In this document: positions 1 to 64,000 of the stretch, one piece after another
Layout of the letters: each line of letters starts with the position of its first letter
Position numbering within the stretch: the stretch's first letter is position 1
DNA from: Ignavibacteriota bacterium
GTDB taxonomy: Bacteria > Bacteroidota > Ignavibacteria > UBA10030
Assembly (NCBI GenBank): GCA_963727825.1
Contig: CAVSHO010000009.1
Location: 32,001-96,000, forward strand
Direction: 5' to 3'
DNA length: 64,000 nt
Notes under the pieces: generated by a model
What the model saw: the letters and a program-made list of their open reading frames with translations, nothing else
The model's database searches: none
Told to the model about the DNA's origin: nothing
Program-made: the position numbers and the translations under genes

Positions 1-439
1 TAGCCTCGGAACTCATGAACACTGGAATAATGCAACTGATAAAAAATATTCAAGAAATCTTGATCCTGTCAATGGAACTGGCATTGAGTTGATAGAGATA
101 GAAAATATAGCCACCAGTGTTGCGACTCGTGAGAATGGTCCGGAGTATTTCCAAATTTACCAGAACTATCCCAATCCATTTAATCCTAGCACAACAATTG
201 CATATAATTTGCCTGAGAATTCTTCTGTGGAAATCAAAATTTTTGATATACGGGGACGTGAAATAAAATCATTCATTATTGGCGCACAATCTGCAGGGTA
301 TCAGCGAGTTGTGTGGAATGGTACAAATAATATTGGAAATTCAATAGCAAGCGGATTTTATGTCTACAGAGTGAAAGCATCTTCATTAGTAGATGGAAAG
401 ACTTTCGTTAAATCTGCAAAGATGCTACTACTGAAATAG
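1..439 (+). CDS. 3' end of a T9SS-secreted protein, DUF362-like C-terminal motif plus FlgD-Ig/T9SS CTD (partial, begins before window)
   Basis: Frame is open from base 2: SLGTHEHWNNATDKKYSRNL..GTGIEL, which I recall as a DUF362-family tail, then QNYPNPFNP...KMLLLK CTD. Confidence 0.7.
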   Translation, partial: SLGTHEHWNNATDKKYSRNLDPVNGTGIELIEIENIATSVATRENGPEYFQIYQNYPNPFNPSTTIAYNLPENSSVEIKIFDIRGREIKSFIIGAQSAGYQRVVWNGTNNIGNSIASGFYVYRVKASSLVDGKTFVKSAKMLLLK

Positions 440-487
440 GTTATCTAAAACGTTTTTAGCTGCGACATCTGAAAAATTCTTTTTCAT

Positions 488-526
488 TATGATTCTTCTC
501 CTGATACTATCGGGAGAAGAATCATA
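488..526 (+). terminator. Long hairpin, probable intrinsic terminator
   Basis: tatgattcttctcc...ggagaagaatcata inverted repeat followed by a T-rich tract. Confidence 0.6.
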
Positions 527-610
527 GTTGTTTTTCTCTTTGAGTTGTCTACAGTTTGAATTCTACATAAAAATCTTTTCCAAAATTTTATCAAAATAGA
601 GCATGATCAA

Positions 611-2222
611 ATGCGAAAGATAACTATCCTCATAGCTTGTTTTTGTTTTACAATCTTGCACGGCCAGACGTCCAATGTGACCATTCAAACTGTTTCCAAT
701 TACAACCAATGGGGATGGGATACAACAATCGTTATGCAGAACGGCCTAATTACTATGGCGACGGTGCCGGCAATCGGCGGCCGGGTAATGCAGTATGATC
801 TCAACGGAGTTCCGTCTCTCTTTGTGAATTCTGCAGAATTAGGCAACACGTATACACCCGCCAATGATTTCAATTTGCGGAATTTCGGTGGATTCAAAAA
901 TTGGCCTTCTCCTCAGGATGCCTGGAATTGGCCTCCGCCTCCCACACTGGATTATGGCAGGTATGCGGTAACCGATTTTCGACAGTGGAGTGACTCAGTG
1001 AGCCTTACTATTATCAGCCCGATTGAACAGTGGCGCGCTCCGAATATTCAGTTTCAGCGGACCGCAACGATATTTAAAGGTTCCACTTGTGTGCGAATGG
1101 AACAAACTATCATCAACACAGGTACTTCTGTGGCAAATTGGGGAGAGTGGGATATATCGCAGTCGATTGTCCAGCACAATGGAAAAACGGATTATCAAAA
1201 TTTCTGGTCGTACTTTCCGCTTAATCCGAATAGCGTGTACGGTAGCACCGGTGTAAGTCCGCAGGGGCCTAGCGCAGCATGGAAAGGAGAGATCTCTCCT
1301 GGAATCTACGGTGTCCAGTATTACCCGGATGGGCAGAAAATCTATGCGGATCCGTCTGTAGGCTGGCTTGTTTATGCTAATCTTTTAGATTCTATTATTT
1401 CAGTTCGTACATTTCCTGTCTTCGATACCTTGCAATATCCTGACGGTGGCGCTCGTATATCCGTGTGGGTCAATCCCCCAAATCCCGCTTATATGGAAGT
1501 TGAGGTAAAAGGGCCGGTTGTTTCACTTGCGGCAAATGGAGGGAGATATACATTTACAGAAAATTGGTGGGCTGCAAAAGTCAGGGCTCCGATTCTGGAT
1601 GTAGATTCGGTCGGCGCAATCGCCAATAGATTATCCTACAATTCAGCAACGCATTGTTTGTCTGCAATCTATGGTGTATTCTATCAAGGCACAGCAAAGG
1701 TAGCTTTTATTGATGCGCAAGGTCAGCTTTTAAAGGAAGGGCAACCGCATACGGTGTCGCCGCTCATGGAATTTCAGCTTCAGGATACAGTTTCCATCCC
1801 GGATAGTGCGAAGACGATCGAAATCCGAATTTACAATACGAAAGATGAATTGATTGGCGTTCTTGAAAAAAAAAGATATCCCCGCCCTTTTAACTGGAAT
1901 TAAAAATATAACCTCAGCACTGCCTTCGGAATTTTGCCTCGAACCGAATTATCCTAATCCGTTTAATCCTAGCACAACGATTGCATATTCATTACCCGAA
2001 AAATCTTCTGTTGAAGTAATGATTTACGATTTACTCGGACGTGAAATAAAGTCGTTCAAGTTTAATGCTCAATCGGCAGGTTATCAGAGAGTTGCATGGA
2101 ATGGAACAAATAATTGGGGAAATATCGTTTCTTCCGGAATTTACATATACAGGGTAACAGCATCTTCATTGGAAAATGGAAATGTCCTTAATAAATCGGC
2201 GAAGATGATATTGCTAAAGTAA
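611..2222 (+). CDS. Secreted DUF4380-like (mutarotase-like fold) protein with T9SS CTD; +1 frameshift in A9 run at 1866-1874
   Basis: Signal peptide; GGRVMQY and NFGGFKNWPSPQ..WNWPPPP motifs; ORFs 611-1903 and 1854-2222 join as VLEKKDIPALLTG if one A is removed. Confidence 0.7.
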
Positions 2223-2329
2223 TAAACTTCGCTTGAGTGCCGAGCGCTGAAAGCTGATAACAATTATTGGTTAGTTGAATGGATTAGGATTGTTCCGAGT
2301 AAGCTTAGAGTACAGAAATATCTGTCATA

Positions 2330-2509
2330 TCCTTCAATACTCATAATCTGTCGTTACACAATACACTCATTACGCCCCTGTACGGAGATCCATAGAAAGG
2401 ACCTCCGATCGGGACGAAAAGAATTCAATTAGAAATACTATTTCATGAGAACCAATTTCTTAGTGTCAGAAAAATTTCCAGCTTGCAGCCGATAGAAATA
2501 CACGCCGCT
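2330..2509 (-). repeat. About 180 bp near-identical repeat, copy 1 (end of T9SS CTD plus 3' non-coding region)
   Basis: Matches 21763-21941, e.g. tccttcaatactcataatctgtcgttacacaatacactc...ggacctccgatcgggacgaaaagaattcaattagaaatacta. Confidence 0.9.
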
Positions 2510-4282
2510 GCCAAGGTTCTGTGCGTTCAACACAACGGAGTACTGACCAGGGCCCTGCGTTGTATTCACCAGCGTTTGAACTTCTCTGCCTAAGATATCG
2601 AACACCTTGAGCGATACGATCGATGTTTTCGGTATGTTGTACTGGATGGTGGTCGACGGATTAAATGGATTCGGGAAGTTTTGTTCCAATTGATAATGAG
2701 ACGGTAATACGGCAGCCGATGTTTCCACGCCAGTTATTTGCTTACCCATTACAAATTGTGCTAACCATTGGAACGCAGGTCTATATGTACCATCACTATT
2801 AACCAGGTAGGCAGTGGTTACCCATGTTGGAGGTATATATCCCCACAGGGTTATTCCTTTTATTGCCGGATGTCTCCACAGTGGAGGAAAATACTTTTCG
2901 TATTGTTGTAATTGATAGTTATCATCGGGGGTTCCAAAGTCGCTATTATTCCCCATGTCAAATTCAGAAATATATACCGGCAATCCGGTCGCACCAAGCC
3001 TGTCGAGATTATGAATGAGCAGAGTGGTGTCAAAAGGCTGCAACTGACCACTGTGTCCCTGGTCGGCAATACCATCGATGACGCCTCTATCTTTTAATAA
3101 ATTTATTATTTGCAGATATGTGGTCGTGGCTCCAGTATCATTGATAATGTTGTAATCGTTTATCAATAATTTTGCGGTAGCAGGCATGTATTTCCTTGCT
3201 AATTTAAAAGCATTTATTACCCAGTCCCAGCCTGTTGTGCCAGAACCACCTAGAGCTTTAATGTAATTTGCATGACCGTTTTGTCCGTCCGGTGGAGTAT
3301 GTCCGGCAAGAGGTTCATTCACTACATCTACCATGTCAATTTTTGGATATCGTTGTCCTACCATCATAAACCATGTTTGGATCCAATTATATTGTGATGC
3401 TGAGTCAAGACTGGATATCCAGGAAGGCTGCTGAGATCCCCAGATTAAATTATGATGTTTATACACCAGGTGATTGGCGATTGCATAATTATATTGCGCA
3501 TCCAGTACTTTCCAGTTCCATTGCGATGTGTCAGCGGCTGAGCCTGCAACGGATCCCCACTTACCGGCGTTTCCTGGAGTCAGCTGGGTCCAATAGTTAA
3601 TAAAAGTATTTTCGGGAGGCTCGTTAGGTACATTCCCTAAAAATTTATACTGCCCTGCTGCAAGCGCCGGGCCTTTCCATATCTTACTAGAATCCACTGG
3701 ACCCGTAATCACTTCAGTAATTTGCAAATTATCGATATAGATGCTGCGTCCAGTATTTGCTGCATAGCTAAATTGAAAAGTCGCTCTGATTAATGTGTCG
3801 TTGGGAGTAAATTGCATTGTGATGTTGTACCAATTTGTGCTCGAAATAGGGAAGAGTTTTGAATTATATATTATGGCATTATTATTCAAGTCATCTACAC
3901 CTACATTGACTTGCGCACCTCTTTGGCTGGCTTTGACCCAAACAGAATAATTATACGTTGTGCCTGGCTTAACAGGGACCTTCGCTTGAACAGCCTGGAT
4001 GTCCCAAGCAGTCGCATCGGTACCATTGACGGTAACTTCCAAAGCCCGGAGTCCTTCTTCCACATTGAGAGAATCGCTCACAATTTCAAACACGGCCGGC
4101 GGATTAATCCCTGATCCAGATTGAAACCACCATCCGTTAGTTACTGAAACGACGCCCGTGTCAGAACTCTCGAAGCCTCCGTTTGTAACAAGCTGGGCAA
4201 AGACATCTGCGGTAAATCCTACCAGCAGCACCGGCAGTATCACAAACCAACCGGCTATTCCAAGTTTTAATGAATTATTCAT
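2438..4282 (-). CDS. Endo-1,4-beta-xylanase, CBM4/9-like module + GH10 + T9SS CTD
   Basis: TNGGFE CBM start; GH10 motifs TPGNAGKW, HNLIW, DVVNEP (acid/base), YISEFD (nucleophile), GITLWG; ATG at 4282 follows GGAGGA. Confidence 0.92.
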   Translation of the reverse strand: MNNSLKLGIAGWFVILPVLLVGFTADVFAQLVTNGGFESSDTGVVSVTNGWWFQSGSGINPPAVFEIVSDSLNVEEGLRALEVTVNGTDATAWDIQAVQAKVPVKPGTTYNYSVWVKASQRGAQVNVGVDDLNNNAIIYNSKLFPISSTNWYNITMQFTPNDTLIRATFQFSYAANTGRSIYIDNLQITEVITGPVDSSKIWKGPALAAGQYKFLGNVPNEPPENTFINYWTQLTPGNAGKWGSVAGSAADTSQWNWKVLDAQYNYAIANHLVYKHHNLIWGSQQPSWISSLDSASQYNWIQTWFMMVGQRYPKIDMVDVVNEPLAGHTPPDGQNGHANYIKALGGSGTTGWDWVINAFKLARKYMPATAKLLINDYNIINDTGATTTYLQIINLLKDRGVIDGIADQGHSGQLQPFDTTLLIHNLDRLGATGLPVYISEFDMGNNSDFGTPDDNYQLQQYEKYFPPLWRHPAIKGITLWGYIPPTWVTTAYLVNSDGTYRPAFQWLAQFVMGKQITGVETSAAVLPSHYQLEQNFPNPFNPSTTIQYNIPKTSIVSLKVFDILGREVQTLVNTTQGPGQYSVVLNAQNLGSGVYFYRLQAGNFSDTKKLVLMK

Positions 4283-4655
4283 GTGATCCTCCAAAATTAT
4301 AGACTATATTTATTTTAAACCTTCCTTTGAGCAATGTCAACTCTTACCAGCATATAATTGTTCAACAGACACACTGTGGTTATATGTTGTATATGCTCGA
4401 TATATTTCTTCGTACGACTGTTTCTTTCTCACTTACAATTGAGCACCTCATTTACAGTGCCTGAAAGAAAGATATAATCGGCCCAGATACCTACAGCCCG
4501 AGATCTTTCACCGAACTGAAATCGAACTTCGCATAATCCCAAATTATGCATTAGCTTGTAGAGTCCCCGCCTGCGTCGGGCAGGCGATCACCAGATCGGA
4601 AAATGATGTTAACATTGTTTCATCCAGTCGGTGACTGGATTCTACACCAATTCGG

Positions 4656-4847
4656 TTATCGTTCACCTTTCCCATATTCTATCATTTCAATAATATATGC
4701 CCCTCTTTTATTTCTAATGAATGGTTTGGGATAATTATAGCGCTTATATTTCAATGAATCCATTACAGCAGTCGGAATAATTTCGAAACAAAGGATGGAA
4801 ACTGAAAGCAAGAACACCTTCAGATAAAGAATTTTATTTTTGTTCAT
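4656..4847 (-). pseudogene. N-terminal remnant of a spermidine-synthase-like membrane protein
   Basis: FLLSVSILCFEIIPT resembles LVVSAVVICFEIIST of 7597-9942, sits in the same position after a SurA-like gene, and similarity stops after about 26 codons. Confidence 0.6.
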
Positions 4848-4975
4848 TTTTCGAAATATTGGCCCGATAAGGTTAAGCTTAAAAAACCGATTGGGAAGAT
4901 TGAGAGAACATTAGAAGCATAAACCAGCGTTTCATCATCTCCAATAAATCGCAAGAAAGCTGACCATTCCATATA

Positions 4976-6752
4976 TTAATGCTGCTTGATTCCGATAGAC
5001 GCAAGATTCTGATTTAGAACATCCTTATAGACTATTACGGAATATTTTATCTTAAGCCGCTCTCCAACAGATTGAGTGATTTTATTTCTGTAATAATCCG
5101 TAAAATCATCTGCAATGGTTTTTTTTGCCTCATCATACGTTAATTGTTTCTCTTCTCTTGTTACTATACATTTGATGAGCGCGTATTGAACTCCTTTTGC
5201 CGTATCGTAATATTCGATCGGCCCGGCAGTTTCGTTTAATTTTAATTTAAAAGCGGCTTCACTCAAATAAGGCGGTTCATCTCCTCCTAAATATGTCCTT
5301 AGAATACCGTCGCGGCCTCGAATGTAAGTTTTTACCAATATTGTTGGGGCGAGATTTTCAAATCTAATATTCTGCTCAAGCTTATGTTTCGCTTCATTGA
5401 TAACGGTTTTGCTCGAATCTATAATTGCATAAATATTTACTTTTGCCAATTGATAATATAACGAATCTCTATTAGCCTCATAAAATTCTTTCAGCGTTTT
5501 CTCGGTGACTGCAGGAATTCGTTCTTCAATTTCATGGCGATTATAGAGCTTAATAATTCTAGATCTTAAAACAGGATTCGTTGTTTCAGGATTAAGGACA
5601 TTTTTCTCAAGATTCAATTTGTAGGCTTTGTTTACAATCATATCGGTTCGCAAAGCTTCCAGGATATAATCTTTTACATCTTTTTCAGTCACTGCCATTT
5701 TCTTTCCCCACATCAAAATGTCATCCAGCAGGCGAAGATATTCTTTAAGATCGACTTTCCCTTTAGAATACTTCAGAATAAGAAAATTATTCCCCTGGGA
5801 AATTGCATGGCGCAAAGTATCCGAATAATAGCTTAGATAGAAACCAGGAATATTCGACCATCGTGCAATCTGTTGTAATGCTTTTTTATTCCAGTTTAAT
5901 GTTTTTTCATCAATGGGATTTTTCTTGGCTTGTTCAAACTGCCGCAGGCTGAAATCCCCGTAGTCGTTCATCAAGAGTTTTTCGAATATCTTCCTTTACT
6001 TTTTCAAACGGAGGTATATCTGCTTTAATAATGTTAACGACTTTGGTAATACGGATCGAGCCCTTATACTCTATTATTCGTTCCTCATTAACCGGAAGAT
6101 GAAAAATCGTGTAATATATATGGCTCATGAGACTTGCTCTCCAATTCAGAGGCTGCATCAAATCGCCCGGACGCGTTGAATCGATCTCATGGGAGTATTG
6201 TCTTGCTAATTCATCGAAATCTGCGCCATTGTGCAATTTTGTCATAATACTATTTGCAAGGGATTTCAATGAATCCAAATGTTTTCGCGATGCATTTTGC
6301 AGTTTTAGAAGAACAATTTGCTTATAGACGACTTCCTTACCCATTTCCCTATATGCATTTTTTATGGAGTCTTCGTTGACATATCTATCATAAAATTTGG
6401 TATTGTAATATCGAATAACCAATTCTTCACTAATTGGGCGTTTAATGCTCTGTATTAATTCTGCGTTTTCATTTAATCCCAAGGTAAAAAAATCAATCAA
6501 TTTTAACTGGTTAACAATCTTATCATCCAGGGCTTCATAAAAATTCTTTGCCGGGTCATTCACATGCCTGTACGCATAAAAGTTATCGCGCCAATATTCC
6601 TGTAACTCGGTAAAACTAATTGTATGGCTACCTGCCATTTTAACTATAATATTCTGCTGAGATGTGTCTTGCGCATCGCACTGAACAAAGACTATAACAG
6701 CCATAAGCATCTGAAGAGAAAGAATTGAAAAGCGCTGCAATCTCCGTGTCAT
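4976..6752 (-). CDS. SurA/PpiC-type peptidylprolyl isomerase-like chaperone, copy 2; +1 frameshift near 5962
   Basis: Signal peptide; GADFDELARQYS parvulin motif; collinear similarity to 9945-11688 (KVDLKEYLRLL, YQLAKVNIYA, AGPIEY). Confidence 0.75.
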
Positions 6753-6832
6753 AAGTAGAAATCCATAATTATTAATTTCAATGAAATAGATTCGGCTTTA
6801 ATGGAGGTGAAATGTACAAAAACAATTATAAA

Positions 6833-6869
6833 CATAAAACCCTGATAAATTATTATCAGGATTTTTATG
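6833..6869 (-). terminator. Intrinsic terminator-like hairpin
   Basis: cctgataa...ttatcagg flanked by A/T tracts, just downstream of the stop at 6898. Confidence 0.55.
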
Positions 6870-6897
6870 AAAAACTTAAATAAGATATAACTGCATC

Positions 6898-7515
6898 TTA
6901 TTTCACAAGTGTTTTCTTCTTCATCTGTGTAAAGTCGCCGCCGGTCAATCTATAGAAATACACTCCAGAGGCCAATCTTGTCGCATCGAATTGGACCTTG
7001 TATGAACCCACTGCAGTGAATCCATTTACCAACGTCGCAATTTCTTGTTCAAGAATATCAAATACTTTCAAGCTGACATTTGAGGATTCGGCGAGAGAGA
7101 AGGAGATTGTCGTGGTCGGGTTAAACGGATTCGTGTAAATTTGGTTGAGGCTGAATTCACTAAGTACCACATTATGTGTTCGCTCTACGGCAGGAAGATC
7201 TGAACCGTTATCCAAAGCCTTTTGAATTGCCGCATATTCAGCAGTTCTTTTTGCAAGCCACGCAACTTTTTGAGTCGGGAACCAGTTCAAATTACCAACA
7301 GGGAAACCATTTTCACCATCTGTCAATAATGTTGCATTAGTGTATGAAAGGTCAACCGGAATTGGCAAGTCAAATAGACATAGTTGGCTGCGCCGGTATT
7401 GTCTAAACGCCAATCCGGTAATACAGCTGTACCGGAAGTATCAACTATGGAAACAGAACATTTCTATAAAGCTGCACTGTAAGCAGATCTTTGGAACTCT
7501 TAAATTGGGGATTAT
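6898..7515 (-). pseudogene. Truncated, frameshifted C-terminal remnant of the TBDR-partner T9SS protein
   Basis: DLPIPVDLSYTNATLLT..FPVGNLNWFPTQ matches 11938-13708; upstream pieces KDLLTVQL and IVDTSGTAVLPDWR lie in other frames; CTD motif degenerate (QIYTNPFNP); no N-terminal half. Confidence 0.75.
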
Positions 7516-7596
7516 TATTTTTTGGAAAGCTCATTTAATGAAAGACGATCTTTATCGGCAAAAATATGCTTGATTATACCTTTGGATATTTTCATA

Positions 7597-9942
7597 CTAG
7601 TTCTGTTTACTGGTAGCAGAACCCGAACTCAAAAAAATAAAGATGATTAAATACATACTTAATCCGACAAAAAAGCTTGAAGTAAAACCAAAAGTCATGG
7701 ATAGGATAACTGCCAATACCGAACCGAGAACGGTAAAAATCCCATTCACTCCATACATCCATGGTATATATTTTACCAAATTGTTCTGCTTTAGCATTTG
7801 TATCCCGGTCGGGAAAGGAATACCAAGTAAAAAACCGAACGGCGACAGTAAAACAAAACAAACAATCGCTCGAATAACCAACCCATATGCCAGTAATTCA
7901 TTTAGAATGGATGGATGGATGACAAACAGGAGCACGCCGGCAACTACTATTAAACCTGAAATATGTTTCAAACGTTTTACAACATCCTGTGAATATATTT
8001 GTCCTCCGAAAAAGCTTCCGGCTCCCATTCCAACCAGCAGAGAGCCAAGCAAAATGGATAAAGCAATCGTCGGTGAGCCAAGATAAAGAATGAATTTTTG
8101 GAATAGCGATATTTCCAAAATCATAAATCCGATGCCAATGCAAATGAAAACTAAGAGAGGAAGAAACACCTTATCTTTCTCTTTGTCCTTTTTATTTTTT
8201 TTCAATTTTGATTTTATCTTCCTAAAAGGGACTATTACCGACAATAAGGCAACCACCGCTGTTGCGGCTAGAAGGTTCACAAAGTCACCGGGCACACCTT
8301 TATCTACCTTATAAAAAAATGGGCTGTCATCGCGAACAGGAGATATATCAGAGCTATTTCTGGTTATTATGTCTCCGAGAGAGTGTTGCCCATTTTTAAT
8401 AACCTGTAACAGAATATTTTCAGTTTCATTGTTAACAGGATTATTGAGAAAAGGGAGATATGTTACCCGAGGAAAATCGGCAGGTAAAGACTTTGCAACT
8501 TTTTCTATAGCTTTTATTTCATCAACCGTATAAGCAGATTTTTTAATTACGATTGTTGGCGCATAATCGCTGCCCAAAATTATAAAGTGATTCGGCACAT
8601 CGGAATTATCAATCCCGTTTTCTTTAAAAGCATATAAAGTCGTAATAATAAGTCTAACAAGTTCCCATCTGTTGTGTAAAGTAAAAATTAGCTGACCGTT
8701 TTGAGTTAAATTATTTAAGTAATCCTTTATCGCTTCCACTGTTAGAAGAAAATTCTCATTGGAAGCAAGCCCGTCAATATTCTGCAGCTGTTTGGTTGAA
8801 GGAAGGGCCAGGACAATGATATTGTAATGCTGCCGGGTGCTTTTTATGAAATGGCGGCCTTCAGCCACTTCGATTTTCACACTTGGAAAATTTGTATAAA
8901 TACCTCCGTTAAAGTCACTGTATTTTTTTACTATCTCTACAAAATCCGGGTTCACTTCCACACCGGTAATTTTTTGAACCCCTCCAAGAATTCCTGTAAG
9001 AATTTCTCCCCCGCCGCCAGGACCTATAACCAGCATATTTTCACTTTCTTCTTTAGTCAGAAAAAGAAAAGGAATTGCCGTTGAATGGTGCAGCAAAATC
9101 TTATTAAGAAGTGTATCATGGCGTGCAATGTTCCCATTGAACTTGTACATTTGGGACCCTGCCGCGCCGTCGATGAAAAGATCTTTAATAATATTTTGGT
9201 TGTTATATTCGACTAAATCCGATCTTCCATTTATGCTCCACCTGCTATCGATGATATTGGGATTTATATTTGGATCGTCATAGGTATAATAAATGTCCTT
9301 TTCAGGAAAGTTTCCAATCGGAATTTTCCCTAATAACTCCCTTTTCCCAAAAACTGTCAACACAATAGCCAAACTGATAAGAGCTAGATACAGCAAAATT
9401 TGTTTTTTCTTTTCAACATTCAAATAATTAATTGATGAAATAAATAGAACAAGAGCCAAAAATAGAACGGCATTTGCAGCATTGAATAAATTGAAAACGT
9501 AAATTGATAAGACAGACCCTAATGCTGCGCCAATGAGATCCGAAGCATAAATTCTAAAACCGGCACTTGCATAATTGCTAAAGAACTCAGCGTATACGAT
9601 TCCAGCAAAAAAGAAGGGGAAAAAAAGGAAGGAAAAATAAATGTACGGGTTAGTTATGGATACGATAATTTCCAGTACGATAAATAATATAAGTGAAATA
9701 CCTGAAAGGAAGATGAACTTGCCGAATATTTGGGGACCTTTGGTTGACCCCTCTTCAGGTTTTATTTTGTAATAGGAATAAATTCCGCCGCTTCCCAGCC
9801 CCAAAATAGCCAGGGACAAAATTATAAAAGCATAATTTTGAACAAATATTAAGGAAGAAATTCTTGTGGATATTATTTCAAAGCAAATAACAACTGCTGA
9901 GACTACAAGAATATTGAGATTTACGCCTTTAGCATTGTTCAT
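7597..9942 (-). CDS. Spermidine-synthase-like membrane protein (TM domain, class I SAM-binding fold, TM domain)
   Basis: MLVIGPGGGGEI, GVEVNP and EGRHFI motifs between two hydrophobic multi-helix blocks. Confidence 0.75.
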   Translation of the reverse strand: MNNAKGVNLNILVVSAVVICFEIISTRISSLIFVQNYAFIILSLAILGLGSGGIYSYYKIKPEEGSTKGPQIFGKFIFLSGISLILFIVLEIIVSITNPYIYFSFLFFPFFFAGIVYAEFFSNYASAGFRIYASDLIGAALGSVLSIYVFNLFNAANAVLFLALVLFISSINYLNVEKKKQILLYLALISLAIVLTVFGKRELLGKIPIGNFPEKDIYYTYDDPNINPNIIDSRWSINGRSDLVEYNNQNIIKDLFIDGAAGSQMYKFNGNIARHDTLLNKILLHHSTAIPFLFLTKEESENMLVIGPGGGGEILTGILGGVQKITGVEVNPDFVEIVKKYSDFNGGIYTNFPSVKIEVAEGRHFIKSTRQHYNIIVLALPSTKQLQNIDGLASNENFLLTVEAIKDYLNNLTQNGQLIFTLHNRWELVRLIITTLYAFKENGIDNSDVPNHFIILGSDYAPTIVIKKSAYTVDEIKAIEKVAKSLPADFPRVTYLPFLNNPVNNETENILLQVIKNGQHSLGDIITRNSSDISPVRDDSPFFYKVDKGVPGDFVNLLAATAVVALLSVIVPFRKIKSKLKKNKKDKEKDKVFLPLLVFICIGIGFMILEISLFQKFILYLGSPTIALSILLGSLLVGMGAGSFFGGQIYSQDVVKRLKHISGLIVVAGVLLFVIHPSILNELLAYGLVIRAIVCFVLLSPFGFLLGIPFPTGIQMLKQNNLVKYIPWMYGVNGIFTVLGSVLAVILSMTFGFTSSFFVGLSMYLIIFIFLSSGSATSKQN

Positions 9943-9944
9943 CT

Positions 9945-11688
9945 CTATTTGGAAGCGATTGCATTGGATAGAACGTTTTCAAATATTTTCACCCTGTATT
10001 TTGTCTTTAACCTTGCATCGACCTCATCCGAAATTTGTTGGCGGTAATAATTTTTGAACTCTTCTTCTATTATATTACCTTTAACGTCGTCATAAGTAAG
10101 CTGCTTTTCCGGTTCGATCTGAAAACATTTAATAACAGCAAACTGTTTCCCATTCTGTAGAATCGTCATATTCAATCGGTCCGGCGGATTCGTTTAAGCT
10201 CAATGTAAATGCAGCCTTTGCCAGGTAGTCTCCGCCTGGAGTCCTATAAGCTTTAAGCGACCCATCGCGTTCACGAATAAATACTTTATCCCACCAGGTA
10301 TGTGAGACCTTTTCAAATGGAGTTCCTTTTCTAATTTCATTTATATCTGCAGCGGCCTTTGCGCTATCCGAATAGATCCTTGCATAGATGTACACTTTCT
10401 TTAACTGATAAAATATTGGGTCTTTATGATCTTCATAGAATTTATGTAATGCTTCCGGTGTCGCTTTTGGTATACTTCCTTCAATAACTGCTTGATTGTA
10501 TAAATATATAAGCCTGTCTTCTATAGCGAGGTTTTGCGTATACGGTTCTAATAATTTTTTCTCCAAGCCAAGTTTCTTTGCGGCCATAATAACGTTGTTA
10601 TCGTACATAATCTCTAAAATAAAATCTTTGACACTGACAGAGTTTAGCGTAGTATTGGGATTCAAAATTACGACTTCTTCCAGCAGCCGGAGATATTCCT
10701 TTAAATCAACTTTACTATTATTGTATGAAAGTATCTCAAAATTATTACCATTCGAAATTGCATGTTGAATAGTATCTTTATAAGCACCGCCATAGAAGCG
10801 GTCATCCTCGGTCGACCATTTCGCAATTTGGTCTAATCCGGTTTGATTCCACTTTATCGAGCTCTTATCAATAAGTCCATGCTTAAAGTTTTCGTACGCC
10901 TTATTATATTCCTCATAGTATCCCTTCTTAAGTTGTGACATTATCTCAGTTTTCATTTTTTTAAACGGTTTCAATTTTATTTTTTTAATGTCCAGAACCT
11001 TTACTATGTGAAATCCGTCCATAGATTCTATAACTCGGGTAAATCCTTTTTTAAGTCTAAAAATGACATTTGCAACTGGGTCAATCATTGTTTCTGACCA
11101 GGTCACTTTCCTTTTAGCATTTAGGTTAAAACTATTTAACGAATAAGACTTTGCGAGACTCTCGATATCATAATTCTTGCTAAGACCGGTTTCTATTCCT
11201 AATGCAATTGTTTTTAGTGAGTCAAGCTTCTCTTTTGTCGGATGTGCGGGAAACGGCAATGTTATATCATTACATATAAGTTCCTTATCCATTTCTTTAT
11301 AAGCTTCGGCTGCCCTTCTTTCATTAACATACTTTTCCACAAAACTTTTATCAAAGAAACTGCTCAATAATTCATTATTAATATTACGACGTATTTTCCC
11401 CATCAAATCTTGATTCTCATCTAATCTTCTATCAAAAAAATCAAAAAGTTGTAATCGATATTTTATCAGATCTTTCAATGCGTTTTTGTAAATATCGGAT
11501 TTGACACGGAACCTATTCTGGTACTTCCAGTCAGCTATATATTGCCTCAGGTCCTTTAGAGTTACCAAATAATTGTTATCTATCTTAGCCACTACTTCAT
11601 TATCGCCAATTATATTTGGTTTGTCTTGCGCATGGCCAACAAATGCAGAAAATAATATGAATAAAAACAGGCATTTTATTAATTTCAT
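9945..11688 (-). CDS. SurA/PpiC-type peptidylprolyl isomerase-like chaperone, copy 1; +1 frameshift near 10157
   Basis: Signal peptide, VVAKID SurA-like N-terminus, IESMDGFHIVKV parvulin motif; ORFs 10129-11715 and 9945-10175 join; ATG at 11688 follows GGAG. Confidence 0.75.
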
Positions 11689-11872
11689 TAAAAGCTCCAT
11701 TAGTAAATCAGGCATAACCTGTCATAAAAATTCATTTGTAGAAATAAGGATTTCAATCCGTAAAATTCGTGGCGATCTTTTTCTCACGTTTTGTGAACTG
11801 CATGATCAGTCCAAAATGAGTATTTGACTTTTTTGTAGGCAGTATAAATAGAATCCGTTCTCTTCTCAATTA

Positions 11873-11905
11873 AATCAAAACCCCGGATAGACCGGGGTTT
11901 TGATT
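11873..11905 (-). terminator. Intrinsic terminator
   Basis: aatcaaaaccccgg-ataga-ccggggttttgatt perfect 14 bp stem. Confidence 0.75.
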
Positions 11906-11937
11906 GTATCATGTCATTATTAAGAAATGGCAAGAAG

Positions 11938-13708
11938 TTATTTCATCAAGACCATGCTCTTAGTAATTACATTATTTCCAGCTCTTAGTTCATATAAGTA
12001 AATGCCGCTCGACAAACCGGATGCATTGAAATTAACGTTATATGAATTAGCAGCCTGATAACCGTTTACCAGAGAAGCAACTTCCTGACCCAGCATGTTA
12101 TAGACTTTCAATGTGACATTTCCAGCCTTAGCAATTGAATAGCTTATAGTTGTGCTTGGGTTAAACGGATTCGGATAATTTTGCTGCAACTTGAACCCCT
12201 GTGGAAGCTCTTGTTGTGTAGTCGCAACACCAGTTAATTTCCCTGTGCTCAAGACATTCTGAATGCTAGCTAATTCAGTAGCTTCTTGAGCTTTCCACGT
12301 TGCATATTGAGTTGGGAACCAATCTAAGTCTCCAACCGGGAATTTACCAAGTCCGGCAGTCAACAAAGTAGCATCAGTATAGGAAAGATTAATAGGAATC
12401 GGCCAGTCAGCATAAGTGAAATAGGTGGCTTCTGGATTACTTGCTTGACGCCAGGATTTCAAACTACCCGTGAAAGATGTGTCAACTGTTTTTGTTGAAA
12501 AAGTTGCTATTGTCGTAAGCTGCGTCGTGAACAATACATCAGTATTTTTAAAAGTAGGTTTTGTATTCTCAATCCATCCTTGAACGTTGACTTTTGGATA
12601 GGTTGTCTTATTCGCAATTACGGCTAAAGTTCTTGAGTTCGCTTCAATCATCTGGGTGACCCACGCTGTATTGCCATCTACCTTGTTAGTATTTTCTGTT
12701 GCAGCGATAGTAGAAAGTGATGGATCCCAATAAACTAAGTTCTTGTCAGCATAAAAGCTTGCACCGTTAGCAGCAAAAGTGGAATCTCCTTTTAGGTTAA
12801 CAATACCCATAGGCAGGCCATCCGGATCAACTTCACCTACATCAACGTTTGAAAGGACAGAGCAATAGGGTTGTATCGTGGTATTTACAAAAATATTGTT
12901 TGTTACACTGAATTTCGGAATATCGGCAGCGGAATTCATAAACACATAACCGGAGCAATCAATGAAATCATTGTGATTGAAAAGATTTCTACCCGTACTA
13001 TATGTAGGTCGTGTTTTGAACAGACTGCCCTGGGTATTCACGAAAGTACAATTTTCAGCCATAATTGTATCCACGTTACCAAAGTAGTCAATAACACCGC
13101 CGTTACGCCTGCAAGTATGACCGTCGAGATTTACAAAGTAATCGTTCGTCAAGAAGCAGTCCATATTGGATGCGGGAGATATTACCACCCAAAAATTATG
13201 CTCTATAATACAGTTATCAACTCTGAGTTTCGTACTTGCGTTGCCATTAAAGAAGCCCCATCCTTCGCCGCCGGCAGAATTACCAATTTCAATATCGCAG
13301 TTTGCTACAGTCAAGTCACCACCAGGGGCTCACGTTCATGCCTCCTGTGGAGGAACCGCCTTGGTAAACAGCACCTTGAAGAATCGGCGGCGGAGTACCT
13401 GTATTTATTTTTAAAGATGTTTTTGTTTCACCCATAACAATAGTTTTATGCTTTCCACTCGATGTAGGATTATTAACGAGCGAATAAACTCCTGCGTTGT
13501 GCAGCATATATACACGAGTTGCCGGTGACAATGAGTCTGAATTCATAAGTGAATACAGAGTATTCTGGCCATTATAATCACCATCATCTTTTACCCAAAG
13601 AGTGTCGCCGCTTGTTTTCAAGATATATTGTGGATCAGGAGATCCCGTAGCAAATACCAATGATACTAGAAGCAACATCATACCGAAAAGTAATATCGCG
13701 TTCTTCAT
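11938..13708 (-). CDS. T9SS-secreted protein with probable beta-helix-like repeats, partner of the upstream TBDR; +1 frameshift in run at 13325-13328
   Basis: Signal peptide; VDNCIIE, ENCTFVN, VTNNIFVN repeats; QNYPNPFNP CTD; ORFs join as VSPGGDLTVANC if one C is removed. Confidence 0.75.
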
Positions 13709-13830
13709 ATTTAGAACTCCTTAACTGAGTTGTTTTTTGTAAATTTTAGTGAATTAGTTACGCTTTGTTTCTTTCTTTATGAATTCCATCTACCCCCTTC
13801 CTTTAAATATTATATTATTAGAATAGACCA

Positions 13831-16800
13831 TTAAAAAGAATATCTTAGATTCAGCTCGAATGTTGTCGGTGAATATAAGACTGAGACTAAGTTTTGAGTT
13901 ATTGGAGCATCCGGATTCACTCTGTAATTACGATATGTATTTATTCCATTGTGAAAAATATTTACTCCATTCAAAGCTATGCTCAAACCATCAATAGGCA
14001 GATTTTGTTTAAGCGTAAAATCCCATCTATAAATATTGCCGGTAAAGGAAGATTCTTCAGGCCTTATACCCACGTTGTTTATTATATTACCGGTCATACT
14101 AAATGATATACGACCGGAGAAGCCTTTATAGTCGACGCCGAGCGCAGCGTTCACCACATCGTCTGCCTGATTAATTAATCTTCCCTCATACGTCGTATCA
14201 ACAGTTATATATGTAGTCTGGTTCACTTTCCTGCCGTTGACTACGACCGGGATAAGAACCGGATTATTTTCAATTATACGATAAAGCGTATTTGATCCTG
14301 ATTTTGTGTAGTTTACATCTAACACAACAGAATTAAACGGTTTTGGCAAATACCAGAAATTTGTCTGCCAGTCAATTTCAACACCTCTAACAAAGCCGGG
14401 GTTAGGATTATTTAAAGAAGTATAAACTATATCTTGGGGCCTTGTTTGATAACTAAATCTGTCCATTAAAAATGCTGAGTCAGGAATGAAGGGGTTATTA
14501 GTGTACTTAGAAAGATTTCCATAGTAAACTTGGGTACCATACATTTGATTTTTTATTACTTTATAGAATCCGTCTATTGTAAATAGACCTATTGAATTAT
14601 CGTGAATAGTCGAAACAACATCACCGTTTTGTACTGTAGCAGGTAATAGGTATGGATTTCCTGCTTCATAATCTGCACCAGGATAAACAGCAAGTTTAGG
14701 AATAATTGCTGTATAATCCGGGCGGGAAATACCGGTCGTATAGGCAAGTCTACCATCGAACCAATCGTTAAATTTATATTGGAGCTGCACATCGGGAAAT
14801 ACATTTACATCCGTTCGGTTAACGTTGCAACTATTCCAGGGAACAGTGTGATTTATACCAGTATCATTGACAGCAATTTGGTTTCCATTTGTACAAATTG
14901 CGTCACCATAAACACTATGAATAACAAATGTAAAATTGGCATGGTAAATCATATTATAACTTTCGTAACGGGCACCGCCAAGTAAAGTTAACTTTGGCCC
15001 AATATTAAAAGTGCCCATCAAATAACCCGCTGAAAATTGCTCTGCACCGTTCCAATCATTTTTCCAGCTATCATCTTTCTTTACCTTGTCCGCCCAGCCT
15101 TGTTCTGATACTTTCAACCATGGATCATAGATATCCGGATCTATTACATACTTAAAACCTCCATTAGTAAAATTATAAAAACTATTTAGAAAATATTGCC
15201 CTCTCGTAAAATTAGGATCCATAACTTGTGTAAGTCTCAACTGATTTTGAGGAGTGAGGGTTACACCCGGAAAGTAATTATTTGATGCCGGATTTGCGTA
15301 CAAATCCCCAGGGCCATGGGCAAAATCCTCATCGACATTATTTTCACGTGTCGTTCTTATATACTTACCGCCCATTTTAAATTTTGCCGTAAAATCATTA
15401 GAAAAGTTAACCGGCGCCGTTACATCAAAAGATCCATTATATAAGTGCTGGCGAAACTGATTGGCGATATCAGAAACCCATCCTGCTATCGTTGCACTAT
15501 CAGCATCTGCCGGGTTGAGATTGTCAAGGATTTGACATGCTTGCGTAAGTGTCATATTACGCTCTGCGGTAGAGGAATAATATGTTATCGGCTGGCCATT
15601 AGAGACACCAAATGGTGCATTATAACTAGACTGATTTGTAAAATCGGTCCATGGATTATACGCATGCCCAAATATTGTATATTGTTCTGTGGCAGAGTGC
15701 GATAAGCTTGCTTCTATTTTTATATCACCAAAAGTATTTTCTACCTGAAGTGCATTAATCCATAAATCCTTTCCATACAGTTCGCGATCAGCGGTATAGA
15801 TTACACTCGTACCATCAAAACCTAGTTGAATCTGGCTATTATTTTGATCCGTAACATTACCGGCATAAGTATTCTGCAAAACTATTTTACCATTCGGAAG
15901 TTTATAATCCAGTATCAGACTCCCGCCGCTGTTTTTGACAAGATCGTCATCGTATTCGAAGTTTGCACCTGTAGCATGGTAGGTAGCCTGACCGTATGCT
16001 AAACTGCCTGATCCATCGATTGTCTCTGAAAGGGAAGCGGATTGGTTCCCTCCATCAGAACGGTCCATATTCCCTTGTATGAAAACACCTAATTTATCAT
16101 CAAAGAAACGCTGACTGATACTTGCCCAAAACTTATAATTATCTGCTACATGATCTGACGCATTGTAATTCCCTTGACTTAGCACGTCAAAATGAAGACC
16201 CGATTGGGCTTCCCTTATTTTTAAATTAACAGCGCCGCCAATTGTATTTGCATCCATATCCGGCGTAAGTGCTTTTATGACTTCAATGCCGGAGAGCAAA
16301 TTTGATGATATAAAACCAAGATTTGTTGCACGGTTGTTCATGTCCGTTGAAGGTAATTCAATACCATTTAATAGGACTTGATTCAATTTAGCCTGGACTC
16401 CACGGATAACTACCTCGTCCCCGTTCATAAGGGAAACACCGGGTAAGCGGCTCAGTGCAGTAGCTGCATTATCATCAGGAAGCTCATGGATTCTTTCAGA
16501 AGAAACAACATTGGTTATTGTGTTGGAAGATAGCTGCTGGTTGATTGCCGCTTTCTGCCCTCTCGCCTGAGCGGTTACAATGACTTCTTCGCCTTCAATG
16601 GCTTGAGCCTTGAGTGAAAAATTTTGCTCCAGCTTTTCACCCGATTTCACTTCTATAGGAATTTCTTTCCCTTGATAACCAATGTAGCTAACTTTTATTG
16701 TGTATGAACCGGCAGGAATCGAGTTTATAGTATATTTACCATCAATATCAGATGGACATCCCAAGCTGGTACCTTTTATTAAAACATTTGCCCCGTACAA

Positions 16801-16926
16801 AGCCTCACCGGTTGTTGCATCTGTTATAGTGCCTTGAATTTGTCCTGATTCCTGTTGCGCCAACAGGAAAGGAGTACCAAGCAACAGAATAGAAATGAAT
16901 GCGAAAATTTTTATAAAAGTTTTCAT
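13831..16926 (-). CDS. TonB-dependent receptor (carboxypeptidase-regulatory-like N-domain, plug, barrel), non-SusC type
   Basis: IQGTITDATTGEAL; plug motif IEVIKALTPDMDANTIGGAVNL; C-terminal LNLRYSF. Confidence 0.93.
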   Translation of the reverse strand: MKTFIKIFAFISILLLGTPFLLAQQESGQIQGTITDATTGEALYGANVLIKGTSLGCPSDIDGKYTINSIPAGSYTIKVSYIGYQGKEIPIEVKSGEKLEQNFSLKAQAIEGEEVIVTAQARGQKAAINQQLSSNTITNVVSSERIHELPDDNAATALSRLPGVSLMNGDEVVIRGVQAKLNQVLLNGIELPSTDMNNRATNLGFISSNLLSGIEVIKALTPDMDANTIGGAVNLKIREAQSGLHFDVLSQGNYNASDHVADNYKFWASISQRFFDDKLGVFIQGNMDRSDGGNQSASLSETIDGSGSLAYGQATYHATGANFEYDDDLVKNSGGSLILDYKLPNGKIVLQNTYAGNVTDQNNSQIQLGFDGTSVIYTADRELYGKDLWINALQVENTFGDIKIEASLSHSATEQYTIFGHAYNPWTDFTNQSSYNAPFGVSNGQPITYYSSTAERNMTLTQACQILDNLNPADADSATIAGWVSDIANQFRQHLYNGSFDVTAPVNFSNDFTAKFKMGGKYIRTTRENNVDEDFAHGPGDLYANPASNNYFPGVTLTPQNQLRLTQVMDPNFTRGQYFLNSFYNFTNGGFKYVIDPDIYDPWLKVSEQGWADKVKKDDSWKNDWNGAEQFSAGYLMGTFNIGPKLTLLGGARYESYNMIYHANFTFVIHSVYGDAICTNGNQIAVNDTGINHTVPWNSCNVNRTDVNVFPDVQLQYKFNDWFDGRLAYTTGISRPDYTAIIPKLAVYPGADYEAGNPYLLPATVQNGDVVSTIHDNSIGLFTIDGFYKVIKNQMYGTQVYYGNLSKYTNNPFIPDSAFLMDRFSYQTRPQDIVYTSLNNPNPGFVRGVEIDWQTNFWYLPKPFNSVVLDVNYTKSGSNTLYRIIENNPVLIPVVVNGRKVNQTTYITVDTTYEGRLINQADDVVNAALGVDYKGFSGRISFSMTGNIINNVGIRPEESSFTGNIYRWDFTLKQNLPIDGLSIALNGVNIFHNGINTYRNYRVNPDAPITQNLVSVLYSPTTFELNLRYSF

Positions 16927-17884
16927 AGCGAACTCTCATAATTGGTGATAGATAATGAGTTTTATGTAAGAATAAAATTAAGAGAAATATTTTTCTAAAT
17001 TTCTTGTTGTAAATGGATATGCTGCAAGGGTAACAGATGGAGAGAATAATCCAAGGCACCAATCGATGTTCTGATTTTCAATTCTATGAAGCATTGCTAA
17101 TTCCATCTTCACGTCCACAAGGTTCAATAAAATATTTTTTTCTTGAAACAAGCGAATAGCTATCGCCGAGAATTGAACAGACTTTAACTGCTTCGATATT
17201 AATTAAATCTGTTTAACAAAGCAAGCTTTTTTTTATTTTTTTTAAAAAAATTTTCCTACTAACAAGAAAATCCTTCTCCGCCTTCATACCTGCATTATAA
17301 ATAATATTACCCATGAATTTATATATATTGATTCTTTTATGTCCGACCCAGATGTTTATAAAAACTAAAGAGTTATTTTTCTTTTAACAATAAAATTTGT
17401 GTTTAGTTTAGTAATGTATGTAGTGATATATACCCGTTTGTTACAAATATCAAAATTGGAACGAAATTGTTCGAATATTCAACACCACGTCATACATCAT
17501 ACATGCGAATAACAATTCATTGCATTTTTTATTGCACCATATAGTGTTGTCTTATATATATGCAGTGTAAAGAGGCTGATGACATAACTACTATATTTTT
17601 ATCCCGACGGGTAAAAATGGGCAATCTCTCCCATTTGCTTTATGCGATGCATTAGTTCCTGCTTGAATGTATCGTGCCTGTGAAGAAACTCCTCTCGAAA
17701 CGTGCATTTTATTATTTGTGCTTATACAACTTTACCTTTCGGATACCATACTCTTTTCCAGTTAGGCACAAGTGCCTTCCATGGTGATCTTCATCTGTAT
17801 TCTAGGCATGGCCAGCAACTCAATTTTCTTTTATAAATGCGCCTTCCTCTATTATAATGGTGATCACGGCATTCGTTCCAGCAT

Positions 17885-18001
17885 TAATAAACATCCTCGC
17901 AGTCCCGCTTAGCGGGAGTCTAACGTTCTGGATTCCTCCCGACTTTGTCGGGACGGGAATGATGCCGCAAGCAGCGGGGTATTAGACCCGAAAAGAATAA
18001 A
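17885..18001. repeat. Nested palindromic (REP/MITE-like) element, copy 1
   Basis: taataaacatcctcgcagtcccgc...ctggattcctcccgactttgtcgggacgggaatga...cccgaaaagaataaa; second copy at 42357-42506. Confidence 0.85.
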
Positions 18002-18290
18002 AGATTGAAAAAATATTATAACATCGCTCCGGGTTATATAGAATTGAAACAAAAATAAATTTTAAAAAATGAAATAAATCTATTCGGTTATGCTGAAAAA
18101 ATATTTATCAAATTTTACTTACTTGTTGATATATTATTTTTGCGAAGGAAATCTCGTATCGCAATAAAATAGAAACCGTTCTCTGGTGCTGACTGAAGAT
18201 AAAACTGATAGTTAGAATATAAGCAATAAAAAAATACGTTTATAACGCATCGAAGAATCCTTCTACAAATAGTTATCCAAGTTCAAATAT

Positions 18291-18400
18291 AAAAAATCCC
18301 GGCTTGCTGTCGCAGGTCGGGATTAAAAGTATATAAATCCTTTTTCTAAAACAAGGTATAAATATAAGTGCGACTCACTTATGCAGTGAGCCACACTTAT
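18291..18400 (-). terminator. Two hairpins downstream of the FG-GAP gene
   Basis: ataagtg..ctcact/agtgag..cacttat (18364-18400) and aatcccg...cgggatt with a T tract on the minus strand. Confidence 0.45.
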
Positions 18401-18413
18401 TTAAAAGAAGATA

Positions 18414-21400
18414 TTACTTCATGAAAAGTAGTTTCTTCACAGAAGTAAAGTTAGATGATCCATCCTGACTTCGAGCCTCAATTCGATAGAAATAAACACC
18501 GCTGCTCAAATGCGATGGATTCCATTCAACCTGGTACCTATTGGCCACTTGGATACCATCGACAAGATTCGATACAACTCTACCAAGGACATCAAAGACT
18601 ATGAGTTTCACATACGATGCTTTTGGAAGCTCATAACTTATTGTCGTTGAAGGATTGAACGGGTTCGGATAGTTCTGCAGCAACGAGTAATCCTTCGGAA
18701 TTTCAGTAAGCTGTTGTGTTACACCAGTGACGCCGTATCCGGAAACAAAGTGTGATGATGCCGAAAATGCACCTTCACCAGCCACATCAATAGAACTTAC
18801 ATGCCAATAATATATTGTGGCTGCAAGCAATGTATCTTTGATCAAGTACGACGTATCCTGTATAGTAGCATCTTCTACAAGATACGGTTGGGTGAAATTA
18901 TTATTTGTTGCAGCAACCTGGAAATGATACCATATTGCATTTGCAGCTTTGTTCCAAACAAAATTTGTCCTTCTCGGTTCTGCAGAAGTGTTTTTCGGAG
19001 ATACACAAATAGGTGGACTGGCTAATTCGATCACAGTCGTGAATGAATCTACTGGAGTGAATGCACTCCATCCAGCTTGGTTGCCCACTTGTACCATCCA
19101 ATAATATCTCGATCTGTTTGAGAGACCCGTAAGCGTAAGAGTCGGGTTTTGCCTTGATGTATCAGATCTGAATTCTTTCCCACCATTTACGTATGTCCAT
19201 GTCTGGAACACATACATACTATCTGCATCCACTTTTTGAACTTTGAAGACCAACGTATCGGCACGTGTATCTGCCTGATTATGCGTAGGATACAGAAGCA
19301 TTGTAGCCAGCGGGAGATACTGGATCGTAAACGAATCTACCGATGAAAATGCAGAAGCACCGGCTGCATTCCAACCACGCACACGCCAATAATACATCCT
19401 GCCAGGTGTTAAAGCACTCATTACCTTGAATGTATCGATCACAGTGGTTGAATCATTGAATAGAAGTGCCTTTGTAATTTTATTAGCAGCAATTGTAGCA
19501 GTATCTCTTGTTATAAATACATTCATCGTATCCAACTGGAAATTATATATATATGCTTCCGGTGTGCTGCTGCAAACCAATTTCGGTGTGATGGATAAGT
19601 GTAATTGGTTCGTTGTTGGTGAAAGTTTTTTCGGTACCGTTGTCGCAGGTGTCATGTTTGTCCGGAAGCTATCGACAGCAGAATATACGGTAACGAAACT
19701 ACCGCTCGCTGCTTTAACATTCCAGTATAATTTAGACGCAAGAGGAACTTTCACAACTTTAAATGTGTCAGTTACTGATGTGAAAGACTGTAAAATTGTT
19801 GACATCGCTTTGTTTGTACCAATTTGAACTGTATACTGGATGGGTACTGTTCCACCTGTCACTTTGTTCCACTTCAGAGTGTTACTAGAAGTTAAGACTG
19901 TATCTCCTGCCGTCCAGGACGGCCGCGAAGTTGTAGGTGCTGCCACGACAAGCGATCCTTCATAAAGTGTCGTATAACTATTAACTGTAAAAGCAGAACC
20001 AGCCCATGTTTGTTTTACTCCATCAGGCCACGTTGCTGAAACGCTATCAACAGCTGTCGCAGTGCCGAGACCGAAGTTTGCCCATAGATCTCCGCCAATA
20101 CCTTCAGAGCCGGCATCTGCTCTAATGTAGCGGATTTGCTTTACACCTCCAGCATACACTGTAAACCTTGCTCCAATAGCCGATACGTTATGACCTATGC
20201 CGACAGGTCTGAAGCCAATCCATTTGTTAGTGTTAGTGCCGGCGTTGTTCTTCAGCAAATCAATAGTGCCACCTGTATAAGAGAAAATATCGAGCCAGCC
20301 GTCGTTGTTGTAATCAACAAAGGCTCCGCCGCGCATTCCTAGGGCTACCCCAGTCAAACCATCGGTAGCTGTTACATTAGTGAAAGTGCCGTCGCCATTG
20401 TTTCTTAGCAGAGTGTTCGTTCCGTCGACGGTTAATATGTCTAACTTTCCGTCATTATTGTAATCACCCGCGGCCCATGAACGTATATAAGTATTTACAG
20501 GCAATCCGTTAGTTGCAACGATGGGTTTGGTAACATCATACTTATATGTGAATGTGCCGTCACCCTTTCCATAGATAATAACAACATTCCTTAAAGCTCC
20601 ATAGCCATCGAAGTTATTTGCACCATTCGAAGCAAATAATATATCCAAGTTGCCATCATTGTTAAAATCACCGACTACATGTGCGAGACCTTCAAAGTGG
20701 CGCACTGTATCGTCGACAATAATTCCCGTATCGACCTTAGTGCCGGCATATATAGTTCCGAGTCCAATTGTTGAGATAGAATCAATCTCATAGATTGTGC
20801 GCTTAAGCGTTGCTGCGGTCGGAACAAAGAATTTGCCGGTTCCATCATTTATGAACAGGACACTTCCTTCTCTAGACCCAGATGTTGTGCCATCGTAAAA
20901 CTTCGAAAACCCATTTCGGTAACTCGGCATCAATAAATCGGGATAACTGTCATTATTCGCATCGAAGAACGATACATTCCAAGCTTCATACGTAAGGTTT
21001 TCATCTATACTCGGAGAGGCTGCACCTCTTCCCATATTGGTAAAGCCGTTTGAGCCTCCTTTAAGCAGCCATATACCACCGCCAGGTGTTGAGTTGGTGC
21101 TGTTCCCGGCAATCGGACTCCCAGTCGCAGTTCCAGGCCAAGCAAGGCTCAAGTAACCACTGTGGTCGATATCTGCTGCCGAAATTCCACCGAAACTAGT
21201 GGTATTAGCTCCCGCGGTCGCAAGGTCGCCAGTTCCGGTCATTGGTGTAAATGATGTACCACCATTATTGATATATAGAAGCGTGACGTTGCTAGTCTGA
21301 GCCATCTCAAACACATCAGGCTTCCCGTCGCCGTTAAAATCGGCAAACGCCATGGCGCATGCGTCTACTCCTGCTGGAAGATTCGCGGACGTTAACTGAG

Positions 21401-21620
21401 AAAAAGCTGTAATCGAGTTTAACATTAAGTTATTTGAACGGAAAAGGACATCCAGAGTATTGTTTCCATCCACATCTCCCCATGTGAAGCCGCTGTTGCT
21501 TCCGGCATTCGGTATAGCAATTACCGGACCGGGAGCGTACGTCACTTCCTGTGCCATGAGAGTACCTATCCCTAATAAGAAAAGTACTCCGCACATAGAT
21601 GCGCGGATAAAAGTTTTCAT
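18414..21620 (-). CDS. T9SS-secreted FG-GAP/VCBS repeat + ASPIC/UnbV (CRTAC1-like) + FnIII-like protein
   Basis: Repeated D-x-N-x-D-G-x-x-D motifs (DFNGDGKPD, DFNNDGNLD, DYNNDGKLD, DYNNDGWLD); SAIGARFTV...FGLG...WPDG; YYWRVR FnIII-like units; CTD. Confidence 0.85.
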   Translation of the reverse strand: MKTFIRASMCGVLFLLGIGTLMAQEVTYAPGPVIAIPNAGSNSGFTWGDVDGNNTLDVLFRSNNLMLNSITAFSQLTSANLPAGVDACAMAFADFNGDGKPDVFEMAQTSNVTLLYINNGGTSFTPMTGTGDLATAGANTTSFGGISAADIDHSGYLSLAWPGTATGSPIAGNSTNSTPGGGIWLLKGGSNGFTNMGRGAASPSIDENLTYEAWNVSFFDANNDSYPDLLMPSYRNGFSKFYDGTTSGSREGSVLFINDGTGKFFVPTAATLKRTIYEIDSISTIGLGTIYAGTKVDTGIIVDDTVRHFEGLAHVVGDFNNDGNLDILFASNGANNFDGYGALRNVVIIYGKGDGTFTYKYDVTKPIVATNGLPVNTYIRSWAAGDYNNDGKLDILTVDGTNTLLRNNGDGTFTNVTATDGLTGVALGMRGGAFVDYNNDGWLDIFSYTGGTIDLLKNNAGTNTNKWIGFRPVGIGHNVSAIGARFTVYAGGVKQIRYIRADAGSEGIGGDLWANFGLGTATAVDSVSATWPDGVKQTWAGSAFTVNSYTTLYEGSLVVAAPTTSRPSWTAGDTVLTSSNTLKWNKVTGGTVPIQYTVQIGTNKAMSTILQSFTSVTDTFKVVKVPLASKLYWNVKAASGSFVTVYSAVDSFRTNMTPATTVPKKLSPTTNQLHLSITPKLVCSSTPEAYIYNFQLDTMNVFITRDTATIAANKITKALLFNDSTTVIDTFKVMSALTPGRMYYWRVRGWNAAGASAFSSVDSFTIQYLPLATMLLYPTHNQADTRADTLVFKVQKVDADSMYVFQTWTYVNGGKEFRSDTSRQNPTLTLTGLSNRSRYYWMVQVGNQAGWSAFTPVDSFTTVIELASPPICVSPKNTSAEPRRTNFVWNKAANAIWYHFQVAATNNNFTQPYLVEDATIQDTSYLIKDTLLAATIYYWHVSSIDVAGEGAFSASSHFVSGYGVTGVTQQLTEIPKDYSLLQNYPNPFNPSTTISYELPKASYVKLIVFDVLGRVVSNLVDGIQVANRYQVEWNPSHLSSGVYFYRIEARSQDGSSNFTSVKKLLFMK

Positions 21621-21762
21621 GTTTCCTCCAAGATTTATTATTGTTGAATAGTTAATTAACTAATTTCATAATAATAGCACACACCTAATGAGGGTAATCC
21701 AAAATTACTATCATTAAAAACATTTGTCTTGACCGTTGAATCTCATTTTGAATTAAACCACC

Positions 21763-21941
21763 TCCTTCAATACTCATAATCTGTCGTTACACAATACACT
21801 CGTTGGGCCAGCTACGGAGATCCGTAGAAAGGACCTCCGATCGGGACGAAAAGAATTCAATTAGAAATACTACTTCATGAGAACCAATTTCTTAGTGTCA
21901 GAAAAACTTCCAGATTGCAGCCGATAGAAATATACGCCGCT
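21763..21941 (-). repeat. About 180 bp near-identical repeat, copy 2
   Basis: Matches 2330-2509. Confidence 0.9.
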
Positions 21942-23594
21942 TGTAAGTCCAGTGCCGTTAAATGTAGCAATGTGTGTCCCGGCTTGTTGCACACCATTAA
22001 AGAGTGTCGCTACTTCCTCACCAAGAAGATTGTACACTTTCAGTGATACATAACCTCTCTCCGGAACCGAGTACTCGATCTGAGTAGTTGGGTTGAATGG
22101 ATTAGGATAGTTCTGACTAAGCTCATATTTTGCAGGAATACTACTTGACTGCTCCTTCACACCGGTAGTAATACCTTTTGTAAGCCATCCGTAAATAGTA
22201 TTATTTTCCGCCTGCTCTTGCGCTTTCCATGCAGTATATTGCGTTGGCCACCAGTGATACAGGTCTCCTAATGGGAAACCACTCATTCCAGCCGTCTTCA
22301 ATCTAGTGTTGGTGTACGATAGGTCTTCATCCATAGGCCATGAAGCAGCCTCATCTGATACAATATCGTAAGACCAGTCAATATTATCACCAGTTGACCA
22401 TCTACCCAACAAAAAAGTCTTGATGGCGTCCGTGTTGGTCGGAGGAAACTTTAAGCCCGGGTCTACAGATTGAATGAGTGTAGAAGTATCCATAGAGAGG
22501 TATGGCCATGTTGACTTTGTACTAAAGAGGCGCCTCGTATTTGTGCTTATCATAGGCATCGGTTTCGGTTTGAGATTGTCGGCAACGGTGGGATCAATGC
22601 TGAAAGGATTATTTGCCATATAATCCGTAAGCCATTTCTCTAAATAATAGGCGGTGTGAGTGAAAACTATATGGCGTTGACTTTCCGTAAATGGGAATGC
22701 TATGCCCGGTATTGAAAGAGTATCAACGTTTATTGTACCGCCGCTGGGGAAATTAACATCTTCTTCCCGGTTTGCGACTACATCTCCATACATCCATGTA
22801 TTCACAAAAAGGCAGTTATTAACATTAAACCAATACCAATACCCTGATTTAATTGGATACATCATAGTATTAAGAAAAGTAACGTGATTAAACCAAACAT
22901 GATCCATATACTCAGGAGTCTCTTGCATAATACCATATCCAATGTTTGCGAAAGTGCAATTCACGAAAGAAACACTATCGTTATGCCACGTTGTGCTTTG
23001 AAAAGGAAATGAAAGAGCCCTGCCGTAGTATCGCAAGTGCTGGTCAATGCAATTTCGGAAATAACAATTTTTGAATGTTGCGGTTAAATGAGTACTTCTT
23101 TCCTCTACACATGTATAAGAATAATCAAAGATAACATCTTCGAAGTTGGCGATATTTTTATTGCGCGTGCTGTCATTATCAATTTCAAGATGATCACTCA
23201 ATTGCGCAGGGGTCGTGTTTGCATATAACAACCAGACATTCTTCAAAGAAATATCACCAAAGACATCGAAATTATAGTTCCAAGTTACACCGCCTCCGGC
23301 AAGCGACATTATTATAGGAAGTGCTGTGGCCGCTGTTGTACCAGGATCCGGTGCAGTGATCGTGAGCAATGTCCCGGCTGGAGTGGTTATCGGTCCAGTA
23401 AGAAGGTAATATCCTGCAGCATCCAATTGGAAAACTGTATTGGAGAGAGTTTTGCTGTTAATAGCGGCTTGGATTGCATTATTTAGATTCCCTCCACTAG
23501 GGCCGTCGCTGGGAACTTTCACGATTGTCTGCCCGTATAGCGACATAGAAAAAACAATCGCAATACAAAGAAAAACATAAATACAATTCTTCAT
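21870..23594 (-). CDS. T9SS-secreted protein with probable beta-helix-like repeats, partner of the upstream TBDR
   Basis: Signal peptide; FKNCYF, FVNCTF, VNNCLFVN repeats; shares LSYT..L.TAG..FP.GDL..W.PTQY..WKAQE with 11938-13708; CTD. Confidence 0.8.
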   Translation of the reverse strand: MKNCIYVFLCIAIVFSMSLYGQTIVKVPSDGPSGGNLNNAIQAAINSKTLSNTVFQLDAAGYYLLTGPITTPAGTLLTITAPDPGTTAATALPIIMSLAGGGVTWNYNFDVFGDISLKNVWLLYANTTPAQLSDHLEIDNDSTRNKNIANFEDVIFDYSYTCVEERSTHLTATFKNCYFRNCIDQHLRYYGRALSFPFQSTTWHNDSVSFVNCTFANIGYGIMQETPEYMDHVWFNHVTFLNTMMYPIKSGYWYWFNVNNCLFVNTWMYGDVVANREEDVNFPSGGTINVDTLSIPGIAFPFTESQRHIVFTHTAYYLEKWLTDYMANNPFSIDPTVADNLKPKPMPMISTNTRRLFSTKSTWPYLSMDTSTLIQSVDPGLKFPPTNTDAIKTFLLGRWSTGDNIDWSYDIVSDEAASWPMDEDLSYTNTRLKTAGMSGFPLGDLYHWWPTQYTAWKAQEQAENNTIYGWLTKGITTGVKEQSSSIPAKYELSQNYPNPFNPTTQIEYSVPERGYVSLKVYNLLGEEVATLFNGVQQAGTHIATFNGTGLTSGVYFYRLQSGSFSDTKKLVLMK

Positions 23595-23666
23595 GTTATA
23601 TCTCCTTTATAATTTTAAAAGTTAGGTTTACTAAAATTACATGCGTTTTCATTTGGCTAATATTAT

Positions 23667-26600
23667 CTATAATGTGTATCTAATTCCCAGATTTGCAATC
23701 AAACCGTAATTATTTTCAGAAGTGAAACCGCCGATAGTTTGTTGAGTTGAAATATTATTAGCATTGTTGATGTTTTTTATGTCGAGAAACAATTGAAGGC
23801 CAGTCCATGGCAACATTTGCCTGATTGAAGCATCAACTCGATAATAGTTTTTAGTAAAACCATCTGTCTCGCTATAGTTTCCGATACCAGTTACAGAATT
23901 CCCCTGGAAGAGGAATGATACTCTTCCAGAAAATCCCTTATAGTCGTAACCAATGGAAGCGTTCAATAAATCATTCGGCTGGTTAATCAAGCGGTCGACC
24001 CGTGAACTATCAATTAATACGCTGGCGAATCTTGATTGACCTGGACCTGGATAGTTTGGATTGACAATCGTTCTAATAAAAATGAACGGATATGTCGATT
24101 CCGAATGAATATGTGTATAGTTGATAGTGAGAACCACACCATTTAATGGCGCCGGTAAATACCAGAACCTCGTTTGAAAATCTGCTTCAATACCTTTCAC
24201 ATAAGAGTCGTAGGGAGTATTTATGTAAGTAGATACAGTCGCTCCGGCCTTTGGTGTAGGAAAGAATGATGCCGGTACAAAAAAATCCAGCGGGATTATT
24301 CGATAACAATTGGTATGATGTACCATAAGAAAAGTTTGATATAGTCTTATAAAATCCTCCTATGGATAGAAGACCTAAATCGTTGCTATGAAAAGTAATC
24401 ATAAGATCGTGGTTATATGATTGTGCAGGTTTAAGATTCGGATTCCCCGCAGTTACATTGGTATTAATATCCATAGTATAATGCGGTGTAAGTTGGGTAT
24501 AGGACGGTCGCGAGAGTGTTTGACCATAGGAATAACGTATATCACTCCAATCAGCTAGGTTGTACTTTGCCTGCACCATCGGAAGCAAGTAATGATTCTT
24601 TGGATAAACTGTGGTATCACTATAATTCTGAACAAGTGGATTCCGTTTATCATCCAAGTTATATGCAAAATATGACATGTTGTCTTCTTCGTAGCGTGCA
24701 CCGCCAATTATTGTAAGTGCCTGACCTAGGTCCAACTCTGCCATCAAGTATGTGGCATAATAATTTTCAACATAGTCATAGTCATTGGTCAAGGTCTGAT
24801 AATATCCATCTTGCCATCCACCATTTTGGTTTCCGCTAAATCTAGGATCGGTCGATAGCAATTGAGTTATTGCATTCAACACATTTGGATCAGGCGCCCA
24901 AAAAATTTGCCCAAATTTGCCGCCTAAAAAGCTGTTTAAAAGTTTTGAATTTGTCGAAGAAAAATTAGATCCCATGAAACGGTTTGTTGTAGTGTTAAAT
25001 ACTAATTGCGGAAAACTTCTCAGGACATTCGCCACCATTGAATCATTAACAGCTCCATTGCCTTTAGATAAATTAGTATATGGTGTATTCTGATCAAGGG
25101 AATTATCTGTGTGGTCATACTCGCCACCAATTTTAATGTAACCTGAGAAAGCCGGCAATCTGAATGGAAATTTGAAGTCGCTCTTATATGTTTGATTGAC
25201 CTCCTTATAATCGGAAAAGAATAAATTGAGTGTATTCAAGCCAGCCTGGTTTGCACCTAAAAAATTTACCAGTTGAATGCAACTATCCGGAATTGTATTA
25301 TCCGGGGCCTTCGTGACCCCTGATGTTTGCGAGAAATCGTAAACATGGGAGTTCGGAGAATTATTTCGGGAATATGAATTAGCAACTTTCAAATTTGCCA
25401 ACATAAACCCAAAATCGTTTTGCAATTCTAAAGAATTCACTGCAAGATCAGTATTACTATTTCCATCGCTGTAAGTAAAGTCGAGAGATTTTCCATCAAA
25501 GTTCTCTGATGTTCGATAATCCTGAGTAATCGAATTCAATCTGCTGAACATATTGACAGATTTAATAAAACCAGAGGGCAATGTGTAGTCAAGAATTACG
25601 TTTCCCCCATAACGCTTTCTGGTTTCTATATGGCGATCGAGCGATATACTTTGTACATCAACAGGCCTATATCCATTTGCACCAATAACTGTGTTGGTAG
25701 TTGCGTAGCTAGCACTCATATTATCTGAGTTGCGATCGTATTTTTCATCGTTTGCATTAACATAGATACCGAGGTGGTCGTCGAAGAAACGATCGCTAAG
25801 AGAAGCATATGCTCTATAATTGCCATAATTGTCAGTCTTATCCGTATAACCGGATTGCCACAGAAAATCACCATGAAGTCCGGATGGAGCTTCCCGTAAA
25901 TTCATATTAACATAACCGCCAAGGGCATCTGCATTCATATCCGGAGTCAGCGTTTTATAGACCTCGATCGATTGAATCATATAAGGAGTTATCATAGTAA
26001 GGTCGACGCTTCTGTCAACATTCGCTGAGCCGGCTGTTCCACCTTGAGAAGACGTGCCCATCTGAGTGCTTCCTGTTGCCGCGAGTGAAATTCCACCAAT
26101 AGCGACCGTATTGTATTGCGGGGCTAATCCTCTGATCACTATTTTATTGTCTTCACCTGAACTTTGAAGAGTTGAAACGCCCGGCAGACGACCTATTGCT
26201 GATGCCGCATTGAAATCCGGCAACTCCTGAATCCTCGCTTCTGAAACAACGCTGACGATTTTATCCGAAGAAACCTGCTGGTTGATTGCCTGCACTTGAC
26301 CGCGTGCTTGTGCAGTGACAACGACTTCCTCACCAACTATTGCCTGGGCAGTTAAACGGAATTCTTCTTCCAACGTCTCATCTTTTTTGACTGTAATCTC
26401 ACGCATTATTGGAACATAGCCGATGCAGGAGACTTTCACGTTCCATTTGCCGACCGGGATCAACTTTATCTGGTAGTTTCCATCTACATCTGCGGCAATA
26501 CCTAAACTCGTATTTTGAATTATGACATTGGCACCGATTAGAGGTTCTCCATTTGTCTTGTCAAGAACGCTTCCTTTTACAGTGCCAGATCCTGTAGCTT

Positions 26601-27003
26601 GATTATTGGGCTTTTCCTCTTGCGTCAAAATAAGAAGACCACTTTCTGTTACTGAATATTGGATTTCCATATCCTGAAGTATTTGATCAAGCGCCTCAGA
26701 CAATGTCGCTACCTCAAGAGTGAGATTGATTTTTTTGTTCGTCTTAATTAAATCATAATCCAACACGGGTCTGAGATGAACCGCTACAGCAACTTTTTTT
26801 ATAGCGCTAATCACCGGCTCATTCACTAACCTGATTGAAATAGGTCCATACACCGTTGGTGAGATTGGTGGAGTAGGTTTATTTACAGTTTTTGATATAT
26901 TTGCCTGAACTTGCTCAGGAATTTCCTCTTGGGCTAGTACTAATTGGTAAGAAATCACAATTACAAAGAATGCTATCACCCACACCTTAGAACAATAATT
27001 CAT
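23667..27003 (-). CDS. TonB-dependent transducer with N-terminal signalling (STN-like) extension; +1 frameshift in run at 24279-24285
   Basis: LSEALDQIL STN-like segment; plug motif IEVYKTLTPDMNADALGG; GNPNLKP; C-terminal LGIRYTL in ORF 23667-24326. Confidence 0.88.
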
Positions 27004-27123
27004 ACATATTCTCCTTAATTGAAAAAGTTCATAACTAATTTTAAACTTAGTACGTCATTCGTTAAAGAGGGTAACAAAGCAATGATGTACGCTGACTACC
27101 ATGTACTCGTAATAATTGGGCAA

Positions 27124-28224
27124 TTAAGAATTTTGATGAAGATATAATGACACAATTTTCCCACGTTGCTTATAGTGGAATCGGATAGATAAAGAAAGCG
27201 ACTTTATAATTTGAGATAACGATTCATTGCTGTACGTTGCCATGATATGTCGATTTAACAGGCTTGAATCAAGAACTTCAAACTCTACATCAAACTTACG
27301 CGAAAGTTGTTTGATCACTTCCGCTAACGTCGCATTTTCAAAGACCATCTGGTTCTTCAGCCATGCAAGATACTTATCGGTCCTGATCACCTCTGCTGTG
27401 GAAGGGGCCCCTCCTTTAATCACACGGCTTATCTGATTGCGATGCAGCAATACTTCGTTTTGTTGTTTAGCTCCTCCAAATGCAACTTGTCCTTCGGATA
27501 CAACTACCTGCGTTTTATTATCTTCTGAATATGATGTCACATTAAATACAGTTCCGAGCACTCGTATATTTGCATCAACCGTGTGCACGATAAACGGAGA
27601 GGTCTCACTATGGGTTACCTCAAAGAATGCCTCCCCATCTAAAAAGATTTCACGCTTTTCTTTGGCAAATACAATGGGGAACCGAATTTTGGTTGCAGAA
27701 TTTAAACGGATGCTTGTGCCATCACCCAGGAGAAGTGTAGACCTCTCGCCTTTTTGCGTACAATATTCCTGATATGTCGATTGGTATGCTAACTCTCTCT
27801 TTTCTTGAAGCTTCTTAAAATAAACAGCCGTCCCTATTGACCCGCCAAGAATCAATAATGCAATCATCGCGAGCCTAAAAACATATTGTACCGGCGATTT
27901 GCTTATACCAAAACACCATTGCATTACTACACGAATTGGCCATAGAACGATGTTCACATCCGGTCTTGGCTTAACTTCATCAGGCGATTCGGCTTGAGAC
28001 AGAGTTATGCCTGCCTTGAATGCGAATTTATCCCAAAGCTCATCTTCATCCCACTGTGTGAGTTCGAGTCGTGATTCGTGAAGTATTTGTTCCAATGTCC
28101 GCATGAGTTGTTTATTCGTGACGTCATTCTTTAGCCATCGTTCTATTTTCTGTTTTTCTTTTTCTGTCGCTTCGCCTAAAATGAACCTGATTAAAAGGCG
28201 TAAGGTTTGTGGATTCTTGCTCAT
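27124..28224 (-). CDS. FecR-family anti-sigma factor
   Basis: One TM helix; L.DGTSIRLNSAT, LDGEAFFEV, VLGTVFNV motifs; lies between ECF sigma and the transducer. Confidence 0.92.
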   Translation of the reverse strand: MSKNPQTLRLLIRFILGEATEKEKQKIERWLKNDVTNKQLMRTLEQILHESRLELTQWDEDELWDKFAFKAGITLSQAESPDEVKPRPDVNIVLWPIRVVMQWCFGISKSPVQYVFRLAMIALLILGGSIGTAVYFKKLQEKRELAYQSTYQEYCTQKGERSTLLLGDGTSIRLNSATKIRFPIVFAKEKREIFLDGEAFFEVTHSETSPFIVHTVDANIRVLGTVFNVTSYSEDNKTQVVVSEGQVAFGGAKQQNEVLLHRNQISRVIKGGAPSTAEVIRTDKYLAWLKNQMVFENATLAEVIKQLSRKFDVEFEVLDSSLLNRHIMATYSNESLSQIIKSLSLSIRFHYKQRGKIVSLYLHQNS

Positions 28225-28327
28225 AAATTGACCTTTGCTTATTATTAAAGAATTGGACTATTACTTACTACAATAAGACAATTGAACTTGAAGAACTCCC
28301 TATGGAGATGGATCTACAATGTGAGAT

Positions 28328-28894
28328 TTATTGAAGGCGGAGGGTAGACCGGAGACTCTTTACTGCATTAACCATATGTGCATCGACTGTTTTAACAGAT
28401 ATTTCAAGTATTTCTGCTATTTCAGCATATTTCATATTAAAATATCTGCTTAAAATAAAAACGATCCTACAGCGTTCGGGTATTTTTTCCAGCGCATGTG
28501 TTAGTAAGACATCTGATTCTTGTTGTACAGCGATCTCGTGAGGGGTAGCTGTCGGCAGCGAAAACAACCTCGAATATGTGTCTATACTGTTTCGATGGAT
28601 TGTTTGATGTTTTAAAAAGTTCAAGGAAAGATTACGCACGGAAGTAAAAAGATACGTCTTTAGGCATCCATCGATATTAATTGAGCCTCTACGTTCCCAG
28701 AGAATAAGAAAAACATTCTGTACAATATCTTCAGCTGTATCAAAGGATTTTACATAATATGCAGCAAATGTGCAAAGTTCTTTCACGTAGGACCGATATA
28801 TTTTTTCAAACGCAGATATATCACCCTTAAGTGCTTTTTCTAAAAGGTGCTTTTCCTCTTTATTCGTTAACAGTATTTTTTGTACTGAATGCAT
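28328..28894 (-). CDS. ECF sigma-70 factor
   Basis: AEDIVQNVFLILW region 2 and YAEIAEILEISVKTV region 4. Confidence 0.93.
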   Translation of the reverse strand: MHSVQKILLTNKEEKHLLEKALKGDISAFEKIYRSYVKELCTFAAYYVKSFDTAEDIVQNVFLILWERRGSINIDGCLKTYLFTSVRNLSLNFLKHQTIHRNSIDTYSRLFSLPTATPHEIAVQQESDVLLTHALEKIPERCRIVFILSRYFNMKYAEIAEILEISVKTVDAHMVNAVKSLRSTLRLQ

Positions 28895-29516
28895 ACTGGT
28901 TATGGTTAGGGGGAAAATATGTTGTGCTCCAATATTTAAGCGATGAACTATACCTTATGAATGTAAGATAAATGTATTCTGCTCATTCCGCAATTTGATA
29001 ATATGATATTCCATCAAAAATATTTTTAGCTAATGCATTGATGGAAGGACAAAAGTCGATTATGAATCTGTCCTCTTTGAGGTATTAATATTCCTTCTAT
29101 TTTGCTATGGAACAATTATTTACATTACTGAAGTTTGAGATGGCTTTATCCTCAATAATGTACGAAAAACATCGCAACCCCTTAGATCATTTTTATCAAA
29201 TCGTTATAATATTGTTATACGTTTGCTTTCTGATTTGGTGAAGGCTGGATTCGTTCTTTCGTCGATGCAAACGCCATTAAAGAGAATAATGGCAAGAAAG
29301 GAAAAAATAGCATCGAATAATGCAGGTCAGAATATCGCTGGTGCTACAATTCATCAGGTTAATGGGGCTCCTGACGGCTCAGTTAAACTTGGAAGGACGA
29401 ACCCGATTTGTTCAGCGTCGTTTGAGACTGGAACCATGTGTCGTTGATATCGTACTCAAGTTACAAAATCAACTTACCCATCTGTCATTTTTTAAACCAA
29501 GAATTGCAATGAGAGG

Positions 29517-29545
29517 TAAGTGCGTACGCTAAACGTACGCACTTA
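29517..29545 (-). terminator. Perfect hairpin downstream of the symporter gene
   Basis: taagtgcgtacg-ctaaa-cgtacgcactta. Confidence 0.55.
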
Positions 29546-29595
29546 AAGGCCATTCGTAAAATTCAGGATATCATTTGCAACACTGTTCACTATCT

Positions 29596-31110
29596 TCAAG
29601 AAGATGCAAATTTTTTCCTGCGTTCGGTTAACTCGTCAGCCATCTGTATTGTCATATTTTTATTGATCTGGTAAGCCATCAATAAAAGAGTACAGATCGC
29701 AAACATTATACCGACAACTATACCGCTGCATGCGCGGAAACCCGCTATTGCTTGAGGTGCATCGGGCATTTGGGTGTCATAACTGAACAGAGCTGCCATG
29801 ATCCAAAGGAATGAAGAAGAGCCAAGCGCCAAACCACCTTTTAAAGCAAAACCAATAGTTGCAAAAACGATTCCCGTAAAGCGGCGTCCCGTTTTCCATT
29901 CGGAATAATCCGCCACATCCGCATATATCGCCCAAATTAATGGAACGGTTGGTGCGTATGCTATCGCGATAAGAATTGTCAGCACGACCATGCCGATAAT
30001 ATTCGTAGGGCCAAGCAGATAGAAAGCAAGTGTTCCGATGCTTGCAAGACCAAACCCGCAAATCGCAACCGCCTTCTTCCCAAACCTTTTGGCAAGAGGT
30101 GGCGAGAGGATGATGACAATCATGGTGGTGCCGGTTCCGATCATGTTTATAATACTGTTAGCAACATCGGCAACGTTCGAACTTGCAAGATTCGACTTAT
30201 CTCCGTGGACAATGTAACCGAGCCATTCAAGAATACCACTAGGTGCAGGGGCACCGGGAGCGAGTGCAGGTGCAGTCAAGCCCAAGCTCTGTACCCAATC
30301 ATATAGCGCAAATTTGTCAGCGAAATGATGATAATAATTATAAAGTGCAGCGCCTCTGAACGAGAGAATTGCAAAATGTACTAGAGTCATGAAAAACATT
30401 ACTTTCCAAGGATTGTTTTTCAGCAAATTGATAAAATCTTCTTTCGGCGAAGCTTTTTGAGAGGGCGCGGGTTTAATGCGTTCTTTTGTCGTAGCGAATG
30501 TAACGAGGAACAGGAAGAAACATACAATAGCCCAAATAATCATGGTCATTTGCCAGCCGTACTGCTTGTCATGCCCAACTGCGAATTTGGCAATTAATGG
30601 AAGAGTGAAACCGCCCACAATAAATTGTGCTGCATTCACTGCGATGAACCGGTAAGAGTTAAGCTTAGCACGTTCATTAACATCGCCGGTCATAACTCCA
30701 CCAAGTGCTGCGTACGGCATATTGTTCATGGAATAAATGCTCATCAGTAGAATATTGGTGATAGCAGCGTATATAACCATCGAAGTCATATTCCAGCCTT
30801 TTGGTGTTGTATACGCCAGCACCATTACGATACACCAAGGCAATGCCGTAAATAAAACCCATGGGCGGAATTTCCCCCAGCGTGTGTTCGTGCGGTCAGC
30901 AAGCACACCGACAATCGGATCGGCAAAAGCGTCCCATAACCGAGCGACTAAAAGAATCGTTGCCGCAGCACTCGCAGTAATACCAAAGACATCCGTATAA
31001 AAATTCGTTTGGAAAAGGATCATCGTCATAAAAACAAAATTTGCAGCAGCATCAGCAGCGCTGTATCCCGCTTTTTCGACGAAAGAAAGTTTTTGTGAGT
31101 TTGGTTGCAC
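29596..31110 (-). CDS. GPH-family (glycoside-pentoside-hexuronide) cation symporter
   Basis: KLSFVEKAGY, RLWDAFADP, DRTNTRWGKFRPW, TKERI motifs; probable GTG start at 31110 after GGAG. Confidence 0.9.
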   Translation of the reverse strand: MQPNSQKLSFVEKAGYSAADAAANFVFMTMILFQTNFYTDVFGITASAAATILLVARLWDAFADPIVGVLADRTNTRWGKFRPWVLFTALPWCIVMVLAYTTPKGWNMTSMVIYAAITNILLMSIYSMNNMPYAALGGVMTGDVNERAKLNSYRFIAVNAAQFIVGGFTLPLIAKFAVGHDKQYGWQMTMIIWAIVCFFLFLVTFATTKERIKPAPSQKASPKEDFINLLKNNPWKVMFFMTLVHFAILSFRGAALYNYYHHFADKFALYDWVQSLGLTAPALAPGAPAPSGILEWLGYIVHGDKSNLASSNVADVANSIINMIGTGTTMIVIILSPPLAKRFGKKAVAICGFGLASIGTLAFYLLGPTNIIGMVVLTILIAIAYAPTVPLIWAIYADVADYSEWKTGRRFTGIVFATIGFALKGGLALGSSSFLWIMAALFSYDTQMPDAPQAIAGFRACSGIVVGIMFAICTLLLMAYQINKNMTIQMADELTERRKKFASS

Positions 31111-31469
31111 TATATACTCCAAAGTTCGTTTAGAATTTTTGTGAACTTATATACAGATATTACGCTATTCTACTTCTAGAAAATATTATTGTCTTAAAAT
31201 ATTGTAATTGAATTGATGAAATTTGAATACGTATATTTCAAACATGATTAAAATATATATCGTAAAAAGCAAGCCACTTAGGTGTGATATTTGAAGGAAC
31301 CGATTTGATCTTGCCAGGTCTTAAAAAAATTTACTGTGATACTTCGAAACCCTTATAATGATTTTTTCACAGTTGAAGTAAACCTGAATTATTAATGCTT
31401 CAATGAAGCATTAATTTAAATTCTAGAAAACCCTGGTTTTAACTCTATTAAAAATTACATACGATACAA

Positions 31470-34022
31470 TCATTTTAAAAATAAATCGGTTACAAATGAT
31501 TTCAATTGTCCAGAATCGATCTTTAATTTGCCAGTCTGCTTTTGATGTTCTTTAATATATTGCATCACTATTTGTGTGAATACTGCACCCGGCCTGGGAT
31601 ATGCAGCTACTATATAATGAGGGCCTTTTGTTGTTTCTCCCGCTTCTTGTTCCATTTCGGCTCTGAGATTGTCCGGAGTTATTAAAGTATTGGCATATTG
31701 GAAGACAACTTTATCCATTGCTTTATATACTTCTTTACTCTCCTTTACCAAACCATAGTAATCAAGAAGTTGAGCAAAAACATAATTGGATGTTGTATAA
31801 ACATCTTGACCCTGTTCTGATTTTACAGCTTCCCCATTTTCAGTTCGGCACATTGCCCAGCCCATAGTTGTGCGATTATTTTTATAAATCGTACTCAGAA
31901 TTTTCTTGGCTCTATCGTCAGATATGAAGGGCTCTTCTCCGATTGCTATCATATACCACATGGCATCCAGTTGATTAGTCCAGACATCTGTGTTCGTCTT
32001 CTTTGTGATAGTGTCATAACAAGTAACATAATACTGTAATTTTGTACCACGTTTATTTTTCTTTTCTCTCCATAATTTTTCAAAAGCTTCAGAAGCTTTT
32101 TTAAAACTATCTTCATATTGCTTTTTTGCCGGTTCATCTTTCATCATACCGGCCATTATTTTCATTGCTTGGCATCCAGCCATGAAGGTAGTTGCATCGT
32201 AACTATCAACTCCGAATAGAGTTAAATTATCAAATGTATTTTTAACTTCATGCGGATTACCCTCAGGGATACCATCTCCGTCTAAGTCATGCTTTTGTAA
32301 AAAGTCGAATCCGAATTTAAGAGTATCCCAGTTTTTCTTCAAGAATTCCTGATCACCCATGAATTTCACATTACGTAATACTCTTGTAACAAGCTTTGGA
32401 AAAAGATCAACCCAATAATTATTATTGTACCATGCATAGTCACTGACATTGCGAAGAGGATAACCTTTAGGCATCGCACATAAATCATGCGCAACGCTTC
32501 CTTTAACCTTAAAAGCATCCCTTATCTGAACTAAGGATTTGCCTTCATATTGTTCCGGGTACTCTTGAAAATGTTTTCTGGCTTCAACAAAGGATGAGTG
32601 TAAATGATAAAAGCGGGGTGTGAGATCTTCTGCAAGAATCGAATCGACAAACCGCTGGCAAAGCTCCTTCTCAATATTCGGGAAAAGCACCAACAGTACC
32701 ATTGAATACCAATCAACATCAGACGGATCAATATAAGCATAATCAAAGCATTCAAGGAATCTTGCTCTATCATTTCCATCTTCGTCTTCAACCCAAATCG
32801 CAGCATTTGATAGCGGGAAACTGAATTCATTTAAAATTAATCTGGTCAATCGCAGGGCGCCATTTTTATCATTTTTATAAGAAGGGCTTTTCGATATATT
32901 ATCAAATATTTTACCTTGGATTGTTGTTGTTTTTTTCAACCACTCACTATAATTATTGAGTGCAAACTTCGCCATATCCACTGCTCTGGTATCTTTATTT
33001 TTGAAGCTCTTTATATATTTACGATCAAAAGTTTTTCCGTCGATGTATCGTTGCTGTGGAAAATCCAAGACTGTTGCAAAAGGTATTTTGATGGCAGCTT
33101 TAGGTTTTAATGTGAAGGTAAGACTTATCGCCGCACCATAATCTTGATTTAGGATAGGCTTTCTCTTCTCATAAAAACTTCCGTCATCATTTAATAATAG
33201 ATCTTGCTTTAACCTATTTAAACAAAAAGACGGATGGGTATCTATCACAACACCATCAGTCTCCGGCACTGCAATAACCATCCTGTCCGCACATTCAGTA
33301 CTTCCCATCACAACACCTCTGATAGAAGAAGACTTGAACTCTTCATGGACATGACCTTTTATAGGGGCCGAACAGACATAAGCAGTATCTTGATCTGTCG
33401 GTTTTAATTCTTTTTCTTGGAGGTTTACTAATGATGGGGTTGGAATTACTAAAGTGATTTGCTGTTCTTTTGTCGAAGTATTTTTAACCTCATACTCTTC
33501 AACGCCAAGAGGCATCAGCGTCTGTTCGTTTCCTGATAACAGCGGAGATATGAATCTTCTTAGTACATTTACCTTTCCAAGTCGATATGACATTTCTGCT
33601 AATGGGGTTGCAAGCGAAATTGATACCCGCTTTTCTTCTATCGCCGGATGATAATAATTCTTCAATGCCGGGACATCATCGGGGCCTTCAACTTTTAACG
33701 GTTCCCTTGCTGTAAGCATATATGTTTTATCGCTCACACGGATAAACGGTGCAGAGCCAAATTGAATTGCATTTTGATTTAAGAAAATAATCCTGCCGGC
33801 GTTATTCAATCTATTATAGAGACCCTCGGGAGATATACCTATTGAACAGGTGGGGGCACCTTGAAGAGCAATGGTATGAGGGAATTGAAGAGTTTTTGAC
33901 ATTCCCTGAAAATGAACTGTCATTTTATTTTTAACATAAATATCAGAGATCTGCTTTCCTGAAATTGTATATATATCACTCGTTTTTAAACTATAAGATT
34001 TTGCCATAATATTTTTCTTCAA
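31470..34022 (-). CDS. Divergent GH116-family glycosidase, no signal peptide
   Basis: FLECFDY (nucleophile region), AHDL, W.DL.PK and DLDGDGIPE..NTFD (acid/base region) follow the GH116 pattern. Confidence 0.75.
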   Translation of the reverse strand: MKKNIMAKSYSLKTSDIYTISGKQISDIYVKNKMTVHFQGMSKTLQFPHTIALQGAPTCSIGISPEGLYNRLNNAGRIIFLNQNAIQFGSAPFIRVSDKTYMLTAREPLKVEGPDDVPALKNYYHPAIEEKRVSISLATPLAEMSYRLGKVNVLRRFISPLLSGNEQTLMPLGVEEYEVKNTSTKEQQITLVIPTPSLVNLQEKELKPTDQDTAYVCSAPIKGHVHEEFKSSSIRGVVMGSTECADRMVIAVPETDGVVIDTHPSFCLNRLKQDLLLNDDGSFYEKRKPILNQDYGAAISLTFTLKPKAAIKIPFATVLDFPQQRYIDGKTFDRKYIKSFKNKDTRAVDMAKFALNNYSEWLKKTTTIQGKIFDNISKSPSYKNDKNGALRLTRLILNEFSFPLSNAAIWVEDEDGNDRARFLECFDYAYIDPSDVDWYSMVLLVLFPNIEKELCQRFVDSILAEDLTPRFYHLHSSFVEARKHFQEYPEQYEGKSLVQIRDAFKVKGSVAHDLCAMPKGYPLRNVSDYAWYNNNYWVDLFPKLVTRVLRNVKFMGDQEFLKKNWDTLKFGFDFLQKHDLDGDGIPEGNPHEVKNTFDNLTLFGVDSYDATTFMAGCQAMKIMAGMMKDEPAKKQYEDSFKKASEAFEKLWREKKNKRGTKLQYYVTCYDTITKKTNTDVWTNQLDAMWYMIAIGEEPFISDDRAKKILSTIYKNNRTTMGWAMCRTENGEAVKSEQGQDVYTTSNYVFAQLLDYYGLVKESKEVYKAMDKVVFQYANTLITPDNLRAEMEQEAGETTKGPHYIVAAYPRPGAVFTQIVMQYIKEHQKQTGKLKIDSGQLKSFVTDLFLK

Positions 34023-34089
34023 TTATTAATATTCTATATTTTTAGATTGATTATTTACCGAACTTATCAGAAGATTTTAATTATTAAAA

Positions 34090-34135
34090 CACTTTACAAC
34101 ACATACCTTATTGTGAAAGGCTGTGTTGTAAAGTG
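34090..34135. other. Intergenic hairpin with 14 bp perfect outer stem (terminator or mRNA stabiliser)
   Basis: cactttacaacaca...tgtgttgtaaagtg between GH3 and GH116. Confidence 0.5.
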
Positions 34136-34156
34136 CACTCTGTGAATCAATAAAAC

Positions 34157-35986
34157 CTAGCAATAAGATAAATCAAGCGACGTTTTTTTCTTTGGTAACG
34201 GTTTCTTTACAGATGCCTCTTTCTGAACACCAAGGCTTATTGGCAGCTTGGTTTTGTTTGAAGGCTTGATTTTCCCAAACAATACTCCAACTGCGGCCTT
34301 TATTGAATCGGGTGTTGCGCTGAAATTGCAGACCACAACATCGGCTTCATTTGTGGTGCCATTTACGTACGGGTAATTTGTCACAACAACTACTTTCTTA
34401 CCCATTTCTTTGAGTTTCTTGACAAGCAACACGTTATTACCGGTTTTTACGATTCTGGCATAATAGTTTGTCATAACAACAGTGTCTACCTGTTTAGCAA
34501 GTTCAAGGCATTCCTCAAATTCATCTTCGTGCGCAGCAAAGTCTGTATCAGCAAGAATTAAATTGTGCGAATATTCCACCATGTCTTCGCAGAACATATG
34601 TTGATGCATGTAAGGATCTTTTCCGCAGAATTCATACGGGATACGCTGCTCGATAACCAGCATCTTTTCCTTGGGATTCAAAGGCAGCGTTTTTTTATCG
34701 TCGCGCATGACGATCAATGCTTTTTTAGCAACTTCCATTGAAAAATTAATAACCGGCTTGCTCATCGCATATGTCTGGGCCTTTTCAGGATCTTTCTTTC
34801 CAGCTGTTTCAAATAAACCTTGATCGTACTTCATTTTTAAAAGATGTGTTACAGCTTCTTCGAGCCTCTCTTCAGGAATTTCGCCGCTCTCAACAGCTGT
34901 CTTCACTCCAAAGAAACATTGTGATCTCGATTCATCATCAGCTTTCAAAAGTATTGTATCACATCCAACCTTTATCGCCATCGCACAGGCTCTCGGAAGC
35001 GGCCATTGTTTGAGGATTGCAGCCATACCGATTGCATCAGTAACTATAACTCCTTCAAATCCAAGTTCTTCTCTCAAGAGTCCTTTAATAATTCTTTCCG
35101 ATAACGTTGTAGGATATTTATCATCGTATGCCGGGTAAATTGAATGTCCCGTCATAATTGCTTTTACTCCTGCTGCTATCGCGGCTTTGAAAGGATATAA
35201 TTCTACTTCCTGCATCCTTTGCTTATCTGTTTTGATTACTTCCAGTACATCATGAGCGTCGGTATCTGAAGCGCCTCTTCCGGGGAAGTGTTTTCCGGTC
35301 GCCGCTATTCCACCATCCTGGAAGCCTTTTATGATAGCAACAACGTGTTTTGCGCAAGTCTCAGGATCATCGCTAAAAGATCTGATACCTATCTCAGGAT
35401 TTCTTGGATTGATATTTACATCGCAGACCGGCGAATACATTTGTGTAACACCGATATTGCTTAATTGCTTCGCAATTGTCAGACCGATTTGATATGTCGT
35501 CTTTGGATCGCCGATTGCTGCCATACCCATCGGAGACGGAAATTGTCTGATGCCGCCCGACATATAATCGTTCTTGAAATCGCCTTCGAAGTCGATTGTC
35601 ATGTGGAGAGGAATTCCAACCCGTCTGTCCATTGCAATCTGCTGAAGCTTATTCAGATCTTTCGTATAATCTCCTGGCGTGATGCTTATGCCAAAGGACT
35701 TACCGGCAAAATAATTATTTGCAATGGTAAAATAATCGGCGGGCTTTTTAAAATTTTTATCGATCTGGGAATTTCCCCAGTATAGATTCTTGCATGTCTC
35801 GACAGCGTATGGTTCAAGACAAAGACCGCCGCAATGCAATTTCGTTATCTGTTCAATTGTGCTCGGCGTTAACATTGCGCCGCGCCGCGTGAATGTCAAT
35901 AGCTGGCCGACTTTCTCTTCCAAAGTCATCTTTGCTAATAACTTTGATACAAATGCGTCTCTTTTCGCATTATCTTTCTTTGCCAT
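34157..35986 (-). CDS. Cytoplasmic GH3 glycosidase, NagZ-like subgroup
   Basis: MTLEEKVGQ, IDFEG, SPVCDV, RSFS, KHFPGRG....DAH, IVTDAIGM; no signal peptide. Confidence 0.85.
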   Translation of the reverse strand: MAKKDNAKRDAFVSKLLAKMTLEEKVGQLLTFTRRGAMLTPSTIEQITKLHCGGLCLEPYAVETCKNLYWGNSQIDKNFKKPADYFTIANNYFAGKSFGISITPGDYTKDLNKLQQIAMDRRVGIPLHMTIDFEGDFKNDYMSGGIRQFPSPMGMAAIGDPKTTYQIGLTIAKQLSNIGVTQMYSPVCDVNINPRNPEIGIRSFSDDPETCAKHVVAIIKGFQDGGIAATGKHFPGRGASDTDAHDVLEVIKTDKQRMQEVELYPFKAAIAAGVKAIMTGHSIYPAYDDKYPTTLSERIIKGLLREELGFEGVIVTDAIGMAAILKQWPLPRACAMAIKVGCDTILLKADDESRSQCFFGVKTAVESGEIPEERLEEAVTHLLKMKYDQGLFETAGKKDPEKAQTYAMSKPVINFSMEVAKKALIVMRDDKKTLPLNPKEKMLVIEQRIPYEFCGKDPYMHQHMFCEDMVEYSHNLILADTDFAAHEDEFEECLELAKQVDTVVMTNYYARIVKTGNNVLLVKKLKEMGKKVVVVTNYPYVNGTTNEADVVVCNFSATPDSIKAAVGVLFGKIKPSNKTKLPISLGVQKEASVKKPLPKKKTSLDLSYC

Positions 35987-36010
35987 TTTAATATCTCCTA
36001 TTTTTCTTGT

Positions 36011-37228
36011 TTATAATTCCCATTTACCACTATTATTAGGCCCGGCCCAAAATTCACGTTCCTTCTTCCAGCCAGCCTCACTAACTTTCATTTCTTTTGT
36101 TTTCCATCCAGCTTTGATGCGTTTTGTCAAATCGTCGAATCCTTTGTTCCAAGAAAGCCCATCGGGAACGGTAACGTTCATACTTCCTGCGGCATTCGCG
36201 TAACGGAGACAATTTTCAATTGAATTACCTTTGACAAAAGCGGAGAGGAATCCTGCAATTGCTGAATCGCCCGAACCTAACGCGCCTACAAATTTCTCTT
36301 CCTCATAAACTGGGAACCAAAGTTCTCTATTCGCCCAGTTATCAAGATTGGAACAACCTGCTTCGCCGAGCTTTGATAGGCGATCTTTACCAGCGGTTCG
36401 AACATAGAGTCCCCTGCTACCGCATTTAACCATCGCTATCGCAGTACCCATCTTTAACATATCGCTTCCCAGATCGGAGATTTCTTTTACTGTCATATGA
36501 TCGAGTACTGTTTCTTTAGGTCCAAGCTTGGCTTTTTTCTCGAGAAATTTTTCTTTATAAAGGAAATACAAAATTTCTTCTGCACTTGGCACCATGATAT
36601 CTGTCAACGGAATCCAATCCTTAAGAATTTCTTTCCAGTTAACCTGGCCTGCACGACTATTGACGTCGGGAAGCGAAAGGTCAAGCGCAGTCGTCGTTCC
36701 CAACTCCTTAGTCTTCTTAAGAATTTTTGTCAATTCTTTACCGGTGTTCTCATAAAGCTTGCTCATCCAAGGTGGATATCCAAAGAGCATTAATTTAGAA
36801 TGCTTCACAAGATCAAAATTCATGTCTTTGTACCCAAACGTATCATTCGCACCGCAATGATGCAGATAGAATCTATCTATGCCGGGTATGCAAATAGCAA
36901 TTGTATAAGAGGTTGATTCTCCCTTCACTGTTTTGATACCTTGGAAATGTCCTTCATTTTCTTCATACCAATTGAGAATTTCTTTTCCAAAATCATCATC
37001 ACCAATTTTCCCGATTAATTCAGTTTTTACACCAAGTCGTCGAATGGATACACCGGCATTTGTGACAGGGCCTCCACCTACAACGACACATTCACCCATG
37101 TTAATCATTTTACCGGGCACGAGAACATCCGTCATCTTGTCAACTTTGCCTTCAATTGTAAAAGCGGGTATTAAGTCAAGGCAAGTATGCCCCGCAGCTA
37201 CGATTTCGATATTTTTTTTATCTGCCAT
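36011..37228 (-). CDS. PfkB-family carbohydrate kinase
   Basis: GGGPVTN, GKIGDDDFG, GALGSGDSAIAGF signatures. Confidence 0.88.
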   Translation of the reverse strand: MADKKNIEIVAAGHTCLDLIPAFTIEGKVDKMTDVLVPGKMINMGECVVVGGGPVTNAGVSIRRLGVKTELIGKIGDDDFGKEILNWYEENEGHFQGIKTVKGESTSYTIAICIPGIDRFYLHHCGANDTFGYKDMNFDLVKHSKLMLFGYPPWMSKLYENTGKELTKILKKTKELGTTTALDLSLPDVNSRAGQVNWKEILKDWIPLTDIMVPSAEEILYFLYKEKFLEKKAKLGPKETVLDHMTVKEISDLGSDMLKMGTAIAMVKCGSRGLYVRTAGKDRLSKLGEAGCSNLDNWANRELWFPVYEEEKFVGALGSGDSAIAGFLSAFVKGNSIENCLRYANAAGSMNVTVPDGLSWNKGFDDLTKRIKAGWKTKEMKVSEAGWKKEREFWAGPNNSGKWEL

Positions 37229-37348
37229 TTAAAGCTCCTTAATGAACAATTTTGTATAGAAATTTGCAGACTGATGTGTAATAATACTACGATCTAAAAG
37301 TTGTCTATCTGTTATTTAACAATGTTTTATTTTTGATACTTTTTTTTC

Positions 37349-37890
37349 TTAAGCCATTCTTATATTTGCAATGGCATCAAGAGCGGGTTTTGGTTCATAG
37401 TGATAGTTGAATAACAACGGGTAGTCGGTTCGTCCGATAACAGGCCAACCACTACGCCATGATTGCTTATCATTAATTCCCAAAAAAGTTACCCGTTAAA
37501 ATTTATCACGATGCTTCAGAAAAATCGACATAAATTCCGAATATTTTTTTGCCTGTTTTTTTAAACAGAACCCGGCACAGCGCTCACATAGGGATTATTT
37601 TTTTCTGTATTTCAGGACTTAAAGAAGAAAAGAGTATGGCCGATCATTTGTAATCCAAGCTTTTCGCCGTATTCAACAAAACGATCTGCCGCTTCGAAAT
37701 TATATTGACCCGGAGCCGGATGAACCTCTTCCCACTTTAAAATATTTTCCGGAGTGATACTGTTAAAATGCTTCTGTACTATGGCATCTGAGCTTGGTTC
37801 TTTACCGTAAATCTGATTTTTATTAAGGGCGACACCAATAAGGAAGTCGCCCTTAAAAATATCTTTCAAGCCCTCTTGAAACTCGCCCAC
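37349..37890 (-). pseudogene. GH10 xylanase remnant with large internal deletion and stop codons
   Basis: N part FNSITPENILKW...GHTL abuts C part NPY..., RVTF/GINDKQSW..WP..GRTDYPLLF..YEPKPA; both catalytic Glu regions are missing. Confidence 0.85.
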
Positions 37891-37897
37891 TCACCAC

Positions 37898-39218
37898 CTA
37901 GAAAATATAGGAGTTGATAATATTTTCTAGCATCTCCTGTCGGCCGCTCGGTAGAACTGGATTCTTTTCGTTACGAACCCATTTGTCTACATCTTCCATA
38001 GTAACCTTGCCGGACATAATCTGCTGGCCGATACCGGAATTGTGGCTGCTATATCTTTCTTCGATGAATTTGCTCAATACTTTATCCTGAATCATTTGAT
38101 GTGCAACCAATAGGCCTTTTGCAAATGCATCCATCCCGCCGATATGCGCATAGAAAAGATCCGTTGGATCATTGGAACTGCGGCGTACTTTTGCATCGAA
38201 ATTTAATCCGCCGGTACCGAGGCCATTCTGATTTAAAATAACCAACATTGCCATTGTAGTACTGTAAATATCGGTCGGAAATTGATCGGTATCCCATCCA
38301 AGAAGCAGATCGCCTCTGTTTGCATCTACACTTCCTAACCTTCCTGCCGCTGAAGCGACTGCAAGTTCGTGCTCAAACGTACTGCCAGCCAAGGTGCCAT
38401 GGTTTGCTTCGATATTCAATTTGAAGTCATCGAATAAATCAAATTCTCTCAAGAAGTTTAATGTCGTCGCTGCATCTGCATCATATTGATGCTTTGTCGG
38501 CTCGCATGGCTTCGGCTCAATAAGAAATTGGCATTTGAAACCAAGCTTCTTTTTATAATCCACAGCCATATGGAAAAATCGAGCCATCTTCTCCGCTTCT
38601 TTTTTCAAATCTGTATTTATTAATGTTTCGTACCCTTCACGTCCGCCCCAGAATACATAATTTTCACCGCCAAGTTCTTTCGTTGCATCGATTGCATTCT
38701 TCACTTGTGCTATCGCAGTGGCCATCACGTGTGCATTCGGACTTGATCCGGCGCCTTGAGAATAAATTGCATTGCTGAATAAATTTGCAGTGCCCCATAA
38801 CAATTTCACGCCGGTTTCTTTTTGAAATTTCTTTGCCACCTCAACCATGGCTTCCAAATTTTTGCATGTCTCAGCAAAAGTTTCGCCTTCAGGCGCGATA
38901 TCTCTATCATGGAAACAATAATAGTCTATTCCGCATTTTTGCAGAAATTCGAAATTCGCTTCCATAGTATCTTTCGCACGTTGCATAGGATTTGAAGATT
39001 TCCGCCATTCTCTTTCAAAACTTGGACCTCCAAACATATCAGCGCCATGTGCCCATCATAGTGTGCCAAAATGCAACTGAAAAACGAAGATGTTCCGCCA
39101 TCGTTTTATTGCCAACTTTTTGGTTCTTGTTGTAATATTTAAAAGCCAAAGGATTCTTTGAATCTTTACCTTCGTAAGGTATCGGCTTTTCAACTTTTGT
39201 AAAATATTTGTTCGTCAT
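37898..39218 (-). CDS. xylA: Xylose isomerase (class II); +1 frameshift at 39047-39048
   Basis: [42 protein letters not shown]; ATG at 39218 after GAAGGAG. Confidence 0.95.
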
Positions 39219-39294
39219 ATCTACTCCTTCACTTTGATTTATTATATAGTTAAGTTTGAAAGATACATTCTCGCATTTTATCAGTTCAAACAAT

Positions 39295-39337
39295 ATTGAA
39301 CCGTTTTAATAGTACAATTATTTATGATATGTGTCAA
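39295..39337 (-). promoter_or_regulatory. sigma70-type promoter of xylA with overlapping LacI-type operator
   Basis: Minus strand TTGACA (39337-39332), 17 nt spacer, TACTAT (39314-39309); operator ATTGAACCGTTTTAAT at 39295-39310. Confidence 0.8.
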
Positions 39338-39393
39338 GTCCTATATCTATATTATACACGAAAAAGAATAAAAGTACGGTTAACATTTAACTT

Positions 39394-39437
39394 AAAAAAA
39401 GTGACCGTCACTTGCATTACAAATACGTAACGGTCAC
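39394..39437 (-). terminator. Intrinsic terminator after xylB
   Basis: gtgaccgt...acggtcac stem followed by T7 on the minus strand. Confidence 0.6.
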
Positions 39438-39478
39438 CCAAGAGTTTTGCAACTACAAATTGGTAAATAGCAGAATAC

Positions 39479-40975
39479 TTAGCTCTTTATCTGAAGGATA
39501 CGGTTTAACGCAGAAGCCCAGCGTTCATAAAGTTCCGTATATTTAGCTTTATTCGTGCTTTTTGGTTCGATCACTTGCAACCGTTCGAGACCTTTAAACA
39601 TTTCTTCACGTGATTTGTAATGCTTCACACCTAATCCTGCGCCGCGCGCTGCACCCTGTGAGCCGTCTGTGTTATAAAGCTCTATGGTAACACCGGAAAC
39701 CTCCGCAAGTGTCTCGCGGAAGATTGGTCCGAGGAATAGATTTGCTTGACCTGCACGCATAACTTTGGGCTTCATGTCCATCTCGTGCATGATATTAATG
39801 CCGTAATTAAATGCAAATGCAATTCCTTCATGAACTGCACGCATGAGATGCGATTGTGTATGTATGTTATATTGCAGGTTCATCAGTTGAGCACCTGTGT
39901 CGCGATTTTCCAGCATTCTTTCAGCTCCATTACCGAACGGCAAACAGATGAGACCATCGGCTCCAATAGGTGTAATCATTGCAAGTTCATCAAGGCGTGA
40001 ATATTTTACAGATTCCTGACCTGTTATACGGCGCATCCAGCTGTTTGAAATTCCACATCCGTTGATGCAGAGAAGCACACCGATGCGGCGTGCATCAGCT
40101 TTATGATTAACGTGCGCAAAAGAATTTACCCTTGAAGGCGGATCGTATTTCAATGCATCGCTGACCCCATAAACAACACCTGAAGTGCCTGCAGTTGCAG
40201 CAATTTCACCTGGCTCCATAACGTTTAATGAGAGAGCATTATTCGGTTGGTCGCCAGCCCGATATGTAACCGGAGTTCCTTTTGCTAATCCAAATTCTTT
40301 TGCAGCGCTTTCGGTCAAACGTCCTTGCTCTCCAAATGTTGGGACGATTGGAGGAATCATATCTTTGCTAATTCCGTAATGATCAAGTAAAAATTGTGCG
40401 GGTGAATTAGCTTTAAAGTCCCAAAGTATTCCTTCGGATAGACCTGACTCAGTTGTAACTGCATCGCCCGTAAGACGCATCGCAACGTAATCGCCGGGAA
40501 GCATAAATTTATCAACTTTTTCAAAAATCTTCGGTTCATTTATTTTTACCCATCTGAGTTTGGATGCGGTGAAATTGCCTGGGGAGTTCATAAGAGATGC
40601 CAGACATTTTTTAGCGCCGATGGCTTTAAAAGCATCGCGTCCGATTTCCACGGCTCTGCTATCGCACCAAATAATTGAAGGGCGCAATACCTGCTTGTTC
40701 TTATCGACGATAACAAGTCCATGCATCTGATAGGATATACCGATAGCAACGATTTGTTCGCTTTTGATACGTGAAGCAGCTAGAACTTCCTTAGTTGCAA
40801 TCTTCAGGTTTTCCCACCACATATTCGGATCCTGCTCTGCCCAGCCGGCTTTTGCAGCCGATATAGGCATTTCGTTTTTGGGTGAGAACGCGCTGAAATC
40901 ACTCTTGCCCGTCTCAAGATTGAGAAGAGACACTTTTACTGATGAACTACCAATATCAAATCCGAGTGTATACAT
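39479..40975 (-). CDS. xylB: Xylulokinase (FGGY family)
   Basis: LGFDIGSSSVK, YQMHGLV, IIWCDSR, AGDQ, AGTSG; adjacent to xylA. Confidence 0.93.
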   Translation of the reverse strand: MYTLGFDIGSSSVKVSLLNLETGKSDFSAFSPKNEMPISAAKAGWAEQDPNMWWENLKIATKEVLAASRIKSEQIVAIGISYQMHGLVIVDKNKQVLRPSIIWCDSRAVEIGRDAFKAIGAKKCLASLMNSPGNFTASKLRWVKINEPKIFEKVDKFMLPGDYVAMRLTGDAVTTESGLSEGILWDFKANSPAQFLLDHYGISKDMIPPIVPTFGEQGRLTESAAKEFGLAKGTPVTYRAGDQPNNALSLNVMEPGEIAATAGTSGVVYGVSDALKYDPPSRVNSFAHVNHKADARRIGVLLCINGCGISNSWMRRITGQESVKYSRLDELAMITPIGADGLICLPFGNGAERMLENRDTGAQLMNLQYNIHTQSHLMRAVHEGIAFAFNYGINIMHEMDMKPKVMRAGQANLFLGPIFRETLAEVSGVTIELYNTDGSQGAARGAGLGVKHYKSREEMFKGLERLQVIEPKSTNKAKYTELYERWASALNRILQIKS

Positions 40976-41033
40976 CTGATGTTGTCCTTTTTATTTTATA
41001 GATGAAGTAATTAAACATTGTTTAAAGAAAATA

Positions 41034-42083
41034 TTACTTAGTGGAAAATTGATAAATAGTCGTTTGCTTATAAACATTGCCCGGTTTTAAAACAACAGAA
41101 GGGAACTCCGGTTTGTTCGGCGAATCAGGATAACCCTGGGCTTCCAGACAGAGCCCTGTTCTGCGTTTATAAACCACGCCGTTTTTCCCCCTGGTTTCAC
41201 CTAGAGAATTACCCGAATAGAATTGAATTCCAGGTTGATCAGTATATACTGTCATAGTTCGTCCGCTCTTAGGCTCTTGAACTTCTGCAACTTTGCGGAC
41301 TTTGCCGTTGTAGTTTTTTAGGACCCAGTTGTTATCGTAACCTCCTCCGATAAGGAGCTGTTCATATTTTTCATCGACGCGCGCGCCGATTGTCTTCATA
41401 GTTCGAAAATCCAGTGGAGTATTTGCAACATCAGCAAACTTGCCGGTTGGAATTTGTCCTTTGTCTACAAGCGTAAAAGAGTCGGCTTCAATACTGAGTT
41501 GATGATCCAGAATTGTCTGAGAGAGGTTACCTGATAAATTGAAATACGAATGCTGCGTTGGATTTAGAATGGTTGTTTTATCTGTTGTCCCTTTATAATC
41601 GACGCGGAGTTCGTTTTTATTGCTTAGTGTGTATGTAACAACAAGAGTAACTTTTCCAGGATAACCTTCTTCACCGTCGGGACTGATGAGTGTCAATTTA
41701 AGAGCCGGTTCATCTCCATCGAGAGCTTCTGCTTCCCAAAGTTTTTTATTGAATCCGACTATTCCGCCATGAAGGTGATTCTCTCCGTTGTTTGTGGCAA
41801 GTTGATAGGTCTTACCTTCCAACTGGAATCGGCCTTTGCCGATACGGTTTCCATATCGCCCAACAATTGATCCTAAAAACGTACTATCATTAATGTAACT
41901 CTGCAGCGTGTCATATCCTAGGACGACGTCTTCAAACTTGCCGTTCCGATCCGGGACGATGATTGATGTTACTATCGCTCCATAGTTTATAATTGCCACT
42001 TTACTGCCTGAAGAATTGGTTAGAGTATACTGATGGACTTCTTTGCCATCCGGGAGTTTACCAAACGATGTCTTATCAATCAC
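41034..42083 (-). CDS. galM: Aldose 1-epimerase
   Basis: GRYGNRI, HLHGG, GEEGYPG, HSYFNL, GLCLEAQ motifs. Confidence 0.93.
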   Translation of the reverse strand: MIDKTSFGKLPDGKEVHQYTLTNSSGSKVAIINYGAIVTSIIVPDRNGKFEDVVLGYDTLQSYINDSTFLGSIVGRYGNRIGKGRFQLEGKTYQLATNNGENHLHGGIVGFNKKLWEAEALDGDEPALKLTLISPDGEEGYPGKVTLVVTYTLSNKNELRVDYKGTTDKTTILNPTQHSYFNLSGNLSQTILDHQLSIEADSFTLVDKGQIPTGKFADVANTPLDFRTMKTIGARVDEKYEQLLIGGGYDNNWVLKNYNGKVRKVAEVQEPKSGRTMTVYTDQPGIQFYSGNSLGETRGKNGVVYKRRTGLCLEAQGYPDSPNKPEFPSVVLKPGNVYKQTTIYQFSTK

Positions 42084-42161
42084 TTGTTTTATCCTTTATA
42101 TTAAAAGTATGCTTGTTGTTTAAATATATATATAATAGAGTAACCCAAAAGTCAAAGAACA

Positions 42162-42203
42162 ATTGAACCGTTTCAATATTACAATGTTGAATCTAAAAGG
42201 CAA
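42162..42203 (-). promoter_or_regulatory. LacI-type operator and probable promoter of galM-xylB
   Basis: ATTGAACCGTTTCAAT at 42162-42177 overlapping minus-strand TAATAT (42181-42176); TTGCCT at 42203-42198. Confidence 0.72.
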
Positions 42204-42356
42204 ATTAAAAATAAATTTATAAAAAGATATCTAAAAATCGTAAGAATCGCAAATTGTGGTTATGGGCTATTTTCATTTATGGATATTTTTATAAGCAAAA
42301 GAACCAAACAGTTATACAGGCGGCCATAATTATATGAGCGTTGGCAATGCTTCATT

Positions 42357-42506
42357 TAATAAACATCCTCGCAGTCCCGCATAGCGGGACCAGGTATTTT
42401 GTCACTCCCGCGTACGCGGGAGTCTAATGTTCTGGATTCCTCCCGACTTTGTCGGGACGGGAATGACGACGCAAGCGTCGGGTTATTGAACCCGAAGAAG
42501 AATAAA
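42357..42506. repeat. Nested palindromic (REP/MITE-like) element, copy 2 (longer form)
   Basis: Same as 17885-18001 plus an extra segment ccaggtattttgtcactcccgcgtacgcggga. Confidence 0.85.
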
Positions 42507-42677
42507 TAAGTCTATGGAATTTCAGAATAGATAAGGTTATTTATATGAAATCTCTTTCATCATTTGGAATTGATAAAACATCACTTTCAACGCGTCAAAT
42601 CAAGATGCTTCTTTGCCGCCTTTTAGTAAAGTGTTTGATCGATATTTTTCTTTTTGTTTCAATAATTATTTATTTCT

Positions 42678-42713
42678 TTGACATCTGTTAAAATAATTAG
42701 GTAACCTTATAAT
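42678..42713 (+). promoter_or_regulatory. Possible sigma70-type promoter of the fhs operon
   Basis: TTGACA at 42678, TAACCT at 42702 (18 nt spacer) and TATAAT at 42708. Confidence 0.4.
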
Positions 42714-42827
42714 AGTTGAGTAAACTTACTGAAAGTTTTTTGAGCAATATTTTTCCTATAATAGTAATTACAAGTACCCCTTTCATAAAAAAATAGGATC
42801 CAATAATCTTTAAACGGGGATTTTATT

Positions 42828-44462
42828 ATGAAGAAAATTAAGGATATCGCTTCACAGTTGCATATCTCCGAGGATGATCTGATTCTCTATGGCAATTACA
42901 AAGCTAAAGTACCATTGAAATATATAGACAACAATAAACTAAGAAATAGCAATTTGATTCTGGTCTCAGCTATTTCTCCGACGCCCGCAGGAGAGGGAAA
43001 AACGACCATATCAATCGGTCTGACACAGGGAATGAATAGAATCGGAAAACAAACAACGGTCGTGCTGCGAGAACCTTCCCTTGGACCGGTCTTCGGAATG
43101 AAAGGTGGTGCGACAGGAAGCGGACATGCGCAGGTCGTTCCTATGGAAGACATCAATCTTCATTTCACCGGAGATTTTGCGACTATTGAGAAAGCACACA
43201 ATTTACTCGCTGCTCTGATAGACAATAACATTCAAAATAAAAAATATAATTTAGGAATTGATCCTCGAACAGTTCACTGGAAGCGAGTGATGGATATGAA
43301 CGATCGTTCGCTCAGAAAAATTATTGTTGGTCTTGGTGGAACTCTCTCGGGGATCCCGCGTGAAACTGGATTTGATATTACAGCTGCTTCGGAAGTCATG
43401 GCTATACTCTGCCTTGCGGAGAATCTTACCGACTTAAAGCGAAAATTGGGAAATATTTTCGTAGGATTTACTTTTGACAAGAACCCAATATATGCACGCG
43501 ATTTGAAAGCAAGCGGTGCAATGACCGCACTGTTAAAAGATACTATTATGCCCAATCTTGTACAAACCATTGAAGGAAATCCTGCAATTATTCACGGCGG
43601 TCCTTTTGCCAACATCGCACAAGGAACAAATAGCGTTGTTGCAACAAAGATGGGTTTATCTCTTTCAGATTATGCAGTTACAGAAGCTGGATTTGCATTT
43701 GATTTGGGAGCAGAAAAATTCTTTGATATAAAATGCGGTTATTCAGGATTATCGCCTAAAGCAGTCGTCCTTGTAGCAACGTTGAAAGCATTAAAATATC
43801 ATGGCGGTGCAGATTTAAAAACTGTTAACCAGCCGAATAAAGAAGCTTTGAAGAAAGGCCTGGGCAATCTCGAGAAACATATTGAAAACATTATTGCTTT
43901 CGGTATACGCCCGGCGGTTGCGATAAATAAATTTACCGCCGACACAGAAGAAGAGCTAAACATCGTAAAAGATAGGTGCAAAGAGCTTGGAGTGCCTGCA
44001 TCCATAGCAGATGTGTGGGGAAAGGGCGGTGAGGGTTCTATGGAGCTTGCAGAGATAGTCTGCGATATAGCAAAAAATTGCAAAAACAGATATATCCCAA
44101 CATATGATTGGAATTGGGATATTACGAAAAAAGTCGAAACCATTGCAAAAAATATTTATGGCGCAAAAGCAGTAGAGTATACAGCCAAAGCTAAAGCCGA
44201 TCTAGAAAAGATAGAGAAACTTGGTCTGGATAAACTTCCCGTGTGCATGGCAAAAACCCAGAACTCACTTTCCGATGATCCAAAACTACTTGGCAGGCCC
44301 CAAAACTTTCTGATAACAATAAGAGAAATTGAAGTTGCTGCCGGTGCTGGCTTTGTCATTCCGATCACGGGTGAAATAATGCGCATGCCGGGCCTTCCTG
44401 CTGTTCCGGCTGCCGAAAACGTCGATGTAGATGACAACGGAAAGATTACGGGATTATTCTAA
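42828..44462 (+). CDS. fhs: Formate--tetrahydrofolate ligase
   Basis: PTPAGEGKTT, REPSLGP.FG.KGGA.G, EDINLHFTGD, HGGPFANIA, MPGLP. Confidence 0.97.
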   Translation: MKKIKDIASQLHISEDDLILYGNYKAKVPLKYIDNNKLRNSNLILVSAISPTPAGEGKTTISIGLTQGMNRIGKQTTVVLREPSLGPVFGMKGGATGSGHAQVVPMEDINLHFTGDFATIEKAHNLLAALIDNNIQNKKYNLGIDPRTVHWKRVMDMNDRSLRKIIVGLGGTLSGIPRETGFDITAASEVMAILCLAENLTDLKRKLGNIFVGFTFDKNPIYARDLKASGAMTALLKDTIMPNLVQTIEGNPAIIHGGPFANIAQGTNSVVATKMGLSLSDYAVTEAGFAFDLGAEKFFDIKCGYSGLSPKAVVLVATLKALKYHGGADLKTVNQPNKEALKKGLGNLEKHIENIIAFGIRPAVAINKFTADTEEELNIVKDRCKELGVPASIADVWGKGGEGSMELAEIVCDIAKNCKNRYIPTYDWNWDITKKVETIAKNIYGAKAVEYTAKAKADLEKIEKLGLDKLPVCMAKTQNSLSDDPKLLGRPQNFLITIREIEVAAGAGFVIPITGEIMRMPGLPAVPAAENVDVDDNGKITGLF

Positions 44463-44496
44463 ATACAATTTATAAGAAAATGAAAGATCAAATTTA

Positions 44497-45369
44497 ATGA
44501 GCGTTGCAGGACTTACTATAATCGGCGAATCGATAAACGATTCGGTTCCATCTACTCACGAGCTTTTCGAAAAGAATGATATCGCCGGCATTATCGAGTT
44601 AGCAAAATCTCAAGCCGAAAGCGGTGCTGCCTATATCGACGTAAATGTCGGGCTACGTTCCCCTGGATTCATGGCGGATATTGTAAAAAAAATTCAGGAA
44701 CATATTTCTCTTCCGCTATCAATTGATACTCCAGATCCTGAAATAGCCGCTGCTGGATTGGAAGCTTACAATCCAGTGCTTGCCGGAAAGCGGAAACCGA
44801 TTCTGAACTCAATTTCCCAGGCACGGCTGCAAATGTTCGACATCTATAAGAGACAGCCATTCATTCCGATAATGCTCCTCACAGAGGGGGCAGAAAAAAG
44901 TGGCGATATTAAAATGAACAAAACTGCCGAAGAAACTTTCGCTACAGCAAAAATCATGATGCATATCGCACGCGAACGCATTAATGATGTAGAGAACAGC
45001 GAGCTGATTCTTGATCCGGGTATTATGCCAATCGGAAGTGATTCAGACGGAAATTTTAAGCGGCTGATAAATTCGATCAGGTTAATCCATGAAGATGCCG
45101 ATCTCAAGGGCGTGAATATGTCCGTCGGGCTTAGCAATTTTACTGTCATGTTGCCATCAAAACGCGCAGACGGTTCGCCGGTAAAAGGTCCGCTTGAAAG
45201 CGCTTTTTTAACAATGGCAATGCCCATGGGATTTAATACTATTATAGGTTCAGTGAAAAGGAAATATTCGATTCTTGCAGACGATCACCCAGCAATGCAG
45301 TGTTTAAAGGATGTGTTGGAATTAGAAGGTTATGATATCATTATGAGAGTTATGAGTTACTATTCTTAA
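44497..45369 (+). CDS. Stand-alone pterin-binding methyltransferase (corrinoid:THF methyltransferase, AcsE / MetH folate-domain-like)
   Basis: IIGESIN, GAAYIDVNVG, PLSIDT, ILNSIS, ILDPG, VGLSN motifs. Confidence 0.85.
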   Translation: MSVAGLTIIGESINDSVPSTHELFEKNDIAGIIELAKSQAESGAAYIDVNVGLRSPGFMADIVKKIQEHISLPLSIDTPDPEIAAAGLEAYNPVLAGKRKPILNSISQARLQMFDIYKRQPFIPIMLLTEGAEKSGDIKMNKTAEETFATAKIMMHIARERINDVENSELILDPGIMPIGSDSDGNFKRLINSIRLIHEDADLKGVNMSVGLSNFTVMLPSKRADGSPVKGPLESAFLTMAMPMGFNTIIGSVKRKYSILADDHPAMQCLKDVLELEGYDIIMRVMSYYS

Positions 45370-45395
45370 GATAATTTTGAAAAGAACTTAATTAA

Positions 45396-45854
45396 ATGCC
45401 GCTCGATTTTGTTACATCTGGAAAACCCCCAATATCACTCCGTGAACGGAAACTCTCCCGCTTCATGCTTTTTTTTGAGGACGTTGTAAAAGTTCCTCTA
45501 TTCGGTTGCCAGCATTGCGGTGAATGTATATTAGCTTCTACAGCTTTTATCTGCAGCCAAAGATGTCCTAAGCGGATACGCAACGGTCCATGCGGCGGTA
45601 CAGGCGAAGGAGGATCGTGTGAGGTGTTTCCGGAAAGAAAATGCGTATGGTACAGAATCTATTATCGGTCAAAATTGCTAAATCGTATCAGTTTGCTATA
45701 TCGCATAAAAAAAATACACAACTGGAATTTGGAAGGTACCTCAGCCTGGCTAAATCTATTCAAAAAGCGAATTGAGGCACCGACCTGGTTTCTCCGCAAT
45801 GATAAACAAAAGATAAAGGATATTATTTCCCGTGACACTCAAAGAAAAAATTGA
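45396..45854 (+). CDS. MetV-like (MTHFR C-terminal Cys-rich) subunit
   Basis: CQHCGEC...C...CPK.IRNGPCGG...CEV.....CVW; overlaps the start of metF. Confidence 0.85.
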   Translation: MPLDFVTSGKPPISLRERKLSRFMLFFEDVVKVPLFGCQHCGECILASTAFICSQRCPKRIRNGPCGGTGEGGSCEVFPERKCVWYRIYYRSKLLNRISLLYRIKKIHNWNLEGTSAWLNLFKKRIEAPTWFLRNDKQKIKDIISRDTQRKN

Positions 45855-46728
45855 ATCAAATAGGTTCATTGTCTGCGGTGAGATAGGTCCACCCAAAAGC
45901 TGTGACGGCAATGTTATTCGGGAAAAGTCAAAGTACTTTAAAGGTCTTGTTGACGCAGTCAATATAACAGATAACCAAACGGCAGTTGTCAGTTTATCAA
46001 GTATTGCTTCAGCGAAGATATTGCTGGAGGAAGGCATCGAACCGATTATGCAAATGACATGCCGCGATCGGAACAGGATTGCAATCCAAAGTGATTTATT
46101 AGGTGCCGCTGCATTGGGCATCAACAATTTACTTTGTCTCACCGGCGATCATCAGAAATTCGGCGATCAACCCGAAGCTAAAGGCGTGTTCGATCTGGAT
46201 TCAATCCAACTAATTGCAACTGTTGCTAAAATGAACAGTGGTTTTTTCCTTTCCAATCAGGAAATGAAAAAAGCTCCGGATTTTCTCATCGGTGCCGCCG
46301 CAAATCCATTTGCCGAACCGTTTGAAATGCGGTTAATCCGTTTGCATAAGAAGGTAGAAGCCGGTGCGCGTTTCATACAAACTCAACCAGTGTTTCATAT
46401 GGAGGTTTTCAGGCGGTGGATGGAAAAAGTTGTCGAAATGGGACTGTATGAGAAATGCGCAATTCTTCCCGGTGTCATGCCAGTAAAATCGGAGAAAGTT
46501 TTGCTTCATATGAAAAAGGAAGTCCCTGGTGTAAAAATAAACGATGAATATATCAACCGCATGAAAGAAGCGCGCGATCCTAAAGAAGAAGGTATAAAAA
46601 TTGCAGTCGAAATGATTCAATCACTACAAAAGATAAAAGGCGTCCACGGTATCCATCTTATGCCCGTTATGTGGGAAAGCATCACTCCGATCATTATCAA
46701 AGAGGCAGGATTAGGAACGTTAAACTAA
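45832..46728 (+). CDS. metF: Methylenetetrahydrofolate reductase (MetVF type)
   Basis: EIGPPK, AVNITDN, QMTCRDRN, LTGDH, FDLDS, KKVEAGA.FIQTQ. Confidence 0.92.
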   Translation: MTLKEKIESNRFIVCGEIGPPKSCDGNVIREKSKYFKGLVDAVNITDNQTAVVSLSSIASAKILLEEGIEPIMQMTCRDRNRIAIQSDLLGAAALGINNLLCLTGDHQKFGDQPEAKGVFDLDSIQLIATVAKMNSGFFLSNQEMKKAPDFLIGAAANPFAEPFEMRLIRLHKKVEAGARFIQTQPVFHMEVFRRWMEKVVEMGLYEKCAILPGVMPVKSEKVLLHMKKEVPGVKINDEYINRMKEARDPKEEGIKIAVEMIQSLQKIKGVHGIHLMPVMWESITPIIIKEAGLGTLN

Positions 46729-46755
46729 TCCTTTACATGGTTTATCATAAGAATA

Positions 46756-46792
46756 AACCTGTCACATTAAGTATGTTGAAATGTGACAGGTT
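46756..46792. terminator. Probable bidirectional terminator between the convergent operons
   Basis: aacctgtcacatt...aatgtgacaggtt perfect 13 bp stem. Confidence 0.7.
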
Positions 46793-46870
46793 CTATAATA
46801 TATCTCAATTGCAAAAATTTTTGTATGTTTCAATTTTTTAGGCAACGAGAAATTTTCACACTGTTATTCT

Positions 46871-48023
46871 TCACTGAACTTTTTTAGCAAAGGCTTCTCC
46901 TGCATACTGCTGCATTTGAAAACCATTAACCTTGCCTGTCTTATCTTTCTCAAAATGAATCGATAAAAACTGACCTTTGATGTAAAAATCTTTCTCAGTT
47001 TCTGCATAGAATGGTATCTTCTGGTTTCCAGGAGCAATGCCAACAAGTTGATTATCTTCTCGTACTATTTTGATATGAAATTGAGGACTGATTTCGTACT
47101 CGCCAACATATTGATCCAATATTTTGTCATCAATTTTTAAACAAGGCTTTTCAAATACATACTGTAATCCTCTGTTAAATCCTTCAGGTTTTGTTCCTGA
47201 ATGTCCGGATCCCTTTATTACCGGAGCTTCTACCTCTAGGCCTTCAATATGATAATCTCTAATAGTTGCTGCCAGTTTTTCAAAACCGGGGACATTCTCA
47301 TATTCACCCATCATCGTATACAGTTTTATTGGATGTGATAATTTTACTTTTGAGAATTTCTCTGCATACTTGTACAACGAAGCATTATCCCATGTCCAAG
47401 CTGGACTTCCAGCGACATAATGATTGAATAAATCGGGTTCAGTAAAGAGAGTATATAAAGTGAACAAACCACCTAGCGAGTGCCCAACCAATGTGCGTTC
47501 ATTTTTCTTTGTTCGATATTTTGATTCAATAAAAGGAATCGCTTCATTCTTAATGAACGAGAGAAATTTTTCGGCATTGCCAAATTGCGATGGCTGACCA
47601 CTGTTAGTTGGTGTTAAATCAAAAGCACGTCGTTTATCATAATTCGGATTTTCACCGCCCCACGTAATACCGGCAATAATAGCTGCAGGCATAAATCCGT
47701 CATAATATTGATCTCCGTAAATAGCTGTTACTAATGAAAAATCCCACTGGCTATCTACTAAATAAATAACCGGGTATGTTTTACTCGTATCTTCATAATG
47801 CTGCGGCAAGTTTATATGGAGTTCGTATTCCTGTCCGGTAATAGCAGAATGAATTTTCAAGAAGCTGTGAGCCGGCAATTTCAACCTGAGGTGGTCGAAC
47901 AGATGAAGCATCTTTTGCCTGGCCAAAACTTTGAGCAGATAAGAGTAAAGATAAAAAGATGAAAACAAAGATTTTACCAATCTTATCAAAACTATTATTA
48001 TGAATTTTGTGCAATGTGTTCAT
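46871..48023 (-). CDS. Exported alpha/beta-hydrolase esterase (IroE/BesA-like) with C-terminal DUF3471-like domain; +1 frameshift near 47860
   Basis: YPVIYLVD, GHSLGG nucleophile motif, LDQYVGEY tail; signal peptide is in ORF 47793-48023. Confidence 0.8.
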
Positions 48024-48136
48024 AAGAATTCCCTTCTCAATGTGGATAATTTTAACGAGTAATTATCTATTATTTGACAACAAGCGAAAAATCAGAATCT
48101 CAAGGGGCTCAATTTCACAGGTTCTAACAGAATGAA

Positions 48137-49006
48137 TCAAAATCCGGTGCTTACTTCCGGAATACGCTTAAGGAGATCCCGCATCTGTTCCTGGTTCTCC
48201 TGTCCAATGGTGAATGCATCTATACAATTGAGGCTAAGGACGTACCGGAGGCATTCATCAATCTGATGGCGAAGTTGACCAGCTCCAAAAATTTTCATCC
48301 CAACAATTCCCTTTCCATCTTTATGCATTCTTCGTAAGACTTTAACCACCGTTGGGACATCGGCATCCATTACCGCCCCCGCTTGGTTAATTCTGGCAAG
48401 ATCAACCTGCACCCAATCTGAATTGGCAGCCGCTTCTAACGCCTTCAAAGAATGGCAGGAAACACCATGTGCGTGAATAATTCCCTGTTCGCGCGCTTTA
48501 GCTAAATACTCCATCGCTCCTTGCTTTTGACCGGGCCAGTCTGCATCTGTCATCATGTGCAACAGGACTATATCGATATAGTCGACTCCAATTTCCTTCC
48601 GGAATCGATCCAGATCTTCCTGCATTTCGCTGGCATCAGTTGCATGGGTCTTTGTCAATATCACAACGTTACTGCGTGGCACTCGCTTGAGTGCCTCTTT
48701 CATATGAGGATGACTTCCGTATTGATCTGCCGAATCCCAAAAGTTTATTCCCTGATCATATGCAGCACATAGAAGATCCGCGACACCCTTCATACCAAGT
48801 TCCCGTGTCTGATCCGAATGATGGTTATATCCATTCGTACCTGTGCCCATTGCTAATCGCGAAACCTTTATGCCCGTCTTGCCAAGTGTGATAATATCAT
48901 TTGCATATTTCTTATCCTCCCCCATAGCAAAAATCTTTGCCGCTGGTGAAAAAGCCAGAGCACCAGCAGTGGCCGCAGTATATTTGAAAAATTCACGTCT
49001 TCTCAT
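48137..49006 (-). CDS. Aldo/keto reductase with twin-arginine-like leader
   Basis: MRRREFFK..AGALA leader; LGKTGIKVSRLAMGT, WDSADQYG, ILTK, DIVLLH. Confidence 0.85.
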   Translation of the reverse strand: MRRREFFKYTAATAGALAFSPAAKIFAMGEDKKYANDIITLGKTGIKVSRLAMGTGTNGYNHHSDQTRELGMKGVADLLCAAYDQGINFWDSADQYGSHPHMKEALKRVPRSNVVILTKTHATDASEMQEDLDRFRKEIGVDYIDIVLLHMMTDADWPGQKQGAMEYLAKAREQGIIHAHGVSCHSLKALEAAANSDWVQVDLARINQAGAVMDADVPTVVKVLRRMHKDGKGIVGMKIFGAGQLRHQIDECLRYVLSLNCIDAFTIGQENQEQMRDLLKRIPEVSTGF

Positions 49007-49089
49007 AACAGGAATTTTTATATGTTCAAATCAATTGGTGGATAGTAAATGTATCATTCGATTTAAATATGTGGGTGATTTAAAAATTA

Positions 49090-50115
49090 TTATTTTCTCA
49101 CCGCTTCGATAAATGCTTTAATGTTTTCCGTACTAACTGCGGGCGGCATCCCTCCTCCGCAAGAAAAAATTACTTTAGATTTATCAATCAAAGAATTTAC
49201 TAGATCGATTGTTGTTTCTGTAACCTTGGCGGTATCGCTGCTTGCCAAAACATCGCGCGGAGGAATATTACCTACTAATGTTACTCTATTTTGGGTCAAT
49301 TGTTTCAATTCATTCAAAGAAATATCAAAACCCATATTGAATAGATTTACTCCTATCTCCGGTAGCATAGGTGCAGACACCTTGCAGGGGGCATCATTAT
49401 GCAAAAATTTGATAGAAACACTTGCATCAAATAATTCTTTGAAATATGGCAATCCGAAAGTGCGAAATTCTTCCTCCCCCATAAAACCGATTATATCGTC
49501 CAGCAAAAGAATCCCGTCGATGGATGGGAATGTTTCCATTTGCAGATTCAGCCAATCCTTAAGAAATAACGTGATTTTTTTCATTAGTGTTTCAGCTTTT
49601 TCCGGCTGCATCATCATCGTAGTCAAAAATTCTGTAGAGCCCATTAGATAACTGGCAATATTTAGAGGACCGCGGGCTACGGCAAATCGAATTTTATGCC
49701 CGGCTGCTTCAATTTTTGGTTGGGCAAGTCTTAAACGATTGAGCATGAATGGCAAAAGACCATCTGTTTTCGGGTTCGGCTGCAGAAGCGAATCTATATC
49801 ATCAACCGATTGGATAATTTTATGCGCATGCGGAAATTCGTTCATCGGGAATACGCAGCGTGCTCCAAACGCCGATGGTTCAGTACACATACCGAATTCA
49901 GACCAGAATCCTGGCAGAAACATTACCTCTGGAAAATCCTGGAGTGCTTTCAAATTTGCCTTCAACCATAATTCATCATTTGAAAAATAGTCAAGAATAT
50001 TAATGCCATACCAATTCGGTAACCATGGACAATCAATAATGAAACCCACCGGCAAAGGATTTAAAATTTCTCCCTTTATTATTTTCTGAAGCATTTCCCA
50101 TTGTTGATCTGTCAT
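49090..50115 (-). CDS. UROD/MtaA-fold protein, probable substrate:corrinoid methyltransferase
   Basis: RGPLNIASYLMG, LLDD, FLHND, LVGNIPP.DVL, IFSCGGG...NIKAF; lacks the HemE MRQAGR motif; adjacent to corrinoid genes. Confidence 0.8.
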   Translation of the reverse strand: MTDQQWEMLQKIIKGEILNPLPVGFIIDCPWLPNWYGINILDYFSNDELWLKANLKALQDFPEVMFLPGFWSEFGMCTEPSAFGARCVFPMNEFPHAHKIIQSVDDIDSLLQPNPKTDGLLPFMLNRLRLAQPKIEAAGHKIRFAVARGPLNIASYLMGSTEFLTTMMMQPEKAETLMKKITLFLKDWLNLQMETFPSIDGILLLDDIIGFMGEEEFRTFGLPYFKELFDASVSIKFLHNDAPCKVSAPMLPEIGVNLFNMGFDISLNELKQLTQNRVTLVGNIPPRDVLASSDTAKVTETTIDLVNSLIDKSKVIFSCGGGMPPAVSTENIKAFIEAVRK

Positions 50116-50194
50116 CCTACTTTCCCTTCATTCTTTTATGCAACGACCATTTCTATTTGCATATTACTATTTCTGTTTTTTACGGACTCAAACT

Positions 50195-50950
50195 TTATGA
50201 TTTGTGAATAGCACGTTCTGCTTTGGCGACGCGAATTGCTCTATATGTACAATCCTTCATACCGCATGTATCGCAGGTATAATCGACTCTTTTAACTGCT
50301 TTTCCGACACCTATAATCCCACTAACAGATTTAATCGGCACCATTAATGAAGATTCGGTCAGAGTGATTCCACAAAAATTAGCTGGAAAGAACGAAAATA
50401 GGAGTTGTTGTTCCGACACAGACCAATCGCAATAACCTGGACTGTACCTATTGGTAATTTTTAGTCCTTGTAACCGCATTTGCTTTTCGATGTGATCATG
50501 AAGCACATCAGTTGTCTGTTCTTCTGTTACCGATGCAACAATATCGACCATGTAACCTAACGTGGCATCACCGTCGGCAAACAATTTTTTTGCCCAGGTT
50601 TCCATCGCCCGGCCTATGGTACAGACAAACAACGCTGCCTTTTCGGATTTTCTGAGCTGGCTTGTAACAATCTTTTGTAATCTGAAAAATTTATTCCCGA
50701 TAATTAATCCATCATTTCGATCTTCGGTTTTTTTAACATCGAGAAGCCGATAGCCTGCTTGTATTTCACAATATTCTGGTAATCGAAAAAGAATATCATC
50801 GATCATTTCTTCAAAATGTGGCGGAATTGTTCCCTTCGTATATCCAAGAGCAGTCACGATTTCATTTTTACTAATTGATAGATCGCTGAAGTTAATTTTA
50901 ACTTCAAAAGTATCTTTCTCTCGTTCGATTTGTGGAAATATAATTTCCAT
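50195..50950 (-). CDS. Stand-alone B12-dependent methionine synthase activation domain protein
   Basis: FVCTIG, RYSPGYCDW, LTESSLMVPIKSVSGIIG and terminal CDTCGMKDC. Confidence 0.85.
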   Translation of the reverse strand: MEIIFPQIEREKDTFEVKINFSDLSISKNEIVTALGYTKGTIPPHFEEMIDDILFRLPEYCEIQAGYRLLDVKKTEDRNDGLIIGNKFFRLQKIVTSQLRKSEKAALFVCTIGRAMETWAKKLFADGDATLGYMVDIVASVTEEQTTDVLHDHIEKQMRLQGLKITNRYSPGYCDWSVSEQQLLFSFFPANFCGITLTESSLMVPIKSVSGIIGVGKAVKRVDYTCDTCGMKDCTYRAIRVAKAERAIHKS

Positions 50951-51834
50951 CAGTGAACTCTAATTGCATGGACTAAACTCTGGATATGTGACGGCGTAGT
51001 ACCACAGCAACCACCGATAATATTCGCCCCGCTATTTATCAAATCCTGAACTTTTGCAGCCATCATTTCCGGTGTTTCCGGAAAATCCGTTTTACCATCT
51101 TGATAAATAGGCTTGCCTGCGTTGGCATGGACGAGGATAGGAGTTGATGGATCAATACTTCTGATTTCCTTTACTATGTCAATCATTTGATCGAATCCGT
51201 TTCCGCAATTCGTCCCGATGACACAAGCTCCAGCATCCTTAATCGCCTGGACCATTTCCGCAGGTGCAACTCCCATCATCGTACGGTATTCACCATTGAG
51301 GGTTTTTTCAAAAGTAAAGGTACATGCAATTTCCAAACCAGTAGATTCATGCGCTGCACGAACCGCGAGACACGCTTCATCAAGAGCAGACATAGTTTCT
51401 ACACAAATGGCATCTACGCCGCCTTTTTTAAGAGCTTCTGCTTGAATACAGAATCCGTCGTATAATGTCTCTTCAGATACTTGTCCCATCATCAACATGA
51501 TGCCAGTAGGACCGATGGAGCCAAGCACAAGATGATTTCCACCTGCTGCTTCTCTTGAGATAGCAGCAGCAGCTTCATTTAACTCGGAGGTACGATCTTG
51601 CAACCCATAATGCTCCAACTTAGACGGACTGCCGCCAAAACTGTTGGTGAGAATCATATCAGCACCGGCGTCGATATAACTATTGGCAATTGCAAACACA
51701 TCGTTGCGGTGAGTAACATTCCAAAGTTCCGGACATTCCCCGGGCTGTAAACCACGTTGATATAAAAATGTTCCCCAAGCACCATCGGAGATGAGGACTT
51801 TTTTTTCTTTTAGCGCCGTTAGAAGTAAACTCAT
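50950..51834 (-). CDS. Homocysteine S-methyltransferase domain protein (MetH Hcy-binding module)
   Basis: SDGAWGT, GADMILTNSFG, GSIGPTG, GTNCG, NAGKP, GGCCGTTP zinc ligands. Confidence 0.9.
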   Translation of the reverse strand: MSLLLTALKEKKVLISDGAWGTFLYQRGLQPGECPELWNVTHRNDVFAIANSYIDAGADMILTNSFGGSPSKLEHYGLQDRTSELNEAAAAISREAAGGNHLVLGSIGPTGIMLMMGQVSEETLYDGFCIQAEALKKGGVDAICVETMSALDEACLAVRAAHESTGLEIACTFTFEKTLNGEYRTMMGVAPAEMVQAIKDAGACVIGTNCGNGFDQMIDIVKEIRSIDPSTPILVHANAGKPIYQDGKTDFPETPEMMAAKVQDLINSGANIIGGCCGTTPSHIQSLVHAIRVH

Positions 51835-51903
51835 TCCTGATTTTCCCGATTACTTAAAAATTATTATCCTGTTGCCAAGGTGAGTTGTTTTTCTTTTATC
51901 AGG

Positions 51904-52572
51904 TTATGCAATACTAATTTTATCTAGAAATGCCACCGCACCCTGAGGATCATGAGAATAGCTATCTGCACCCATTTTCAAGGCAGCTTCCATAGTCAAA
52001 GGCGCACCGCCAACAATAATTTTCGTGTCTGGAAATTGTGTTTTAATTTCCTGAACTGTTTTCGACATATTGATCATAGTCGTCGTTAGCAAAGTGCTTA
52101 AACCGACTATGCAACCCGGAGTATTCCTGATCGTTTCTAAAAATTTGGCCGATTTAACATCGACACCCAAGTCTATTACTTCCCAGCCATTACCTTCGAT
52201 AACCATTCTGACAAGATTTTTGCCAATGTCATGCAAGTCGCCTGCGACAGTACCAAGCACAAATTTTCCCTTTGCTTTAATACTTCCCTTTTTGAAAAAT
52301 GGTTCAAGATGAACCATTACAACCTGCATCGCTTTAGCTGCCATTAATAGTTCAGGAACAAATACTTCGTTTCTACTGAACCGTTCCCCGATCCGCTGCA
52401 TTCCATCGTTGCATGCTTTTAGAATAATATCAGGGCCCACTCCTTCTAATAATGCTTGCTTTGTCAATTCATCCGCACCTTCCTGATTTTTTAAATCGGG
52501 TGGATATGGGGCAATCTTGTTAACCTTTCCTCGTTCAATGCATAAACTAATTCTATCAACCAATTCACTCAT
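51904..52572 (-). CDS. Corrinoid (cobalamin-binding) protein, cap + B12 domain
   Basis: FVPELLMAA cap; GDLHDIGKNLV (DxHxxG), DLGVDV, GLS.L, VGGAP. Confidence 0.93.
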   Translation of the reverse strand: MSELVDRISLCIERGKVNKIAPYPPDLKNQEGADELTKQALLEGVGPDIILKACNDGMQRIGERFSRNEVFVPELLMAAKAMQVVMVHLEPFFKKGSIKAKGKFVLGTVAGDLHDIGKNLVRMVIEGNGWEVIDLGVDVKSAKFLETIRNTPGCIVGLSTLLTTTMINMSKTVQEIKTQFPDTKIIVGGAPLTMEAALKMGADSYSHDPQGAVAFLDKISIA

Positions 52573-52637
52573 GTCGAATTCCTTTTGCTATATCGATACT
52601 AGATTTTTCTTAGTTTAAAATTGTGGATCAATAATAT

Positions 52638-54347
52638 CTATTTATATACCTCGTCATTCCCTTGGTACTCAAACCAATCATAATTTGCTATGTTCTTGCT
52701 CATCTGGCCCAGTGAAGTAGCGTACATTGCGTACATAGAACCAACAAATCCACCGGCAATCCGCGTACTTAAGAATGTGGCATCAACATTGTCCTTAAGC
52801 AAATTCCATTGATTGTATATCGAGGAATAGAAAAATGCATACGTGTTTCCCCGTGCTTCAATTTTTAAGTACACTGCTTTTTCGGACATTTCTTTAGAAA
52901 GTTTTTGAGATGCCAAGAGTTCCATAGTGTTGCGTTTAGATCCGGTTCCCGATTTATACAATTGAACCACCGGCTCATTTTCATCAACCGACTCACAAAG
53001 AAAGTAAAAATGTTCTTCATTTTGGAAAACTAACAGACCGGCTTTTTCATTACTTCCCTGAGGGGAGAATTCTAAGGCGACGCTTGCAGACCCATATGCA
53101 TGCTGTTGACGTCTGCCAATAAAACTCGGGTTCTTAATTCCAGAACACATTTCTGGCCTTACCTTGATCGATAGAAATCCCTTCTTACTCTCAAGATTAT
53201 ACCAACTTTCATGTGGAGTTCTCAGGAAGACCCAATCCGGATGAAGTTTTGGCTGATCAAATTCATCTCTGAGAATGAAATTACCGCTGTACGGATGAGA
53301 ATCTTCATCGATGGATGATTGCATTGGATATGGATACGAATACTGAACCAATTCGTAGTCAGGGTTGATAACCGGCCAGCCATCCTTCCATTTTACTGGC
53401 GCTAGAAATGTCTCTCGGCCAATATTCGTATAACCCTCTTCAACAGGTGGATAGGGCCTGGAACCTAAAAAGACCGACCACCAATCTCCAGCATTTGTCT
53501 GCACAAAGTCGGCATGCCCGGTACAGGTTATGGGAAATTTCCGTTTGGGATCCAAATGCCGCTGAGTAAGAATTGGATTTTTCTGATATGGAATATATGG
53601 ACCTTCCACCTTTGTACTTCTAAAAACCACTTCTGAATGCTGATCTGCCGTTCCACCTTCCGCTGCTATAAGATAATAGAATCCATCTTTCTGAAATATG
53701 TGAGGTCCCTCGATCCAGACCGGTTTCTTTGAAATATCAACCCCACCATTTACTAGTAATATTTCTTCTCCCATCGTCTTGAGGCTGTCAAAATCGAATG
53801 CACGCATTCTGATCGTCCGATGGCCGTCATAGAGAGACCTATCATTTGGCGGTATACTATTATAGAGTATGTAGGCATTCCCGTTTTTATCGAAAAACAA
53901 TGAGGGGTCTATACCGTTGATTTGCGGCAGCCAGACGGGGTTGGACCATGGTCCTGCAGGATTTTTTGCTGTAATAACAAAATTCCCGCCTATATCTACC
54001 AATGTGCAGGTAATATAATAGAGTCCTTTATGATGCCGAATAGCTGGTGCAAAAATGCCGCGAGATACACCTTGGCCATCGAGATTCAATTGTTCCACTC
54101 GATTCATTGCATGACCAATGAGCTTCCAATGCACTAAATCCTTACTGTGGAAGACCGGGATACCGGGGAAATATGAAAATGACGAGTTCACTAAATAATA
54201 ATCCGTCCCGACCCTGCAAATACTCGGATCTGGATAGAAGCCAGCAAGAATTGGATTCGTGAATCCCTTTTTATCCTGCGCAGATGAATTGCAGCATAGA
54301 ATGAAAAAGAGTATGAAGAAGACTGTTCGCATAATTAATCGATCCAT
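52638..54347 (-). CDS. GH43 beta-xylosidase/alpha-arabinofuranosidase with C-terminal beta-sandwich
   Basis: NPILAGFYPDPSI, IFAPAIR, GIDPSLFFD, WIEGPH, AEGGT, GHAD, GRETFL; signal peptide. Confidence 0.92.
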   Translation of the reverse strand: MDRLIMRTVFFILFFILCCNSSAQDKKGFTNPILAGFYPDPSICRVGTDYYLVNSSFSYFPGIPVFHSKDLVHWKLIGHAMNRVEQLNLDGQGVSRGIFAPAIRHHKGLYYITCTLVDIGGNFVITAKNPAGPWSNPVWLPQINGIDPSLFFDKNGNAYILYNSIPPNDRSLYDGHRTIRMRAFDFDSLKTMGEEILLVNGGVDISKKPVWIEGPHIFQKDGFYYLIAAEGGTADQHSEVVFRSTKVEGPYIPYQKNPILTQRHLDPKRKFPITCTGHADFVQTNAGDWWSVFLGSRPYPPVEEGYTNIGRETFLAPVKWKDGWPVINPDYELVQYSYPYPMQSSIDEDSHPYSGNFILRDEFDQPKLHPDWVFLRTPHESWYNLESKKGFLSIKVRPEMCSGIKNPSFIGRRQQHAYGSASVALEFSPQGSNEKAGLLVFQNEEHFYFLCESVDENEPVVQLYKSGTGSKRNTMELLASQKLSKEMSEKAVYLKIEARGNTYAFFYSSIYNQWNLLKDNVDATFLSTRIAGGFVGSMYAMYATSLGQMSKNIANYDWFEYQGNDEVYK

Positions 54348-54351
54348 TTTT

Positions 54352-57300
54352 TTACCTTCCTGTATTTGATCTAAGTGCTCCGTAAAAACTTTCAGGAGGA
54401 CCCAAATAGCATTGTTTCACACCGCCTGTATTCACGACAACCTTTTGAAGAACAACACCGGGGTCAACCATCCAGATCTTCAACACGTGATAACCGGGCT
54501 TAGCAATTTTATGAGTTGAATGACTGTAGCGTGCGTTGTCTGCAACCGATTTCTCCCAGTCCATGTTCCCGTGCATCGCACTGAAATTGGCCGGTACCAG
54601 TGTGACGAGTTGCGGTGCCTCTGCATCAAACGAAATTGCATATCGAAGCTCGCGACCGGGTATAAAATTTAACGTCGGGGAATTAATTGTACAAACGTCA
54701 AATGTCCCGGGCTTAAATAAATACATTTGATATTCCAGACATGGTGCATCTATTCCCGGAACAGCGCTGCTCGCATTTGCCGGAGCCACAGCCCTCATCG
54801 CAGATAAAGTATTTCCATAATCTTCAATGTTCATCCATTGCCTAGAGCCAACATCTATTTTCTTCATATAATGCTCGGCTTCTATCGAAATAAAACCTTC
54901 TCCTTCAACGAAACCCTGCAATGAATCACGAGTCATCTCTGTCGGATAAAAAACGTCTATCTTTACATTGACCTCGCTATTTGTACCGATGATTTTTAAA
55001 GAACCAGTACATTTACCTTTTGGTACACTGCTCCAATCTATGTTAACCCAAATACGTTTATCTTTTTCTATAGTGCCCTTGAATTCGCTGAGCAATATCC
55101 ATGAGTCGCTGGCAATAGCACTGAACTCAAATGGTATTTTGCCTTTATTAAATACGTCAACATAATGATGCTGTTGATTGAATACATCGAATGAAGGCAG
55201 TACAGCTTCGGTTTGCGAATTAGGCCAAGATTCTTCAGAACCATCTACGGCAACACCCATGGCCGATGTATCCGGTACAGAAATCTCTGTTAGCTTGATT
55301 GCTCGCAGACTATTTTTTGGCGGATCCTGCCAACTTGTATAACCCAAATGTGTTTGATCCATAAAGTGATTCCATTTGCCATTAGCAAACGTGCGATTGA
55401 AATAACCCATTAAACTCGTATCTGCCTGGAATAAATCACGAGTTCTACTCGCCATGTCGTTTGTGCTGACTCGACCTTGATGTGCATATAAAACATTTTT
55501 ACCAGCAGTAAAGTACAATTCGTTCACCAATGCACTGGCTTTTGTGGGAAACAACACCAATTCATAAAATGCGTCACGCTTGTTTTCAGGCAACTTGCCC
55601 GAAATTTCTTCAGCCTTTTTAGTGAGCGTATTAAAATCTGCTACAACTTTTTCCGCTTCCTGATAATTGACTAAGCTGTAAGTTGTCGGACTGAGTAATT
55701 CGGGTTTCCGTCGCCCATTGTATTTTGTGTACTTAGAAAGAATGTCTGCAATTTCTTTGGCATAGGTTGATCCAAATTCCCGCTCAGCCCAGAGCCTTGT
55801 ATATTCACCGATATTATCGTTCTTCCACCTCTCCGTGTTCCAGGCAAGATCCATAAAATATTCTAGCGGAAACTCAAGGCCCTTGAAGTGACCGACGTTC
55901 ACAATCCATATCCTATCGGCACCATATTGTTTGGCAAGTGACATCTGATCCCATATTTTGGGAATCGGATTGGTGTTGACCCATTGGTAGTTTCTGGGCC
56001 CGCCGTGATAGTCGAAGTGATAATAGATTCCTGCACCACCCTGCCGTTTGTTTTCTTCAACAGTCGGCAGACGACGAACATTACCCCAATTATCCTCAGC
56101 CCACAAGAGCGTCACATCGTCGGGAACGCGAAAGCCCTCGTTGTAGTAAGCCAGTACTTCCTTATAGGGACACCATAGTTGGGGTACCTTAGTCACATCT
56201 TTATTTATTTCCTGTTCAATTATACTCCGCTGATCATTTATGATATTTGTCAACAAGTCCATGCTTTGAGCATCTGTACCGCCCGGGATCATTTCCGTAT
56301 CATTTTCTCCCCGCAAGCCTATAGTAATGATGCTCTCATATTTTTTATTACGCCTGATACCTTCACGCCAAAAGTTTTTAAGAACATCCGGATGTTGGGC
56401 ATAATTCCATGGTCCTACCGTTTTAAAGTAGCGTCGATCCCACTCTTTCTGCGCTCTGAGCATAGGTTCTTGATGCGAATTACCCATAACAATCCCATAT
56501 TCATCTGCAAGTCGGGGATTTTCCGGATCGTCTTCATTAAAAGCATTATTCCACATGGCCGGCCAGAGATAATTTCCTTTCAGCCTGAGGATCAACTCAA
56601 ACAACTTTTCATAAAACTGATGATTGTAATTGGCAACACCCGCCGGTATTGGCGGATTTTCGCTTGGAGGAATTGTACCAAATTTTTCAGTAATCCAATT
56701 AGTAAGATCCGGATATTCATCGTTGAGAAAGATTCCTCGATATTTAACGGAAGGCGGTCCTTGTACATATTTACCAGGGATCACAAAAAGGGCATCTTTA
56801 TGTTCTATGGAAACATCCGCCCACCAATACCAGGGAGAGACACCTATCTTTTTCGAAAGGTCATATATTCCATAAATTGTTCCCCGTTTATCACTACCGG
56901 CAATGACAAGTGCTCGTTTGATATGTGGAAACGGATTTTCTACAACTTGGATAAGAAAGGATTCCCATTTTCCCGATATATCATTGACAACGAGTTTCTT
57001 TTCTTTTATCAATCTATCGATAAGCTCGTTCTTCCCTAATGTACCAATTAACACTACTTCCCTTGCTCGTGGCAAGGAGTCGAAACTAAAGGCCGGTTCC
57101 CGCGATGTAACCTTTTTGATATCACTTTGCAAATGCCTTGCAGCCAGAACTATTCCTGGAAAATCTTTCGAGCTAATTATAATGGACGCAACACTTTCAG
57201 CAGATGAGATGGAATAATTGTTGTTTTGTTTTTCAAATTTAATATATGCTGTTTGTTCTTGGGCTTGCATTTTCCCGACTATAGATAGTCCAAGAAAACT

Positions 57301-57381
57301 CATGAGATATATGAAATGCAGCGAATTCTTCAGATATGTGTTATTTTTAAAGTTATAGCCAGAAAATTTTAATGGGGGCAT
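54352..57381 (-). CDS. GH115 xylan alpha-(4-O-methyl)glucuronidase
   Basis: GSDKRGTIYG, GVSPWYWWAD, PSVKYRGIFLNDE, GNYLWPAMW, SHQEPM, YKEV, DNWG, GIYYHFDY.G.PRNY.W. Confidence 0.93.
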   Translation of the reverse strand: MPPLKFSGYNFKNNTYLKNSLHFIYLMSFLGLSIVGKMQAQEQTAYIKFEKQNNNYSISSAESVASIIISSKDFPGIVLAARHLQSDIKKVTSREPAFSFDSLPRAREVVLIGTLGKNELIDRLIKEKKLVVNDISGKWESFLIQVVENPFPHIKRALVIAGSDKRGTIYGIYDLSKKIGVSPWYWWADVSIEHKDALFVIPGKYVQGPPSVKYRGIFLNDEYPDLTNWITEKFGTIPPSENPPIPAGVANYNHQFYEKLFELILRLKGNYLWPAMWNNAFNEDDPENPRLADEYGIVMGNSHQEPMLRAQKEWDRRYFKTVGPWNYAQHPDVLKNFWREGIRRNKKYESIITIGLRGENDTEMIPGGTDAQSMDLLTNIINDQRSIIEQEINKDVTKVPQLWCPYKEVLAYYNEGFRVPDDVTLLWAEDNWGNVRRLPTVEENKRQGGAGIYYHFDYHGGPRNYQWVNTNPIPKIWDQMSLAKQYGADRIWIVNVGHFKGLEFPLEYFMDLAWNTERWKNDNIGEYTRLWAEREFGSTYAKEIADILSKYTKYNGRRKPELLSPTTYSLVNYQEAEKVVADFNTLTKKAEEISGKLPENKRDAFYELVLFPTKASALVNELYFTAGKNVLYAHQGRVSTNDMASRTRDLFQADTSLMGYFNRTFANGKWNHFMDQTHLGYTSWQDPPKNSLRAIKLTEISVPDTSAMGVAVDGSEESWPNSQTEAVLPSFDVFNQQHHYVDVFNKGKIPFEFSAIASDSWILLSEFKGTIEKDKRIWVNIDWSSVPKGKCTGSLKIIGTNSEVNVKIDVFYPTEMTRDSLQGFVEGEGFISIEAEHYMKKIDVGSRQWMNIEDYGNTLSAMRAVAPANASSAVPGIDAPCLEYQMYLFKPGTFDVCTINSPTLNFIPGRELRYAISFDAEAPQLVTLVPANFSAMHGNMDWEKSVADNARYSHSTHKIAKPGYHVLKIWMVDPGVVLQKVVVNTGGVKQCYLGPPESFYGALRSNTGR

Positions 57382-57447
57382 TTCGCATCCTTTATTTCTG
57401 CAAAAACCTTTATAGAATTTCGAGAACTTTGATGTTAATTAAGAACA

Positions 57448-57490
57448 ATTGAACCGTTTTAATATTAGCCACATTATATTATTAAGGTAA
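57448..57490 (-). promoter_or_regulatory. LacI-type operator and probable promoter of the GH115-corrinoid operon
   Basis: ATTGAACCGTTTTAAT at 57448-57463 overlapping minus-strand TAATAT (57467-57462), 17 nt from TTACCT (57490-57485). Confidence 0.75.
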
Positions 57491-57646
57491 GAAAAAACCT
57501 CTGAAAAAAAAGCAACAATATCCCGCTAAATAACTCCACAATAATTGCTGCTTCGTAGGTGAAAAACTATTTTAAAGTTTATTAAGTTCAATGTGAATTA
57601 AATCGATTTTATTTAATACTTTCATATTTAATTGCTTATTACTATT

Positions 57647-57662
57647 ATTATACCGGTTCAAT
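57647..57662 (+). promoter_or_regulatory. LacI-type operator, probable autoregulation site
   Basis: ATTATACCGGTTCAAT ends 15 nt before the LacI-family start codon. Confidence 0.65.
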
Positions 57663-57677
57663 TCTAAGGAAGGTTAT

Positions 57678-58709
57678 ATGAAAAAGATTACTATCGATGA
57701 TGTTGCTAAGAGAGCAAACGTTTCCAAGGGAACTATCTCTGCAGTCATCAATGCAAAAAACACTGTTAGGCCGGTTACACGTGATCACATTTTAGAAACG
57801 ATGAAAGAACTTAACTTTCGTCCGAAGGGTGTTGCAAGGAACCTCAAAAACGGAAATCAGGATAAATGCATTGGTATTATTATTAAGGATATTAATTATC
57901 CATTCTATACATCCATCGCGTCCGGAGTGTGTGATTTTGCCAAAACGATGGGGTATTCAGTCATTATAACAAGTTCTGAAAATGATCACGCATCTGAGAA
58001 AAGATTTTCACATCTTTTTTCCGCAAAAGATATCAAAGGAGCTATTATTGCTCCTATCGTAGAAGGGACAGCGGAAATTGAACACTTGTTCAAACTGAAG
58101 ATGATCAACTATCCTTTCGTCTTACTGGAAGATGTTAAGGGCATACAGGCCAACGTGGTAGCAATCGATAATCTTAGAGCTATAAAAAAGGCGGTCAAGT
58201 ATCTTATTGAAAGCGGCCATAAAAATATCGTGCATTTTGCCGGCCCTCCAGAATCCTCGCATACTCAAGAGCGCATTGAGGGATTCCGCCATGCATTCAG
58301 TGAAAGCACTCTAGTTTTCAATGAAGATATGATTGTCTCAGTTGGATCGATATATGAAGAAAGTCATTCAAAAACGATCGAGTTTTTTAAGAATAGAAGT
58401 CGCGAGAACTTCCCAACGGCTATCGTTTGCTTCAATGACCAGCAAGCTCTTGCAGTCTTGACTGGTTTGAAGGAATTGAGCATCAAAGTGCCGGAAGAAA
58501 TTTCTGTCATTGGCAATGATGATATTTATTATGCCAAGATTTATCCAGTCCCGCTGACGACAATTCGGGCTCCCCAGCACGAGATCGGCTATCGAGCTGC
58601 AGAGATTTTAATCAGGAATATAGAATCTTCGGTACTGTTACCGAATGAAAAAGTAATTCTCGATACAGAATTTATAATACGAGAATCATCAAGGGTACTG
58701 AATAAATAA
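57678..58709 (+). CDS. LacI-family transcriptional regulator
   Basis: ITIDDVAKRANVSKGTIS HTH, ARNLK hinge, TAIVCFND, PLTTI. Confidence 0.95.
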   Translation: MKKITIDDVAKRANVSKGTISAVINAKNTVRPVTRDHILETMKELNFRPKGVARNLKNGNQDKCIGIIIKDINYPFYTSIASGVCDFAKTMGYSVIITSSENDHASEKRFSHLFSAKDIKGAIIAPIVEGTAEIEHLFKLKMINYPFVLLEDVKGIQANVVAIDNLRAIKKAVKYLIESGHKNIVHFAGPPESSHTQERIEGFRHAFSESTLVFNEDMIVSVGSIYEESHSKTIEFFKNRSRENFPTAIVCFNDQQALAVLTGLKELSIKVPEEISVIGNDDIYYAKIYPVPLTTIRAPQHEIGYRAAEILIRNIESSVLLPNEKVILDTEFIIRESSRVLNK

Positions 58710-58748
58710 GAACCTGGTTGTACTGCATTAGTATTTCCAAATATGGAA

Positions 58749-60794
58749 TTATGTTTTCAGTAATTCCTTCCATATAAGCGCTGCAGCTCCAAGAATCGCG
58801 GAATTGCCAAGCGGCAAACCCGACGGCAACAAGCGGACCTTATTTTTAAAAATATTGAGCAGGTATTCTTCCATGTATTTCTTTGTGGGATTAAAGATGA
58901 AATCCCCCGATGCCGCCAATCCTCCGCAAAGAATAATTGCTTCCGGACTTGTATAAGCAATAGAATCTGCAAGTTTCAATCCGAGATATTTTCCTGTCAT
59001 TTCAAATGCTTCCAATGCGAGTTTATCTCCATGCTGTGCCGCTTCGAAGATGCGTTTTGACGTAATACTTTCAAGACTGATTTCACGGAGCTCACTCGAA
59101 GATGATGTCGTGTGAAGAAGTTCCTCAACTGTTCTTTGAATTCCGCTCGCTGATGCGTAAGTCTCCAAGCACCCGCGCCGTCCGCAACCGCACAGACGAC
59201 CATTCGGATCAACAATAGTGTGGCCAATCTCTCCTGCAAAACCATCATGGCCGTAAATGAGTTCTCCATTTGCTACGATGCCGCTGCCAAGACCGGTCCC
59301 TAAAGTAATAACAATAAAATCTTTCATTCCTTTTGCTGCGCCGAATAACATCTCCCCAAGCGCGGCGGCATTCGCGTCATTCGTTAGTGCAATAGGGATG
59401 GAATACCAACGGCGCAGTATTGAAACAACATCAACAAATTTCCAGCTTAAATTCGGCGGCTGCTCGATGGTACCTTTATAGTAATTAGCGTTTGGAGCGC
59501 CTAAACCGATACCTATAAGTTTAAAATTTTCTTTCCCTGATTCAAAAAGAATCTCAGCTTGTTTATGAAGCCGTTCAAAAAATTCTTCTGACGGCTGATG
59601 TGCTTCTGTTGTCATTGAAGCTTCAGCGAGAAGCTTTCCTTCATGATCGACATATCCGAAAGTTGTGTTTGTGCCTCCGATATCTACACCAAGAACTACT
59701 TCTTTTTGATCCATTCCAATCCTTTTTATATGAGGGTGCGCTCCATTCCAGCTCACCCCGATTTTCTCAACATTAAGGCGCTGATATCGCTCCAAAACCT
59801 GACGCATTAGTTCTATAGTCTCACCTATTCCACGCAAGTCTTTCATCGCTGGAATTTGAATCGATTGTGTAAAATCTAAATTATTAAGCTTCTGCACATC
59901 ACTAACAAGTCGTGCGATAGGCCGACTGATTTGGTTTGCAAGCATCCAGCCAAGGACCAGCATTATAAACACAAAGCCTAAAACGAGAGAGGTGGTGTAT
60001 AGCAACAAATCTTCCACCGGTTTAAGTATTGTCTTTTCCGGCACAGCGATAATCAGCCACATCTGAGCGGTCTTAAATGCGCTTATCAGAACACGCCAAT
60101 TGGATTTATTTTGACATACACTCTGCAACGTGCTTACTCGTTCCTCCATACCATGTATATCGACAGGTTTAAAGGAAGATTGATTTTGTATCAGCACTGC
60201 TGATAAGCTTTTAATGCTTGCGGAATAATTTTCACCTATTGGCAGGGCGGCAAAGAGTGTATTCAATTTTTTTGCATCCCAGGTAATCGTCAGAACGAAT
60301 GGAATGTCCTGAACGTTAAACCGCGTTTGCATAATAAATAATTCTTGATGCTGTAAGGTATCATTTACCCATTGTATGTGTAATGTGGTGTCTATCTTCG
60401 AACAAACCCATGCGCTGTCCTTTATCGGCATATTGAATGCAGGGTAGGAAGTGTTCTGGCTCGTAAGTTCGTCGGGAAGTTTAGGTGATCGAATCTTGAT
60501 TTGTACGATTTCTGGATGAAGCGTCATCATAGAGCGAAGAAGGATTTCACCTTCTTTCGGACGCTCAGTTATTTGCCCAACGATGAATCTTGTTACGTCC
60601 GACCATGAAGCAATGGTGCGGTCAAGATTCTCGATAGCATAACTTTGTAATTGTTGAACGATATTCAATCGTTCCGTGATAACTGATGCCTCATACTTCG
60701 GTCGAATCACAGTCAAGACAATGAGGAGTGTGAGAGCTGTGATGCTTCCTAAAACAATAAAAAATCGATTTCGAAGAGAAAGTCGTAAGCGCAT
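58749..60794 (-). CDS. In-frame fusion of a sensor-type N-terminus (TM, periplasmic domain, TM, HAMP) to a ROK-family sugar kinase; the ROK part (58749-59714) may be translated alone
   Basis: ISRPIARL HAMP start; GVDIGGT, NDANAAALGE, TLGTGLG, GEIGH, CGCGRRGCLE; AAGGA precedes the internal ATG at 59714. Confidence 0.75.
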   Translation of the reverse strand: MRLRLSLRNRFFIVLGSITALTLLIVLTVIRPKYEASVITERLNIVQQLQSYAIENLDRTIASWSDVTRFIVGQITERPKEGEILLRSMMTLHPEIVQIKIRSPKLPDELTSQNTSYPAFNMPIKDSAWVCSKIDTTLHIQWVNDTLQHQELFIMQTRFNVQDIPFVLTITWDAKKLNTLFAALPIGENYSASIKSLSAVLIQNQSSFKPVDIHGMEERVSTLQSVCQNKSNWRVLISAFKTAQMWLIIAVPEKTILKPVEDLLLYTTSLVLGFVFIMLVLGWMLANQISRPIARLVSDVQKLNNLDFTQSIQIPAMKDLRGIGETIELMRQVLERYQRLNVEKIGVSWNGAHPHIKRIGMDQKEVVLGVDIGGTNTTFGYVDHEGKLLAEASMTTEAHQPSEEFFERLHKQAEILFESGKENFKLIGIGLGAPNANYYKGTIEQPPNLSWKFVDVVSILRRWYSIPIALTNDANAAALGEMLFGAAKGMKDFIVITLGTGLGSGIVANGELIYGHDGFAGEIGHTIVDPNGRLCGCGRRGCLETYASASGIQRTVEELLHTTSSSSELREISLESITSKRIFEAAQHGDKLALEAFEMTGKYLGLKLADSIAYTSPEAIILCGGLAASGDFIFNPTKKYMEEYLLNIFKNKVRLLPSGLPLGNSAILGAAALIWKELLKT

Positions 60795-61056
60795 CGTTTC
60801 CTTTTATCGGACTATTTATACTGCACAAACACTTGAAATAATAAGTATAAATCACGTCAACCTCCATAGTTTTTAGGAAAAGAGCGGTGGTTATCTGTAA
60901 TAGAAGACATCATTTAGAGCCCAATTCCTTTTTCGAACTGTGCTTTTTCATTTTAAATTAATATAACTTTCCTATAAAAAATTCGTATAATAAATCGAAT
61001 CCAATCCAATTCTCGAATTACACTTTCACTGTACATTTAAAAAGGAGCGGCGCATC

Positions 61057-61491
61057 ATGGAAAAACATATTTCACTCGTTGGAATTCTAAACATTGTTTA
61101 TAATGCTTTGGGGATCATTGGCGCATTTGTCCTTTTCGCAATCTCAATCGGTTTTAGATATTTCTTTGAGTTGATCTCTCGGTGCAGTCACCACGGAATG
61201 GATGAAATTCCTCCTGAATTGATGGACATATTACCGTTCATCCTGTCTATTATCGGGATTTTTATCTTGACATTTTCTATTATCGGAATTATTGGTGCTG
61301 TCGGTGTGATTAAGAAAAAAGAATGGGGTCGGATTATAATGCTCGTGGTATCATTTTTCGATCTGATACGTATGCCGCTCGGTACCGTTCTTGGCGTCTA
61401 TAGTATTTGGGTGCTTCTGAATGATGAAACTATCCGGTTCTTTAATCCAGTTCTTAATGCACCGGCTGAAAAACCAACAACCCAATCTTGA
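61057..61491 (+). CDS. Hypothetical membrane protein
   Basis: AAGGAG RBS; three to four hydrophobic segments; PLGTVLGVYSIWVL. Confidence 0.75.
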   Translation: MEKHISLVGILNIVYNALGIIGAFVLFAISIGFRYFFELISRCSHHGMDEIPPELMDILPFILSIIGIFILTFSIIGIIGAVGVIKKKEWGRIIMLVVSFFDLIRMPLGTVLGVYSIWVLLNDETIRFFNPVLNAPAEKPTTQS

Positions 61492-61503
61492 GACAATCTT
61501 TAT

Positions 61504-61812
61504 ATGAAAATTCTCGCGCTTGAAAAAGAAGTTGCTGGAATTACAGACGAGCAATTCACGCCTCCTCTTTTGAAAGAAGAAGCGATGCGGGCATGGGCGC
61601 TGCATCAAACGGGAATTATTCGCGAGCTGTACTTCCGGCCGGATCGAAATGAAGCAGTTTTGATTCTCGAATGCAAAGATGCTGATGAAGCTCAATCTGT
61701 GCTTGCAACACTACCGTTGGTTAAGTCGGGATTGATTGCATTTGAAATCATTCCGCTTATTCCTTACGACGGTTTTGCACGACTTTTTTCGGAAGAATTT
61801 ATACGAAAATAA
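61504..61812 (+). CDS. Small muconolactone-isomerase-like (dimeric alpha/beta barrel) protein
   Basis: EA.RAW.L...GIIRELYFR...AVLILEC......LPLV..GLI.FE pattern. Confidence 0.65.
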   Translation: MKILALEKEVAGITDEQFTPPLLKEEAMRAWALHQTGIIRELYFRPDRNEAVLILECKDADEAQSVLATLPLVKSGLIAFEIIPLIPYDGFARLFSEEFIRK

Positions 61813-61877
61813 TGTAACAGCTCAGTATGTTTTTCAATAATGACTTTCTTTGCCTTGGTGGGGTCATTATTCTTTGA

Positions 61878-61958
61878 CCTCACCCTCCGCCAACCAGCCC
61901 GCTGCGCGTTCTGGCGGGAAAGCAGGCGGACAAGTAACCCCCTCCTATGAGGAGAGGG
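61878..61958. repeat. GC-rich nested palindromic REP-like element
   Basis: cctcaccc [tccgcc..cccgc..gcggg..ggcgga] ..cccctcct-atg-aggagaggg in an AT-rich intergenic region. Confidence 0.45.
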
Positions 61959-62193
61959 AATTATTTTTCTTTTTACAAATATACTGAGCAGTCAGAGAAT
62001 ATCATAAATGAAGTTGTTTTTTATTCCTGACTCCTTTACATTAAATAAAGCGCTCTGAGTTCCTTTCTCGATCGCAATCATTTTTCTCCGGAATTTTGTA
62101 GATGCATCGAATTCTCCGCGCTTCATAAACAAGCTCTGTAATCGCATCCAATATACGCAGCTTTCTTACTAATAAGCTGAAAGGATTCGATCC

Positions 62194-63681
62194 ATGAATA
62201 TTCTTCTCGTAAATCCAAAATTCCCTGATACGTTCTGGAGCTTCAAGCATGCACTCAAGTTTATCTCCAAGCGCACCACCTTCCCTCCGCTCGGATTGCT
62301 TACGGTAGCATCAATGCTGCCTCATTCATGGAATAAGCGTTTGGTTGATATAAATGTGCAAGACTTCCGAGAAATTGAATTGAGATGGGCTGACCTCGTT
62401 TTCCTGGGCGGCATGTCGATTCAATTGAAATCAGCACGAGTTATCATTGACCAATGTAAAACGATGGGAAAAAAGATTGTCGCTGGCGGACCTTTGTTCA
62501 CATCGTTCCCTGATGAATTTAATGATGTCGATTATCTCGTATTAAACGAAGCAGAGCTGACACTGCCGCAGTTTCTCACGGACATTAAAAGTTGCAATGC
62601 TCGCCATATCTACCAGACCGATCAATGGGCTGATGTTACAACGACTCCCGTTCCGATGTGGAATCTCATCAATTCGAAGTATTACTCTTCTATGAACATT
62701 CAATACTCACGCGGCTGTCCATACGATTGCGAATTCTGCGACATTACAGTTCTTTACGGACACTTGCCGAGAACAAAAACAAAAGAGCAAATGCTTGCAG
62801 AGCTAGAAGCTTTGTACTCCATCGGCTGGAGAAGCGATGTTTTTATTGTTGATGACAACTTTATAGGCAATAAGACATTGCTGAAGAAAGAAATTCTGCC
62901 TGCAATTATTAATTGGATGGAAAGAAGAAAGCATCCATTTGGTCTCAACACTGAAGCTTCTATCAATCTCTCCGATGATGAAGAACTTATGGACTTGATG
63001 GTGAAAGCAGGGTTTAATGCTGTGTTCGTCGGTATCGAATCACCAAATGAAGAAAGTTTGATTGAGTGTAAAAAGAATCCAAATAGAAACCGCAACCTTG
63101 TTGAGTCGGTCAAGAAACTTCAGCACAAAGGATTGCAAGTACAAGGCGGATTCATCGTAGGGTTTGACAGCGATCCGAGTTCGATCTTCCAGAAAGTAGT
63201 CGAGTTCATTCAAGATAGCGGCATCGTTACTGCAATGGTCGGATTGTTAAATGCACCAACAGGTTCAAGATTATATAAGCGGATGCTTAAAGAAGGACGT
63301 TTGCTCAAAGCAATGTCAGGCGATAACACAGATTTCTCTATGAATTTTATCCCTAAAATGAATTACGACTTTCTTATCAACGGATATCGGTCGATTTTAG
63401 AAAATATTTATTCTTCAAAACAATATTATACTCGTGTCAAAGAATTTTTGCAAACTTACAATCCACCAAAGGTTAGAATATCATTTGTGAAATCAAATCA
63501 CTTAAAAGCGTTATTGAAATCCGTAATCATCCTTGGCATTATCGATAAGGAACGTTTGCATTACTGGAGATTGTTTTTCTGGTCGCTCTTCACTCGTCCG
63601 CGAATGTTTCCGCTTGCTATCACATTTACAATTTACGGATACCACTACAGAAGAATTTTGGAATATTATGTGAGGGGATGA
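62194..63681 (+). CDS. B12-binding radical SAM protein (HpnP/DUF4070-like)
   Basis: PPLGLLTVA, GGP, SRGCPYDCEFC (CxxxCxxC), VDDNF, GFIVGFD. Confidence 0.88.
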   Translation: MNILLVNPKFPDTFWSFKHALKFISKRTTFPPLGLLTVASMLPHSWNKRLVDINVQDFREIELRWADLVFLGGMSIQLKSARVIIDQCKTMGKKIVAGGPLFTSFPDEFNDVDYLVLNEAELTLPQFLTDIKSCNARHIYQTDQWADVTTTPVPMWNLINSKYYSSMNIQYSRGCPYDCEFCDITVLYGHLPRTKTKEQMLAELEALYSIGWRSDVFIVDDNFIGNKTLLKKEILPAIINWMERRKHPFGLNTEASINLSDDEELMDLMVKAGFNAVFVGIESPNEESLIECKKNPNRNRNLVESVKKLQHKGLQVQGGFIVGFDSDPSSIFQKVVEFIQDSGIVTAMVGLLNAPTGSRLYKRMLKEGRLLKAMSGDNTDFSMNFIPKMNYDFLINGYRSILENIYSSKQYYTRVKEFLQTYNPPKVRISFVKSNHLKALLKSVIILGIIDKERLHYWRLFFWSLFTRPRMFPLAITFTIYGYHYRRILEYYVRG

Positions 63682-63740
63682 AGAATAGTAATCAACAAGC
63701 AACAAACAGCAATTGTTATCCAATTCTCACTATTAATTGA

Positions 63741-64000
63741 TCAATGCACATTGCTCGCGGCTTTTAGTGTATTCTTCATAAGCATCGCGACAGTCATTAA
63801 GCCGACGCCGCCGGGGACAGGCGTAATTGCCTTCGCGACTTTTGATGCAGATTCGAAATGCACATCACCGACAATACTATATCCTTTCGGCGAAGAAGCA
63901 TCTTCTACTCGATTAATACCGACATCGATGATGACAACACCCGGCTTTAACATTGCACCGGTGATAAATTCCGGTTTACCAATGGCGGCAATAAGAATGT
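63741..64000 (-). CDS. folD: Methylene-THF dehydrogenase/cyclohydrolase, 3' end (partial)
   Basis: [24 protein letters not shown]...VGDV...[15 protein letters not shown]. Confidence 0.92.

Follow-up and report, generated by a model that had tools for sequence, protein, structure and literature searches.

To our knowledge, all characterised O-demethylases of the corrinoid kind act on aryl methyl ethers, and we know of no anaerobic enzyme that demethylates 4-O-methylglucuronic acid (MeGlcA). Two published accounts describe the methyltransferase I (MT-I) enzymes of corrinoid systems as UroD-fold TIM barrels, and aryl methyl ethers as the substrates of the known corrinoid O-demethylases (PMC8630106; PMC13222342). 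The window analysed here, a 64,000-nucleotide stretch of an Ignavibacteriota genome, encodes a UROD/MtaA-fold protein in an operon headed by a GH115 α-glucuronidase. With slightly better than even confidence, this module is read as a corrinoid-dependent methyl-ether demethylase set within a LacI-controlled glucuronoxylan regulon. No publication was found on such a MeGlcA demethylation system.

Gene order and regulation of the locus

According to Pfam, the minus-strand operon runs in the order GH115, GH43, corrinoid protein, homocysteine S-methyltransferase-fold protein (HMT), reactivation protein (Act), UROD-fold protein, aldo-keto reductase (AKR) and esterase, with successive gaps of 4, 65, 69, -1, 79, 83 and 147 bases, HMT and Act overlapping by 1 base (Table 1). 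Domain matches and gap lengths bear out the same-strand, closely spaced order from GH115 to the UROD gene given in a preliminary description, from whose list the AKR and the DUF3471-containing esterase were absent. Both glycoside hydrolases have signal-peptide-like N-termini, and an AKR comes after UROD in 7 of 80 related loci.

Other parts of that description also held. The convergent operon of fhs, a pterin-binding methyltransferase (MeTr), metV and metF is recovered as plus-strand Pfam matches, MeTr matching PRK07535 at 3.1e-31, under that model's cut-off. The folD gene, placed about 6 kb past GH115, lies past the start of GH115 by some 6.4 kb (domain match in the genome search at G000:C9:95750-96253, minus strand). 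The operator said to be shared by the GH115 operon, xylA and galM-xylB, ATTGAACCGTTTYAATA, is present in exactly three exact copies, one upstream of each, and a fourth copy with 2 mismatches lies just 5' of the divergent LacI-family gene. These four matches compare with 0.13 expected, and none of 100 shuffles yielded four or more. In 24 of the 80 related loci, the operator core TTGAACCGTTTCAA stands ahead of operons for GH115, the corrinoid protein, uxuA-SDR, GH3 or xylA. LacI homologues of 72-81% identity occur in 18 of the 80.

Table 1. Features of the locus, in window coordinates
Feature	Position	Strand	Basis or remark
xylA, frame-broken, co-regulated xylose gene	about 37898-39220	-	read in two frames
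Operator upstream of xylA	39295-39311	+	exact match
xylB, co-regulated xylose gene	39479-40975	-	annotated within 37898-42083
galM, co-regulated xylose gene	41034-42083	-	annotated within 37898-42083
Operator upstream of galM-xylB	42162-42178	+	exact match
Fhs, formate-tetrahydrofolate ligase	42828-44462	+	FTHFS 2.7e-250 (Pfam)
MeTr, pterin-binding methyltransferase, methyl-THF:corrinoid type	44497-45369	+	Pterin_bind 9.1e-15
MetV-type small subunit of methylene-THF reductase	45396-45854	+	DUF5981 PF12225 7.9e-26
MetF methylene-THF reductase	45832-46728	+	MTHFR 1.7e-41
Esterase, final gene of the operon	46871-47989	-	PF00756 + DUF3471 (Pfam)
Aldo-keto reductase (AKR)	48137-49006	-	Pfam; twin-arginine-type N-terminus
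UROD/MtaA-fold protein	49090-50115	-	URO-D PF01208 8.3e-35
Act, stand-alone MetH-type reactivation protein	50195-50950	-	Met_synt_B12 1.5e-11 (Pfam)
HMT, homocysteine S-methyltransferase-fold protein	50950-51834	-	PF02574 9.4e-67
Stand-alone corrinoid (B12-binding) protein, proposed methyl carrier	51904-52572	-	B12-binding_2 + B12-binding (Pfam)
GH43 with GH43_C2, β-xylosidase/arabinofuranosidase type	52638-54347	-	Pfam
GH115 α-glucuronidase	54352-57381	-	Glyco_hydro_115 3.9e-150, GH115_C 9.3e-56 (Pfam)
Operator ATTGAACCGTTTTAATA upstream of GH115 operon	57448-57464	+	exact match
Operator-like site upstream of LacI gene	57646-57662	-	2 mismatches
LacI-family regulator, divergent from GH115 operon	57678-58709	+	LacI + Peripla_BP_3/1
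folD, 3' part	63750-64000	-	THF_DHG_CYH_C 7.9e-62; runs past window end

The UROD-fold protein and its proposed corrinoid partners

The corrinoid protein, the only stand-alone one detected across the genome by tblastn, carries the DLHDIG (DxHxxG) motif, and its best solved relatives are 1y80 (4.4e-41) and 4jgi (4.2e-33), with MetH ranking behind. HMT, proposed as the methyl-corrinoid:homocysteine methyltransferase (MT-II), keeps both the Cys within GTNCGNG and the CC pair within GGCCG, and scores under the NCBIfam cut-offs for BHMT and for MetH. Act ends in CDTCGMKDC and has 1j6r as its best solved relative (6.6e-07, SPGY stretch aligned). Since a full-length MetH is encoded elsewhere in the genome (1371 bits, C8), the system formed by these three proteins and the UROD-fold protein is distinct from the housekeeping methionine synthase. 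No MtaB was found in the genome (96.8% complete); given this and the separate MetH, the simplest reading is a dedicated methyl-donor system whose lone MT-I candidate is the UROD-fold protein.

This protein, the proposed 4-O-methylglucuronate:corrinoid methyltransferase, is the product of the sole UROD-family gene over the Pfam cut-off in the genome and belongs to a compact clade of 72-92% identity, whose MAGs carry the labels of seven or more phyla. Its AF2 model (pLDDT 96.3) resembles both HemE and MtaA with a TM score of about 0.8 (0.80 for MtaA 4ay7), but the protein lacks the signatures of either, the MtaA zinc motif not being conserved. Membership in the aryl-ether (MtvB/CdmB-type) MT-I clade was rejected, as CdmB 9rui matches just profile positions 153-345 with 70.6 bits, MtaA and HemE reaching 107-108 bits. 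For the UROD-fold protein, modelling predicts docking on the corrinoid protein: the complex of the two scored 0.76, against 0.00 for the best of three controls. Of 80 solved complexes, 58 attained this mark, as did 2 among 110 mismatched pairs. Docking runs share at least 77% of contacts, with partner pLDDT of at least 81, and the predicted interface spans the barrel mouth (residues 159-171, 211-216 and 245-246).

Genomic linkage and competing explanations

Neighbourhoods were compared in 80 loci kept of 541 confirmed by tblastn. Neighbours counted by tblastn were HMT (42 loci), Act (40), corrinoid protein (39), GH115 (28), GH43 (27) and LacI (18). ORF clusters, named by Pfam with many smaller ones left unannotated, comprised GH88 (18), SDR (18), MFS_1 (16, an MFS hexuronate-type transporter), UxuA (13), GH3 (11), GH10 (7), GH67 (6), GH30 (6), PurU (5) and UxaC (4). 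UROD is accompanied by one or more xylan or uronate genes in 67 loci, and 52 hold an α-glucuronidase or hexuronate gene; 13, some of them 21 kb long (e.g., L025, L034, L046), have no visible xylan or uronate gene. Linkage to glucuronate catabolism and transport genes was not part of the preliminary description.

At genome level, GH115 is found in 12 of 14 UROD carriers vs. 2 of 107 non-carriers in a class sample of 121 genomes, and by genus in 7/7 vs. 2/59. In full, 14 of these genomes carry UROD, 14 carry GH115, 12 carry both and the 105 others carry neither. One carrier (G057) has UROD and Act with neither GH115 nor GH67. In a phylum sample of 251 genomes, GH115 occurs in 9/9 UROD carriers vs. 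26/242 non-carriers; the UROD-fold protein is present in 0 of 216 GH115-negative genomes and is lacking from 26 of 35 GH115-positive ones, including all 23 outside the class. The suggested co-occurrence with α-glucuronidases was seen at the loci, for GH115 and GH67, and in the class sample, for GH115. Because UROD travels with α-glucuronidase and glucuronate genes in many bacteria, the system probably removes the methyl ether of 4-O-methylglucuronic acid from xylan; we infer this substrate from gene neighbourhood only. Of the earlier proposal that the UROD-fold enzyme strips the 4-O-methyl group, the linkage and the lone MT-I candidate stood, while the position of the protein outside the MtvB/CdmB-type clade, its unconserved MtaA zinc motif, the GH115 genomes devoid of UROD, carrier G057 and the 13 loci with no visible xylan or uronate gene speak against it.

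The same methyl-transfer system might serve another plant-cell-wall methyl compound: methanol, an aromatic derived from lignin, a different O-methyl sugar, or a methoxylated hydroxycinnamate such as ferulate or sinapate that the esterase of the operon would release. This is unlikely, although it has several points in its favour: the aryl ether substrates of the known enzymes, as described in the two accounts cited above; the esterase that closes the operon and recurs in 21 of 80 loci, 5 of them with no visible α-glucuronidase or hexuronate gene; MtaB beside the corrinoid-UROD set in 3 of 80 loci; and a second UROD paralogue in 13, which hints at several substrates. The esterase could free methoxylated ferulate, which counts against MeGlcA. 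However, the tightest partners of UROD are α-glucuronidases and hexuronate genes rather than the esterase, and loci devoid of the latter place UROD directly between GH115/GH43 and UxaC, MFS_1 or GH88. No aromatic-acid catabolic gene was found among the Pfam-annotated neighbour clusters, many smaller ones being unannotated, and both the lack of MtaB in this genome and the position of the protein outside the aryl-ether clade argue against such donors.

Less probable still is that the corrinoid protein, HMT, Act and MeTr make up a second MetH in separate pieces, onto whose four modules they map one-to-one, with the UROD-fold protein being a sugar-acid enzyme that transfers no methyl group (e.g., a decarboxylase, lyase or isomerase of a uronate). 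The resemblance of Act to the separate reactivation protein 1j6r fits this idea, as do the true HemE enzymes that are the closest solved sequences to the UROD-fold protein, and the many loci in which UROD lies beside GH115, xylA or LacI with no corrinoid protein, HMT or Act (among them L033, L057, L064, L065, L077 and L084). Nevertheless, the genome already has its full-length MetH, roughly half of the loci (39-42 of 80) have the three genes adjoining UROD in the same orientation, frequently as the sole context, and in printed alignments HemE GRYLPEY and LGHG face family consensus stretches without Arg and without His. The predicted docking also opposes it. Moreover, stand-alone corrinoid proteins occur elsewhere in 8/8 tested carriers that have no local one or no Act: in 5/5 genomes with UROD beside GH115, two of them next to MetV-MetF, and in 3/3 carriers without Act, one within HMT-Corr-RACo. 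The adjacency, the predicted docking and these stand-alone corrinoid proteins also speak against a B12-free demethylation, MetE- or LigM-like, in which the UROD-fold protein would pass the methyl to THF or a thiol and the corrinoid set would be an independent neighbour. That is very improbable, even though cobalamin-independent methionine synthases are the next fold relatives after HemE and MtaA (TM 0.55-0.62) and PurU lies directly 5' of UROD, with no corrinoid gene between, in 5 loci. A brief inspection of the protein also revealed neither a zinc nor a pterin site of the MetE type.

The proposed pathway beside known systems

Under the favoured reading of MeGlcA demethylation, exported GH115 and GH43 would trim xylo-oligosaccharides to free MeGlcA, which would be imported. 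The cytoplasmic UROD-fold protein would act as MT-I, holding the sugar acid in a site that is polar and may bear a metal (H239, D241, D206 and E79, with C244 and C319 in addition in orthologues), where the Co(I) of the corrinoid protein might attack the O-methyl carbon to give CH3-Co(III) and glucuronate, the latter entering a route through UxaC, which the genome encodes. The methyl could leave through HMT to homocysteine, or through MeTr to tetrahydrofolate and then via MetVF, FolD and Fhs to formate. Both fates had been put forward; the THF branch is rarely adjacent (MeTr in 3 of 80, Fhs in 2, MetVF in 2). The methyl flux seems larger than methionine could absorb by itself, which, like the rarity of adjacent MeTr, counts against MeGlcA as the donor. 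Act would rescue oxidised Co(II), probably with SAM.

If the proposal is true, B12-dependent methyl transfer demethylates the methylglucuronate of xylan in an uncultured anaerobe. The activator expected from the preliminary description is present as a reactivation protein, but of the MetH type: whereas classical O-demethylases have ATP-dependent activators of the RACo type, Act is TM0269/MetH-like and presumably SAM-dependent. The substrates differ as well, to the disadvantage of the proposal: phenolate is a good leaving group in aryl methyl ethers, whereas the alkyl methyl ether of a sugar is harder to cleave, its nearest precedent known to us being the zinc-activated methanol of MtaB.

Organization of the glucuronoxylan locus

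All of the genes that the preliminary description had named were recovered in their places by Pfam scans, and a genome search found folD, as it had also proposed, at the extreme end of the window, where the gene continues past the edge. Two members of the minus-strand operon, an aldo-keto reductase (AKR) and an esterase with a DUF3471 domain, were missing from that first list. From the α-glucuronidase GH115 to the esterase, the intergenic gaps are of 4, 65, 69, -1, 79, 83, and 147 bases. Between them lie the genes for the corrinoid protein (Corr), a protein with the homocysteine S-methyltransferase fold (HMT), a MetH-type reactivation protein (Act), and the UROD/MtaA-fold protein (UROD); a pterin-binding methyltransferase (MeTr) belongs to the convergent operon.

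Features of the glucuronoxylan locus and its surroundings in the window
Feature	Coordinates	Strand	Basis
GH115	54352-57381	-	Pfam
GH43 with GH43_C2	52638-54347	-	Pfam
Corr, B12-binding_2/B12-binding	51904-52572	-	Pfam
HMT, homocysteine S-methyltransferase fold	50950-51834	-	Pfam
Act, Met_synt_B12 (MetH activation-type)	50195-50950	-	Pfam
UROD, URO-D fold	49090-50115	-	Pfam
AKR	48137-49006	-	Pfam
Esterase + DUF3471	46871-47989	-	Pfam
Convergent operon: Fhs, MeTr, MetV-type protein, MetF	42828-46728	+	Pfam
MeTr, pterin-binding	44497-45369	+	within convergent operon
xylA	37898-39220	-	
GH10 xylanase remnant	~37370-37878	-	
pfkB-family kinase	36011-37228		
GC-rich hairpin run (REP-like)	42360-42480		
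ROK-family protein	58749-60794	-	
B12-binding radical SAM protein + DUF4070	62194-63681	+	

Reading of the N-termini revealed signal-peptide-like sequences on GH115 and GH43 and no export-type N-terminus on Corr, HMT, Act, or UROD, a distribution that fits release of 4-O-methylglucuronate (MeGlcA) outside the cytoplasm and its demethylation inside. The AKR begins with a twin-arginine-type sequence (MRRREFF...), which suggests that it is exported with its cofactor bound.

Some neighboring features were also recorded. The xylA gene is split over two reading frames, with a start near 39220 and a frame break near 39040-39060, so that there is an indel in the assembly or the gene is a pseudogene; its listed ORF aligns with the xylose isomerase model from position 56 to 435 only. 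Between it and the pfkB-family kinase gene, the remnant of a GH10 xylanase is scattered over several frames. The N-terminal half of the ROK-family protein (~360 residues) has no assigned family, and the gene for a B12-binding radical SAM protein adjoins folD. The REP-like hairpin run in the 743-bp galM-fhs spacer has no Rfam match, and a search of the segment 42000-42900 against Rfam up to E = 1 gave a single match, to a snoRNA at chance level. Riboswitch control was rejected, as the window yielded no Rfam hit at or above the gathering score of the family.

Related loci, operator, and distribution

Relatives of UROD were found in 541 stretches of one-genome-per-species contigs, and the best 80 of these loci, with UROD identities of 72-90%, were analyzed. 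They come from MAGs labeled Ignavibacteriota, Bacteroidota, Calditrichota, KSB1, Fibrobacterota (Fibrobacteres/Chitinispirillaceae), Spirochaetota, Verrucomicrobiota/Opitutaceae, and Kryptoniota. In tblastn searches with the window proteins, the most frequent companions among the best 80 loci were HMT (42), Act (40), and Corr (39), followed by GH115 (28), GH43 (27), the esterase (21), LacI (18), xylA (8), and the AKR (7, in each case downstream of UROD); MeTr was found in 3 and Fhs, MetV, and MetF in 2 each. Corr lies at most 10 kb from UROD in these 39 loci and is on the same strand in all 36 cases identified by ORF clustering. When all the ORFs of the 80 loci were clustered and the clusters named by Pfam, further neighbors emerged, namely GH88 and SDR (18 loci each), an MFS_1 transporter (16), a second URO-D paralogue and UxuA (13 each), GH3 (11), MFS_2 (10), GH10 (7), GH67 and GH30 (6 each), PurU (5), UxaC (4), and MtaB (3). 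Altogether, xylan or uronate genes occur in 67 of the best 80 loci, and an α-glucuronidase or hexuronate gene is present in 52. Several of the 13 loci devoid of xylan or uronate genes are short, yet L025, L034, and L046 extend over 21 kb.

The second URO-D paralogue, found in 13 loci between L011 and L085 (e.g., L030:5388-6407, Pfam 2.5e-52) and missing from the genome of the window, often lies downstream of the first, a few genes away, and may serve another methylated substrate. As for the fate of glucuronate, UxaC is present in the genome of the window, in which UxuA was not found with one tblastn query. That genome also carries an MFS_1-SDR-PfkB-LarN-like-6-phosphogluconate dehydrogenase cluster (G000:C11:199577-205818, L105). 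The same set of genes occurs downstream of UROD-UxaC in L016 and L047, and also in L049, and it may represent a glucuronate route ending in 6-phosphogluconate instead of KDG.

The operator that the preliminary description had ascribed jointly to xylA, galM-xylB, and GH115 withstood scrutiny, with exact copies of ATTGAACCGTTTYAATA upstream of all three. A further copy, differing at two positions, precedes the divergent gene of the LacI family and brings the matches in the window to 4 for 0.13 expected. Its core, TTGAACCGTTTCAA, was detected with at most one mismatch in 24 of the best 80 loci (37 sites in 1.27 Mb, mostly intergenic), where it precedes operons of GH115, Corr, uxuA-SDR, GH3, and xylA. 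These positions indicate that the regulon unites xylose, glucuronate, and methyl-transfer genes in several lineages.

Co-occurrence of the UROD/corrinoid/HMT set with GH115 or GH67 had been put forward as a test of the demethylation proposal; that of UROD with GH115 was examined in a sample of the class (n = 121; UROD orthologue threshold E ≤ 1e-60) and in one of the phylum (n = 251); because the sampled genomes are related and not independent, the counts are given without p-values. In the class, GH115 accompanies UROD in 12 of 14 carriers, with two further genomes having GH115 alone (14 GH115 genomes) and 105 having neither; by genus, all 7 with UROD have GH115, compared with 2 of the 59 others. 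In the phylum, GH115 is present in 9/9 UROD carriers and UROD in none of the 216 genomes that lack GH115; UROD is missing from 26 of the 35 GH115 genomes, including all 23 outside the class. Thus, UROD implies the α-glucuronidase, not the reverse. Among the exceptions, one UROD-only genome, G087, has GH67 without GH115, and its UROD gene (G087:C1:2709001-2710021) is broken by two TGA stops; the other, G057, has neither glucuronidase. In the GH115-only genome G050, a short UROD-like piece (G050:C57:28717-29046) is located 3 kb from GH115. The G087 gene and the G050 piece look like products of gene decay.

The UROD-fold protein and its proposed corrinoid partner

UROD, a core barrel of 341 residues, is confidently modeled (pLDDT 96.3) and scores 120.8 bits with the Pfam URO-D family (cut-off 23.9), of which it is the only member over the cut-off in its genome. 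Foldseek aligned the model with HemE structures at TM 0.76-0.79 (E down to 7.7e-18) and with MtaA (4ay7) at TM 0.80-0.81 and equal length, so that the PDB search does not separate HemE and MtaA as its nearest fold (TM ~0.8 for both). Similarly, the UROD profile matched both over their full length, at 106.9 bits for MtaA and 108.4 for HemE, and CdmB (9rui) at profile positions 153-345 only, about half its length (70.6 bits). Judged from these alignments, UROD resembles CdmB less than it does the short core of MtaA and HemE.

All of the corresponding NCBIfam models scored UROD below their cut-offs, with 62.2 bits for hemE TIGR01464 (302.95), 62.3 for TIGR01463 (235.4), 52.1 for MtaA_Meth (400), and 36.9 for MtbA (600). 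In addition, the HemE stretches GRYLPEY and LGHG, which presumably comprise the substrate-binding Arg pair and the catalytic His, align with the family consensus spflps, with no Arg, and SvGGG (SCGGG in the window protein), with no His. On the hemE score and these missing residues, the reading of UROD as a true HemE was rejected. Of the MtaA stretches HICG and GCG, whose His-x-Cys ... Cys we take to be the zinc ligands, only the His is retained (His239, invariant in 55/55 sequences); the Cys of HICG aligns with Asp/Glu241 (Asp241 in the window protein) and that of GCG with Gly321. Conserved polar residues in the wider family are E/D73, E79, D206, D/H207, H239, N240, D/E241, and N283, and in close orthologues C77, C244, H98, and H140 are also invariant, and C319 nearly so. 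The clade is compact, with 120 clusters (90% identity) at 79-100% identity to the query and only 115 proteins at 1e-30 in a library of 1.84 billion representatives; a search of a protein-cluster database returned 'URO-D family' clusters only.

Corr carries the sequence DLHDIG, which corresponds to the DxHxxG base-off/His-on motif. Its nearest solved relatives, 1y80 (4.4e-41) and 4jgi (4.2e-33), presumably the O-demethylase-type corrinoid proteins of Moorella and Desulfitobacterium, come ahead of MetH. In HMT, the Cys and the Cys-Cys pair found in homocysteine-binding domains are retained. Act has one solved relative, 1j6r, with which the stretch SPGY is aligned; no ATP-dependent RACo-type activator was found within the window, which has this Met_synt_B12-type protein instead. 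Structure prediction of UROD with Corr gave an ipSAE of 0.76, the best of three controls reaching 0.00, with at least 77% contact agreement between runs and a partner pLDDT of at least 81. Of 80 solved complexes, 58 attained this docking mark, as did 2 of 110 mismatched pairs, and the prediction supports probable binding of Corr by UROD.

Of the 121 class genomes, 19 have homologues of Act; among the 14 UROD carriers, 11 do, and all three carriers without it possess Corr. In one of these, G017, the gene order is HMT-Corr-RACo (L106, G017:C28:22344-25898), the last protein having the Fer2 + RACo domain type. Here, one kind of reactivation protein has apparently been swapped for another by non-orthologous replacement.

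A proposed demethylation pathway and its relation to known systems

Hardwood xylan and many other xylans carry 4-O-methylglucuronate as their main acidic side chain, and no oxygen-independent enzyme for the removal of its methyl ether has, to our knowledge, been described. The gene neighborhood makes corrinoid-dependent demethylation of MeGlcA by the UROD system the explanation toward which we lean, if by a small margin over doubt. MeGlcA liberated by GH115 would be imported and bound by UROD, the Co(I) of Corr would accept the methyl group, and glucuronate would be left for UxaC. The methyl group could then be passed by HMT to homocysteine or by MeTr to THF, to be oxidized to formate by MetVF, FolD, and Fhs, with PurU possibly taking the place of Fhs on the formate branch in other genomes. 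Should the corrinoid be accidentally oxidized, Act would regenerate Co(I). This reading has weak points, in that the substrate is an alkyl and not an aryl ether, genes of the THF branch are rarely found beside UROD, and the xylan context is missing in some carriers.

The same methyl-transfer system might act on another plant-derived methyl donor, since the esterase of the operon could free methoxylated hydroxycinnamates; with UROD found so regularly alongside α-glucuronidases, we regard this as unlikely. A methanol route via MtaB was ruled out for the genome of the window (3.12 Mb in 14 contigs, completeness 96.8%, contamination 6.55%), in which MtaB was not found. This methanol:cobalamin methyltransferase (3.7e-156) adjoins Corr-HMT-UROD in 3 of the best 80 loci (L025, L028, and L047), all from non-methanogens.

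It is less likely still that UROD is a non-methyltransferase placed beside a split MetH. The MetH-like modules of the window are indeed separate proteins encoded in two operons, each scoring 20-154 bits against a MetH cut-off of 1010.85. A complete MetH (1371 bits) is encoded on contig C8 of the same genome, which rules out a housekeeping split MetH as the whole explanation, and tblastn found no second stand-alone corrinoid protein there. The full-length MetH elsewhere, the absence of MtaB, the single URO-D gene, and the single stand-alone Corr indicate that the four MetH-like modules form a separate, specialized system, and UROD is the sole candidate for the corrinoid-loading enzyme in this genome. 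In many loci, UROD directly follows GH115 or GH43, or has LacI and xylA as neighbors, and the corrinoid set is missing. Five out of five genomes with UROD beside GH115 and no local Corr hold a stand-alone Corr elsewhere (44-60% identical), adjoining MetV-MetF in two of them; counted together with the three carriers without Act, all eight tested carriers lacking a local Corr or Act have a stand-alone Corr elsewhere. Finally, we consider a B12-independent demethylase very improbable.

In the full-text literature searched, from which subscription journals and supplements were outside the scope, no paper was found that ties either methylglucuronate or GH115/xylan to a demethylase or to corrinoid or cobalamin enzymes. 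The sole carbohydrate demethylase to surface was an O2-dependent P450 acting on 6-O-methylgalactose (PMC6292453). Corrinoid methyltransferase systems being already known, the novelty proposed here lies in the UroD-superfamily clade, the substrate class, the MetH-type reactivation, and the polysaccharide-operon setting. The broader claim is evenly balanced: UROD would be the first carbohydrate methyl-ether:corrinoid methyltransferase and define a new clade of the UroD superfamily, anaerobes would keep the 4-O-methyl group of MeGlcA as methionine or as C1-THF on its way to formate, and the module would have spread at 72-92% identity among polysaccharide degraders of eight labeled groups. If true, the missing step between α-glucuronidase and the glucuronate pathway in anaerobes would be identified, and B12-dependent O-demethylation would be extended from aryl to alkyl (sugar) ethers. 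In anoxic habitats that produce methane, hemicellulose would supply methyl groups and formate, an unrecognized route would lead from xylan methoxyl groups to one-carbon pools in peat, soil, and sediment, and UROD would offer a compact, highly conserved marker gene for MeGlcA demethylation in metagenomes. The proposal is open to a concrete and cheap biochemical test.

Among the known systems of anaerobes, MtvABC, OdmABCD/VdmABCD, and MtoABCD are three-component corrinoid O-demethylases, and CdmABC is a chloromethane dehalogenase. Their substrate-specific methyltransferases MtoB, MtvB, OdmB, and CdmB are UroD-fold barrels, and they share with the present system a UroD-fold TIM-barrel MT-I (here a candidate one) that loads the corrinoid, a small corrinoid protein with the DxHxxG motif, an MT-II of the pterin-binding kind that unloads it, and a reactivation factor (PMC8630106, PMC13222342). 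In contrast, the proposed substrate here is a carbohydrate methyl ether instead of a halide or an aryl ether, the candidate MT-I is as near to HemE/MtaA as to CdmB, which matches only half its length, and the genes sit within a glycoside-hydrolase operon. Reactivation is of the MetH/TM0269 type and not by an ATP-dependent RACo, which occurs in the one relative G017, and the commonest MT-II neighbor has the HMT fold and is not a THF methyltransferase.

The homocysteine, pterin, B12, and reactivation modules are those of MetH and of its split Thermotoga form (TM0268/TM0269), to whose 1j6r structure Act aligns, SPGY included. They are nevertheless encoded as four individual proteins by two operons, none of them scoring anywhere near the equivalog cut-off for MetH, with a proposed UROD-fold methyltransferase attached and a complete MetH elsewhere in the genome. 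The methylcobamide:CoM methyltransferases MtaA and MtbA (4ay7) resemble UROD in fold, length, and the His of HICG (His239), but differ in the Cys residues of HICG and GCG, replaced here by Asp241 and Gly321, in NCBIfam scores (36.9-63 bits here for cut-offs of 235-600), and in that the host is not a methanogen.

In MtgBCD of Ruegeria pomeroyi, glycine betaine demethylation and methionine synthesis share a corrinoid protein, and the system proposed here would be similar in that a catabolic methyl donor charges a stand-alone corrinoid protein on which methionine synthesis draws as well; in MtgBCD, the donor enzyme belongs to the MttB superfamily, the donor is a quaternary amine, the hosts are aerobic marine bacteria, and no link to polysaccharide degradation is described (PMC12478193). 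Lastly, the cytochrome P450 that demethylates 6-O-methyl-D-galactose in marine Bacteroidota would have the same physiological role, as it removes the methyl ether by which the breakdown of a sugar derived from polysaccharide is blocked, but it is an oxidative, O2-dependent enzyme of unrelated fold that releases formaldehyde (PMC6292453), whereas the UROD system would need no oxygen and would conserve the methyl group.
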